A stretch of 64,000 bases of DNA from Octopus sinensis (lineage: Eukaryota): assembly GCF_006345805.1 (NCBI RefSeq), contig NC_043017.1, positions 18,848,001-18,912,000 on the forward strand. Direction: 5' to 3'. Below are positions 1-64,000 of the stretch, in pieces. A program made the translations under genes and the position numbers. Below the pieces are notes generated by a model. It was not told the origin of the DNA, searched no databases, and saw only the letters and a program-made list of their open reading frames with translations. Positions within the stretch are counted from its first letter, which is position 1. Each line of letters starts with the position of its first letter.

Positions 1-579
1 TGATTTTATTAAGTATTTCTGTTTATTTAGAAACCTACAATGAACAGGTAAGACACTAAACTATAAATTTCACAGGATACAACCTTAAAGTTGACACTGC
101 TCTACTAAAGGCAGAAAATTTCTGTCTTGCTATTGGATAAAGATACCCCGTTGATTTTTAAACCTCTATAACTTTTTCCCCACATCACACCTTCAAAGCA
201 ATGAGACTGGAAGGCTACATTATTATAGCCAATTTTCAGATTTTTTATTTCCTTTTTAAAAATTGCATATTTTGCATATGAAAAAGACTAGATCTGAAAA
301 TAATATTGATTGCAAAACACTAAAAATTATCCACATATTTTATTAGCAACCTCAATTACAATCGTGTCAAAGTTGCATCTTGAAATAATAACAATATGTT
401 GTCTAATTTTAACACCCAAATATGGTGGAATAGCACATAATGAGGATACAGTACTTGCAATGTAATAGATTCAAAGAAGTAGGGGGAAGTAAGGAAAAAT
501 TAGAAATTACTCATTGTACCTACACCCCAGCACTTGTGCTGACTTTGTTGGCATTATTTACGTCTAAATTAAGGCGGCT

Positions 580-731
580 ATGTTCTGAGTTCAAATTCTG
601 CAGAGGTCGACTTTGCCTTTCATCCTTTTGGGGTCAATAAATTAAGTACCAGTGAAACACTGGGTCGATGTAATCGACTAGTCCCCATCCCCCAAATTTC
701 AGGCCTTGTGCCTATAGTAGAAAGGATTATT
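580..731 (+). mobile_element. tRNA-derived SINE family A, 5'-truncated
   Basis: Contains the family core GAGTTCAAATT...CTTTGCCTTTCATCCTTTTGGGGTCAATAAATTAAGTACCAG. Confidence 0.8.
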
Positions 732-1599
732 TGTATCTAAGTTGTTCATCTCATCTTTCCAGGTTCGCTCATCAACCACAGCTTATCCAGGTTCATCCTG
801 GATATCTGCCTTAGAATTCGGAGCTTCTTCCAGCTAGTTTAAAAGTTCAACATTTTAAAACATTATTAGTTTCTTAAAAAGAATACATGCTATGGGGAAA
901 ATGAAGACAGTTTTCAAATCAGCATGAAAAATATATTTTGATCCACACAAACACAAATCTTTGACAGAAATTCCTTGATGAATAGAATGAACATTTTTTA
1001 CAAAGTAAAAACCAAAAAGATTTCATTAATTAGCTTTATTTTATTGTTTAAATCACAAATCTTTCCATTGTTAAATACATAAAATTTAACACGGAATATA
1101 GAATAGATACAAATATGAATGAAGAGAAGATCGATTTTATACAAACACCAAAAATTATCTTTGATAGAAAATGTTTGTTGAAGACTCATTATTTTCATTA
1201 ATTTGCTGGAGTATATACACGAATGAATGTATAAAAGAGAAAGTATATAAGACATCATACTTATAGCCCAATGTGGTATGATGAAATAATTTTTATCGTT
1301 TGCAATTTGTGCTTCAAACACAACTGTACAATGATGTTATCCATGAATTATGAGACTATATTTCTCAGTTATTTACCCATAATGTTCAATAAATTTATTA
1401 TATCCTGCTTTCCCACAGGAAATATATTAGCTACAATTTATATATTTTTTCTGAAACAATATTTTTCTTAAAACTATCAAAGTGCTAAGTTATGTGAATG
1501 TAGATATTAGTTGTGGTTATGTAAAATATAGCTTTTGGAGATAGTTCTGTGTACCTTCCTTTGTCAATCATTTATAGCTAGGTAGTTTTTCAGACTGCT

Positions 1600-1912
1600 G
1601 TGGTGCATTGCTGTTACAAGAAGACCCATTCACAACAATAGGAACGATATCCTACAACCAAAGTGCCGAACACAAAGTATTGGTGTTGGTGCCATGTAAT
1701 AAGCACTGGTGTTGGTTCTTGTACAAAACACAAGTGATAGTGTCACATACAAGAACATAGCACACTCTGTAAAGTCATTAGCATTAGGTCATCCAGCAGC
1801 AGAAAGCATACCAAAATAGACTAGGAAACCTGGTATGGCCTTGGCTCTGCAGTTCCTGTCTAGCCATCCGACCCATGCCCGCCTGGAAAGCAGATGTTAA
1901 TGATAATGATGC
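1600..1912 (+). mobile_element. Decayed SINE/RTE 3' tail
   Basis: Ends CCCATGCCCGCCTGGAAAGCAGATGTTAATGATAATGATG, like the RTE-type tail at about 20300. Confidence 0.5.
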
Positions 1913-1936
1913 TAATATCCTCATACAGTGATACAA

Positions 1937-4333
1937 TTATTTTTCTGTGTGAATAAACAGATGTGCAGATAAGTGACATTTCTGAGGAAATGACTTACCG
2001 CACACATCGCAGTCAAATGGCTTCTCTCCTGTGTGAATACGTTTATGTTTAGTTAAGCTCCTTGTTAAAGTGAATGATTTACCACAGTAATCACAGTGAT
2101 ATGGCTTCTCCCCTGTATGACTGCGTTTGTGTATAGTTAAGTTATTTGATACTGTGAATGATTTACCACAGATATCACAACTGTATGGTTTCTCTCCAGT
2201 ATGAATGTATTTGTGTCTAGTTAAATCACTACTTTGAGAGAATGATTTACCACAGATATCACAGTGATACGGCTTCTCACCTGTATGAATATGTATGTGT
2301 ACTGTCAATGCATCTCTACGTGAAAATGATTTACCACAGATATCACAGTCATATGGCTTCTCACCTGTGTGAATGCGTTTGTGAGCAGTTAAATCACCAC
2401 TGTGAGAGAATGGCTTACCACAAATGTCACAAAGATATGGTTTCTCACCTGTATGAATACGTTTGTGACTCGTTAAGTTACCTGGATCAGACAATGTTTT
2501 GCCACAGATATCACAGTGGTATGGCTTTTCTCCTGTATGAATACGCTTATGTGTAATTAACTTACTTCTAACAGCAAATGATTTACCACAGATGTTACAG
2601 GGATATGGCTTTACTCCTGTATGAATATATTTGTGAGCAGTTAAGTGACTACTAATAGAGAATGATTTACCACAGACATCACACTGAAATGGCTTCTCCC
2701 CAGTATGAAAGCGTTTGTGTACTGTTAATTTACTAATCGAAGACATTGATTTACCACAGATGTCACAGTGATATGGCTGTCCTCCTGTATGAATATATTT
2801 GTGTATATTCAAGTGACCACTTCGAGAGAATGATTTACCGCATATATCACAGTGATATGGCTTCTCTCCCGTATGAGAGCGTATATGAGTAGTTAAGATA
2901 CTACTTTTAGAAAATGATTTTCCACAGATATCACAATCATATGACCTCTTACTTGTATGAATGCATTTATGTCGAATTAAGGGACCTCTCTGACTAAATG
3001 ATTTACCACAGCTCTCACACTTATATAGTTTCTCTCCTGTATGAATACGTTTGTGCCTAGTTAACTCACTATTTCTAGAAAACGATTTACTACAGACTTC
3101 ACAAGGAAACGACTTCTCTACTTTATGAATATGTCTGTGTCTAGAAAGCTCGCTACTTGCAGAAAATGACTTATCACAAATATCACAGTGATATCTCTTC
3201 TCATCTGTATGAATGATTTTGTGTTTATTCAAGTGTCTTTTTGCAGAGAATGATTTATCACAGGTATCACAGTGATATGGCTTCTCACCTGTATGAATGC
3301 GTCCGTGGATAGTTAAGGAATTCCTATTAGAGAATGATTTGCCACAGATATCACACTGATATGGTTTCTCGCCTGTATGAATACGTACATGAATAGTTAA
3401 ATTACTACTTCGAGAAAATGATTTACCACAGATGTCACAATGATGAGATTTTTCACCTGTAGGAATGCATTTGTGTCTAATTAAGTTACCTTTCTGAGTG
3501 AATGATTTATCACAGAGATCACAGTGATATGGTTTCTCTCCTGTATGAATATGTTTATGTTCAGCTAACTCAGTACTTCCAGAGAATGATTTACCACAGA
3601 TATCACATAGATGTTGTTTTTCTTTTGTATGAATATGCTTGTGTCTAGTTAAATCACTACTTCCAGAAAATGACTTACCACAGATATCACAGTGATATGG
3701 CTTCTCACCTGTATGAATGCGTTTGTGCATATTTAAGTCACTACTTGTAGAAGAGGATTTACCACAGATGTCACAATGAAATGGTTTTTCTCCAGTATGA
3801 ATCCGTTTGTGTTTAGATAAATCATCTTTCCGAGAGAATGATTTACCACAGTAATCACAACAATATGGTTTTATCCCTGTATGTATGCTTTGGTGAAAAG
3901 TCAAATGAATTCTTTGAGAGAAGGATTTCCCACAGACTTCACAGTGATATGGCTTCTCTCCTGTGTGAATGATTCTATGTCTAGTTAAGTCACCTCTTGC
4001 AGAGAATGATTTGCCACAGACATCACAATGATATGGCTTTTCGCCAGTATGTATCCGTTTGTGTATAGTCAGGGCATTTTTGTTAGAGATTGCTTTGCCA
4101 CAGATATCACAATGATGTGGCTTGTCTCCTGTATGGGTACTACTCTGAGCAGTTATGGGACTTGTTTCAGACAGTGATATACCTATGGTACCACTATGTG
4201 TAGATATCTCTCCCTTGACTTGCAGCATATCATTAGGAAAATCAATGTCTTCAGATTCTGTTTTTATATGAATTGGTGTCTCACATAATTCACTTTTAAT
4301 CACAATTGGTGTCTCATGTAATTCATATTCCAT
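1937..4333 (-). CDS. C2H2 zinc-finger gene 1 (26 finger repeats, single coding exon)
   Basis: ORF track 1937..4348 opens on GTG; the first ATG is at 4333, with an in-frame TAA upstream. Tandem CxxC-x12-HxxxH fingers with TGEKP linkers; finger 8 ends HKCIP. Confidence 0.95.
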
Positions 4334-4749
4334 AATTATTCTTCTCACTTTTAACTCTTATTGTCTACTTCTATATTTCCATCAGCTGTGATCTTTGTTG
4401 TATTGAATTAATCTTCCTTCACTCTTTAAAAGATGATAAATACTGACGATGAATCTCAAGTAAAATATTCTTTCGTGCCAATGTCATCTGATATTTCTGA
4501 AATAATAGAGAAACAATAAGACATATAGGTGATACTTAAAACAGAGATTCAACAGTAAAAAACAGTGATGAATGGCAAATATAGCTATTTAGCTCAACAG
4601 CTTCACTTTTTAATCTGCTACCTTAAATCATAATCACTACACAAAACCTACTTGATCTGCACATATATCACAGACTACGGCTACATCTTTACATTGTCTA
4701 ACATTATCTATGTTAAACTACAGAATAGTTGAAGATAACATTCAGCTCT

Positions 4750-5520
4750 CTATCCAGTAAAGTCATTTGTCATTCCTAGTTTAGCCCCACTATTTCTTTT
4801 CTGGCTTCCCTGGAAGTGTTTATTTTGTTGGAGTTTGCTATATAATTGTTTCTGTGGAAGCCAATGGTTTGGTAAGCAAGGTACATGACCTGCCCAGAGA
4901 AGCTGCGACTGCATATGGATAATGCAGATGCTGGGTAGTCTAGAACAGGTGAATATCTCAACCTCTGTGATTTTGTTTTGCCACTTTATGCAAGGAAGTT
5001 TTTTGAGGAAGCCGTTGCGAAGGTGGTTCAATTTTCTCAACATAATGTTGCTAAACTGTCAACGTTTCACAGCCAGAGTATAGATGTGACAACTATGATC
5101 CACTACATCTTTATCTTTTTTCTGTTTCCGGGGTGATGCTCTCCTGTTCCACAAGTTTCTATTTAGTCTCGCTTTAGAATCTGGCATTTATCTTGTAATG
5201 AATGACATCGCTGGACAGTGTGCTCGCAATGTATGTGAACTTACCCACCGTATTCAGTCGTTGACCATTAATAGTGATGGAAAGTTTAGTGTAAAGATTT
5301 CGAGTTAACTGATGCGAATGGCGAGCAGCTGTTGTCAAGATCATACAGACCTGAGAAGCCAAAAAGATTGCTGCAGCTGAGCAACATATGTATGCCAAGA
5401 AAATCAAACTACCACCATAATTCTCTGTCCATACTGCCAGACAACCTTCTGGATGTGTCTTGGCCTGATCAGTCACCAAAGCGCCCTCAAAACCCAACTC
5501 CAAACCCTCTATGGGGAGAT
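4750..5520 (-). mobile_element. RTE (BovB-like) LINE RT fragment in the gene 1 intron
   Basis: Peptides TINGQRLNTVGKFTYIASTLS and IKWQNKI...LLWAGHVPCLPNHWLP resemble the RTE RT C-terminal region; broken by stops and frameshifts. Confidence 0.8.
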
Positions 5521-5984
5521 GGTACTCGTCGATCAGACGGGCGAACTAACAAAATGTTAGTTCTGAGTGAGCACATAATATCAAAGGCACCTGATTTAAG
5601 TAGACTTAAATGCATGGTGTGTAACTTGTCACAAAACGTAATTACAGTGAGAGCCAATAAATATATGGTCATGGAATTTATAATCGTATGTGTTTTTCAT
5701 TAAAAGATTAGAGACATTGCACATTAAAATAAATAACATCCTCCGCTAATCCAAAATATACATCTGAATAGGTAATTGTCATATTTCAGCAAGTTTGTAG
5801 CCCACTGTCCACTTACTAATATTCTAACTGGTCTGTAAATGCATAAAGGTTGAAAACCGGCATAGAAACTTCATAAGTGGTGTTGGAGTAAATAATATAA
5901 AATATTCAATATTATTTTTTTAAAACTTACATTGGAATAATCTACAGTAACAACAATACCAAACAAATATTAACTGTATTAAAA

Positions 5985-6215
5985 GGCGGCGAGCTGGCAG
6001 AAACGTTAGCACGCCGGGCGAAATGCGTAGCCGTATTTCGTCTGCCGCTACGTTCTGAGTTCAAATTCCGCCGAGGTTGACTTTGCCTTTCATCCTTTCG
6101 GGGTCGATAAATTAAGTACCAGTTACGCGCTGGGGTCGATGTAATCGACTTAATCCCTTTGTCTGTCCTTGTTTGTCCTCTCTGTGTTTATCCCCTTGTG
6201 GGTAGTAAAGAAATT
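5985..6215 (+). mobile_element. Full-length SINE family A with 16-bp target-site duplication
   Basis: GGCGGCGAGCTGGCAGAAACGTTAG head; flanks ATTAACTGTATTAAAA (5969-5984) and ATTAATTGTATTAAAA (6216-6231). Confidence 0.9.
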
Positions 6216-6443
6216 ATTAATTGTATTAAAAATATCACCCAATTATAAACAAAGTGGACCCTGCATAGGGACGACACAATAAAAATATGATGTAAGTGAC
6301 AAGTTAAATACAAAGATCATCAGTTATATTGATAGAAGAAAAGATGATTGCATGAAGAAAAAATACCTCATAAAAATGACATGTATTAAGAAGTCAGTTT
6401 CGTTATGTGTGTTGATCGTTGGAAAATTCTTTACTGCTACATG

Positions 6444-6446
<3 letters not shown>

Positions 6447-6508
<62 letters not shown>

Positions 6509-6510
6509 AT
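6447..6510. repeat. (AC)n(AT)n microsatellite in predicted exon 1 of gene 1
   Basis: Read directly. Confidence 0.9.
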
Positions 6511-6611
6511 ATCGTAGGTAAAAATAACTATTTTTTTCAAGCTAAATAAAATTTTGGTGAGCAAGATTTAAAAACCTTAGTTTGTTTGTCAATGGCAGAA
6601 TAAAAGCCATA

Positions 6612-6629
6612 TCCGGTTGAGCATGCGCA
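6612..6629 (-). promoter_or_regulatory. Conserved promoter motif, gene 1
   Basis: Minus strand TGCGCATGCTCAACCGGA, about 245 bp upstream of the conserved splice donor; homologous motif before every gene. Confidence 0.65.
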
Positions 6630-7139
6630 GGAAATTATGTCATCTGAAAAATGCATGCATACATACATAAGATGTAGAGGGGGCGTGAGGACAGGGCTTC
6701 TGAGACAAGTAAGGCAGAGGGAGGACAGTATCTTGAAATCAGGATCAAGGTCCGAATCCTTGCAACAGAATGGCCTCCAACAAAGGAACCAAAAAAGCCT
6801 TAAACTTAATGTCCAGTTAAGTTACTCACCCAAACAGATGATGCTGCAATGTGAATACAGAATTCACCCCATATTTGTTTTTTTCTCCAAAAATCCCTTT
6901 GGATTTCCATTTTCAAAAACCAAAGACATTTTGCATCCCCAGTGGAACTGCCTCTTTAAAATTCTTTTGTTGTTTTCCTAGAAAGTTTCGGTTTCGCACT
7001 TGAGATACGGTCTTTTTTTTTTTTTTGATCTTAGTTTTTTTCATGTCGATTACAAAAATTATAACTTTTTTTATTAATAAATCGAATTAAAGATGTGGTA
7101 AGCCTTGAAAGACTGGAATTAATTTTAAGCTATTGTATG

Positions 7140-7345
7140 AAAATGGTTTCAAATTTTGGCTCTAGACCAGGAATTTAAGGGGAGGAGTAAATCGATTACA
7201 TTAACTCTAGTGGTCAACTGGTACTTATTTTGTCGTCCTAAAAGGCAAAGCTAACTAAGACTGCGTTTGAATACCGAACATAAAGCAGGAAGAAATACCA
7301 CTAAGTTTTTTTTTGTCAGGCGTGCTCATGATTCTACTACTGTAT
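7140..7345 (-). mobile_element. Decayed SINE family A
   Basis: Reverse complement of the core (ATCGATTACATT...CTGGTACTTATTTTGTCG). Confidence 0.65.
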
Positions 7346-8232
7346 TACAATAAAATAAAATCTTTTTGTATTATGTAATAAAATTATTTGCTATAACCAC
7401 ACAAATGTACCCGACTCCTGATTTTGTTTTCTTGTAACTTACAGAAAAATAGATATTTATCATAGAAATTTTCTACAAATAACTTCCATGTGGTGTCAGT
7501 CCCAATGACATTGAATTTATTGTGAAAAATATTTTTTCGTGAGTGGGTAGAGGAACTGAGGATAGTTCACACGGCCGACACGTTCTTTCCTCATAACTTT
7601 CACAGGAAAATAGGTAATTTTTAAGGAAATTTTCTTCAAATACCTTTCAGATGGTATAGATTACGATTATATCGTAATTTAATATGGAGGGAAAATTGTG
7701 ACAGGGCACGCATATATACAGATGCATGTAACAGAGAGACAGAAAGAGAGAGAGAGAGGAGAACGTGTTTAGTGCAAGGGAAGTCTTACAGTTGAAAGGA
7801 GAGACCAAAAGTGCGAGAGCAGAGGAAAGTTGTTTAGTTGAAAGAGTAGGCAAAAGAAAAGAAAGAACGTGTTTATTGCAGTGATGGTGGGCTTTAAAAA
7901 AAAGGGCAAATGGAGAGAGAGAGGGTGCATATATGTTTTACTCCAGGGTGTGGAGTCGTATCTACAACGTCGGATGGTAGAAACATGGACGGCTGTATAT
8001 ATATATATATATATAGATAGATAATTAGTAAAATTCAAGTGAAATAACTTTAGTTAGCAAATGGCTATGCATGTTACTCTATTCCAAAGGTTGTGATCAT
8101 GCAAGGGCACCGCCTTTTACAGGGTTCTATCTTATATTTGATTAGGTCTTAAATGCCTGTCCATGTCAAACTTGAAAGATACATCGACAGAAAGAAAAGT
8201 AGACAAGATGATTGCTAGATAAATAGATTCAT

Positions 8233-8325
8233 AGCATGTGACATCCCAGATAAGAGGCCTACCACCATGGGAAGGGAAAACTATTATACAGTTAGGCCTT
8301 TTACCGTCCCCTCGGTCATATTCCC
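8233..8325 (-). mobile_element. CRE-like non-LTR retrotransposon fragment (restriction-like endonuclease motif)
   Basis: Translates DRGDGKRPNCIIVFPSHGGRPLIWDVTC, resembling the RxDGKRPDGxTxxPWxxGxxLxWDxT motif as I recall it. Confidence 0.6.
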
Positions 8326-8431
8326 CCCGAAATACACTGGTTTTCTTTGTTAAACAAACAAAATGAAAACGAAACAAGTGAGAAGGAGAGAAAATAGCGC
8401 GCCATTGGAGTATGTTACTGATAGGTATAAT

Positions 8432-8802
8432 GGGCGAGCTGGCAGAAACGTTAGCACGCCGGGGGAAATGCTTAGCGGTATTTCGTCTGCCGTTACGTTG
8501 TGAGTTCAAATTCCGCCGAGGTCGTCTTTGCCTTTCATCCTTTCGGGGTCGATAAATTAAGTACCAGTTACGCACTGGGGTCGATGTAATCGACTTAATA
8601 CCTATGTCTTCCTTGTTTGTTCCCTCTGTGTTTAGCCCCTTGTGGGTAATAAAGAAATAGGTATTTCGTCTGCCGTTACGTTCTGAGTTCAAATTCCGCC
8701 GAGGTCGTTTTTGCCTTTCATCCTTTCGGGGTCGATGTAATCGACTTAATACCTATGTCTGTCCCCTCTATGTTTAGCCCCTTGTGGGTAATAAAGAAAT
8801 AG
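8432..8802 (+). mobile_element. SINE family A with tandem partial duplication
   Basis: Full copy 8432-8660 plus an internally deleted second body 8661-8802; ATAGGTATA on both sides. Confidence 0.85.
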
Positions 8803-9150
8803 GTATATTGATGATGATGATAATGGTGGTAGTGCTATGGGTACGAGTTAATGGAGGTGGCGGCGGTTGTAGGGATATTGGTTGAAGGAGGTGGTGATGG
8901 TGTCAGTTGGGATTTTCATTAAAGAAGGTAGAAGTGGTGGTGGTTGCACAACGTTATTTGTAGTTTTTTTTTTGTTACTTTATATTGCCCATCACTTAAC
9001 GCATGCGCCTTAGTGAATTCATTGTCGTCTGCTCAGTCAACGCTTAAAGTTGTTGATGAAACATGGATTACAAAAACACGATGTTAGCAAACAAGAGAAG
9101 GTTTAAGGTAAGTTGTTGTCATGGTTTTTAATTTGGTTAGTGTATAATTA

Positions 9151-9339
9151 TTGCGGCTTTTTTCAACAATTTTTATTCAACAAAAACAGTAACAATATTT
9201 AACAGAAGCATTTTTAAATGACGGTCTGACAAGCAAATAGGAAGCAGTAATTGAAGTTCATGGTGAATATGCTCCGGAATAATCATTTAAAGATGTTTTT
9301 GTTACATGTCGTTATTGTTTTTGTTGAAAAAAGCCGCAA
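9151..9339 (+). mobile_element. Mariner-derived MITE
   Basis: Terminal inverted repeats TTGCGGCTTTTTTCAACAA / TTGTTGAAAAAAGCCGCAA with TA on both sides; the loop translates GLTSK*EAVIEVHGEYAPE*, like a mariner transposase C-terminus. Confidence 0.7.
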
Positions 9340-10030
9340 TATTTTCAAATGACCGTATTAAGATTTGTTAAAACTTTACCAACTTATTGCAGCAGTTATT
9401 ATAAATAACTCTTTTGTCGTAGCTTTTTACGATTAAAATGAAACATTCTCCACGAATGGATGGGTGAAAAAGAAGTTTAGAATTTTGAAAGAAGTATTGG
9501 TAAAACATTAATGTCAGTCGTTTCAAATGTTGAAAAGAATATTTCTGTTAATCGAAGAAAAGTGTAATGGGACGAAAAATATCTCATTTTCGCCTCTCTC
9601 TACGATAGCAACAGTTTGTTCTGAGTAAAACAGTTTATGTTTCTCTTTGTGTTGTGTTGTGTTGTATGATGAAAAACAGGATTAAATTTGTTTGAAATTA
9701 TGCCTGCTACTGAAACCAGGTAAGTACTAATGCATTCTTGTTATTTTTAATTTTTATATTGTATCGAAGAATGGTTTTATAGAGTGACAAAAGTATGAAA
9801 AATCGCAGAAAATAATGAAAAAAGAACAAACTAAAACAATGGATAAATTTTGATTGTGAAAAGTACGATGAAAAAGGATTGGAAGGTTTAGAACATTCTC
9901 TTTAAATAATACGAATTGCAATTGTTGCAAAAAGAAGAAAAAAAATGTCATAATTATACAAGTCTGCCTCCAACTTTGTTTCCCCAAAACTTTCAGAAAA
10001 ATTGTTATCTTTTTTACTGAAATTTTCTGC

Positions 10031-10238
10031 AAATGCCTCTCAGGTATAGATTACGATTATAACGGAATTCACTGTGGTGAAAAGAAATTGTTGGCTGTAC
10101 ACACATACATAGATACACGTTACATAACTTTTATCAACATTTCATGTCTCATTCTTTGTGTGCGCGCCTCCCAATTAATTTTTTATTAACATTAAATTCC
10201 GACATGATCGTAATCAACATTTACCTGTAAGGTATTTC
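10031..10238. mobile_element. MITE-like inverted-repeat element
   Basis: Imperfect arms of about 40 bp (AAATGCCTCTCAGGTATAGATTACGATTATAACGGAATT versus the reverse complement at about 10196-10238); related sequence at about 7638-7690. Confidence 0.45.
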
Positions 10239-11069
10239 TAGTGAGTTTCATTTCAAGTGTATCAGTTTTTCCTTGAAGTTATGAGGAGTCAAAGCCTAGT
10301 GGGAGAAGGTACATTTGTGTGTGCTATACCGAGAAAAATATCATTTTAATGGTGATTGCCGTTCCAGTGTCACAATAATGGTGAGCGGGGGGGGGTGGAG
10401 ATAATCGTTTTAAAACAAGGATTTTAATGTTTTCAAGAGCTTCTCCCAGTTGTTTTGAAATGTGCGGTAAAGAAAACTTGAAAAAATCCCGACTAAAACG
10501 AAGAAAATTGTGGGACACCTATTTCGAAAATCCGGCTTATGTTGGACAGCTACTCCGTAAGGTCCATATTTTATAATATAGACATTACGATTCTGAAACC
10601 GCCCCCTCCCTCGTCTTCTCGCTTCTTTCAACTTGAAAACTTTTAAAAACGTCACTTGCGCATGCGTAGATACATGCTAAGCAATTAGCAGACGATCCTT
10701 TATTAACGACGAAAAAATCTTTATTTTAAAAAAAAATTATTTCGAAATTTAAGTCTAATTTCCACTACCACAATCATTTTTTAATTTTTGATTATTAAAT
10801 TTTTTTTTAAATTACAAATTTAAAGGCAATTTTTGCTTTTATCTACATATATTTGCATGTCTGTGGGAATGACTGACTGATAGTCAAAGCAGACGTGTAC
10901 ATAAACTCAAAGACTGCAAGTTTGAAAACAATTTTTTCGAAATTTCCGATTTAGTTAAATCCCTCTCTTCCTGACAGCTTGCAACTTTGTGAAAATTTTA
11001 AAACACATTCCATCCCTTATACATACACATATATATAAATATGAAGTTCCAGATATGGAAACAAGGTCT

Positions 11070-11910
11070 AGAATCAAAGGGCCTTAGCAAAAACCAAAGT
11101 CATAGTAAGTAGGAAGGTAGATAAATCACAAATTCCCTCAGGTAGATAGCTCAGCTCAATCTGTAGAAAAGGTGTAAGTAGAAACTCCATAAGATGTACC
11201 CAGTGTAAACTTTGGACACACAAAAGATGCAGCAACATCAAAGGAAGATTAACAGAAAAACTAACTTCTATAATGGAATGTGCACAGGCATAATAAATGC
11301 TGAACAAGTGTGGAAAATAGACTCCATCAACTACCAGGGGGGCAAGCTAGAGGTAGTAGTTAGCTTCTGGTATCTAAGTAACCAGGTTAGTGGTGAAGGT
11401 GGTTGTTCCGAGAGTGTAGCCATAAGTATAAGATTAGAGTTCCTTCCCCTGCTTGCAACAAAGGGCCTCTCTCTCAGAGTCAAAGGCAGATTGTTTGATG
11501 CCTGTGCGTGAACAGCTATGCTGCATAGCAATGAAACATGGGCTGTAACAGCCGAGGACATGCATAGGCTTGAGAGAAATGAAGCCAGTGTGCTTTGCTG
11601 GATGTGCAATATCAGCTGGCATGTTCAACAGAGTGTAAACATCTTGAGAGAAAAGTTAGGCATAAGAGGAATCAGATGCAGTGTGCAAGAGAGACTCCAC
11701 TGGTATGGTTATGTGATGCATATGTATGAGGACAGCTGTGTAAAGAAGGGCCAATCTTTAACTGTGGAAGGGACCTGTGGTAGAGGTAGACCCAGGAAGA
11801 CATTGGATGAAGCATCATGACCTTTGAACTTAGAACCTCACAGAGGCAATGACTAGTGACAGAGGCCTTTGGCAATGTGCTCTACTTAAGAAGACCCATC
11901 AAGCCAAGTG
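11070..11910 (+). mobile_element. RTE LINE 3' fragment
   Basis: Peptides LPLLATKGLSLRVKGRLFDAC and HSNETWAVTAEDMHRLERNEAS...GRGRPRKT. Confidence 0.85.
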
Positions 11911-12059
11911 CATCCATGCTGATGACGCATAAAGAAAAAAGTCAACAATTGAACGTTGGGCCTCACAGAGGCAAAGTGGCTGAGTACCTTTCGAGCATTG
12001 GGCTTGATGGAGGCAAAGTGGCTGAGTTCCTTTCGAGTTATTTTTGAGGGCTGTGGTCC

Positions 12060-13250
12060 AAAAACTTTCCTTATTGTGCTTTTTTTGTACAAAGGCAAGG
12101 GCACCAAGTCTGAATGTGGTAACTGTAGTGGTATAAGCCTGCTTGAATCAATGGGAAAAGTTATGTCCAAGGTCTGTTGAATCCTCTGACATGTTTCTGC
12201 CCTTGTGTCATCCCTGACACCCAATGTAAATTCCATGATTTTCTCAACCTGCCAGCTTATGGAAGAATGCACTGAGTAATGATTGCCACTCTATCGAATA
12301 TATGTGGATCTTACCAAAGCTTTCAATGCTGTTAACCCTAGTGTATTGTGAGACATTGTAGAAGCTTAGATGCCCTCCTGAATTTGTCAAGATAATTAAG
12401 GAGCCTCATCATATGAAGGCAAGAGTGAAATTTAATGGCACACTTTCAGAACCAAAAATGGTGTCAAATAGGGTGAATACTAGCGCTGATACTGTTCCCC
12501 ATATACTTTACCATGATACTACTGCATGCTTTCCAGGACTGCAATGCAATTCAACACCAAGTCAAAAACGTTCAGCACTCTTATCAGAGAGCTTCTTTAT
12601 GCTGATGATATATATCTTGTGGCTTGTTATGTAGATGAAAGTGGGGATTTTCTCTATGTGCACTACTTTTGGATCCAATATTAGCATAAGTGTGCAAAAT
12701 ATGGACAGCCTATACACATCATATCAAGCAGTTGGAGAGGTTTCACCAGTTTTGCAACTGATGCATCCTGTACACCAAGTGATTCTCTTACACATTTAAT
12801 GCTGCTATACTTGAGAGGATGGGCAGTAGCAGTATTGAGAAAAGAATAATTTTGGATCAAATGTGCTGGGCTAGCTATGTTGTCAGAATGGAGGATAGAA
12901 AGATGCTTAAACAAAATTTTTATAGGGAGCTGATCAGAGGAAAGAGGTCTCAGCATAAACCAAGGAATTGGTTTAAGTATATAATAAAAGGCAATTTGAA
13001 AGCTTTGGAGATGGATGTGGATAAGTGGGAGGCATTGGTTGAAAACTGCATCATGGAGGTTTGTCAGGAATAGATATAATGTCTATGAGCAAGAGTGAGT
13101 GGATTATACTGCTCTGAAGCAGTGAATATTTCAGTGCAGTGCCAGCAGAAATTCAGCTGAAATGAGTGTGGATGATTTCTTCTGTCAAGAGCTGGATTGG
13201 TCAACCACCTGTACTCTCATGAACCTGGGAGAAATCAAGCAACTTGTGAG
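12060..13250 (+). mobile_element. RTE (BovB-like) LINE RT fragment
   Basis: Peptides LYKGKGTKSECGNCSGISLL, YVDLTKAFNAV, KARVKFNGTLSEP and CWASYVVRMEDRKMLKQ; degenerate. Confidence 0.8.
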
Positions 13251-14652
13251 ATTACCTGTCTTTCACTAGGTATTAATCACAGAAACTCAGAGTTGTACAT
13301 GTGTTGTAGAAGCATTTATTAGTATATTCCAATGATGTCTAAATGTTTCTTCATGGTAACCTCATTTCTCATCCCATCTACTGAAATCCTAAAGCAATAG
13401 AAGAAAGCAATGTATGCACACCTATCCAGTGGGAAACACATAGTAAGTTACAACTGTCATCTGACAGGTCATGGATAGAAAGTTAGAAATGCCAACAAGG
13501 AAGCACAAGGAGATGGCAATTATCTGAAGATGGAGCAGTTGTGTTTGTGTGTGTGTTTATGTACATCAAGAGAAGTAAGGGTTTTGATGTAAATTTGCAC
13601 TGTATCTACATTAAGTATGACGTTCAGATGATTATATATGTATATGTCTACATAGGTGTGAGTTCATATCTCCTTGTCTTGTTCAAGGAGTTCATATCCT
13701 GTGTGATAGTTGTAAAAGAGCATCACTGTCATACAAGCAGTGCTGCTTGTTTCCAATATTGTGCAAAGGCATTATTTAGCCAAGGAAGAATATTACTTCA
13801 CTTAGAAACAAGTTAGGGTTAGCAACAAGAAGAGCATCCTGCCATAGATAATCTGCCTCAATAAACTCCATATGGCACATGCAAACATAGAAAAGTGGAC
13901 ATTTTTTCATTATTACATTTTTTACCAAGGCAATCATTGAAAAAATTTATGAAATTTAATTTTTTTTATTAATTTCAATCAAATGAAAAAAGAAATCCTT
14001 CTATTTATTGATCATAAAACTTTCATTTGATGTCCAAATATATTTATTGTTGGGAAAGCCAAAAGTATTTTATTTTGGTTTTAAGATCAGAAATGTAAAT
14101 ATTAAGTTTTGTTAACTGTACATTGGTTTTCACAAAATGATTTGCTTATATTGTTTTAGCTAGTCTGCAACTGTTAATGACTGTAAACCTTTATTGAAAA
14201 AGATTAAATTAAGAGATATGAATCCTGGTTACTAGTCATATCCCAGAATATACAGAGTACAGCAGAAAAATCTCCCATTATTTTGCCCAGCCATTGGTGT
14301 GGTGCTAATGAAATTACATAGATGGTGATGGTGTATTCTATAGCTAATGATTTTTTTTTAGTCACCATCATGGTTTGGACCAGTGAATATTGTGCATTTG
14401 CTGTTGAGACATTTATCAAAAATAGTGAATGAGGTTTTATATCTAAAACAGATACTGTTGATTCTGGATTCCCACATATGAATAATGATATTGGTGTTCA
14501 TGTCCACCTCCATATCCAGACCACCAGTTACTGGCAACATACAATAGCCAGAATTAGCAAATGCCACCTCATGGTAATATTAACTTTAAACATGAGATAT
14601 TCAAACCTCAATAATTAAATAATCTCAAATGAGATTAAGTCTGACACATTAG

Positions 14653-14785
14653 TTGCTTGTTTCTATCATCCTTTAGGGGGTTGATAATATAAGTATCAGT
14701 TGAGCAATGGGGTTGATATAAATGATTCACCCCTTCCCCTTAACTTGCTGGCTTTGTGCCAAGATTAAAAAGAATTATCATTATT
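14653..14785 (+). mobile_element. Decayed SINE family A, 3' half
   Basis: CATCCTTTAGGGGTTGATAATATAAGTATCAGTTGAGC core. Confidence 0.6.
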
Positions 14786-15249
14786 ATTTTTGAGATTACT
14801 TCTACAACTGTGTATATTGGTATTTCATCTGAGAAAGGTCATAACTCAACGAATAAGGAAGAGAGCTAGCATAAATTAGATGCAGTTTAGTAAGGCAATT
14901 TCAGGAGAAGCATTTAGCCAAAAATTAACTGCTGTGCTTAGTTCTTTTCAATATGGAGAGAGCCTTTGACAGAGTTCCTTGCTCCTTCATCCAGTGGTTG
15001 CTGTTGTTCAACAGAGTAGCTTTTGCTATCAAGCTGCACAGTAAACCATATCAGATGTTATATTTTGCAAATTTTTGCATCCTACAAGAAGCCATTGAAC
15101 TATCGATACATCATTTGCAGTGGCATGTGGCATGAAACTGAGGAATCACCAAAGCAAAGAGGGGACAGATATTTGGTGTGGTATGAAGGTACCTGATGTG
15201 TAATGAAATATTCAATCATTTCACTAATTATTTCTCACTTATCAATTGG

Positions 15250-15665
15250 TGCAGACAGAGCAGTATGGCAACTACATACATTCAGGTTCAGTACCACTGC
15301 ATAGCACCTTAGGCAATTATCATCTACAATAGCCCTAGGCCAACCAAAGCCTTATGAGTAAATATGGTAGAGGAAAATTCTGTGGAAGTCTATTGTATAC
15401 GTGTGTGTGTGTGAGACTGTGTCTATGTACTACAGTCTCCTTGCCTTGACATCATGTGATAATTTTAAATGAGTGACAGTTGTGCCAGCAGTGTCCTTTG
15501 TTTCCAAAATGCAAAAACATTTTTGGCCATGGGAAAATATTACCTGACATGGAAATAGGAGAGTGTTAGTGACAGGAAGGATATCCAGCTATAGAAAATC
15601 TGCCTCAACAAATTTTATCCAAAGTATGTGAGCATGTAAAAATGAATGTTATAACAACAATGATA
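15250..15665 (+). mobile_element. tRNA-derived SINE family B, near full length, decayed
   Basis: GGTTCAGTACCACTGCATAGCACCTTAGGCAA head, (GT)n middle and GGAAGGATATCCAGCTATAGAAAATCTGCC tail. Confidence 0.7.
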
Positions 15666-15966
15666 ACTGTACAATGAAATAGTCCTTGATATCTGATAAA
15701 AACATTATTCAGTCATTTAACCATAATGTCACATAACCAATAGTATCTTTTCTCCTTTCTGGAAATACATTACATTGAATATATACAAATAAATACTTTT
15801 ATTAACAATATCACACTGGTAAGTTATGGCACCAATATAGTTATTATCAGGAGTTATATAAAAGGTAGCATTCTTATTTTAACACAGTTGTGTCTTTATT
15901 ACTGCATTCATAAATTTATGTTTAGATATCTTTTCAGAGCAAATGTTCGTACATTTTCATGCAAAA

Positions 15967-18078
15967 TTATACTTCTGCATGAATACATACATGTGTAGCT
16001 AAGAGATGTTTCCGAGAAAATGATTTACCACAGATATAACATTCATATGGCTTTTCATCAGCATGAATATACTTGTGACAAGTCAAGTCACTAGATCGAG
16101 AGAATGATTTACCACAGATACCACAGTGATATGGCTTCTCTCCTGTATGAATTCGTACGTGGGTAGTTAAGGAATTTCTATAAGAGAATGATTTACCACA
16201 AATATCACAATGATATGGCTTTTCTCCTGTATGAACATATTTGTGTATAGTTAAGTCATTACTCTGAGAGAATGATTTACCACATATCTCACAGTGATAT
16301 GGCTTGTCTCCTGTATGAGTCCGAATGTGAGTAGTTAACTCACTACTTTGTGAGAATGATTTACCACAGATATCACAGAGATAAGGTTTCTCTCCTGTAT
16401 GAATTCGCTTGTGAGTAGTTAAATGGCATCTTCTGTTGAATGATTTCCCACAGATGTCACAGTGATATGGCTTCTCACCTGTATGAATATATCTATGAGT
16501 AGTTAAGTCACTACTTTTACAAAATGATTTACCACAGATTTCACAGTGATATGGCTTTTCTCCTGTATGAATTCGTTTGTGTACAGTTACAGTACTTGAA
16601 TGAGAGAAAGATTTACCACAAATATCACAGTGATATGGTTTTTCTCCTGTATGAATATATTTGTGAGTGGTCAAGTGACTATTTCGAGAAAATGATTTAC
16701 TACAGATATCACAATGATATGGCTTATCTCCTGTAAGAATCTGTTTTTGTATAGTTAAAGCATTTGTATGAGAGAAAGATTTGTCACAAACATCAGGTGA
16801 AATTAGCTTTTCTCCTGAATGAATATGCTTATGTTTAGTTAAGTAACTGCTTCGAGAGAATGATTTACCACAGATTTCGCATGGATATGTCTTCGCACTG
16901 GTATGAATGCGTTTGTGTATGGTTAAGGTGCTTCTACAAGAAAATGATTTATTACAGATATCACAGCAATATGGCTTCTCTCCTGTATGAGTACGTATAT
17001 GGGTAGTTAAGTTACGACTATGGAGAAATGATTTCCCACAGACATCACAGCGATGTGGCTTCTCACCTGTATGACTGCATTTGTGTATAGCTAAGACATT
17101 TCTATCACTGAATGATTTTGCACAAATATCACATGCATATGGCTTCTCTCCTGTATGAATATGTTTATGTTTGATTAAGACATGTCTATAAGTGAATGAT
17201 TTACGACAAATTGTACAGTGATATGGCTTCTCACCTGTGTGAATACGTTTGTGAATAGTTAAAGTTCCTGTTCTAGAGAATGATTTGCCACAGATATCAC
17301 ACTGATATGAATTATCACCTGTATGTATATGTTTGTGTATTGTTAAGGAATTTTTATGAGTGAATGATTTACCACAGATGTCACATCGGTATGGCTTCTC
17401 ACCTGTATGAATGCGTATGTGGGTAGTTAAGTCACTACTTCCAGAAAATGATTTACCACAGATGTTACAGTGATATGGCTTTTCACCTGTATGTACACGC
17501 TTGTGTTTATTCAAGTCACTACTTGCAGAGAAGGATTTACCACAGATATCACAATGAAATGGTTTTTCTCCAGTATGAATTCGTTTGTGTTTAGATAAAT
17601 CATATTTCCGAGAGAATGATTTACTACAGAAATCACAACAATATGGTTTTATCCCTGTATGTATGCTTTTGTGAAAAGTCAAATGAATTCTTTGAGAGAA
17701 GGATTTCCCACAGACTTCACAGTAATATGGCTTTTCTCCTGTGTGAGTAATTTTGTGCCTAGTTAAATGAGTTTTTGCAGAGAATGATTTACCACAGATA
17801 TCACAGTGATAAGACTTTTCACCCGTATGGATACGTTTGTGTTTAGTTAAGTAACTACTTGAAATGAATGATTTACCACAGATATCACAGTGATATGGCT
17901 TCTCCCCCGTATGAATACGTTTGTGTACAGTTAAAGCTTTTCTTTGCGTGAACGATTTACCACAGATATCACAGTGGTTTGGTGTTTTACCCATTCCTTC
18001 TAGTATGTCATTCGGAAATGCTATACTTTCAGACTCTGTTTTAATTATAATTGATTTCTCACATAATTCATTTTCCAT
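15967..18078 (-). CDS. C2H2 zinc-finger gene 2 (24 repeats, repeat 15 degenerate)
   Basis: 703-aa uninterrupted ORF with a 33-aa N-terminus followed by tandem fingers. Confidence 0.95.
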
Positions 18079-18410
18079 AATTATTCTTCTTTCACCAGTT
18101 CTTTAATTAGTTTATTTTTATTTTCTACCAAGAAATTTCTTTCAGCTTCGATCTTTGTTGATATATAATGATAGAAACTAGTTTAGTAAAATCGTCGAAA
18201 TTTCATTTGAATGCTAATCACTCTTTAATATAATCCAGACAGTGAAACAGAAAATTTCGCTAATAATTTCAGCTCACAACAAGTATTTCACAGAAATTCC
18301 ATCATGCATTTCTATTTGGAATAATATCTTCCTTTAGTCTTTAAACGATAAATATTTATGATGAATCTGAATTTTTAGAAAATTCTTTTCTGCCAAAACC
18401 ATTTGATATT

Positions 18411-19237
18411 CTGAAACAGTAGAGAAACAGTGTAAGATGTAGGGGCATACTTAAAAGTAGAAATTCAGCAGAAACTTTATATTTCTATATCAGTTAACTG
18501 TAATTTGATTCCACTTTACTTTTCAATTTGCTATTACAAATTACATAACATTCTGTGATGTTTATATACTGGCATAAGTTATGCCTAAAAATTTACAAAC
18601 TTTGGCAACAAATATATTACAGAACACAATTAGGGACGATAAGATTTGGTTCTCCGTCCAGAAAAGTCATTCAGCGTCAGTCATTTGTAGTTTAGCTCCA
18701 CGTCATTTCTAAGTAGATGTAAAGATAACTTATTTGACTGTAAATTCATCACAAACATATCGGGATTTCATTGTTACGAATTGTAATTACATCGCCAGTC
18801 ATCGTCGGCAAATTTATTATCGTTGTTTTTCATCTGCAGGTTAAGAGACCTTTCAAAACATTACCTATTTCATTATCAAAGTAAAATAACATCCATCGCT
18901 AACCAAAATATGCATCTGAAAAGATAATTCTCTCCTATTCCATCGAATTTGTGGTCATCTGTCAACTCATTCAATACTCATCTGGTGTGTAAGATGTACC
19001 AAGGTTGACGACTCCCGGGGTAGAAACTACTATGTTTGAAGCTTAAATCAGAAAACAGTTAACAGCAATAAAAGCACTAAAAATAAACGTTAATTGTATA
19101 AAAATATCCTGAATTATAAACAAGGTGAACAAAAAAATATGGAATTGACGTATTAAATATAGAAATTACTAAACATTATATACTGATGGAAGAAGGAAAA
19201 AAGACGATTGAATGAAGAAAACATGAGCAAAAAATAC
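18411..19237 (-). other. Predicted 5'-UTR intron, gene 2
   Basis: GAG|GTATTT donor; CTCTACTGTTTCAG| acceptor. Confidence 0.65.
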
Positions 19238-19388
19238 CTCATAAATCACAGTTGTTCGGAATGAGTGATGGTGGTTATGTGTGTTAATTAAAGGAATATA
19301 TATATATATATATATATATATAAGCGATATTGCCGTTTGGAATTAAATATCTTCGATTTTCATTGTTAATGAAAACCTGATGTCGATA

Positions 19389-19406
19389 TCCGGTTGAACA
19401 TGCGCA
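19389..19406 (-). promoter_or_regulatory. Conserved promoter motif, gene 2
   Basis: Minus strand TGCGCATGTTCAACCGGA. Confidence 0.65.
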
Positions 19407-19499
19407 TAGCGATGTTATAAAGCTTATGTCATTTAGAATAGAGATACTCGATTTATATTTTTAAAATTTGCTTCGCATTTTTGTTGCCAACAACAAAAG

Positions 19500-19640
19500 T
19501 TAAAATTTTGTCTCCAAAAATACTTTCTCATACTCTGAATTCGCATTTCGCTGAGATCGATTTTACCTTTCATCCTTTTGGGGTCGATAAATAAGTACCA
19601 GTTGAGCACTGGAGTCAATGTAATCGACGAAACCCCTCTA
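19500..19640 (-). mobile_element. SINE family A fragment about 100 bp upstream of the gene 2 promoter motif
   Basis: Plus strand shows TTTACCTTTCATCCTTTTGGGGTCGATAAATAAGTACCAGTTGAGCACTGGAGTCAATGTAATCGAC core homology. The core reads on the plus strand, i.e. antisense to gene 2; the strand given follows the gene. Confidence 0.5.
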
Positions 19641-20299
19641 TTATTATTGTTGTTGTTACATATTTTTTCCTCTTTTTCCATCTGTTCTTTCTCCTCGTTC
19701 CTTTCTGTAAAAGAGCGTACGCTAGACTTTAAAAAAAAACAAAAACAGGAGTTACGTAATCACCATAGTCACTTATATTCACTCACAGTTGTTTCTGCTA
19801 TAAGCAACGCACACAGCTGAGTGCTTGCACCATATTTTATAACTTCTTCAGAAGCTCTGTGTGTGTGTGTTGTTATTGTGTCTACTTGTCTTGACATAGC
19901 ATAATACCTGTGCTACTATCATACAAGCAGCATTATGTTTCCAGTCTTACATAAAAATATTTGTGGCCAAGAAAAACTATTATCTGTTTAGAAATTGGTT
20001 AAGTGCTGCAAGCTGTAAAAAATTTTTATGAATAACATCAAATCCTTGTGGAAAAGTGAATATCAAAACAGTGATGATTATGATGATAGCTAGGGCATAT
20101 GCTCTTTCAGGTGCAGAGACAGGAAAAATTTTGCTCCTCTATTACATGTTAGGTAGAGGTTTCTGGATCTATGAATAATCCTGTCAAATATAACCTGATG
20201 AATTTCTGACAAAGCCACCTCTAAGTGAGAAGTTACACATACTGCAACAGTTAGAATTCCTTCAACTAAAGCTCTCTATAGTCACCATTCCCTGCATCA

Positions 20300-21780
20300 A
20301 CATCATCGTTTAATGTCCGCTTTCCATGCTAGCATGGGTTGGACGATTTTGACTGATGGCTGCACCAGGCTCCAATCTTGATCTGGCAGAGTTTCTACAG
20401 CTGGATGCCCTTCCTAACACCAACCACTCCGAGAGTGTAGTGGGTGCTTTTTACATGCCACTGGCACAGGGCCAGTCAGGCAGTACTGGCAATGACCACG
20501 CTCAAATCTTTTTACACATGCCACCGGTACAGGTGCCAATAAGGCGACGCTAGTAAAGATCATGCTTGAATGGTGCCTTTTACATGCCACCGGCACGGAA
20601 ACCAGTTAGCCGCTCAGATGGTGCTCTTGGCACCCTACTAGAACGGGCACAAGTGCCAGTAAGGCGACACTGGTAACAATCACACTCGAATGGTGTCTTT
20701 TATGTGCCACTGTAATGGAAGCCGGTTAGCCGCTCTGTCAATGATCACACTCGTATGGTGCTCTTTGCACCCCGCTAGCATTGATGCCAGTCATCGATTT
20801 TGATTTCATTTCCCTCAACAGGTCTTTGCAAGCAGAGTTTAGTGTCCAAAGGAGGAAAAGGTATGCATAAGTGGGTTGATTACGCTCCTGACATAGGTCA
20901 TGAGCTTATGGTCTCATTTGGCTTGCCAATCTTCTCAAGCACAGCATATTTCCAAAAGTCTCAATCACTAGTCATTTCCTTGGTGAGGCCTAAAGTTCGA
21001 AGGTCGTGCTTCACCACTTTATCCCAGGTCTTCCTGGGTCTACTTCTTCCACAGGTTCCCTTAACCGCTAGGGTGTGGCACTTTTTCACACAGCTATCCT
21101 CATCCATTCTCACCACATGACCATACCAGCACAGTCGTCTCTCTTGCACACCACATCTGATGCTTCTTAGGTCCAACTTTTCTCTCAATGTACTTACACT
21201 TTGTTGAGTATGCACACTGACATTACACATTCATCGGATCATACTGGCTTCATTCCTTGTGAGCTTACGCATGTCCTCAGCAGTCACAGCCCATGTTTTA
21301 CTGCCATGTAGCATGGCTGTTCGCACACAGGCGTCATACAATCTACCTTTTACTCTGAGCGAGAGGCCTTGTCACTAGCAGAGGTAAGAGCTCTCTGAAC
21401 TTTGCCCAAGCTATTCTTATTCTAGCAGCTACACTTTCAGCACACCCTCCCCCGCTACTGACTTGGTCACCTAGGTAATGGAAGCTATCAACTACTTTTA
21501 GTTTTTCTCCCTGGAATGTGGTGGAAGTTGTTCTCTGCACATTTTCAGTGTTTATTGCTCCCGAGCATCTGCCACATACAAAGACTATCTTCCCAGTTAG
21601 CTTTCCGTTGATATTACTGCATCTCTTATGTGTCCATAGCTTATACTGGGTACATCTTAAAGAGTTTCTACCTACGCCTCTACTACAGATTGAGCAGGGC
21701 CATTTACCTGAAGGGATATGTGGTTTGCCTGCCTTCCTACTTATTAGGACTTTGGTTTTAGCTAGGTAGTTAAGAAACTA
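20300..21780 (-). mobile_element. 5'-truncated RTE LINE with 3' UTR
   Basis: RT C-terminus (LREKLDLRSIRCGVQERRLCWYGHVVRMDEDSC...GRSRPRKTW; KVVDSFHYLGDQVSSGGG), a repetitive 3' UTR and a (GAT)n-type end. Confidence 0.85.
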
Positions 21781-22124
21781 ACCCTGTGAACTGAACCAGC
21801 CAATTAGAATGAGTCCCATCAATTCAATGACAACCAAAATTAACCAAAGAGGATGTGAATGTCTTGTTACTCAGAAGTAGGTATCAACTATTTCACAACA
21901 GTTTCTCTCAATTCTGTGAAACTTGAAGTGTGGAGTGCATTTGTGCATGCCTATCAGTATCTCTCTACATATATATATTTGCCAAATTAAAGACAAACAG
22001 GTTGTGGATATATGTAAAAATGTGGGCTTGTATATTTGTTCATACATATATGTACAAATGTTTGTGTATGTTATATACTTCAAAGGAAATTTTCAACCAC
22101 TATTTAAATCAAACATAACTTAGC

Positions 22125-22720
22125 TGTAATCATCATCATTTAATGCCCATTTTCCATGCTGGCATGAGTTGGATGGTCTGACAGGAGCTGTCCAGACTCC
22201 AATTGTCTGTTGTGGCATGGTTTTTGTAACTGGATGCCCTTCCTAATACCAACCAATTTAAGAGTGTGCTAACTGACTTTCATGTGCCACTGGCACAGGA
22301 GCTTTTATGCAGCACCAGTACAACTGCATTTTATGTAGCACTGTAAAGGACAAGCCTGTATGTATGGATGACAGCAATTTTACTTAGCTTGACATGTCTT
22401 CTCAAGTACAGTAAATCACCACAATTCCTGGTCCCTTGCCATTTCCTCAGTGAGGTCCAGTGTTTGAAGATCCTTTCACATCTTCCTTGTCAACCCCTTC
22501 CACAGGTTCCCTCCAGAATTAGAGCTCAGCACTTCCTTATGCAGTTGTCCCCATCCATATGCAACCAAACCAGCTGAGTCTTCTCTCTTACACTCAGTTT
22601 TCCTCTTAAATCACTTACACTTTGTTGTGTGTGCACACTGACATTACCCAATCAGTGGAGCATGCTAGCTTCATTTCTTTCTGGTCTTCACTGCCATGTA
22701 GCATAGCCGTATGAACACAG
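22125..22720 (-). mobile_element. Decayed RTE 3' fragment
   Basis: CATCATCATTTAATGCCCATTTCCATGCTGGCATG tail plus homology to 20960-21300. Confidence 0.7.
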
Positions 22721-23199
22721 GCATCAGATGAAGTTGCATACCATACATTTGTCAGTAGTGTTATTGGATAGTTAATAAATATTTATGTACAATCATCATA
22801 TATTAGAAAAACTAAGTATATAGGCCTGTTAATGAAAATGTTCCAGGTTATGTTATGTAGAGTAATTATATCCAAACAAAACAAGTACAAAAGTACCTTC
22901 AGGTGTCTCATGCAAATAAGGCTGTGTGTCCAAACAATGTCCCTACCATTCACCTGAAACATTGGGTCTCAGAACTAGCCCCTGTACTTTAAATTCTCTA
23001 CAGGGACCTAAATTGGTCTTTGGAAACACACCACACTATTTCACTCCCTCAAATGGCAATTTTTCTAACTCTGTCAACAATTGCTCTTTTGCACTCACCT
23101 TTAGGTAATGGGGCCACCCATTAACAATGACATCTTACAACACTTTGTATATTTCTTTCTCCCTAAGACTACAAGTAGTTTCTATAAAGCTAATTCCAT

Positions 23200-23500
23200 T
23201 GGTGACCCACCACCAGTTTCTTGCCTTGGAGAAATTTGGTGGAAGCAATGTTGCCATCCTTCATATCAGTAAAGTTTTTCAAAGTATTTGGCATGCAAGT
23301 CTATTGAAATTGCTCACCTATCGGCTCCACCTGTCCCTCATCACTTGAATCAATAGCTTCCTGTCAGATTGCCATATCAGTATATATGTTCATGAAGCTC
23401 TTTCAGTTTCCCATTCTATCAACACTAAGGTACTTCAAGATTGAGTTTTGTCGGCCCCAACACTACCTTCCTTCTATACATCGATAACTTGTCACCACAT
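23200..23500 (+). mobile_element. CR1/L2/Jockey-group LINE RT fragment
   Basis: LHISKVFQSIWHASLLKLL...INSFLSD...INTKVLQD.VLS...FLLYIDN resembles LDISKAFDRVWH...GVPQGSVLSPTLFLLYIND. Confidence 0.65.
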
Positions 23501-23789
23501 TCGGCTGCCACTCTCACACAGATTCACACAACCCTTCATCCTTCTCTAACATTCTCCAACCATGCCTCATCCATCCTCAACCTAGGCACCACACTGACAC
23601 TATGAACATGTCTTTTTCAAAGGCAAGAAATAAAATCAGTACTTGTGCTAAGAAGCCATCATCACAACTACCTTAAATATGAAAAATACTCAACTGGAGA
23701 TATCACAAACACTCCAATTGTATCTAACAACCACTGAAGATCATCCTTGCAAAACCATACCCTTAACAATGCAAGGAACACATCCCAAC

Positions 23790-23920
23790 ATCTAGCCAAC
23801 TGATGCCATGTTCTTGGTAAGGCAGCTGCAGGAGAAGTACTTAGCCAAAAATAAACCTCTGTATTTGGCTTTGACAGGGTCCCCTACTCCCTTATCTAGT
23901 GGGCAATGAGGAAGCTAGAT
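23790..23920 (+). mobile_element. RTE RT fragment
   Basis: TDAMFLVRQLQEKYLAKNKPLYL. Confidence 0.7.
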
Positions 23921-24969
23921 GATCAGTTCTCATTTCCCTTTTTTCATCATAGTCCTCCAGGCTATAACAGTTTATTTTGGCTTGATTTCTACAGTTGGAT
24001 ACCTTTATCTACTGAACTCTTTTTCTTTGTATCATGTCAGCATATGAAATCTCATTTACAGTCACATTTAACAAGATGGCCGAGTTGCAACTTTAGTATG
24101 GTTGTTAGTCCTATCTTCTCTTGCTGTTATTAATGCCAGGTAGATTGTTAGGTTGCATATGTTGACAATAATAATACTAAAAGTTGATTGAATTCCCAAA
24201 TATTTTATTTACCACCACACTATATGTATGTACATTCAATAAATTAATACTTTGTAAGTGGTAGAGGGTATATGAATCATCGCATATAATGAATATTCAT
24301 ATATTTGACACTCCTTTTCTAGTTAAGACATATGAATAGGAAAGATGACTTGAGAGAGTACCATAGTGGAAAAACAATCGACTTGTACAAGTCCTGGTAC
24401 AGCTCTTTGATCAGATTAAATTTGCCAAAATAGGTGATAAAGTTGAGAGAATATTCATACACAGGGAAAGCTGTATGGTCAGTATAGACACAGGATACCT
24501 CTACGCTAATTTGCATTGTCTTTCTATTAAATAACTGTTGGCTCAGAAGATTCTAGAATCTATTTGATGAGAGAAGTTCCACACTTCCTTGGCGACAAAT
24601 CAGCCAGTACTGATTCTGCAGGCATTATTACTTTTTATGAAAATATATTAGGTTGTGATTATTTTTGAAGATCCATAATTTCAGATGTTTAACATAAATC
24701 TGAAATTTTGAAAGGAAGTCAAAACTGAAATATGAAAATGGGTTGGGGCAATTCTGGAAATATTCCACATGGAATATAAATATTTTGAAAGAATGCTTTT
24801 ATTGACAATTTATCTCATTAATGTACTTATTTCTGGTTATGTATCACATAATTATTGGTGGTTATCACACTACTGTACTTTCTTACTTTTTCCAATACAT
24901 TTATATTATAGTTACATATCTTATAACATTTTACATCAAAATATTAGTCTTTCATATGAATAATTCAGT

Positions 24970-25090
24970 GATACTTTTGAGAGAATTATTTGCCATTCAT
25001 TGCACAGGGTTAAGGCTGGTCTCCTATATGAATATATTTATGAATTATGTCACAAATTCGAGAGAATGATACCCCACAGAGAACACAATC
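24970..25090 (-). pseudogene. Relic zinc fingers immediately after the stop of gene 3
   Basis: In-frame read-through gives *DCVLCGVSFSRICDIIHKYIHIGDQP*PCAMNGK*FSQK. Confidence 0.8.
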
Positions 25091-27859
25091 TTATGATTTC
25101 TCTCCAGTAGGAATGCATTTGTGTGTTACCAAGTAACTACTTCGAGAAAATGATTTACTACAGATATCACAGTGATATGGCTTTTCGCCTGTATGGGTAC
25201 GCATATGTTTACTTAATAGACTTGCTAGAGCAAATGATTTGCCACAGCTGTCACAGAGATATGGTTTCCCTCCAGTATGAACATATTTGTGAGTAGTTAA
25301 GTGACCTCTTCTAGCAAATGATTTACCACAGATATCACAGTGATATGGTGTGTCTCCTGTGTGAATAAATTTGTGAGTAGTTAAGTCACTACTTTTACAA
25401 AATGATCTACCACAGATATCACAGTGATATGGCTTCTCTCCTGTATGAATGCGTACATGTATAGTTAATTTACAATTTGAAATGAATGATTTACCACAAA
25501 TATCACAAGCATATGGTTTCTCTCCAGTATGTGTGCGTCTGTGTATAATTAAAGCATTACTATGAGAGAAGGATTTACCACAGATATCACAATGATGTGG
25601 TTTCTCCCCAGTATGAATGCGTTTGTGCTTAGTTAAATCACCAGTTCGGGAGAATGATTTACCACAAATATCACAGTGATAGGGCTTCTCACCTGTATGA
25701 ACACATTTATGTATAACTAAGGCAGCTCTATGACAGAATGATTTATCACACACATCACATGGATATGGCTTGTCTCCTGTATGAATAAATTTGTGTTTTG
25801 TTAAATTACCACTAAAAGAGAAAGATTTACCACACACATCACAGTGATATGGCTTCTCTCCTGTATGAGTGCGCTTGTGTATATGTAAGCTACCACTTGT
25901 AGAAAATGATTTACCACAGATATCACAATATGGCTTCTCTCCATTATGACTTCGTTTGTGATTAGTTAAGAGACTTCTATTAGTGAATGATTTATCACAA
26001 ATAGTGCATGAATGTGGCTTCTTGCCTGTATGAATAAGTTTGTGAGTAGTAAAGTCATTATTTCCAGAGAATGACTCACCACAGATATTGCAGTGATATT
26101 GCCTGCCCACTGTATGAATTCGTTTGTGATTAGTTAAGACATTTTTCCGAGAGAATGATTTACTACAGATATCACAATGATATGGCTTCTCTCCTGTATG
26201 AATTCGTTGGTGTGTAGTTAAGACATCTCTACGGGAGAATGACTTACCACACACATCACAGCAATGTGGCTTCTTGCCTGTATGAATTCGTTTGTGAGTA
26301 GTTAAATTACTTCTTGCAGTGAATGATTTACCACAAATATCACAGTGATATGGCTTTTCTCCTGTATGCGTACGTATGTGGATAGTTAAGTTACGACTTT
26401 GTAAAAATAATTTACCACAGATGTCACAATGATATGGCTTCTCAGCTTTATGACTCCGTTTGTGTATAGTCAAGGCATTTCTATGTGAGAATGATTTACC
26501 ACAGATATAACAGTGATATAAATTATCTCCTGTATGAATGCGTTTGTGTTTATTTAAGCTACTACTAGTAGTGAAAAATTTACCACAGCTTTCACAATGA
26601 AATGGTTTTTCTCCAGTATGAATCCTTGTGTGTTGAGTTATGGCATTTCTATCAGTGAATGATTTATTGCAAATAGTACATGAATATGGCTTCTCACCTG
26701 TATGAATACGTTTGTGAATAGTTAGAGTTCCTGTTCCAGAAAATGATTTACCACAGATATCACAGCGATAGGGCCTTTCCCCCGTATGAATACGTGTATG
26801 TACATTTAAAGATCCTGTTCCAGAGAATGATTTACCACAGATATCACAGCGATGAGGTTTCTCACCTGTATGTATACGTTTGTGAGTATTTAAATTGCTA
26901 CTTCCAGAGAATGATTTACCACATATATCACAGTGATATGGCTTCTCCCCAGTATGAACACGCTTGTGTTTATTCAAATCACTACTTGTAGAGTAGGATT
27001 TACCACAGATATCGCAGTGAAATGGTTTTTCTCCAGTATGAATGCGTTTGTGTTTAGTTAAATCTTGATTTCGAGAGAATGATTTACCACAGAAATTACA
27101 AGAATATGGTCTTACCCCTGTGTGAATGCTCTCATGAAATGTCAAGTGAATTTTTTGAGAGAAGGATTTCCCACAGACTTCACAGTGATATGGCTTCTCT
27201 CCTGTGTGAATAATTTTGTGTCTTGTTATATCAGCTGTTGCAGAGAATGATTTGCCACAGATATCACAGTCATATGGCTTCTCTCCTGTGTGAATGAGTT
27301 TATGTGCAGTTAAGTGACTTGTTGTACAGAAAGATTTACTACAAACATCACAATGATATGGTTTTTCTCCTGTATGAATGATTTTATGTGAAGTTAAGTG
27401 TCCTTTTGTGGAAAACGATTTACCACAGACTTCACAGTGATATGGCTTCTCTCCAGTATGAGTGCGTTTATGTACGGTCAAGGGAGTTTTGTTAGAGAAT
27501 GACTTGCCACAGATATCACAATGATATGGCTTCTCTCCTGTATGTGTGCGTTTGTGAACAGTTAGGGCACTTTTGTTAGAGAATAACTTACCACAGATAT
27601 GACAATGATATGGCTTGTCTCCTGTATGGATAGTACTGTGAGCAGTTATAGGATTTGTTTGAGAGATTGATATGCCAAAGATATCATTATGGCAAGATGT
27701 TTCTCTTGTCTTTTGCAGAGGATCATCTGGAAAATCAATTCTTTCGGACTCTGTTTTAATTTTAAATGGTGTCTCACATACTTCATTTTTGATTATAATC
27801 GGTGTCTCACATAATTCATTTTTAACTACAATTGGTGTCTCATGGAATTCATTTTCCAT
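25091..27859 (-). CDS. C2H2 zinc-finger gene 3 (30 repeats)
   Basis: 922-aa ORF; three N-terminal ETPIxxKxE-type repeats, then tandem fingers. Confidence 0.95.
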   Translation of the reverse strand: MENEFHETPIVVKNELCETPIIIKNEVCETPFKIKTESERIDFPDDPLQKTRETSCHNDIFGISISQTNPITAHSTIHTGDKPYHCHICGKLFSNKSALTVHKRTHTGEKPYHCDICGKSFSNKTPLTVHKRTHTGEKPYHCEVCGKSFSTKGHLTSHKIIHTGEKPYHCDVCSKSFCTTSHLTAHKLIHTGEKPYDCDICGKSFSATADITRHKIIHTGEKPYHCEVCGKSFSQKIHLTFHESIHTGVRPYSCNFCGKSFSRNQDLTKHKRIHTGEKPFHCDICGKSYSTSSDLNKHKRVHTGEKPYHCDICGKSFSGSSNLNTHKRIHTGEKPHRCDICGKSFSGTGSLNVHTRIHTGERPYRCDICGKSFSGTGTLTIHKRIHTGEKPYSCTICNKSFTDRNAITQHTRIHTGEKPFHCESCGKFFTTSSSLNKHKRIHTGDNLYHCYICGKSFSHRNALTIHKRSHKAEKPYHCDICGKLFLQSRNLTIHIRTHTGEKPYHCDICGKSFTARSNLTTHKRIHTGKKPHCCDVCGKSFSRRDVLTTHQRIHTGEKPYHCDICSKSFSRKNVLTNHKRIHTVGRQYHCNICGESFSGNNDFTTHKLIHTGKKPHSCTICDKSFTNRSLLTNHKRSHNGEKPYCDICGKSFSTSGSLHIHKRTHTGEKPYHCDVCGKSFSFSGNLTKHKFIHTGDKPYPCDVCDKSFCHRAALVIHKCVHTGEKPYHCDICGKSFSRTGDLTKHKRIHTGEKPHHCDICGKSFSHSNALIIHRRTHTGEKPYACDICGKSFISNCKLTIHVRIHTGEKPYHCDICGRSFCKSSDLTTHKFIHTGDTPYHCDICGKSFARRGHLTTHKYVHTGGKPYLCDSCGKSFALASLLSKHMRTHTGEKPYHCDICSKSFSRSSYLVTHKCIPTGEKS

Positions 27860-28174
27860 AATTCTTCTCTCACCACTACTTACATTGAGTTATTCTTAAC
27901 TCCCACTTCTATATTTCCATCAATTTGGATTTTTGTTGATATCTGAAGATGGTTCATACTTATTTATTAATTTCTTAAAAGTTCATTAAGAAGGCAAATC
28001 TCTGTTTATATGCGAAACTAATCTCACTTCAGAGAAAATATTTCCAGATATTCCACTGCAGATTATATCAACAGGATCATATCTGTTTGGTATCACAACT
28101 TTCTTTAGTCTTTAAATGATAAATACTGATGATGCATCTAAAGAAATTCTTTTATGACAATGATATCTAGTATT

Positions 28175-28690
28175 CTGAAATAATAAAGAAATAGTATAAG
28201 ATATCAGGGATAGTCAAAAATGAGATTTACAGAAGAAAATACACATTTCTAAATTGATACATTGTAAATATATGCATTCATCTTTACTTCTTAAATTGCT
28301 ATACAAAATATACCCTACAATATTCTATGAAATTTACATATTTACAATAGTAAACAATAACATTCAGTTCTCTGCAAAAAAAAAAAAATCACTCATTATT
28401 GGTCTGTTGTTAAGCTTGTAGCAAGTTCTGTCTAGATTAGAATAACCTTTTATAGATTCCTAGTTTAGAAACCACAGCCTAATCATATTTCCATAAAGGG
28501 TATGACAAGCTTCATGGACTTAGGTTACCATAAAAGGCATCATTTTGAAAAAATCAATATCAGCCAACTTACAATCTGTAAAGGTGGCAGACTTGAAAAT
28601 ATAGAAGTGACATGTTACATTTAAAGATCACCAAACATTATATTGATATTAGAAAAGGCGATTCAAGGAAGAAAATATGAAAAAAAATAC
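28175..28690 (-). other. Predicted 5'-UTR intron, gene 3
   Basis: AAG|GTATTT donor; TTTATTATTTCAG| acceptor. Confidence 0.65.
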
Positions 28691-28902
28691 CTTATTAGAA
28701 AGTCAGTGGTGGTGGTCATGTATGTTCATCAATGGAGAAGGGTTTCTGTTATAAGTATATTTATATCGTGTATATATAGTAGGCAAATATTACAGCATTT
28801 TAATCATTTAAATTTATGCTACATAAATTATTCTTTAGAAAGACTCGATTCGAGCCAAGTATAAACTAAATTTCCTTCATCGATGGCCGTCCTAAATTAA
28901 TA

Positions 28903-28920
28903 TCCGGTTGAGCATGCGCA
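28903..28920 (-). promoter_or_regulatory. Conserved promoter motif, gene 3
   Basis: Minus strand TGCGCATGCTCAACCGGA. Confidence 0.65.
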
Positions 28921-29056
28921 TAACGATATAACGATGTATTGGTAAAGATTGTCATTTTTACTGTAATGTAAAACTGCGTATGAATGTGTGTGCGTGTGTA
29001 TATATATATATATATATATATAAAATATGTATATATATATGATTTTTCTGTTTGGT

Positions 29057-29359
29057 TAAAAAAAGTAAATAATTAAGGGGGAGATAAGTAGTAAAAGGAA
29101 GCAAGGGATGAATCAATCTTTGAGGACTCGTGGACTGTCATTCAATTAGGAAACGCTGGAGACAACATTCTTCAGTGGTCGGCACGGTATCGACTATTTA
29201 TGAATATGTACGCCTGTGAAAATTGTAAATCGCCATGTGGCCTTACAACATGTAATGACGTTACTGATGGGAAATAATGTTACTGCAAGTGTTGTAAAAA
29301 GAGCAAATCTGTTTGTTACCGTTCATTTTTTGAGAGAAGTCATATTTATCTCCCCCTTA
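29057..29359 (+). mobile_element. Merlin (IS1595/ISXO2-like) DNA transposon remnant, N-terminal zinc-ribbon part
   Basis: Translates CENCKSPCGLTTCNDVTDGK*CYCKCCKKSKSVCYRSFFERSH; flanked by inverted TAAGGGGGAGATAA (29074-29087 and 29346-29359). Confidence 0.55.
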
Positions 29360-29439
29360 TATATATATCAATAATAAATCTCTGAGCGAGATGTAACTAG
29401 TAGCAGCACAACATCATGAAGTATATTTGCCACCTAAAT

Positions 29440-30650
29440 GTGACAGACTCATGGGATGATACTACTGGAGTTTATAACCCCAGTAAGACATCTCCAGCTG
29501 GCTAACGACACACTGTGCCCGATCAGTATTTGCGAAGGGAAAATCATTGTTCCCATCTCTAGCCTGGTGTGATACATACGGACTCGGGTTTCTCGAGCAA
29601 GCAAGGAAAATGGAATACAAACATTTACCAAGGTTTTAGGATATTGATAGTTGTGGTGACCAGATTTTCTTAAGCAAAGCAAGACACTAGATATCTTGGT
29701 CCTTTGTCATCCTCTCCTCAGTAGCTTAAGATTGGCTTTCAATACTAGTCTTTGCATGTTCCTTGCATTTAAAGCCCATGTGTCACTACCATTTAACATT
29801 GCAGTTTGTAGAAAGAGAGACCTTTGGTTGTCAACAGAGGTAAAAGCTCTATGAATTCTTTGGTTCTGTTCTAGCAATTACACTTTCAGAACACCCCCTC
29901 CACTGCTAATGAAGTTAACAGCAATTAGCTAGAACCTTTAGAGAGCCTCTGGGGGCATTTGTGAAATGTATCTGTAGACTTTATAGCTCCTGTACATCTT
30001 CCACACATGAGCACTTTTTTCTGATAATCTTCCTGTGTGTCCATAGCTTGGACTGGGTGCACTACATGGAATTCGTGCCTGCACCATTCCTACATATCAA
30101 GTAGGGTCATTTACCTGAAGTGGATAGATTCCTGTCTGTTTTCTTGCTTACTAAGACCTTGGTCTTCTCTAAGTTAACTTTAACACCCTTCAATTCCAGC
30201 TTTTGCTTCCTCACCTGGAATATCTTTCCCAGTTTGGTTAGAGATTCTGGTATGAGAGCAAGAAAATAGGTATATGGTAGTTTCCATTCTTGTTATAACC
30301 TGAATGATGATGATGAATGGGAGGGGTCCCAAGAACCAGGCTTTGATGTACACCTACATGTATACTAAATTCATCACTGTACTTGTGATTAACACTTAAC
30401 TTAATCACAGTGCCCCTGCACATGGCCTGTACCACTTTCACAGACTGTTAATCTATCCCTAGCTTCCTTAGAGACCACCATATTTCATAGCAAGGTACTT
30501 TATTGTAGGATTTCTCTAGATCAACAAATACCAAGAACAACAGCTTATTCTTCGCTAAATAGCTTTCTTGCAGTTGCCCGACTATGAAAATGTATTTTCT
30601 CATATAACAGCATCCTGAAAGATTGCTTGAATATTCAAGGTACATTATAT
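29440..30650 (-). mobile_element. Decayed RTE LINE (RT plus 3' end)
   Basis: YIFIVGQLQESYLAKNKLLFLVFVDLEKSYNKVP, KYSDEFSIHVGVHQ and PLLTTKGLS. Confidence 0.8.
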
Positions 30651-32679
30651 AAATCTACCAAATTACCATATCTACATGGCATGAAACTATAAGTAGCTCA
30701 CATTTTCATACCGTTTATATTCAATTATATTTCTCTCTCACCGGATGGAGTACTTTTTTAGTTTATCCTACATATAATTGAACAGTAAACTATATATGTG
30801 TATATGCATATATATGTAAATGCACAACTTGTCTCTGACATTCCAGTTGTTAAAAAGTGTTAGCAGAAGGACACCCATGAGTAATGACTAGGATGTGGCC
30901 TGTTTCACTTTCAGTATAAAAAGTTAACTGCTGAAACACTTACCTGAGGGTGGTTTCCCCTTTGAAGACCTACAGTTGAGCTATCCCAAGAATTTCTTAC
31001 CATTTATATATATATATTCAACAAAGTGAGGTTGTAGGATACTGCATGAGTGGAAATATATATGAAAGAAGGTTTGAAAATGCAATTTTAAAGGTGTTTA
31101 TTCATTTGACTGGTTTCACTTTTTTACAAAAAGATTGTCAAAAGTAAAATGTAAAAGTTTTGTAAAAACTTTGTTGTGTTAAGTACAGGTTGTCACAAAT
31201 TATTACAATATATATATATACATTCTTCGATAATAATAAGAAAAATGTTAAAACAGTTTACAAGGAAAAATCTTGAGAAAATATTAAAAAATTCATTGAA
31301 AATATTAGGATTTCATTAAAAATCATGTTTGTTTGGAAGTATCTATATATATATACACAGAAAATTGTAAGTTCAAAAAGGTCATATTTTGGTGGTATAT
31401 TTAGTTTACAAAGAATTTGAGATAAAATGACCTGTTTTACCATTTTTTGTTTTCTGTGAAGCTAAATAAAGGCAGACTACTATTGTAGGGGACAGCGTAG
31501 GAGATTGGTTTGGGTGGAGGGAAGGAGGAGCAATGTGGAATTGAAAGGAAATTTTTATTGTTTCTCTCTAGTCTTTCAAGGTTCAGTGTTTTTTGGGACT
31601 GGTCTGAGAGGTCAGAATGGTGTGTGTATATACATGTGTTTGTTTCTCTGTGTGGGTTGTTTTTGATTGGTCCCAGGGTTTATTGTGGTAGGATGGTGTG
31701 TGTATATGTGTGCACATTTGTGAGTGTGTATGTGCGTGATTAATAGTTGTTAGGATGTTGTGTGTGTATGCTTGTGTGTTACATTATCAATGATTCTTTC
31801 CAGCAACGGCCTCACTTCGCATTGCCAATGACTCATTACAATGAATCTTTCAAGCAATGGCTTTGCTTGTTTATGTCTGAAAGCTTTCTTCACACATCTG
31901 TGACCTCTTCAGCGACACTTTTCGTTTTTGTGTGCTCTTGCTCCTCTTTCTCCATTCTGTTCTTCTAAGATGTGTATCCTTATCTGCGCATGCATTTGTA
32001 TGCATGTTTGTGTGTGTGTCATTGTTCTGTTATATGCTAATGAAATAATTATAACATTATCAATGTGAGGCATATATTCTGTGGAATAAGGTTTGGTTGA
32101 GCAAACTGCAAGTTGTTAGTTGATACACAGTACCGCTGGAATAATATTGATATGATGTATTATTTCATTTATATAATATTTAAGCAATGATTTTCTGGTA
32201 GAATGGTGATGAAACAATTAGAGGATTATGCAATAAAAAGTGTTATTCTATTTTCTTTGTTAATATATATATATATATATAGTTCATAGATGAGATCCAG
32301 GTATTCTCTGTATAGAAGACACTTAGTAGTATTCAACTTAGATTCTGATGTCTTTACAGGGGATCATTCCACAAGGTTAAAGAAAGGCTGCAAGAGGCAT
32401 CAGGTTGAGCAGGTATAGAAGCAATTATTGGGATAAGCAAATTAGACATCAAATATATTGAGTATATATGTTTTTACTAAGGAAACATAATTAGCAGGGG
32501 AGGTGGTTGCCCTTAAAGTGTAGTATTCAGAGTAAGAAAAGGTTGAAAAAACTTGAGTGAGTTACTACCACTGCTAGCAACAAAGGTATTTTTTCCTCAG
32601 AATGAAGGCAAAAGCATATGATGCTTGTGACAGAATTACAATGTAGCAAGTAGTGAGAAATGGGCTTTAAATTGAGCTA

Positions 32680-32990
32680 GTATGCTCCATTAAATGTGCA
32701 ATGTTAAGTGTACATGAATGGCAAAGTACAAATGTATTGAGAAAAAAAACTGGGCATGAGAAGCAGATATGGTGTGCAAGAAAGAAAAGAGTACTTTTAT
32801 AGGTATGTGATGCATATGAATGAGGACAGAAGTGCCAATCACTTCATGAGAATAGAATCTGTAGAAGAGGAAGATATAGGACAAGATAATGAAAGCTGGT
32901 ACCAGGATCTTTAACCTTATGGCAGAGATGACAGAATACTGGAATGACTGGCAACATGCAATACTTAAAAACCCCAACCCATCCCAATGA
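32680..32990 (+). mobile_element. Decayed RTE 3' fragment
   Basis: Homologous to the RTE C-terminal coding region at 11600-11900. Confidence 0.55.
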
Positions 32991-34210
32991 AACTGAAACT
33001 CTGAAGACAATGTATATAGAAGCACAACTAGGCCCCTCACCCAATTTCCTTCTCAAACTACTTCCACCACTCATCATTTTCAATCACAGACCTCACTCCA
33101 CTATCACCTGCTTAACTGCATGCTTTAAGCTTTTTCTTGAAACCATTTATCTTTCTCACTACCCAGAATCATTTCACTTGATGTCCATTTTCATTGTTAA
33201 TACTGTCCTTCTCCACCAACATTTTACATTGATCACCCTTCTGTGCCACCAAATTATCTCTCCTTCTCCACCACTATATATATCCTACACTCTCCCCATG
33301 CATTACACCTGCTTCTCTTGTCACATTCTTGCAACCTACCCAACAAGATGTCATCTCTCACCCTACCCATGTCTATTATTATTATTATGCTGTTCTTCAC
33401 TTATCTCTTATTCTCCCCTAAACTGATATATATCATTGATTATCCCCACCACTTAAGTGCCATACTCTACATACATTCTCCAACTTCCTTCCGACACATC
33501 ATTCCACAACACTTACATTCATACCATTATCCATTCACAAATCTGCAACCGTCTCTTACTCTCCATATTGCAAGCTGTAACCATTAACATTCCCTATATT
33601 TCTGTCCCCACTCATTTCTACTCATTTTGTATTGAAAAAAATCTACCCTAGCACCTCATTACCATTATTTTTATCACTTTCCAGTTCCATCCAATCATTC
33701 CCACCTAGTATTCTATAACGTGAGATCTCCTTCACAGCAACAAACTCATTCTGCTCTGCTCCCTCATATCCTAGCATAAGGTTATTCCCCCTTTCTCTCA
33801 ACTGTAGCTCCACTCAATTAAAAAGGATTTTGGTCTTGCAGGGTGTGTGGAAATCTGACAAGAGCTGGTGTCATGAAAATAGCACTCAGTATACTCTGTA
33901 AAGTGCATGGCATTAAAAAGACAATCCAGCAGAAAAATCATGCCATAGCAAACATTGGCACATGATGCTGTCTCAAACTGATCAAATCCCCTCAAACTCT
34001 TCAATCCATGCCAGCATTGAATGGATGTTCATGATGATGATGATAGTGTTGGGAGCTTATCACACTGCTTTATTTTCTTTCCTATGTGAATATACTTATG
34101 GTTAGATACTTTTCCAGGGGATACCTTTTTACATTAATATTTACTTTTTTTGCATGAAGAAATACAGGTGTATGTAAGAAATGATTACAAGAGAATGATA
34201 CACCACAGAA

Positions 34211-37200
34211 TTATTGTTTCTCTCCTGTATGAATTTGCTTATGAGTTGTTAAGCTACTTCCCTGAGAGAATGATTTACCACAGATATCACAGGCATATGG
34301 TTTCTCTCCAGTATGAATGCGTTTATGTGTTATCAAGTAACTACTTCGAGAGAATGATTTACCGCAAATATCACAGGGATATGGCTTTTCTCCTGTGTGA
34401 GTACGCATATGTTTAGCTAACTCACTACTTAGCGCAAATGATTTACCACAGATATCACAGAGATATGGTTTCCCTCCAGTATGAATATACTTGTGAGTAG
34501 TTAAGTGACCCCTTCTAGAAAATGATTTACCACAGACATCACAGTGATATGGTGTGTCACCTGTATGAATAAATTTGTGAGTAGTTAAGTCACTGCTTTG
34601 AGAGAATGATTTCCCACAGATATCACAATGATACGGTTTCTCTCCTGTATGAATGCGTTTGTGTACAGTTAATTTACTCTTTGAAGTGAACGATTTACTA
34701 CAAATATCACAAGAATATGGTCTCTCTCCTGTATGCATGCGTTTGTGTATCGTTAGGGCATTACTATGAGAGAATGGTTTACCACAGATATCGCAGTGAT
34801 GTGGTTTCTCTCCTGTATGAATACGTTTATGTTTAGTTAAATCACCTGTTCGAGAGAATGGTTTACCACAGATATTACAATCATAAGGTTTCTTCCCTGT
34901 ATGAATATTTTTATGCATAGTTAAGATATGTTTGCGAGTGAATGATTTACTACAAATATCACACTGAAATGGTTTCTCTCCAGTATGAATACGTATATGA
35001 GTACTTAAGTCATTACCTCCAGAGAAGGATTTACCACAGATGTCACAAGGATATGGTTTATCTCCTGTATGAATATAGCTGTGTTTTGTTAAACTACTAC
35101 TTCTAGAAAATGATTTACTGCAGATATCACAGTGATATGGCTTCTCTCCTGTATGAATCCGCTTGTGTCTACTTAAGACATTTCTATGAGAGAATGATTT
35201 ACCACAAATAGCACATGAAAATGGTTTCTCCCCAGTATGACTGCGTTTATGAGAAATTAAGTAACTACTTCTATGGAATGATTTACCACAAATATCACAT
35301 TGATATTGTTCTTGTTCTGTATGAGTATGGTTCTGAGTAGTTATGGTTTCTGTTTGAGAGGATGATTTATCACTGATATTACAACTATATGGTATCTCTG
35401 TTGCATGAATATGCTTGTGATTATTTAAGACATTTCTATGAGAGAATGATTTACCACAGATATCACAATGATATGGCTTCTCTCCAGTATGAATTCGTTC
35501 ATGTGTAGTTAAGACATCTCTTCGAGCAAACTTGTCACCGCAAACATCACAGCGATATGGCTTCTCACCTGTATGTATACGCTTGTGAGTAGTTAAGTTA
35601 CTCCTTCCAGAAAATGATTTACCACAAATATCACAGTGATATGGCTTCTCCCTTGTATGAGTACATATATGGGTAGTTAAGTTACGGTTTTCTAAAAATA
35701 ATTTACCACAGATATCACAACGATATGGCTTCTCGTTCCTATGAATGAATTTGTGTATAGTTAAGGCATTCCTATCAGTGAATGATTTACTACATTTATC
35801 ACATGGATAATGCTTCTCTTCAGAATGAATATGTTCGTGACTAGTTAAGGTTCCTGCATGAGAGAATGATTTACCACAGATGTCACAGCTATATGACTTC
35901 TGTCCTGCATGAATACGTTTGTGTGAAGATAAGACATTTCGATGAGAGAATGATTTACCACAGATATCACAATGATATGGCTTCTCTCCTGTATGAATTC
36001 GTTCATGTGTAGTTAAAACATCTCTACGAGAGAATGAATTTCCACAAATATCACAGCGATACGGCTTTTCACCTGTATGTACTCTCTTGTGAGTAGTTAA
36101 GTTACTCCTTCCAGAAAATGATTTACCACAAATATCACAGTGATATGGCTTTTCTCCAGTATGAATACGTATGTGGGTAGTTAAGTTCCGGCTTTCCAAA
36201 AAAAATTTACCACAGATATCACAATGATATGGCTTCTCATAACTATGTGTGCCCTTGTGTATAGTAAAAGCAGTTTTATCAGTGAATGATTTGCTACAAA
36301 TATCACATGAATATTGCTTTTCTCCTGCATGAATAAATTTGTGTTCAATTAAGTTACTATCTCCAGAAAACGATTTACCACAGATATCACATTGGTATTG
36401 CTTCTCTACTGTATGAATCTGTTTGTGTTTATTTAATGCATTTCTATCAGAGAAGGATTTACTGCAAATAGTACATGAATAAGGCTTCTCACCAGCATGA
36501 ATACGTTTGTGAGTAGTTAAGGTTCTTCCTTCAGAGAATGATTTACCACAGATATCACAGTGATATGGTTTCTCTCCTGTATGTGTACGTTTGTGAGTAA
36601 TTAAGTGACTACTACCAGAAAATGACTTACCACAGATATTACATTGATATGGCTTCTCCCCTGTATGAACACGCTTGTGCTTATTTAAATCACTCCTTGT
36701 AAAGAATGATTTGCCACAGATTTCACAGGGAAATGGTTTTTCTCCAGAATGAATGCGTTTATGCTTAGTTAAGTCTTGATTTCGAGAAAATGATTTACCA
36801 CAGAAATTACAAGAATATGGTCTTAGTCCTGTATGTATGCTTTTGTGAAAAGTCAAGTGAATTCTTTGAGAGAAGGATTTCCCACAGACTTCACAGTGAT
36901 AAGGTTTTTCTCCTGTATGAACAATTTTGTGTGTAGTTAAGTGAGCTAGTGCAGAAAATGATTTACCACAGATTTCACAGTGGTGTGGTTTTTCTTTCGT
37001 ATGAACAATCTTGTGTGAAGTTAAGTGAACTGTTGCAGAGAATGATTTACCACAGACATCACAAGAATATGGCTTCTCACCTGTATGGATGTTTTTATGT
37101 AAAGTTAGATGAATTCTTTGAGAGAAAGATTTACCACAGATATCACAATATGGTTTCTGTCCTATATGAATGCTTTTATGTATAGTTAAATTATTTCTTT

Positions 37201-37648
37201 GAGAGAAAGATTTACCACAGATATCACAGTGATATGGCCTTTCCCCTGTATGAGTACGTTTGTGTACAGTTAGGGCACTATTTTGAGAGAATGATTTACC
37301 ACAGATATTACAGTGATATGGCTTTTCTCCAGTATGGATGCGTTTGTGTGTAGTTAGGGCATTTTTGTTAGAGAATGATTTACCACAGATATCACAATGT
37401 GGTTTGTTTTCTGCATGAATAGAACTGTGAGCAGCTTTAGGACTTGTTTCAGAGATTGATATACCAAAAATATTACTGTGTGTAGAGGTTTCTTCTGTCT
37501 CTTGCTGCAATTCATTATGAAAACCAATCCTTTCAGACTCTGTTTTAATTTTAACTGGTGTCTCATATAATTCATTTTTAATTATAATCGGTGTCCCGCA
37601 TAATTCATTTTCAATTTTAATTGGTGTCTCATAGAATTCTTTTTCCAT
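34211..37648 (-). CDS. C2H2 zinc-finger gene 4 (38 repeats, repeat 25 degenerate)
   Basis: 1145-aa ORF; contains an internal six-finger tandem duplication. Confidence 0.95.
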
Positions 37649-38299
37649 AATTCTTTTTCTCTCACCAGTTCCTATATTTTATTTTTTACTGTTTCTTCGA
37701 TATTTCCATCAACTTTGATCTTTGTTTATATATGGAGATGGTTTGCACTTCTTTGTTCACTTCTCCAAGTTCAATGAAAATGCAAATCTCTGCATATATT
37801 CTAAGCTACTAATCTCACTTTGGAAAATACATTTCCCAGATATTCCACCACAGATTTATCCAAACAGAACCATATTTATTTGGTATCACAACTTCCTTCA
37901 GTCTTAAAATGATAAATAAATATTGGTGATGCATCTAAACAAATTCTTTCAGACCAATGACTTTTGATAATCTGAAATAATATAGAAATAGTATAAGATA
38001 TATGAGTTAATTAAATGTAGACATCCATCAGCAGAAAACATTGATATATTGTAAATACAATCTTTTACATGATCCAATCAACATTTACTTTTTAATTTTC
38101 TACTAAAATTACATCATACAATCCTGTGTGAAGTCTACATATTTATAGATTATGGATCTTTTGTTTGGCTTTCACTTTTCAATTTATTCAGGTTTGTTCC
38201 CACTGATTTCAATTTGGTGTATTGATGTAGTTTTGTAGGCTAATTATGGAAATGAAATTCATTCTTGCCATTAATTAATAAATAAGTTAATAGCTTTTA

Positions 38300-38415
38300 A
38301 AGTTTGCACAGTTTCCGTCTACCAAATCCACTCACAAGGCTTTGGTTGGCCCAAGGCTATAGAAGACACTTGCCCAAGGTGCCATGCAGTGGGACTGAAC
38401 CCAGAACCATGTGGT
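38300..38415 (-). mobile_element. SINE family B 5' part in the gene 4 intron
   Basis: Reverse complement reads GGTTCAGTCCCACTGCATGGCACCTTGGGCAAGTGTCTTCTATAGCC. Confidence 0.8.
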
Positions 38416-38527
38416 TTTTGTGAAGATTTTCTATCATTCTTTCTCTCTTGTCCAGACGTCGTTACCATTGATTTTTATAACTTTAGCATTTTCACCTATT
38501 ATTCTTTTCAAACGTGTTTGAATTTAG

Positions 38528-38936
38528 GATCTTTTCGGTTTGAACGGCAGTTTTTAACATAATTTCTAGGTAACTAAAAAATTTTAAACTTCGTATACTA
38601 GTAGAATGTGTTTATAAAACATCTTTTTCTCTTGGCTTTATTGAGAAAATTCTATAGTTTGTAAGATATCTGTTGTCTTTTTTTCTTCAATTTCTGCAAT
38701 CTCAACCAATCACTGACGTCTATTGAGGTAAAAAACATTCTGTGCCGTATGAATATGTCCCCCGTTTAAGAAACACATTGGGTTTATTTACATTTGTGAA
38801 GAAAAAAAGATACCCTTCCCATACCCCTAACCCTAAAACAGATTGAAATGCAATAGATCGATACTGGGGTCATAATTATGGGTGACAATTTCATATGACA
38901 CCGCTAGAAAAATCTGCCGTTCAAACCGAAAAGATC
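38528..38936. mobile_element. MITE with 23-bp terminal inverted repeats, in the gene 4 intron
   Basis: GATCTTTTCGGTTTGAACGGCAG / CTGCCGTTCAAACCGAAAAGATC. Confidence 0.8.
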
Positions 38937-39921
38937 TAGAATTTGTAATCTAGTGTAATCTACACTCTAGAAAACGTATTTCTGCAAAATGTTATCTTAA
39001 ACTATGGGTAAAGAAAAGAGACTAACGCAGTTTTGCACATCACCTTCAAAACGCATTTTTTGCCCTCACCCACCCATTTTTTCCGAACAAAAATAAGGGG
39101 TTTACGACACATTATGCATCCATAATGCATGTAATTTGAAAGGTATTAATAGATATTTTCCTCAAAGTTAAGGGCGAAAACTTCGGATCTTGTGAATTTT
39201 CCCAAGTCCTTCCTCTCCCTACCTCCTCAGAAAAGATTTTATAACTAATGTATGTCGCTTGAAAGGTATTTATATGAAATTCATTAAAAAAAAAACATTT
39301 TCCTAAAAGTTATGGGGGAGAAACTCGGATGTTGTGAATTTTCCGAAGTCCTCTCCTCATCTCATTGCTTTCCGCGCATTTTTGTTTTCATATTTGTTTC
39401 CTAGATATTTTTTTTTTGTACCCGTTGCACTACATTTTTAAAAATTTCGTTTCCTGGTAATATTGTAAACAGTAATCGAAAATAGTACAAATTATTTAAA
39501 TTGGAAGGTAAGTTAACAGCAACAACACTAAAAATAAATGTTAATTGAATTTAAAATATCCCCCAAATTATAAACAAAGTGAATACTACATAGTATTAAA
39601 ATAATAACAAAACATTAAGTACAAAGATCACAGAACATTATAGTAAGAGGTCGAGAAAACTCGATTGAATGAAGAAAACATGAAAGATACCACGTATAAA
39701 TCAGTTATTACGAATCAGTGGTGGTGGTCACTGGTAGGTAGACAATGGAGTTGATCAACAGAGAAGTCTTACCGTTATATATATATCTGAGTGTATGAAT
39801 ATATGATAGGTAAATATTCTTTTTTCTTTTTCGATAATTATTTCAAATTAATATATTATTCTTAAGACTTTGTTCGATTGAAATATTATTGACTATCTTT
39901 CTTAGACAATGGCAGGCTGAA

Positions 39922-39936
39922 GTCGGAGCATGCGCG
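39922..39936 (-). promoter_or_regulatory. Diverged promoter motif, gene 4
   Basis: Minus strand CGCGCATGCTCCGAC at the homologous distance from the donor; lacks CCGGA. Confidence 0.5.
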
Positions 39937-40501
39937 TAAAGGCATGTTCGTTAGCAAATGTCCTGAAACACCTTCACGTAAACATACATATATGTAAACG
40001 TGCATATATATATATATACACACACATCTATACAGTTTGCAGATTTGCATTCCATAATAATGTCAGTCATTTTACTGGCACACATGCATATTTTTTAAAG
40101 CTGAAAATGCCAATTATCTTTCTTTGTTTATTATGATTATTATTTTAATAAATCACGCGCACATATAAATACATGTACACGTTGTTTCCTTAGTGATGGT
40201 AGCTCTTACAAGGGAGGTAACCATTTCTTCATAATATTGACATGAAATTAGGTATTTTGATTTTAATTCGAGATTGAGGATTAAAAGGAAAAAGATACGT
40301 AGAATACGTACACTTTTCTTATTTCCATATTACAAAATTTACCGTTAGGCGGAAGTAAAAATCCTTTGCGACCTTTTGGGGTTTTTTTTATACAGGAACA
40401 CGCTATTGGTAAGACTTCTGTCCCCCACTAAAACCACCCGTTTAAAATGATTTTTTTTTTCGATACCATCCCCCACTTTTCGGCTACGAGGAATACGAAT
40501 C

Positions 40502-41274
40502 TGGGATCTTTTCCTTTTGGACGGCACTTTGTAACATAATTTCTAGGTAACCAAAAAGTTTTAAACTTCGTATACTGGTAGAATGTGTTTATAAAACATC
40601 ATTTTCTCTTGGCTTTATTGAGCAATTCGGCGAGCCGAAAATTCTATAGGTTGTAACATATTTCGTCTAAAATTTCTTGCATTTCGGCAATTTTGACCAA
40701 TCAATTACCTCCATTGACGTAAATAACATTCTGTGCATAATGAATATGGGATCTTTATGGCCTCTATTGAGCTAAAATCATTTGCTGCGTCTAAAACTGA
40801 GACAACATTCTGTCACTAACCCTCACCCTGACCCTAAATTTTAGCCTTTCGTTTTTTTTTTTCTTAAATGTTAAATCAATTTAGTTGTTACGCGTGTCTA
40901 AAATTATTCGTTTTGTTTTTGTTTTCGTTTTTTTTTTCTTAATTGTTAAATTAAAATTATTTTCCATTGCTTTCGTTTTTTTCTTAATTGTTATCCTTAA
41001 ATTAATTTAACAATTAAGAAAAAAAAACGAAAGGCTAAAAGTTAGGGTTAGTGTCTGTTTTAGACGCAGCAACTGATTTTAGCTCAATAGAGGCCATAGG
41101 ATTGGTTAAAATTCGAAAAATTAAACTACATTAAACTTATAAATTACAATTTTCTCAAGAAAGCAAAGAAAAAAATGTTTTATTTTGACACATTCTACCA
41201 GTATACGAAGTTTAAAAGTGTTTAGTTAACTAGAAATTGTGTTGAAAACTGCCGTTCAAAAAGAAAAGACCCCA
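40502..41274. mobile_element. Long palindromic MITE, same family as 38528-38936
   Basis: The left arm shares AACATAATTTCTAGGTAAC...AAACTTCGTATACT with the 38.5-kb copy; 41020-41274 is an imperfect reverse complement of 40502-40870. Confidence 0.75.
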
Positions 41275-42041
41275 GTACATAGAGTAATGTATAAAAAGAC
41301 AGAAAAGTGAATGAGATATTAAATTTAAAAAAAAGGGGGAATATCAGGTGCAGTGTTGGCGTTAGTTTATTCTCTGCTTCAGTATTTCTAGGTGTGAAAA
41401 AACGTTTCCTAAAGTCATGAGAGCTGTGCTATTTTTTGATTTTGTAACCATGTCCATGGGCTTATACATGTGTGGGACCGTGTATGTATTCTTACCTGCA
41501 TCTGTATCTAACGTATAGGTCTGTGTTGTTACCAGTGTGTAAACATATTGCGTACAAGTGGTATGGAAGAGAATGTAAGGATGCCAATTTGTGTGTAGAC
41601 TAGAATTATCATTGTTGTTTTACTATTAATAATCTTTTTTTGAATAACTATTTGAGGCTAAACTGGATGCTTTTTCTCCATTGAAGTGACTGGAATCATT
41701 CGCTCTGTATTTTGATAGATGCTTAATGTGATCCCTGATGCCTATTAGTCTATATTCGTCTTGTGTTGTCTTAGTGTTAGATCGTAAATCAAATTTGTGT
41801 TCTTTCTCGTTCTTCTCCTTTGTAGTCTGTACCTAATTTATTGACACCTCTTGAACACACGCACATGTTTTTATATATACTGGAACCCTTTTTTTGAAAC
41901 TTCGCTTTTCTCTGTCTTTCATGATATATCTCCTGGCACTGCCACGTCAGTTATTAAGCACTCTTGTTTGTCCCTCCTAAAGGTTACTATATCCAGCCTT
42001 CATTGCTCTAACACCTTATCTGCCTGGAAGCGAAAGTTGTT

Positions 42042-42275
42042 GATGAGCTGGCAGAATTGTTAGCACACTGAATGAAATGCTTAATAGTATTTCACCTGTC
42101 GCTCCGATTGGAGTTCAAATTCCACTAAGGTCAATTTTACCTTTCACTCTTTTGGGGTCAATAAAATAAATACTAGTTGAACATAGGGGTCGATGTAATT
42201 GACTCATCCCCCCACCCACCCAAAAAAAGAATGGCTGCCCTTATGGCAAAATTTGAAACCATTATTATTACTAGC
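42042..42275 (+). mobile_element. SINE family A
   Basis: GAGCTGGCAGAATTGTTAGCAC head and conserved core. Confidence 0.8.
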
Positions 42276-42739
42276 AGAAAGACCACTCACCTGGCGGTTT
42301 TCTGCTAGCCATTTGATATTTTCACATTTGATTCCCAATTCTAATTTTTATGATATTTTATGTCTAATTATTTATTTGTATAATAGTGCTCACATGCTTA
42401 GCAAATATTGCTTTCATTATTTTATCAGTCATAACTCTCTTTTTTAAACAAACATGACAGTAGTCCAACAACAGAGGGGGAAGCAGTTTAAGTTTTACCT
42501 TCCCCTCAAAGCAACATAGAGATTTCAATTCAGCAGCCCATCTGTAAGCTTTGCATTGTGTGTGTGAGACTCTCTCACACACACACTCTCTAAGAACATT
42601 GCAAAGAATGAATGAAATAAACATGAAATGAAAAAAATGTATAAATAAAAGGACATTACTACAGATGCATATATGTCCCTGACTTTGTTACTTATAACAT
42701 CCAGAAAATGAATACTTTTTAACAAAATTTTCTACAAAT

Positions 42740-43620
42740 ACCATGTAGGTATATCGATTGTTGAAAGATAACTCTTCAGGTTGTACTTAAGCCATGGTTG
42801 TCCAACATTTGTGTACATTATCAAGCTGGCTGGCTATACATGAAAACTTTAGGTATTCTTTTGTCAGTCATTCTGATGACATGACCAGACCAGCATAGTT
42901 GTGATTGCATAAGAAAAGTTTCAGTTTCTAGTTTTACACTATTTGAAGAGGTTGGCATTTGATATTTTGCCCCCCCATAGAGTGTAACCACAAATTACCT
43001 GAAGACAACGTTCAGCAAAGATGTCTAGTTGGTTGATGTGCAATCTATATGTAGTCTAAGATTCTAATTTTTAAGTGTGATCAGTACAACAGCTTTGTAG
43101 ACCCGTATCTTTTGTGTCTACTTTTATATCCCTATCATTCTATAGGCAATAATGAAGTTTGCCAAATGCACTGGTAGCTTTCCCTATATGATTAATTATC
43201 TCATCAGTAGAGGCATTTGAACTCACCATACTATCAAGATTTGTAAATGATATCACATACATGAGATCCTTTTTGTCAACCTTTATAGAGGTGTCTGGGA
43301 ATTGGTGGATTTTGTTTTGGAGCTGGTATTTCTTTGGGCATAGAGCACAACTGGTGGATCACTGCCATTTTGTTTCTCCTGTTGATGGTAAGCCTGAAAG
43401 ATTTGCTTGCTACAGAGAAAGTGATTTACATTTTCTGGGCTTCCTCAAGAAAAAGATGTTTCTACAGGAGCAGTATCGTCTGTGAAAAGATCTTGAATGA
43501 TGCTAGGCTGTATATGTGATTAGCTTTGAACTCTTGATGGTTGAAGAATCCACCACTGGTCCAAATTTGGAATTTAACACCTGTGTTATTTTCACTAAAG
43601 GTATACTTGAGCATCACTGA
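42740..43620 (-). mobile_element. RTE (BovB-like) LINE RT fragment
   Basis: Minus-strand pieces such as TSGGFFN, TDDTA, IGKATSAFGKL, RVYKAVVL and HINQLDIFAERCL. Confidence 0.7.
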
Positions 43621-45637
43621 GAAAAATAGTGCAACAACTGGGGCTTAGACATAACCTTGTTTTGTGTCATTTGTCTGTATAACTTTGAGTAATACTTAAT
43701 CATTTGAAGTTGTTGAGCTTGTCTCACGTTATATATAATTTACTTTCTGAATCATTCTCATAGGCTAGAGTCATTATGTTTATTTTTTTTTGTATTCAGA
43801 AATTCATTCTGCTCTTCTTTGTTTCACAATGCTCAACTAAAGTTTTTATGTTCATAAATTCTGACTGGATTTTCTCCTTTTTCTCACTAGTAAATCTAAT
43901 CATTATATGAAATATGCTATGTGTCAACAATATATATTTAAAATACTATACGTATTTGTATTCATAGTCATTTTACTGTCAACCACTTTATTTCATATAT
44001 TCCACTACTACCTTTTATAGTCAACTTACTGAAAGTAATCATATATTCAACTTTAGCCTATTTACACTTGATTTAAGTGGAACAAAAATCAGAAATATTT
44101 TAATAACAGGTTGAAAATTTAGACGGCCAAGGTGTTTTGGTACTTCCTCATATCTATATAAGAAATATTAATGTTCAGGAACTTTAGCAGTGAATGTGAA
44201 TACCTTTGTAGCTCTTGCACAGAATGTGTCATAAATATTGTAAATGGGCTGATTTTGCTTAAACTAAACCTTCTGTCCCTTGAAAACTTCTAGAAGTTGT
44301 ACGTAACCTGTTTGTAAGATCATGTACTCATGGGTAAATATGCATATATTATAGTAGTTTTGAATTCATATAGAACATTTGTGAAATTAGGTGCAGCATT
44401 TATTATAGAAAATGACAATGTAGAATAACGAGTAAATCATTGACTATGACATACATATTAAAAGTTATCAAAGCCTGTATATCTGGAGAATAATTTTCTT
44501 CTTTACTAGTTATTTTGGCATTTTTATTGATGTCCTCATACTCAAACTAGCAACATTCATCATGCACATTTTTCAATACTATATATATATATATATCCAC
44601 TAAGAAAAATTTTATATTCACTCATACAAGTCAATATGTGATAATTATTTCAAAGTTTAGTACCACACCCACTGTCATTATTGATGGCTTGGGTAATCTA
44701 GTATATATATATATAATAGAACTGGTTTCCTTAGAACTGGCAGCTTTTAGAACCTGAGACAGGATTAAATATAACTTTGAAGTTAAGGAATTATGAGACA
44801 GATACATAGAATTCACTTGCAATTTCCTCTACAGGCCATCCCCACCACCTCTTGATCACCAATCCTCCTATCAACTACCTAACAACCAGCAGCATTTAAT
44901 TGCTGTAATTAAACATGAGCAGAACTACATACATCAGCAGCTTTACTCTCATACCATTTACATTTTGTATTAATCAGAACCAATTCATTTGACTTCCATT
45001 GTTTGTACTTAGCACTGTCCTTCGATACCCACATTTTATAAGGATCACCCTTCTGTGCAAATAAATTATCTCATTTTATACACCACCATACACTTCTCAA
45101 TCCCCCAATAAACTACACTTGCTTCCCTTGTTGACAACCCAAGCACATGTAATCTCTCTTTCATTCATCCTTACCCTGTCTATTGTATCATTATTATTAT
45201 TGTTTTGGTCTTCACTATTTTCTGTACTATTTGTCATCTCTCTCTCCACACCTACTTCACCTAAACATAGATGCATCATTGATAACCACCCCTTATCCAT
45301 TTTTCACTACATCCACCCACCTCAATATTACTCAATTTCTATAGTCATTGCCTACCTTTTATCTAACATACATTTATCATCCCTCAACAGTTGTTCTCCC
45401 TGTTCATCTGTTCGCATCCCTTCAACTCACCTCATACCTTAAAGTTCCATTCCAACACTTAATCATCACTATTTTATTTCCATTTCCATCCTGGTCACTC
45501 CACTCATTTATAATGTGAGTGGCTACATAGCTTCTCTACTGCAAGAAACCATCTCTGTTGTGACCTCTTCTTTCATTATTCAATATTTCCTGTGTAACAT
45601 ACTTTCTAATAAATGATTCACCATAGATATCACAGAA

Positions 45638-47017
45638 TTATGGTTTATCTCGTGTATGAATATGTTCGTGTTTAGTTAAGCCACTTTTTCGACAGAATGA
45701 TTTACCACAGATATCACAGGGATATGGCCTCTCCCCAGTATGAATGCGTTTGTGTGTATTTAAGTCACTACTTTGAGAGAATGATTTAGGACAAATGTCA
45801 CAGTGATATGGTTTTTCTCCTGTGTGAGTACGTATATGTATAGTTAAATCACTACGTAAGGCAAAAGCTTTACCACACACATCACAGAGATAAGGTTTTC
45901 CCCCAGTATGAATATATTTGTGAGTAGTTAAGTGTCCTCTTCTAGAGAATGATTTACCACAGATATCACAGTGATATGGTGTGTCACCAGTATGAATATA
46001 TTTGTGAGTAGTTAAGTCACTACTTTGAGAGAATGATTTACCACAGATATCACAGTGATATGGTTTCTCTCCTGTATGAATGCGTTTGTGTACTGTTACT
46101 TTACTCTTTGAAGTGAATGATTTACCACAAATATCACAAGAATATGGTTTCTCTCCCGTATGCATGCGTTTGTGTATAGTTAAGGCATTACTATGAGAGA
46201 ATGTTTTACCACAGATATCGCAGTGATGTGGTTTCTCTCCTGTATGAACACGTATGTGAGTAGTTAAATCACCACTTCGAGAGAATAATTTACCACAAAT
46301 ATCACAATGATATGGTGTTTCCCCTGTATGAATGCTTTTATGCATAGTTAAGAGATCAACATGAGAGAATGATTTACCACAAATTTCACACTGAAATGGC
46401 TTCTCCCCTGTATGAGTGCTTTTGTGTACAGTTAAGGCATTTCTTTCGGTGAATGATTTGCTACAAATATCACAGGGATATGGCTTCTTTCCTGTATGAA
46501 TATGTTTGTGTTTTGTTAAATTACTTCTTCCAGAAAACGATCTCCCACAAACATCACATTGATATGGTTTCTCACCTGTGTGAATGCGCTTGTGTACATC
46601 TAAGCCACTCTTTGTAGAGGACAATTTACCACAGACATCACAGCGATATGGTTTCTCACCTGTGTGCACACGTATGTGTTTAGTTAGGGCATACACTTTA
46701 GAGAATGATTTACCACAGACATCACAATGATATGGTTTCTCTCCTGTATATATAGTAGTGTGAGCAGTTCTGGGACTTGCTTGAGAGATTGACATACTAA
46801 AGTTATCACTGTGCGTAGATGCTTCTCCTTTCTCTTGCAGTGTCTTACTAGGAAAATCAATCCTTTCAGACTCAGTGTTAATTTCAATTGATGTTTCATT
46901 TTTTTTAATTGAAATGTTAACAATATCACTGTGTCTATACGTTTCTTCTGTCTCTTGCTCCATATTGTTACGAAAATCAATCCTTTCAGACTGTTTTAAT
47001 TTGAATTTGTGTTGCAT
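45638..47017 (-). CDS. C2H2 zinc-finger gene 5 (13 fingers; ancestral start lost)
   Basis: ORF track opens on TTG at 47032; the first in-frame ATG is at 47017. The region holding the ancestral MEN-type start is replaced by a SINE at about 47050-47168. Confidence 0.8.
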
Positions 47018-47049
47018 ATAATTGATTTTCAATTATAATTGGTGTTAAA

Positions 47050-47168
47050 ACAGTGAGCTGGCAGAATCATTAGCATGCCAAGCAAAACGCTTAGTGGCAT
47101 TTCGTCTGTCTTTACATTCTGAGTTTAAATTCCACTGCGATCGACTTAGCTGTCCATCCTTTCAGGGA
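47050..47168 (+). mobile_element. SINE family A 5' half, inside the predicted exon 2 of gene 5 (antisense)
   Basis: GTGAGCTGGCAGAATCATTAGCATGCC...CATCCTTTCAGGG. Confidence 0.85.
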
Positions 47169-47184
47169 TTCATCTAAAGATTGT

Positions 47185-48642
47185 CTGAAATAATAAAAAA
47201 ATAGCATAAGATATAGGAGATCCAACAGAAAATATTCATATATTTGCAAATACAATCTTTTATATGATCAATTAACATTTACTTCTTAATTTTCTATTAA
47301 AATTACATCCTACAACATTGTGTGAAGTCTACATATTTACAGATTACGGCAATTTGAGATTGTGTAACACTATATTTGTTAAACTGCTGTAATTCGTTAC
47401 ATGCGGAAAGAGGCTTATCAAATACTTTAAACTCACAATGACACAAAACCAACAGAATGATAAACAATAGTGTCACATAGTGAGCGATGGCTGGCAAGCC
47501 TATAAAAAACATTGGAAGCCTAAATGGTGGTGTGTACATTTGCAAAGTGATTGTGCATCAAGAGAATTTTGTTGATCCAGCAAATAAGGACGTCCATATG
47601 TAAAATGTGGAAAACATAAAGTCAATTTGGTACGTCAGATAATTTTTCATGTCATATTTACACGAATTTATTCTGAGGAATTCTATACCGAAGAGAAAGA
47701 CATTTGTTCATGTTTTGGCTGCTATATCCAGTGTATACGTTAACAGTAAATTGACTTATTTATCTCCCCTTTAATTTTTATTTACTTTTTTAATTTCCCA
47801 TACTGAAGGATTACCATATATATGGATATTTTCAACCGAGACGTCACAACCATATCTGATTGTTGAAGTACTTCAATTATGTGAATGTACATATATTTAT
47901 GCGATTGCTAACACTAATCAATGGTTTATTCCACTGTTTGCAATCTTACGGTATTAGTAACAAGACTTTGACGATACGGGTATGCTAGTAGTAACTATAA
48001 TTTTTTTAAAAAACTAAAACGATACAGGGTGTGTTGTGTTTTGGACACCTCACGTTTTAGATCTGGCATGGGCAACCTTTACTGAGAAGTGGGCCTCACT
48101 ACTAAAAAGAAAAAATTCAAGGTAATTTTTCATTGACATGCCATTCAGAAAGTCCCGCGAACCGCAGTTTGACTTTGAACGTTCGAGAAAAACCGAAAGC
48201 AATTTTCAGTTTCATTTTTCTACAACCCCTCCCCCACCTCATATTTCAATCACTGTCTTTCCATGGAAATGTTTTTTGATTGTTATAATGTAATGTGGAC
48301 ATTACGAATCTCACTCTTACCTTTTGCATCCAAAATTTCAAAATAGTTTTCAAAATCAATATCGATAAATCTTAGTTATCTTCGTGCAAAAACACAAAAT
48401 ATTCAGTTAATACACAGAATTTTTAAAGCTTTAAACTAGAAGATAATTAACAGCAATAACCCTAAAACTGAATGTTAAGCGTATTAAAAAAAACTACCCC
48501 CTAATTATAAACAAGGTGGACACTGCGCAGGGTCAAAAGAAAAATATGGAAGTGACATGTTAAATACAAGGATCACCAAACATAATATTGATGGGAGAAG
48601 AAAAGACGGCTGAAAAAAGAAAACTATATGCACAAAAAATAC
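47185..48642 (-). other. Predicted 5'-UTR intron, gene 5
   Basis: GAG|GTATTT donor; TTTATTATTTCAG| acceptor. Confidence 0.6.
47470..47795 (+). mobile_element. Merlin (ISXO2-like DDE) transposase fragment in the gene 5 intron
   Basis: HIVSDGWQAY / NIGSLNGGVY...VHQENFVDPANKDVHM*NVEN / SYLHEFILR; ends in TTATCTCCCCT, like the 29.3-kb copy. Confidence 0.7.
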
Positions 48643-48878
48643 CTCGTATAAATCACAGCTATTGTTAGGAAGTCAGTGGTGGTGGTCATTGGTAGGAAGG
48701 CAATAGCGTTGATGAATGGTGTGTCATACCGTTAAATGTGTGTGTGTACATGTATAGTAGGTTAATATGTCTACTTTTTCTTGATAATTATATATTTCAA
48801 GCTAAATATACTATTCTTTAGAAAGCCTTTATTCGATCAAAATATAATCTATGTTCCTTTGTCAATTGCAGTCTGTAA

Positions 48879-48893
48879 GTTGGAGCATGCGCA
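48879..48893 (-). promoter_or_regulatory. Diverged promoter motif, gene 5
   Basis: Minus strand TGCGCATGCTCCAAC; lacks CCGGA, like gene 4. Confidence 0.55.
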
Positions 48894-49262
48894 TACAGAA
48901 ATAGTTATTAGCAAAGGTTATATCCTGGATCGGTGTGTGTATAGACACATGTACACAAATATGTCTGTGTATACATTAACATTTCAAAATGATGGGGATA
49001 AGGTTTTATGAAAATTTTTGAAAATCTATGATTTCTTATCACCTCACTCCCCGGGGCCCTCAAGATGGACTTATTCAATCATTTCATCCACCTGGTTGAT
49101 GTATACATCCAGCAACAAACTACTACAAGATGTCAACGACGATGGTGGAAGTTGGCTACTTTCTCAGTTTTACAATGTGCGAAGACTAATATCGATGCCT
49201 TAAGTAATATATTACATATATGAGATGCTCAACATCTCTCAATCGATGCTAACATTCCACGA

Positions 49263-49280
49263 TGCGCATGTTCAGCCGGA
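49263..49280 (+). promoter_or_regulatory. Conserved promoter motif, gene 6
   Basis: TGCGCATGTTCAGCCGGA, followed by A. Confidence 0.65.
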
Positions 49281-49467
49281 ACCTGAATTCGGCCTTCAAA
49301 CATAAAAACATACTAGGTTGATGCATGAATTGACGAAGCGACTGTTTATTTCCCATGTTATAATATATTTATCAATGATATATGTATATATATATAGTGG
49401 GGGAAATTTTCTCTTGATCAACACGACCACCGTCTCATACTTCCTAACAAGCTATGATTCATAAAAG

Positions 49468-50361
49468 GTATTTTTTTTTTTTTTGATTTTTCACAATCAA
49501 ACGTCATTTCTACGCTCATAATCTGAGTGCTTTCTTTTGTTTGATTCATATAAAATTGTGACATTCCTGAAAAGAAACTAATTTTTATCACATGCCACAA
49601 CAGTCAGAACTGACCTAGGGATGTAAACAACAACGAATGACCGGTTTGAATACAACCGAATGTTATCGCCCACCATTGTGTAGTTTAACATACATAATGT
49701 TAGACAATGTGATGGTGAGGCTGTGATGTATTTCTATTAATATTGTTTTGGTTTTGTGTAGTCATTACCAGTTATGGGCCTTGTTAAGGCCTGTAAGTTA
49801 CTCTTTCAAAAGCGACTTTCTATAGTTTAATATATGATATAAAAGTAGGCAACAAATAATGAAGGCAAGCTTCTAACAATGCAGAAAGGGAAAGTTGAGT
49901 AGGCATTTCATAATTCATGCAAAAAAGCTCATCATCAGAAGCGAACTGTCTAAAAATGGGAGTTTGTGGAGATGATGCGACATTGATGACTCTCACTGCC
50001 CTTTCGGCAATAAAAATGACAGAATCTACCTATACTCATACTTGTAAACAGCATAGTTCTTTATGATGAACCTTATGCCTCCAATATATAAAGATTGTTC
50101 AAATTCCACTTTTCATATTGTTAGAAGTCTTTCTACGCTACTCCATATTTTTCTTATGTTACACTAATACAATATTTGTAAATATGTAGACTTTACACAA
50201 AGTTGTATGTTGTAATTTTAGAAATTAATTGAACTTTCTGTTCAGTGATTGAGATAAATGGTTAGATATACAGCTTAATGGATAGAGAAAGGTTGATAAT
50301 TTTCTGTTGTTCAAGATATTCAGCTTCACTTATATCTTAAACTGTTTCTCTATTATTTCAG
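49468..50361 (+). other. Predicted 5'-UTR intron, gene 6
   Basis: AAG|GTATTT donor; CTCTATTATTTCAG| acceptor. Confidence 0.65.
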
Positions 50362-50579
50362 ATATAACAGATGGTATCTGCATAAAAGAATTTTTTTCCC
50401 TTTACATTCATCATCATTTATCATCTAAAGACTGAGGTTATTATATTATTGGATTCTAATTTTTCTACTTCACTGTCTAATAATTTCAACTTGGACATCT
50501 TTCTAAAGGAGTTCCTACAATCTTCAGAAATCAACAGAGGTCCAAGTTCTTTCATGGAAATAGTGAGAAACGAAAAATT

Positions 50580-51767
50580 ATGGAAAACACATTATGTGAC
50601 AAATCATTTACGCTTCAGATAGAGTCTGAAAACATTAATTTTGCTGATAAAATGTTGAAAGGGACAAGAAAAGCATCGAACTACTGTGATATCTGTGGTA
50701 AATCATTCGCACACAGAAACTCTTTAACTGCTCACAAACGTATTCATACAGGGGAGAAGCCACATCAGTGTAATATTTGTGGCAAATCATTTATTTCAAG
50801 TTGTCACTTAACTACTCATATACGTACTCATACAGGAGAGAAGCCTTATCACTGTGATATCTGTGGTAAATCATTTGCTCATAGTACTCACTTAACTGTA
50901 CATAAATATATTCATACAGGAGGGCAGCCATACCATTGTGATATCTGTGGTAAATCAATGTCTTCAAACAGTAAATTAAAAGTGCACAAACGTTTCCATA
51001 CTGGAGAGAAGCCATTTCAGTGTGACATCTGTGGGAAATCATTCTCTATTAGTAGTCACTTAACTACTCACAAATATATTCATACAGGAGTGAAACCATA
51101 TCACTGTGATATCTGTGGTAAATCATTCTCTGTAGGGAGTAACCTAAATACTCACAAACGACTTCATACAGGAGAAAAGCCATACCACTGTGACATCTGT
51201 GGCAAAACCTTATCTGATTCAGGTAACTTAACTAGTCACAAACGTATTCATACAGGAGAGAAACGATACCTTTGTGATATTTGTGGTAAATCATTTTCTC
51301 ACAGTGGTCGTTTAACTACTCACAAACGCATTCACACAGGAGAAAAGCCATATCACTGTGAAATTTGTGGTAAAGCATTCACTACCACAGGTGAAGTAAC
51401 TGTTCACCAACATATTCATACAGGAGACAAGCCATATTCATGTGATATCTGTGGTAAGTCATTTCCTCGTAGAGAATCATTACCTATTCACAAACGTATA
51501 CATACAGGTGAGAAGCCATATCGCTGTGATATCTGTGGTAAATCATTCGCAGTGTCAACTACCTTAACTATACACAAGCGCAGTCATACAGGAGAGAAAC
51601 CATATCACTGTGATACCTGTGGTAAATCATTCACTACAACAAGTTACTTGACTAAACACAAACACATTCACACACGAGATGTGTCATATCACTGTGATAT
51701 CTGTGGCAAATCATTTTCTCAGAAACGTCATTTCACTGCCCATGCATTGGTTCATAGAGAAAAATAA
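50580..51767 (+). CDS. C2H2 zinc-finger gene 6 (13 fingers)
   Basis: 395-aa ORF starting [10 protein letters not shown]. Confidence 0.95.
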
Positions 51768-51919
51768 CTGTGTCAAGTCACTGTACGATGTGCTGTAAAC
51801 AAAATATCTAACCTTAAATGTATTCATGGAGAGAGCTAGCTCTCTCTTTCAAGATTATAATTTATGTGACGACAACTAATATCTAGAGTCTTGAGATATC
51901 TTACCACTTTGATTATTTA

Positions 51920-51925
51920 AATAAA
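51920..51925 (+). terminator. Candidate polyadenylation signal, gene 6
   Basis: AATAAA within AATAAAAGTATTGTTTCAGAAA, also present after gene 8. Confidence 0.4.
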
Positions 51926-52689
51926 AGTATTGTTTCAGAAAGTATACATATATATTGCAACTAACATATTTCCTGAGGGAAGACATAGAATGAATTTATT
52001 GGATGTTGTGTGAAAATAACTGAGAAATAAAAGTGCAGAACACATCAGGATAAAAGTATGATGTCTTGTATATAGTGTTTGTCTTTTATACATTCAATCT
52101 TGTATATTCTTCAACAAACAGTGTATGTACATAATCTATCTTTTTGAAATTCGTTCCTATATTCTATATTCTGTGTCAAATGTTACGTATTTTTCTCAAC
52201 AATGGAATGGGTCATGATTTAAATAATGGAATAAAGCTAAATATTTTTGGCTTTAACATTGGAGAAAGTTATTGGTGCTCTTGTACAATACTCCTATTAC
52301 TTTCTTGACCTACTCCTACTTCCTGCACCTTCATCTAAATTGGTAGGTTGCTGGAGTATTTTGGAGGGAGACATAGTACATAATGAGAGATTGTTTGGTT
52401 CTGTGGTGAGTGATGAATCAGTTTAATATGAGTGGAGATAACAATAGCAATGGGTGAAAAATGGTGAACAAAAGATATGGTTCCAGATAGTGAGAAAAAA
52501 AATAAAGTGGTATCAAGGGAGAGCTGCAGTGAAGGACATGTACAGAGGAGGGAAATGATATGAGGAGACAGGTCAAGGTGGTCATTTGTACACATGTATA
52601 TATATATATGTTTACATACACACACACACCGCTTTCAAAACTCAATTTCATTAAGCAGGGCTGGTTTTCTGAAGAACTGCAAATTGTCG

Positions 52690-53080
52690 GTCTTCCTGTT
52701 CCTTTGACATATTTTCCATGGGGCTCAAGGTCTTGAAGTTAGCCTTACACCACTTCCTCCCATGTCTTACTGTTTCTGCCTCTTCCACAAGCTCCAATCA
52801 TGTGATTGGTACTTCTTCATACAACTGTCCATATATGGATCATATTCATACAAGTGCCATCTTGTTTTTTTGCACACCACATGTGATTCATCTTGTGACA
52901 AGTTTTCTCTTTATAGTTTGTCATTGAAGCACACTTACATTGCAGAGCCAGTAAAGAATGCACAATTTTTTTTTGTCTTCCCAAGTCCTCTACCATCAAA
53001 GCTTGTCTCTCACTACCATGCATTATTGTAGTTCTGATGTAAGATTCATACAATCAGCTCTTCACTCTGTGGGTAAAACA
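52690..53080 (-). mobile_element. Decayed RTE 3' fragment
   Basis: YIRTTIMHGSE; GACGRGRNSKTWEEV-like sequence. Confidence 0.65.
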
Positions 53081-53499
53081 CTAGTTTTCATACCCACAAA
53101 CAGTAGTAGTATCTCCTTGAACTTTCTTTAACTGGTCTCACTCGGGATATAATTTCTTTTGTAGCAACCACCTCACTTGCAAATTACAGCCTATAGATAT
53201 AAAAAAATTATCAACTAATTTTAGTGAGCTATCTAGGTATTTGAGACTTTCTATTTCCAGAGTGTTTGTAATGCATACTGCTCCAGTTCATCTATCACAT
53301 ACGAAACAGGTTCTATGGTAGTCTGCTTGTGATTTCACTTCTCTTGCTTCCATTGGCTACACTACATCTTATGCATTTTTTGCATATGAAATCAGACTAA
53401 TTCCTGGAGGGTCCTATCATCATTTCTACTTTCTAAAACATTCTGTCCTAAATGTAAGGCTTACTGATTCTAATCTCAGCTTCCATATGGAGATTTTTG

Positions 53500-54640
53500 C
53501 CCTCCAATTCCTTTCTAGATTCAGGTATGAGAACTAGATTATCAGCATACAGGAGTTCCCATGGTCAGCCAGGCATAAACTCCTCTGTGCTGGCCTGGAC
53601 AGAGGACTAAGGACTGTGCCTTGATTGATTCCAACCCTCACACTAAATTACACTGAAGTAATTGTTGACTCTCACTCTACTGAGTGCATCTTTATAAATA
53701 ACTTGTACACCTCTCACAAGTCAGCACTTAGCTTCTTTAGTGACCATGAGATTACTATATGTGGTACCTTGACAAACACCATATCAACATAAACCAAGTA
53801 TAATTGTCTACTCTTAGGCAAGCATTTCTCTTGCAGTTGCCTCTCTCGGAAGATTGCATCTGCTGTACCTCTTCCAATTTGAAGGCCACACTGCTTTTTA
53901 TCTAGTTACAGCCTGTCACAAATCGATTGTACTATAATTCTGTGATTTTCATAACCTTATTCAATAATTTTATTCTTCTGTAGCTGCTTCTTAAGGTATT
54001 ACCCTTGCCTTTGTAACAGTTTATGATAATACTCCTATGCCTGACACTCTCCTTTATAACTTGATTTACTATCTGGACGGAAATCATGTATCCCATCTCA
54101 GCACATATCTTGAGCATCTCTGCTATGATCCATAATGGGCCTGCAGCTTTCCCCTTCAATATCCTTCATTACCTTATCTGCAATGCTACTTTCAAATTGC
54201 ATTGCTGGTCTGATGTCTTCCTGTGTATACCCCTTCCACAGGTTTCCATCAATATCAGAGATTAACACTTCTCTATACAGTTGTCTCCATAAGCATCATA
54301 TAACCATACCAGTGCAGTCTTCTCTCTTGCACACTACATCTGATACCCAATTTTTCTCTTAAATCATTTACACTCTGCCGTATTTGGACACTGTCATTAC
54401 TCATCCAGCAGAGCAAGCTGGATTCATTTCTTTCAAGCATTTGCATATCCTCAGTTGTCACAGCCCATATTTCACTGCGATATGGCATAGACAGGCATCA
54501 TACGGTTTGCCTTTTACTGTGAGGGAGAGGCACTTGTTTACCAACAAAGGTAGTGGCTCTCTGAACTTTGCCCAGCATGTTTTTATTCAAGCAACTACGC
54601 TTTCACAGCTTCCTCCCCCATTGATAACTTGGTCACCTAG
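53500..54640 (-). mobile_element. Decayed RTE LINE RT region
   Basis: MKGKAAGP...AEMLKI, IIINCYKGKG...YRRIKLL and YRSEIWAVTTEDMQMLERNESS. Confidence 0.8.
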
Positions 54641-55622
54641 GTAACAGAACATATATCTACATATGTATAGCTACATTTATAGATATATACATGCAGGAAC
54701 ACACAGTGTACACGTGTCAAGGTTTTTAATGGAGCTTCAAATAGATGTACCACTGCAATACCCCTAAATAGCATGTGAGACAAATTCAAAATGATATGAA
54801 CTATTTGACATTAAATGTTTCATCTCTTTTCTTCTTATAAAATTGTGGTAGAGAAAGAATTGGTTAAACTCTGTTTACAATTTTCCTATAAGAGAAGAGA
54901 AAGTACATTCAATATTGATCTGTGGTGCCCAATAACTGTTTTAAGGGTCATGATTTCAGTAAAAGAGTTCACCCATGGGGATTGATTTTAATTTAAATGC
55001 TGTTTATAACACTCAACAAATGGAGAGCACTTCAGCCTCCCTCAAGACTGGATATGAACAGCGGTGGGATCTTTTTGAAATTTTAAAATTTAGTATATTG
55101 ATATAATTTTTCACACTGAATCTCATGTTGGTATTCACTTGTTCTAGAAAAATTTTAGAAAAACGTTAGAGAGATTTAAAGTTTGATTATTTTTATCCAA
55201 TCAGAAAACAGGATTGGGAAGCTGGCATTTTAGGTGTGATGACAAGATATTCAACAGTGGAAGCTTTAGTAAGTTTTAATGTAATCAGAGAAAGCAGACA
55301 GGAGTTTGGACTTAGTAAGGGTAAACTTTGCTTTTAAAGCAGCGTCAGCATAGAGTGGCATGCATACTCTTTTGTTGAAGTGTTAAGTTGGTAGAGCAGA
55401 TCCTTTTCACTCTTTTCATTATTATTATTAGCTACTATCAACAACAAAAATAATAATCTGCTGAAAATTTGAGAAAAGAGAAATCGACATTCATTGAAGA
55501 GATCAAAAGGGCGATCTTACGGTATAAGTACTAAGATCGCCGGCTTCTTTCTCAGTCTCATGACGTGCAAGGAGCGATATCGGTGTCTAGGTATACATTG
55601 CATATGTGTTATCTTTGCACGA

Positions 55623-55640
55623 TGCGCATGTTCAGCCGGA
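55623..55640 (+). promoter_or_regulatory. Conserved promoter motif, gene 7
   Basis: TGCGCATGTTCAGCCGGA, followed by AG. Confidence 0.65.
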
Positions 55641-55810
55641 AGATGAAATCGGTCTTCGAACACAAACTGTACTGTATTAGTTTGTTGCAAAAATTGTTGA
55701 ACAAACAGCAGTATTTATTTCGCAAGTTATGATATATACATGCACTTACACGCAGAGCGGATAAAATTTTCTCTTCAACACACGACCATCGTCACTGTTA
55801 TTCATACGAG

Positions 55811-56654
55811 GTATTTTTACTGACTTTTCACATTCAAACACTGTTTCATTCAGCAAAGCAATGTGGTCTTCTGCTTGACTCGTCATTTAACTCGAATTTA
55901 CACCGCAGAAACTCTCACAACAGTAGAACTGACCTCGGACTATGAACAACGACGAATGACCTGCTTGGATAGAACCGAATGTTATCGACATCCATTCTGT
56001 AGTTTAATATATGTGATAGTGCTATATTTTAGCTGGACGTTTCTATTATTGTTTTGGTTGTTTCGTCATTGCCAGTTACGGGCCTTGTGAAGCCTGTAAT
56101 TTACTTATTCTTTCGAAAGCAACTTTCTGTAGTTTAACATAATACAAAAGCATTGTGATACAGAAATTAAAGTAACAATGCAAAAAGGGGGAGTTGAATA
56201 GCCTTAACATAATTCATGCCAAAAAGCCAATCATCAGAAGCGCACGGTTTAAAAATCAGAGTTTGTGTAGATGGTGCGACTTAGATGACTCTCATTATCC
56301 TTTAAATGACAGAATCTGCATATACTCACATTTGTAAACAGCTTAGTTCTCAAGATGGACCTTCGTGCCTGCGTTATATGATGATTACTCAACATCCACT
56401 TTTCACATTTTTAGAAGTCCTTCGTTTTTTAAAATTTTGTATGTTACACAATAGCCATGTGAAGCTATAATTTGTATACATGTAGACTTTACTCAAGGTT
56501 GTATGATGTAATTACGAAAATCAATTGAACTTTACTGATCAGCGATTGATGCAAATGTTTATATCTAGTTTAACCAATATACAAGGGTAGACAGTTTTCT
56601 GCAGTTGAATATTTAACTTCCCCTATATCTTACACTGTTTCTCTATTATTTCAG
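55811..56654 (+). other. Predicted 5'-UTR intron, gene 7
   Basis: GAG|GTATTT donor; CTCTATTATTTCAG| acceptor. Confidence 0.65.
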
Positions 56655-56915
56655 ATATAATAGATGGTATCTGCATAAAAGAATTTTTTTCTTTAAGATT
56701 CAGTATTAATTACTTAAAGACTGATTATCATATTATTGGATTCTAATTTTTCTACTTTGTAATATAGTGAAGAGCGATTCGCATTCTAACTAAACTTGGA
56801 CATCTTTCCAAGGGAGTTTCTACCATCTTCAGAAATCAACAGGGAACAAATTTGAAGGAAATCTCTTTCAATAAAATAAAAATGAACTACAAAAATTAGT
56901 GAGAAACGAAAGATA

Positions 56916-58104
56916 ATGGAAAATACATTATGTGAAAAAACCATTTACACTTGAGACGGAGTCTGAAAACATGAATTTTGCAAATGAAATGCCAAAAGAG
57001 ACAGGAAAAAAGTCAAATGAGTGTGATATCTGTGGTAAATCATTCGCACACAGAAACTATTTATCTGCTCACAAACGTATTCATACAGGGGAGAAACCAC
57101 ATCAGTGTAATATTTGTGGTAAAGCTTTCATTTCAACTGGTCACTTAACTACTCATATACGTACACATACAGGTGAGAAGCCTTATCACTGTGATATCTG
57201 TGGTAAATCATTTGCTCGGAGTCATCAGTTGACTGTCCATAAATACATTCATACAGGAGGGCAACCATTTCATTGTGATATCTGTGGTAAATCTATATCT
57301 TCAAAGAGTAAATTAACTGTACACAAACGCTTTCATACTGGAGAGAAACCATTTCACTGTGATATTTGTGGTAAATCTTTCTCTATTAGTAGTCACTTAA
57401 CTACTCACAAATATATTCATACAGGAGTGAAACCATATCACTGTGATATCTGTGGTAAATCATTCTCTGTAGGAAGTAGCCTAAATACTCACAAACGACT
57501 TCATACAGGAGAAAAGCCGTATCATTGTGATATCTGTGGCAAAACATTATCTGATCAAGGTAACTTAGCTAGTCACAAACGTACTCATACAGGAGAGAAA
57601 CGATACCTCTGTGATATTTGTGGAAAATCATTCTCTTACAGTAGATGTTTAATTGTTCACAAACGCAGTCACACTGGAGAAAAACCATATCACTGTGAAA
57701 TCTGTGGTAAATCATTTGCTACTACACGTACAGTAACTGTTCACCAACACATTCATACAGGAGATAAGTCATATTCATGTGATATCTGTGGTAAGTCATT
57801 TCTTCGTAGAGAGTCATTACCTATTCACAAACGTGTGCATACAGGTGAGAAGCCATATCACTGTGATATCTGTGGTAAATCATTCTCAGGATTAACTAAC
57901 TTAACTCTTCACAAACGCAGTCATACAGGGGAGAAACCATATATCTGCGACACCTGTGGTAAATCATTCACTACAACAAGTTACTTAACTAAACACAAAC
58001 ACATTCACACACGAGATGTGCCATATCACTGTGATATCTGTGGTAAATCATTTTCTCAAAAGCGTCATTTCACTGCCCATGCATCAATTCATACAGAAAA
58101 ATAA
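56916..58104 (+). CDS. C2H2 zinc-finger gene 7 (13 fingers; +1 frameshift after codon 7, or restart at ATG 56971)
   Basis: ATG at 56916 (MENTLCE) matches the starts of genes 6 and 8 but is out of frame because of an A6 run at 56935-56940. The finger ORF is open from 56932 to 58104. Confidence 0.8.
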
Positions 58105-58430
58105 CTGTGTAAATGTATGATGTGCTATGAAAAATACCTAACCATAAATGTATTCATAGAGAGAGAGGCAGACAAATTTCTCAAGATGTAACAACTAACA
58201 TCTAGAGTCTTGAATGGCATCTGCCAACATTAAGTAGGATACTGAGCCTCCCCCCTCTCAAAACAGCTGTTGGACTTTAACCCCTTACCTTCTCCCCTTT
58301 AATTTTCTCTGTCATTTGTTTTCAGTGTAAGTTAGATTTATTGGCATATAAATATCTGTATATCTATACTTAAATAACTTAAATATACCTCTTGAATATC
58401 TTTAGTTTGCTATCTTTCTGTTTTCATGTA

Positions 58431-58481
<51 letters not shown>

Positions 58482-58759
58482 TAGCTTTTAAGCAGCTAAC
58501 CCCCAAATGGGAAGATCTGCAAACAGATCTCTGACTTGTTTTGGAGAATTTGTTGTAATTGCTTCCTGCAGAGTCATATCCCAATGATGATCATATTTGT
58601 CGAAAAAAAAAAATGTCAAAAAAATCACCGTAATGAAAACATAGGAATCCAAAATTTCAGGATTCGACCCGGAATGTTCTTAACTTACAGAAATCAACCT
58701 AATTCCAAAATGGTATGATATGCTGGGCTACTTCATTTCAGTTAAAGTGTATTTTATAT

Positions 58760-58769
58760 GTGTGTGTAT

Positions 58770-58836
<67 letters not shown>
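58760..58836. repeat. (GT)n(AT)n microsatellite
   Basis: Read directly; another (GT)n(AT)n run at about 58430-58481. Confidence 0.9.
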
Positions 58837-58839
<3 letters not shown>

Positions 58840-59399
58840 ATAATAAAACAAAAATGACAGTGTTCAGTATCTCAGCGACAGGAATTTCTGTCAAAGAGAC
58901 ATGGTTAAACAAAGTTGTACATCATCTCCCTCTTTCTCTCTTTTATTGTTACTCCCACTGTCACCATCAACACTATTACTTTTAATAAAACATCATCAGC
59001 TCTTCCTAAATTTTTTTGATTCTCTTTTTCTCTGTCTTCGCCATCTCTATGCCTAACTATTATTCTCACCCAATTATGAGGAATAGTAGGAGTGTCACTG
59101 AATAGTGAAAAAGGGGCTCTAAGTGTGACACACTGACACACAAATTAGTTTTCGCATTTATTATATTAGATATATATTTTGTATATCAAACTCAGGCTGT
59201 TATTTTATGTATTATTGCCTCCATATCTGCTCACTTCAACTCCTCTTATAGCCATGCTTTACCCTGCAGGATTGGTTACTTGGAAAGATATCAGAGTCTT
59301 AACTTCAAATCATTTGAGTGCAATTGTTTTCTCTGGGTCTCAACTGTTGACAGAGAAACAGTGCTGTTCAATAAAGGTTTGGCCTGGGTCAAGCAATCT

Positions 59400-59745
59400 G
59401 ACTCCATGGGCTCCTTTGATGTAGTGGTGTGGGTCTACAACAGCACTGATGTATGTATGTGACATCGTGTTGTATATCCGTGATACCCTTAAGAAAAAGT
59501 TCCTCTCTCTCCTCTTTGGTCTCTACAGAGACAACACTTTGGCTATCTCTAGAAAGCAAACAGGCATACCCAAGACAGGCTTAGGAAAGATCTGATTAGT
59601 ACACTTGGCTCCAAGGGACTGAAAATTACCACCGAGACCAATCTCACCACTGCAGACTTCTTACACATCACGCTCAACAGGCCCTACTGCAAGCCAAATG
59701 AGAGGCTAACGTACATCAACACAGCCTCCTGTCACCCAGGATTTA
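59400..59745 (+). mobile_element. Penelope-like element RT fragment
   Basis: MGSFD, DIVLYIRDTLKKKFLSLLFGLYRDN, GLKITTETNLTTADFLHITLN and RPYCKPNERLTYINTASCHP resemble Penelope RT motifs (MGSxDG, GLYRDD, KPN...SNHP). Confidence 0.7.
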
Positions 59746-60815
59746 GAAGCTGACATTTTGAGTGTGACGACACATTTTGTCCACATCTTGAAAATGGCAC
59801 GTATGCTTTTATACGACACCATAGCTGTGATAATCAAAAGCTGTGCAATCGCTGACCCCAGTTCTTCAACATAAAATCGGATTGAAGTTAATTCCTTAGC
59901 CTATGAATATAGGAAAAGCACTAGAGTCTTAAGAGTAAGGGTGCCACCTTCAATCCATGTGTCTTTCCTCACTGACACAGACTCCATGCATCCTTGATGT
60001 GAACATTAGCAATACATATTCCCACCAAGTTTTCTTGTACTCATAAAATGCTTCTCCATTTTCCATAATTTTCTTTGGGGTATGACATGCTTTTCTGGCA
60101 AGTACAAAACCACATCCTCCTTTTGTTTGTGATTTAAGGTCTATTTGGTTGCTATTTTTGGCACACATGACAACCACCTCAATGACTGAAATATATTTGT
60201 CAACACATGCTTTCTCACAGACAAAAGAGTTCTCATGTTTGGCTTGTTACTATGGTAACACACTAATGTCTATAGCTTACAATTGTCTGAAATTACTGAA
60301 AATTTTATATAATGAAATTATTGTATACAGTGCTAGGTGCACCACAACTTGTCAAAAAAATGAAACAAGCCTACTTCGGGAGAATTTGAACTCATAATGT
60401 AAATCTGGAGGAAACGAATCTAAGCATTTTGTCTCCTTATTTGTTGATTTATGGCGAAAATGATTTTCATGGCATTGATTAGTATAGAAAAATATATCAT
60501 TACACTGAATATGAAACCAATTCGAACAGAAATTGAAGAGACTGAAAATTAGCAGCCAAACAGAAAAGATCCGAATCGCAATCTACACTATCTGAAAGGT
60601 ATTTGCAGAAAATTTCATTCAAAAAAGATTCGTTTTCTGGAAGTTATGAGGAAAGTTTGGTGGGGAGGGAAACATTTGAGTAGATATGCCAGGTTTTCTC
60701 TGTGTTAGAAGTGTAATTTTAGAAAAGAGAAACCGACATTCCCAATAGAGCTGAAAAGCTATAGCAGCTGGTCACAAGATGTTGACGACTAGTGTGAGCT
60801 AGTAACTTTCCACAA

Positions 60816-60833
60816 TACGCATGTTCAACCGGA
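60816..60833 (+). promoter_or_regulatory. Conserved promoter motif, gene 8
   Basis: TACGCATGTTCAACCGGA, followed by AG. Confidence 0.6.
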
Positions 60834-61027
60834 AGCTGAATTCGGTCTTCTCCCAGAAAGTCTAATATCAAGCTAATAGTTTGATGTATAAACTGTAGAA
60901 GAAGCTTCCATATTTATGTTCCGGGTTATATTCATCAACAATATCTATCTATATACGCGCAGTGGAAGAAATTTTCTCTTCGGCAACACGACTAGCCTGA
61001 CTTTCTAATAGCAGTGATTCATATTAG

Positions 61028-62325
61028 GTATTTTTAAAATCTATTTTTCATATTCAAACGTCGTTTCTACTTTCAACAACGCAGTGTATTTTTTAAATTT
61101 ATTTTGATTAGTCATAAAAGTCGTTACACACCAGAAACTTTCATCACGTTCTAAACGGTCAGAACTGACCTAGGGATATAAACAATAACGATTGACCTGT
61201 TTGGATAGAATCAAGTGTTATCGACTTTCTCTGTGTAGTTTAACATATATACTGTCAGTTATTGTGATGGTGAGGCTGTGGTGTGTACTGTCTTAGCTGG
61301 ACGTTTCTATTAATATTGTGGTTTTGGTTTTATGTAAGTCAATGCCAGTTGCGGGCCTTGTTCAGCTTCTAAGTTACTCTTTCGTAAGTGACTATCTATA
61401 TAGTATAAAATTAATGATAGACGAGCGATGTACTGTGCTTGAAGCATCGTGGTACAGAAGTAAAGAAACATATAATGAAGGAAAGCTTCTAACAATGCAG
61501 AAAAAAAAATCTGAGTAACCTTTATATGATTCATGCAAAAAAAACCCCATTATCATAGGCACAGGCGTAGCTGTGTGGTAAAAAGCTATCTTCATAACCA
61601 CATGATCACGAGTTCAGTCCCACTGCTTGGCACCTGGAACAAGTGTCTTCTATTATAGCTTAGGGCCGGCCAAAGGGGGTTCTGAGTTGACACGGTCGGC
61701 GGAAACTGAACTGGCAGCGTTTCTACAGCTGTATGCCCTTCCTAATGCCAACTACTCCGAGAGTGTAGTGGGTGCTTTTACGTGCCACCGGCACGAGGGC
61801 CAGTCGGGCAGTATTGGCAACGGCCACGCTCAAATGGCGTTTTTTACGTGCCACCTGCAATATATGAATATGTAAACAAGAGAGACGGAGACAGGCAGAA
61901 ACAAGGAAAATGCCACTTGTATTTGAACACTATACAAATATTCTTTTAAAATAGTTTTTCTTTTAATTTTTCTAAATTTAATTATTTAATTGTTACAGTT
62001 GAAAAAGTCTCAATGACTGAAACCGGTACTGAAATGTTTTTTATAAAATTATTTTAGCATTTCCCACCTAGACTTTTTTTTTTCCATATATATATATATA
62101 AATAAATTACTTAATCTGTGTGTTACACAATAGCCATGTAAAGCTGTAATTTGTTTGTATGTAGACTTTACACAACATTGTATAATGTACTTTTAAAAAT
62201 CAATTAAACTTCACTGTTCAATGATTGAGGTAAATGTTTATATGTACAGTTTATTCAAGATAGAAAAATAATTTTCTGCTGTTGAATATTGAGCTTCGCT
62301 TCTATCTTATGTTTCTCTATTTCAG
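61028..62325 (+). other. Predicted 5'-UTR intron, gene 8
   Basis: TAG|GTATTT donor; CTCTATTTCAG| acceptor; contains a composite repeat insertion at about 61558-62100. Confidence 0.6.
61558..61860. mobile_element. Composite insertion: SINE B head (+) joined to an RTE-type tail (-), in the gene 8 intron
   Basis: GGCACAGGCGTAGCTGTGTGGTAAAAAG...CAAGTGTCTTC, then TTTCTACAGCTGTATGCCCTTCCTAATGCCAAC matching 20390-20500. Confidence 0.75.
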
Positions 62326-62564
62326 ATATAACAGTATCTGCGTAAAAGAATTTCTTTTTAATTTAGATTCATCATAATTTATCATCTAAAGACTGGGATT
62401 ATTGAATTCTAATTTTTTTCTACTTCACTTTCTGTAATATTTTCAGGAATAATTTGAATTCTTTATTACACTTGGACACCTTTTCCAATGAGTTTCTACG
62501 ATCTTCAGAAATCAACAGAGATTGAAGGAAATCTCTTTCAGGAATTAGTGAGAAACTAAAAATT

Positions 62565-63680
62565 ATGGAAAATACATTATGTGAAAATCCATTTACACTT
62601 CAGGCAGAGTCTGAAAATATGAATTTTGCAAATGAAATGCCAAAAGAGACAGGAAAAAAGTCAAATGAGTGTGATATCTGTGGTAAATCATTTGCACGCA
62701 GAAACTATTTAACTGCTCACAAACGTATTCATACAGGGGAGAAGCCACATCAGTGTAATATATGTGGTAGAGCTTTTATTTCAACTGGTCACTTAACTAC
62801 TCATATACGTACACATACAGGAGAGAGGCCTTATCACTGTGATATCTGTGGTAAATCATATGCTCGTAGTAATCAGTTAACTGTACATAAATACATTCAT
62901 ACAGGAGGTCAGCCATGCCATTGTGATATCTGTGGTAAATCTATGCCTTCAAAGAGTAAATTAACAGTACACAAACGCTTTCATACTGGAGAGAAACCAT
63001 TTCACTGTGATATTTGTGGTAAATCTTTCTCTATTAGTAGTCACTTAACTACACACAAATATATGCATACAGGAGAGAAGCCATATCACTGTGATATCTG
63101 TGGTAAATCATTCTCTGTAGGAAGTAACCTAAATACTCACAAACGACTTCATACAGGAGAAAAGCCATACCACTGTGATATCTGTGGGAAAACATTATCC
63201 GATCAAGGTAACTTAAATAGTCACAAACGTACTCATACAGGTGAGAAAAGATACCTTTGTGATATTTGTGGTAAATCGTTCTCTGATAGTAGGTCTTTAA
63301 CTGCACACAAACGCAGTCACACTGGAGAAAAGCCATATCACTGTGAAATCTGTGGTAAATCATTTGCAACCACACGTACAGTAACTGTTCATGAACATAT
63401 TCATACAAGAGACAAGTCATATTCGTGCAATATCTGTGGTAAGTCATTTCCTCGTAGTGAATCATTATTTATTCACAAGCGTATACATACAGGTGAGAAG
63501 CCATATCGCTGTGATATCTGTGGTAAATCATTCACAATATCAACCACAATATCAACTACTTTGACTACACACAAATGTAGACATACAGGGGAGAAACCAT
63601 ATCACTGTGATATCTGTGGTAAAGCATTTTCTCAAAAACGTCACTTCACTGCCCATACATCTACTCATACAGGAAAATAA
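62565..63680 (+). CDS. C2H2 zinc-finger gene 8 (12 repeats)
   Basis: 371-aa ORF, a close paralog of genes 6 and 7. It lacks the TTTSYL finger and has an ISTT duplication in repeat 11. Confidence 0.95.
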
Positions 63681-63815
63681 CTGTGTCAATATATGTTGTG
63701 CTGTAAAAAAATACCTAACCATAAATGTATTCACAGAGGGAGTTAGACAGAGCTATCTTTCTAGAGTAAATAGTTCACGTAACTACATTTAATATCTACT
63801 TGCCTGTATGATTAT

Positions 63816-63821
63816 AATAAA
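63816..63821 (+). terminator. Candidate polyadenylation signal, gene 8
   Basis: Same conserved context as gene 6. Confidence 0.4.
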
Positions 63822-64000
63822 AGTATTGTTTCAGAAAATAGTCATATGTATATTGTAGCTAACATATATGTGCCGAGAGATGACGAGATACAATAAATTT
63901 ACTGGATATTGTGTAAATAACTGAGAAATGAGTTCTTATAAATCACAAATGACATCACTGTACTGTTTAATTAGAAATAAAATTATGAACTATAAAAGAA

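What the first reader, a model, noticed from the sequence alone, without database searches (positions are those of the whole stretch)
4250..4333. Unannotated 11-aa N-terminal repeat, each unit ending in a SUMO consensus: candidate effector module
Seen: gene 1 has [29 protein letters not shown]. Gene 3 (27740-27859) has [40 protein letters not shown]. Gene 4 (37530-37648) has three units, and gene 2 has one ([14 protein letters not shown]). Units are 33 bp and vary in number. Nearly every unit ends in psi-K-x-E, the last with an acidic tail, and most carry a TP site. Genes 6-8 lack the lysine (LQIESE, LETESE, LQAESE). Established: psi-K-x-E is the UBC9 SUMOylation consensus, and SUMO often mediates transcriptional repression. 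Inference: copy-number-tunable SUMO arrays may stand in for KRAB, giving repressor (1-4) and non-repressor (6-8) subtypes.
Basis: partly seen in the sequence, partly recalled or inferred. Interest (0 to 1): 0.7.

Follow-up and report, generated by a model that had tools for sequence, protein, structure and literature searches.

The report
Repeated leader on octopus zinc-finger genes
A cluster of octopus zinc-finger genes starts with a short acidic leader found only in octopuses; in three genes an 11-residue piece of it is repeated and carries a textbook SUMO-attachment motif, which makes a testable but unproven candidate for the missing repressor module of these genes.

Summary
The window is Octopus sinensis chromosome CM016879.1 and holds eight tandem C2H2 poly-zinc-finger ORFs. 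g1, g3 and g4 start with 2, 3 and 3 in-frame 33-bp units (E-L-C-E-T-P-psi-x-psi-K-x), and g2 has one. Each leader ends in E-S-E-x-I-D-F. All 10 psiKxE sites of the eight proteins lie in the leaders; the 4,724 finger-array residues have none.

The repeat is a local elaboration of a wider, undescribed leader of about 30 residues (M-E-N-E-L-C-E ... D-F-P-D). I found this leader only in Octopus ZNFs (O. sinensis, O. vulgaris, O. bimaculoides). It has no Pfam or PDB match and no predicted fold.

The SUMO reading is plausible, because psiKxE tiles are proven repression modules in human factors. It is not established here:
- Across 22 leaders the Lys column is K in only 52% and the Glu column E in 59%. 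M-E-x-E-L-C and one Phe are far better conserved.
- Conserved unit codons are identical, so their recurrence reflects ancestry.
- Leader dN/dS is about 0.6.
- Two of the eight leaders are broken.
- SIM, strict PDSM and strict synergy-control patterns fail.

The repressor versus non-repressor split is unsupported. Verdict: a new lineage-specific ZNF-associated leader, analogous to FiNZ, of moderate interest.

The parts
1937..4333 (-). g1: ZNF ORF of 798 aa from its ATG, with 25 fingers. The leader has two units.
   Evidence: The C-terminal half is 72% identical to, and collinear with, the whole g6 array.
4292..4324 (-). g1 unit 1, [11 protein letters not shown] (psi-psi-psi-K-x-E with the next Glu)
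4259..4291 (-). g1 unit 2, [11 protein letters not shown]
4238..4258 (-). g1 acidic tail ESEDIDF, holding the family-invariant E-S-E and Phe
4118..4213 (-). g1 degenerate zinc finger between the leader and finger 1. It has no Cys ligands.
   Evidence: local alignment to the finger consensus scores 64, and 0 of 2000 shuffles reach that score.
15967..18078 (-). g2: ZNF ORF of 703 aa, with a single unit at 18037-18069 and tail ESESIAF at 18016-18036
25091..27859 (-). g3: ZNF ORF of 922 aa. Three units at 27818-27850, 27785-27817 and 27752-27784; tail at 27731-27751.
34211..37648 (-). g4: ZNF ORF of 1145 aa. Three units at 37607-37639, 37574-37606 and 37541-37573; tail at 37520-37540.
45638..47032 (-). 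g5: ZNF ORF with a decayed leader. It has no MEN start, reads [11 protein letters not shown] at 46853-46873, and carries an internal duplication of the tail plus pseudo-finger.
   Evidence: The recorded gene model starts at ATG 47017 and gives a merged 1895-aa product.
50580..51767 (+). g6: ZNF ORF of 395 aa. Leader [21 protein letters not shown] has no Lys at the motif position.
   Evidence: This exact product is on record for GCA_006345805.1.
56916..58104 (+). g7: ZNF ORF from 56932. Its ancestral ATG at 56916-56918 is in another frame.
   Evidence: No gene is called here in the record.
62565..63680 (+). g8: ZNF ORF of 371 aa. Leader [21 protein letters not shown].

Best explanation
WHAT IT IS (shown). 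The feature is the N-terminal leader of a tandem cluster of C2H2 poly-zinc-finger genes on Octopus sinensis chromosome CM016879.1. Leader and fingers sit in one coding exon.

The leader is about 30 residues long, acidic and without a predicted fold. I found it only in Octopus. Its consensus is M-E-N-E-L-C-E-x-x-psi-[K/E]-psi-[K/E]-x-[E/Q]-S-[E/K]-x-psi-D-F-P-D, and it abuts finger 1.

In one local subfamily an 11-codon piece (E-L-C-E-T-P-psi-x-psi-K-x) was duplicated in frame. The first, middle and last units are each most similar between genes, so the duplication happened before g1, g3 and g4 separated. The result is 1 to 3 units per gene.

HOW IT MOST LIKELY WORKS (inferred).
- The leader is a short transcriptional effector peptide.
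- In g1-g4 the Lys residues of the psiKxE sites are the only consensus SUMO sites in these proteins. They lie in an exposed acidic context.
- UBC9 would conjugate SUMO to them.
- SUMO would then recruit silencers that carry SUMO-interacting motifs, of the SETDB1, Mi-2/NuRD or HP1 type, to the DNA bound by the finger array. This would bypass the TRIM28 adaptor that KRAB needs.
- More units would mean more acceptor sites.

The invariant acidic F-centred tail probably adds a second contact that does not depend on SUMO. Leaders without the Lys retain this tail.
For: - Anatomy and repeats.
- Genome of origin.
- Family distribution. An HMM of the eight leaders, run against 1.84 billion representatives, gave about 14 true leader matches. 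Every one whose source was looked up is Octopus, and each has one unit. Further copies were harvested from flanking loci.
- No known domain or structure matches.
- No fold is predicted. In a single-sequence AF2 model, residues 1-75 have block-mean pLDDT of 27-35, and fingers appear after that.
- Motif matches: 10 psiKxE sites in g1-g4, 5 of the hydrophobic-cluster type, 5 with an acid at K+5, and 8 preceded by Pro within 4 residues.
- All psiKxE sites are in leaders and none is in 4,724 array residues.
- psiKxE exceeds composition-matched shuffles in the window (10 against 1.4). It also does so in 15 other Octopus leaders, with 9 sites in 9 sequences against 2.6 expected. It occurs in two registers, columns 10-13 or 12-15. 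That pattern could reflect motif turnover under selection.
- Arg never replaces Lys in either Lys column.
- Literature. SUMO motifs were required in 149 of 166 human repression domains, and a 10-residue IKEE tile is sufficient (10.1101/2022.08.26.505496). SUMO-modified Sp3 recruits Mi-2, HP1 and SETDB1, and KRAB acts through SUMOylated TRIM28 and the SETDB1 SIM (PMC7915335). SUMO links target recognition to SetDB1 in Drosophila (10.1101/533091).
- The cyprinid FiNZ leader begins MAFIKEE, decoded from the published morpholino.
Against: - Across 22 leaders the acceptor column is K in 11 of 21 (also E7, Q2, N1). The +2 column is E in 13 of 22 (also Q8). The residues under the strongest constraint are M1, E2, L5, C6, F21 and K31, and SUMO does not explain these.
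- Swaps between K and E fit an amphipathic strand as well as they fit a modification site.
- Conserved unit codons are identical. Unit dN is about equal to dS.
- Leader dN/dS is about 0.6, against 0.25-0.3 in the finger arrays.
- Two of the eight leaders are disrupted while their arrays stay open: g5 and g7.
- The strict PDSM pattern and the strict synergy-control pattern are not met.
- psiKxE is short. In the human screen 12.3% of inactive 80-residue tiles also carry it (10.1101/2022.08.26.505496).
- There are no expression, SUMO-proteomic or reporter data for any of these genes.
Confidence: 0.35

Rival explanations
1. The working part is the acidic, hydrophobic tail around the invariant Phe (E-S-E-x-psi-D-F-P-D-[DE]-psi-L), together with the invariant M-E-N-E-L-C-E start. 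This would be a docking peptide for an unknown cofactor: an acidic activation domain or a co-repressor-binding linear motif. The repeated units would be spacer or avidity elements, and their Lys would be incidental.
For: - F21 is present in 20 of 21 leaders. M1, E2, L5 and C6 are the other low-entropy columns. E-S-E and F are the only invariant residues among the eight window leaders.
- Tails carry 3-5 acidic and 3-4 bulky hydrophobic residues in 14 positions. This fits the activation-domain grammar of aromatic or Leu residues interspersed with acidic, Pro and Ser residues (10.1101/2022.08.26.505496).
- Leaders without Lys (g6-g8, P0124, P0130, P0134, P0140, P0152) keep these parts.
Against: - It does not explain why psiKxE is over-represented relative to shuffles, nor why it recurs in two registers.
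- It does not explain why the duplicated piece is exactly the strand that carries the motif.
- No known co-repressor motif was recognised, and Pfam found nothing.
Confidence: 0.3
2. The leader is only weakly constrained. The 33-bp repeat is a recent slippage or unequal-crossover product that was carried along by gene duplication. Unit number has no functional meaning, and psiKxE is a by-product of an alternating hydrophobic and charged strand in a K/E-rich, A-rich coding context.
For: - Conserved codons are identical among units, and unit dN is about equal to dS.
- Leader dN/dS is about 0.6.
- g5 and g7 have broken leaders but intact arrays.
- K and E interchange at columns 11 and 13.
- No library representative has more than one unit.
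Against: - The one-unit leader is kept in many paralogues on at least six records of three Octopus species, with near-invariant M-E-x-E-L-C and Phe.
- dN/dS is below 1.
- The three-unit state is older than the g3/g4 split and has stayed in frame.
Confidence: 0.2
3. The units are SUMO-interacting motifs: hydrophobic I-V-I or I-I-I cores with acidic flanks. A tandem array would bind SUMO or poly-SUMO chains, as RNF4-type SIM arrays do, rather than being modified.
For: - There are three consecutive aliphatic residues in 5 units, at 11-residue spacing, with acidic residues and Ser/Thr nearby.
Against: - No unit matches the SIMa, SIMb or SIMr patterns, or the V/I-x-V/I-V/I core. The position after the core is Lys, not an acidic residue (patterns from PMC3395311).
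Confidence: 0.05
4. The units are short beta-strands that pair with one another or with another ZNF, giving dimerisation or oligomerisation. Alternatively, the conserved Cys or His of each unit supplies metal ligands to the Cys-less pseudo-finger that follows.
For: - Columns 10-13 alternate psi-x-psi-x.
- Column 6 is Cys in 16 of 20 leaders, and unit position 3 is C, H or Y.
- The Cys-less finger keeps its His residues in g3, g4 and g5.
- Beta-strands next to single C2H2 fingers mediate dimerisation in Drosophila factors (PMC12774644, title and abstract only).
Against: - AF2 predicts no structure for residues 1-75, though this was a single-sequence run.
- The Cys is equally conserved in one-unit leaders that have no pseudo-finger.
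Confidence: 0.07

Closest known systems
[quoted passage not shown]
   Same: - Both are short (28 aa for FiNZ), Glu-rich and lineage-restricted.
- Both sit at the extreme N-terminus of a massively expanded poly-ZNF family and match no known domain (PMC10547256).
- FiNZ starts MAFIKEE, so it also carries a psiKxE.
- The effector mechanism is unknown for FiNZ too. A TRIM33 co-IP has been reported (PMC11603059).
   Different: - I tested no sequence homology between the two.
- FiNZ is on its own exon upstream of the finger exon. Here leader and fingers share one ORF.
- FiNZ is not reported as a tandem repeat.
- FiNZ-ZNFs have knock-down evidence for transposon repression. These octopus genes have none.
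SUMO-consensus repression modules of human transcription factors (Sp3 inhibitory IKEE site, the MGA 10-residue IKEE tile, and 149 of 166 mapped repression domains)
   Same: - Both have a psiKxE in a disordered acidic region of a DNA-binding factor.
- In human cells such short tiles are sufficient for repression (10.1101/2022.08.26.505496; PMC7915335).
   Different: - Those sites are single, non-repeated and experimentally shown to be modified.
- Here there are up to three tandem copies, no experimental evidence, and a Lys that is not conserved across the family.
KRAB domain (PF01352) of tetrapod KZNFs
   Same: - Both are N-terminal effector modules of rapidly duplicating clustered poly-ZNF genes.
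- KRAB silencing ultimately runs through SUMO (auto-SUMOylated TRIM28) to SETDB1 (PMC7915335).
   Different: - KRAB is a domain of about 75 residues that binds TRIM28.
- There is no Pfam match here even at E <= 10, and no predicted fold.
- The length here is about 30 residues.
Synergy-control motifs (Pro-flanked [IV]KxE) of nuclear receptors and other factors
   Same: - Eight sites here have Pro 0-4 residues upstream of [IV]KxE.
- They lie next to an acidic, activation-domain-like segment.
   Different: - The strict pattern, as I recall it, has the downstream Pro within 0-3 residues. This is not met: the Pro is 4 residues away in four sites and farther in the rest.
Tandem SIM arrays (RNF4 type)
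   Same: - Both have short aliphatic cores repeated at a spacing of about 11 residues, with acidic neighbours.
   Different: - All SIM patterns fail here. The units fit the acceptor motif, not the binding motif.

Membership tests
Canonical SUMO consensus site (psiKxE) | A large hydrophobic residue at -1, Lys, any residue, then Glu at +2 | tested here: met
   There are 10 matches in the leaders of g1-g4 and none in g5-g8. Definition from PMC3395311 and PMC7915335.
Canonical SUMO consensus site (psiKxE) | The site is exposed or extended so that UBC9 can reach it | tested here: inconclusive
   AF2 gives block-mean pLDDT of 27-35 for residues 1-75, with no fold. This was a single-sequence run, so it is consistent with disorder but weak evidence.
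Canonical SUMO consensus site (psiKxE) | The Lys is actually conjugated to SUMO | not testable with these tools
   This needs in vitro or in-cell SUMOylation, or mass spectrometry.
In 22 Octopus leaders, column 13 is K11/E7/Q2/N1 and column 15 is E13/Q8/H1.
Hydrophobic-cluster SUMO motif (HCSM) | Three or more hydrophobic residues directly before KxE | tested here: met
   The matches are IVIKSE, IIIKTE, IVVKNE and IIIKNE (twice), which is 5 of 10 sites.
Phosphorylation-dependent SUMO motif (PDSM) | psiKxExxSP, with the phospho-Ser five residues after the Lys | tested here: not met
   There is no match. The units read psiKxExxETP, with Glu at K+5 and T-P one residue later.
Negatively-charged-residue-dependent SUMO motif (NDSM) | An acidic cluster just downstream of psiKxE | tested here: inconclusive
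   With my own regular expression, the last unit of g1 and of g3 passes, and an acid at K+5 is present in 5 sites. The published definition is not a fixed pattern.
Synergy-control motif | P-x(0-4)-[IV]KxE-x(0-3)-P (pattern recalled from memory) | tested here: not met
   The upstream half is met in 8 sites. The full pattern is met only if the downstream gap is relaxed to 4 residues, which gives 4 sites.
SUMO-interacting motif (SIM) | SIMa, SIMb or SIMr patterns, or a V/I-x-V/I-V/I core | tested here: not met
   There is no match in any unit (patterns from PMC3395311).
KRAB, SCAN, BTB, ZAD or any other Pfam family | A significant profile match over the leader | tested here: not met
   hmmscan of five leaders at E <= 10 gave only a sub-threshold DUF4097 hit (16.9 bits against a cut-off of 22.9) on the pseudo-finger part of g1. 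The PDB search found only a designed zinc finger, also on the pseudo-finger.
FiNZ | Short acidic N-terminal sequence heading an expanded ZNF family | tested here: met
   PMC10547256.
FiNZ | Encoded by its own exon upstream of the finger exon | tested here: not met
   Leader and fingers form one continuous ORF.
FiNZ | Sequence homology to the FiNZ consensus, and restriction to cyprinids | not tested
   No FiNZ profile was available. Only the first seven residues could be decoded. None of the true leader matches in the HMM search came from fish.

The most novel reading that the evidence does not exclude
Leaders that carry SUMO-acceptor sites may be a recurrent, convergent answer to building silencing poly-ZNF families without KRAB and TRIM28. 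Examples would be the Octopus leader with its tandem psiKxE units, the cyprinid FiNZ leader (MAFIKEE), and the psi-K-x-E arrays ahead of other ZNF arrays (for example P0166 with IKVE, IKEE, VKEE and LKSE in its first 67 residues). In each case the DNA-bound ZNF would itself be SUMOylated. It would then recruit SIM-bearing SETDB1, NuRD or HP1 directly, and repeat number would set silencing strength.
Probability: 0.1. Interest if true: 0.75.

Novelty: new variant of a known kind. Interest (0 to 1): 0.4.

Why it matters
The expansion of C2H2 zinc-finger genes is a signature of octopus genomes. The papers I could search do not describe an effector domain for these genes.

A conserved leader found only in Octopus would be useful in three ways:
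- It gives a handle for re-annotating these genes. Current gene models merge or miss them.
- It allows many paralogues to be targeted at once, as was done for FiNZ.
- It allows cofactors to be fished out.

If the SUMO reading holds, it would show a route to ZNF-directed silencing that needs no adaptor, and a natural copy-number series with which to test dosage.

Tried and rejected
Searches that led nowhere:
- Word-indexed search with the g3 leader and with the g2 leader. Almost no candidates and no hits. The length filter and word index are unsuited to a 30-residue leader.
- Whole-g2 search. It was swamped by vertebrate KZNFs and gave no cephalopod in the top 120, so it was useless for collecting paralogues.
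- Exact look-ups of the window proteins in the cluster table. All were reported absent, even though g6 is on record.
- Exact look-ups of g1, g2 and g3. None is on record.
- Rfam scan of the window. No matches.
- Literature searches for FiNZ with SUMO, and for cephalopod ZNFs with SUMOylation. Only noise.
- A full-text search for the string MENELCE. Zero papers.

Hypotheses considered and rejected:
- KRAB or another Pfam domain.
- A SIM array.
- The 'linker' as a novel region. It is a Cys-less finger.

Limits and caveats:
- Only 22 leaders could be collected.
- In one search the g7 row joined two reading frames, for display only. I discarded that alignment and redid it with the open frame alone. 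No conclusion uses.
- The library clusters proteins at 50% identity and holds no eukaryotic genomes to scan. The absence of multi-unit leaders, and of non-Octopus leaders, is therefore weak evidence.
Full report
WHERE THE WINDOW COMES FROM

The 395-aa product of the ORF at 50580-51767 is on record, residue for residue, in GenBank assembly GCA_006345805.1, record CM016879.1 (34.1 Mb). Named relatives from the same assembly are labelled Octopus sinensis. The recorded ranges place the window at about 18,848,001-18,912,000 of that record.

The window is AT-rich, with about 0.31-0.44 GC. It holds eight long ORFs that are arrays of 84-bp C2H2 finger repeats. I call them g1 to g8:
- g1: 1937-4333, minus strand
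- g2: 15967-18078, minus strand
- g3: 25091-27859, minus strand
- g4: 34211-37648, minus strand
- g5: 45638-47032, minus strand
- g6: 50580-51767, plus strand
- g7: 56932-58104, plus strand
- g8: 62565-63680, plus strand

They carry 11 to 37 fingers each.

CHECKING THE OBSERVATION

- g1 starts at ATG 4331-4333. It has two 33-bp units, [11 protein letters not shown] (4292-4324) and [11 protein letters not shown] (4259-4291), then ESEDIDF (4238-4258).
- g3 and g4 have three units each. Tandem Repeats Finder reports both arrays with period 33 and 3.1 copies, at 82% and 78% matches.
- g2 has one unit.
- g6, g7 and g8 have a homologous single unit without the lysine.

Small corrections:
- g4's first unit has Glu where the others have Lys, and its psiKxE is shifted two residues (IKIE).
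- g2's unit has K-S instead of T-P.
It has lost the MEN start and carries an internal duplication of the tail plus pseudo-finger.
- The ATG of g7 (56916-56918) is one base out of frame with its ORF.

The motif count is well beyond what composition predicts. Leaders hold 10 psiKxE against 1.44 expected from within-sequence shuffles. All 10 are in the 459 leader residues, and none is in the 4,724 residues of finger array.

The units are copies by descent, however. The conserved positions use the same codon every time (GAA x9, GAG x8, ACA x8, AAA x8). Repetition of K and E among units therefore says nothing about selection.

Units group by position rather than by gene. First units differ by 4-5 nucleotides between genes. 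Middle units differ by 3. Last units differ by 3-6. Units of different positions differ by 5-10, mostly 7-10. So the multi-unit state predates the g1/g3/g4 duplications, and the single unit of g2 corresponds to the last unit.

WHAT IT BELONGS TO

The leaders match no Pfam family even at E <= 10. The only result is a sub-threshold DUF4097 hit on the pseudo-finger part of g1. No solved structure matches apart from a designed zinc finger, again on the pseudo-finger.

I built a profile from the eight leaders (alignment A1) and ran it against 1.84 billion representative proteins. It gave 51 hits at E <= 0.001.
- Most hits match only the finger-like part of the profile.
- About fourteen match the leader itself, at their own N-terminus.
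- Every one whose source I looked up is from Octopus sinensis, O. vulgaris or O. bimaculoides.

Fetching the genomic neighbourhoods of seven of these hits gave a few more copies.

All of these leaders have one unit. Aligned with the window's leaders, 22 in all, the consensus is M-E-N-E-L-C-E-x-x-psi-[K/E]-psi-[K/E]-x-[E/Q]-S-[E/K]-x-psi-D-F-P-D ... K-T-S-Y, running straight into finger 1.

The lowest-entropy columns are M1, E2, L5, C6, F21 and K31. The window's lysine (column 13) is K11/E7/Q2/N1, and its +2 Glu (column 15) is E13/Q8/H1. A second register, K at column 11 with E at column 13, gives psiKxE in six other leaders: IKCE twice, VKVE, IKSE, VKSE and FKCE. It also accounts for g4 unit 1.

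The 11-residue repeat is therefore a local, in-frame amplification of the strand segment of a wider leader that I found only in Octopus. I found no description of this leader in the papers I could search on cephalopod ZNF expansions or metazoan ZNF evolution. A full-text search for its first seven residues returned nothing.

CONSTRAINT

Between g1, g3 and g4 the leader has dN/dS of 0.60-0.66, against 0.24-0.33 for blocks of five fingers. So it is constrained, but weakly.

Two of the eight leaders (g5 and g7) are disrupted while their arrays remain open. A single-sequence AlphaFold model of g3 residues 1-140 gives block-mean pLDDT of 27-35 over residues 1-75, and finger-like strands appear only after that. 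This fits a disordered peptide, though a single-sequence model is weak evidence.

TESTING THE SUMO READING

The motif definitions come from PMC3395311 and PMC7915335.
- Canonical psiKxE: met at 10 sites.
- Hydrophobic-cluster subtype (psi-psi-psi-KxE): met at 5 sites.
- Acidic residue at K+5, the position of the phospho-Ser in PDSM: present at 5 sites.
- Strict PDSM (psiKxExxSP): not met.
- Strict synergy-control pattern: not met. The upstream Pro is present at 8 sites, but the downstream Pro is one residue too far.
- All SIM patterns: not met. This removes the rival that the units bind SUMO instead of accepting it.

In the other Octopus leaders psiKxE is again enriched over shuffles: 9 sites in 9 of 15 sequences, against 2.6 expected. 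These sequences are homologous, so the test is not independent. The inverted motif and psi-E-x-E are enriched as well, the latter trivially because of the M-E-N-E start.

Arg never replaces Lys in either Lys column, although Arg is the commonest residue at column 18. This is a hint only.

BACKGROUND THAT MAKES THE IDEA REASONABLE

- In a tiling screen of human regulators, SUMOylation motifs were needed for repression in at least 149 of 166 repression domains that contain them. A 10-residue tile with IKEE is sufficient. However, 12.3% of inactive tiles also contain the motif (10.1101/2022.08.26.505496).
- SUMO-modified Sp3 brings in Mi-2, HP1 and SETDB1. KRAB-ZNFs themselves work through auto-SUMOylated TRIM28 and the SIM of SETDB1 (PMC7915335).
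- SUMO links target recognition to SetDB1 in flies (10.1101/533091).
- The closest analogue, the 28-residue Glu-rich FiNZ leader of about 700 zebrafish ZNFs, has an unknown mechanism (PMC10547256). The published translation-blocking morpholino decodes to MAFIKEE, which is also a psiKxE. A TRIM33 co-IP has been reported for FiNZ proteins (PMC11603059).

VERDICT ON MECHANISM

The anatomy, ancestry and distribution are shown. The function is inferred.

My best single account, at confidence about 0.35, is this. The leader is a short effector peptide. In g1-g4 its psiKxE lysines accept SUMO and recruit SIM-bearing silencers, and unit number sets the number of acceptor sites.

The main rival, at about 0.3, is that the invariant M-E-N-E-L-C-E start and the acidic Phe-centred tail form the real docking surface and the lysines are incidental. 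The tail has 3-5 acidic and 3-4 bulky hydrophobic residues in 14 positions, which fits activation-domain grammar. This rival is the only one that explains which residues are best conserved.

A near-neutral leader is at about 0.2. Strand pairing or metal binding is at about 0.07, and a SIM array at about 0.05.

g6-g8 retain every strongly conserved leader position.

COMPARISON WITH KNOWN FAMILIES AND NOVELTY

It works like FiNZ and KRAB: an N-terminal module of a clustered, fast-duplicating ZNF family. At the motif level it resembles the Sp3 and MGA type of SUMO-site repression tiles.

It is not a member of KRAB or of any Pfam family. It fails one defining feature of FiNZ, the separate exon, and homology to FiNZ could not be tested.

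I rate it a new variant of a known kind: a previously undescribed ZNF-associated leader found only in Octopus, with a tandem-repeat subfamily. Interest is moderate at 0.4. The leader is a useful handle on a famous gene expansion, and the SUMO idea is cheap to test. But the evidence for SUMO is only a motif match, and the family-wide conservation points elsewhere.

Noticed in passing
window 4118-4213 (g1). The same place in g3, g4 and g5 lies between the acidic tail and finger 1.: The long 'linker' of g1, g3, g4 and g5 is a degenerate zinc finger that has lost both Cys ligands. In g3, g4 and g5 it keeps the His pair; in g1, g3 and g5 it keeps the TG(D/E)KP linker. Alignment scores to the finger consensus are 55-82, and 0 of 2000 shuffles reach them. 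It explains most of the non-leader hits in the HMM search.
   Followed up: yes
window 56916-56932 (g7) and 46874-47032 (g5): The ancestral ATG-GAA-AAT start of g7 is one base out of frame with its 390-codon ORF. g5 has lost the MEN start, and its leader holds a duplicated tail plus pseudo-finger block of about 39 residues. Both arrays are still open. They could be young pseudogenes, assembly errors in homopolymers, or genes using other start codons.
   Followed up: partly
window about 40580-47017 (L009 1-6438, minus strand): The recorded gene model starts at g5's internal ATG (47017) and continues past the locus end, giving a 1,895-residue product. It therefore merges g5 with downstream genes. 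g7 has no recorded gene. The exact products of g1, g2 and g3 are not on record. The leaders of this cluster are largely missing from the annotation.
   Followed up: partly
window 1940-3100 (g1 residues about 413-798) compared with 50580-51764 (g6): The C-terminal half of g1 is 72% identical to, and collinear with, the entire g6 protein, including unusual fingers ([24 protein letters not shown]). g1 therefore looks like a mosaic or fusion of a g2/g3-type gene with a g6-type array.
   Followed up: partly
about 150-240 nt upstream of the ATG of g1, g5 and g6 (for example window about 4515-4540 for g1): A conserved polypyrimidine tract ends in ...ttattatttcag, and a conserved 5' leader (...atcaacaaagatc.aag.tgatggaaat... 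and ...gagaagaataatt before the ATG) is shared by the paralogues. In-frame stops precede every ATG. This suggests a 5'-UTR intron and a single coding exon. No RNA evidence was available.
   Followed up: partly
proteins P0121, P0125 and P0148 (O. sinensis and O. vulgaris): There is a second, different leader on Octopus ZNFs: M-E-[KR]-S-[EK]-K-[LI]-x-E-L-I-x-P-E ... directly before finger 1. Octopus ZNFs may therefore have several leader classes.
   Followed up: no
proteins P0166, P0150 and P0135 (hits; species not looked up): Non-octopus poly-ZNF proteins have several psiKxE sites in an acidic region ahead of the fingers. P0166 has IKVE, IKEE, VKEE and LKSE within its first 67 residues, including I-K-V-E-T-P. 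Across 162 stored ZNF proteins, psiKxE density is 0.42 per 100 residues before the fingers and 0.12 within them.
   Followed up: partly
window 11212-11820 and 20000-24000: Intergenic ORF fragments look like retroelement debris. A block of 0.40-0.44 GC shows strongly negative GC skew. I did not identify either.
   Followed up: no
L005 20326-25389 (O. sinensis CM016888.1): A histone gene group (H2A-like, H2B- or H3-like, and a CENP-T or TAF-fold gene) lies next to a 35-finger ZNF that carries the leader.
   Followed up: no
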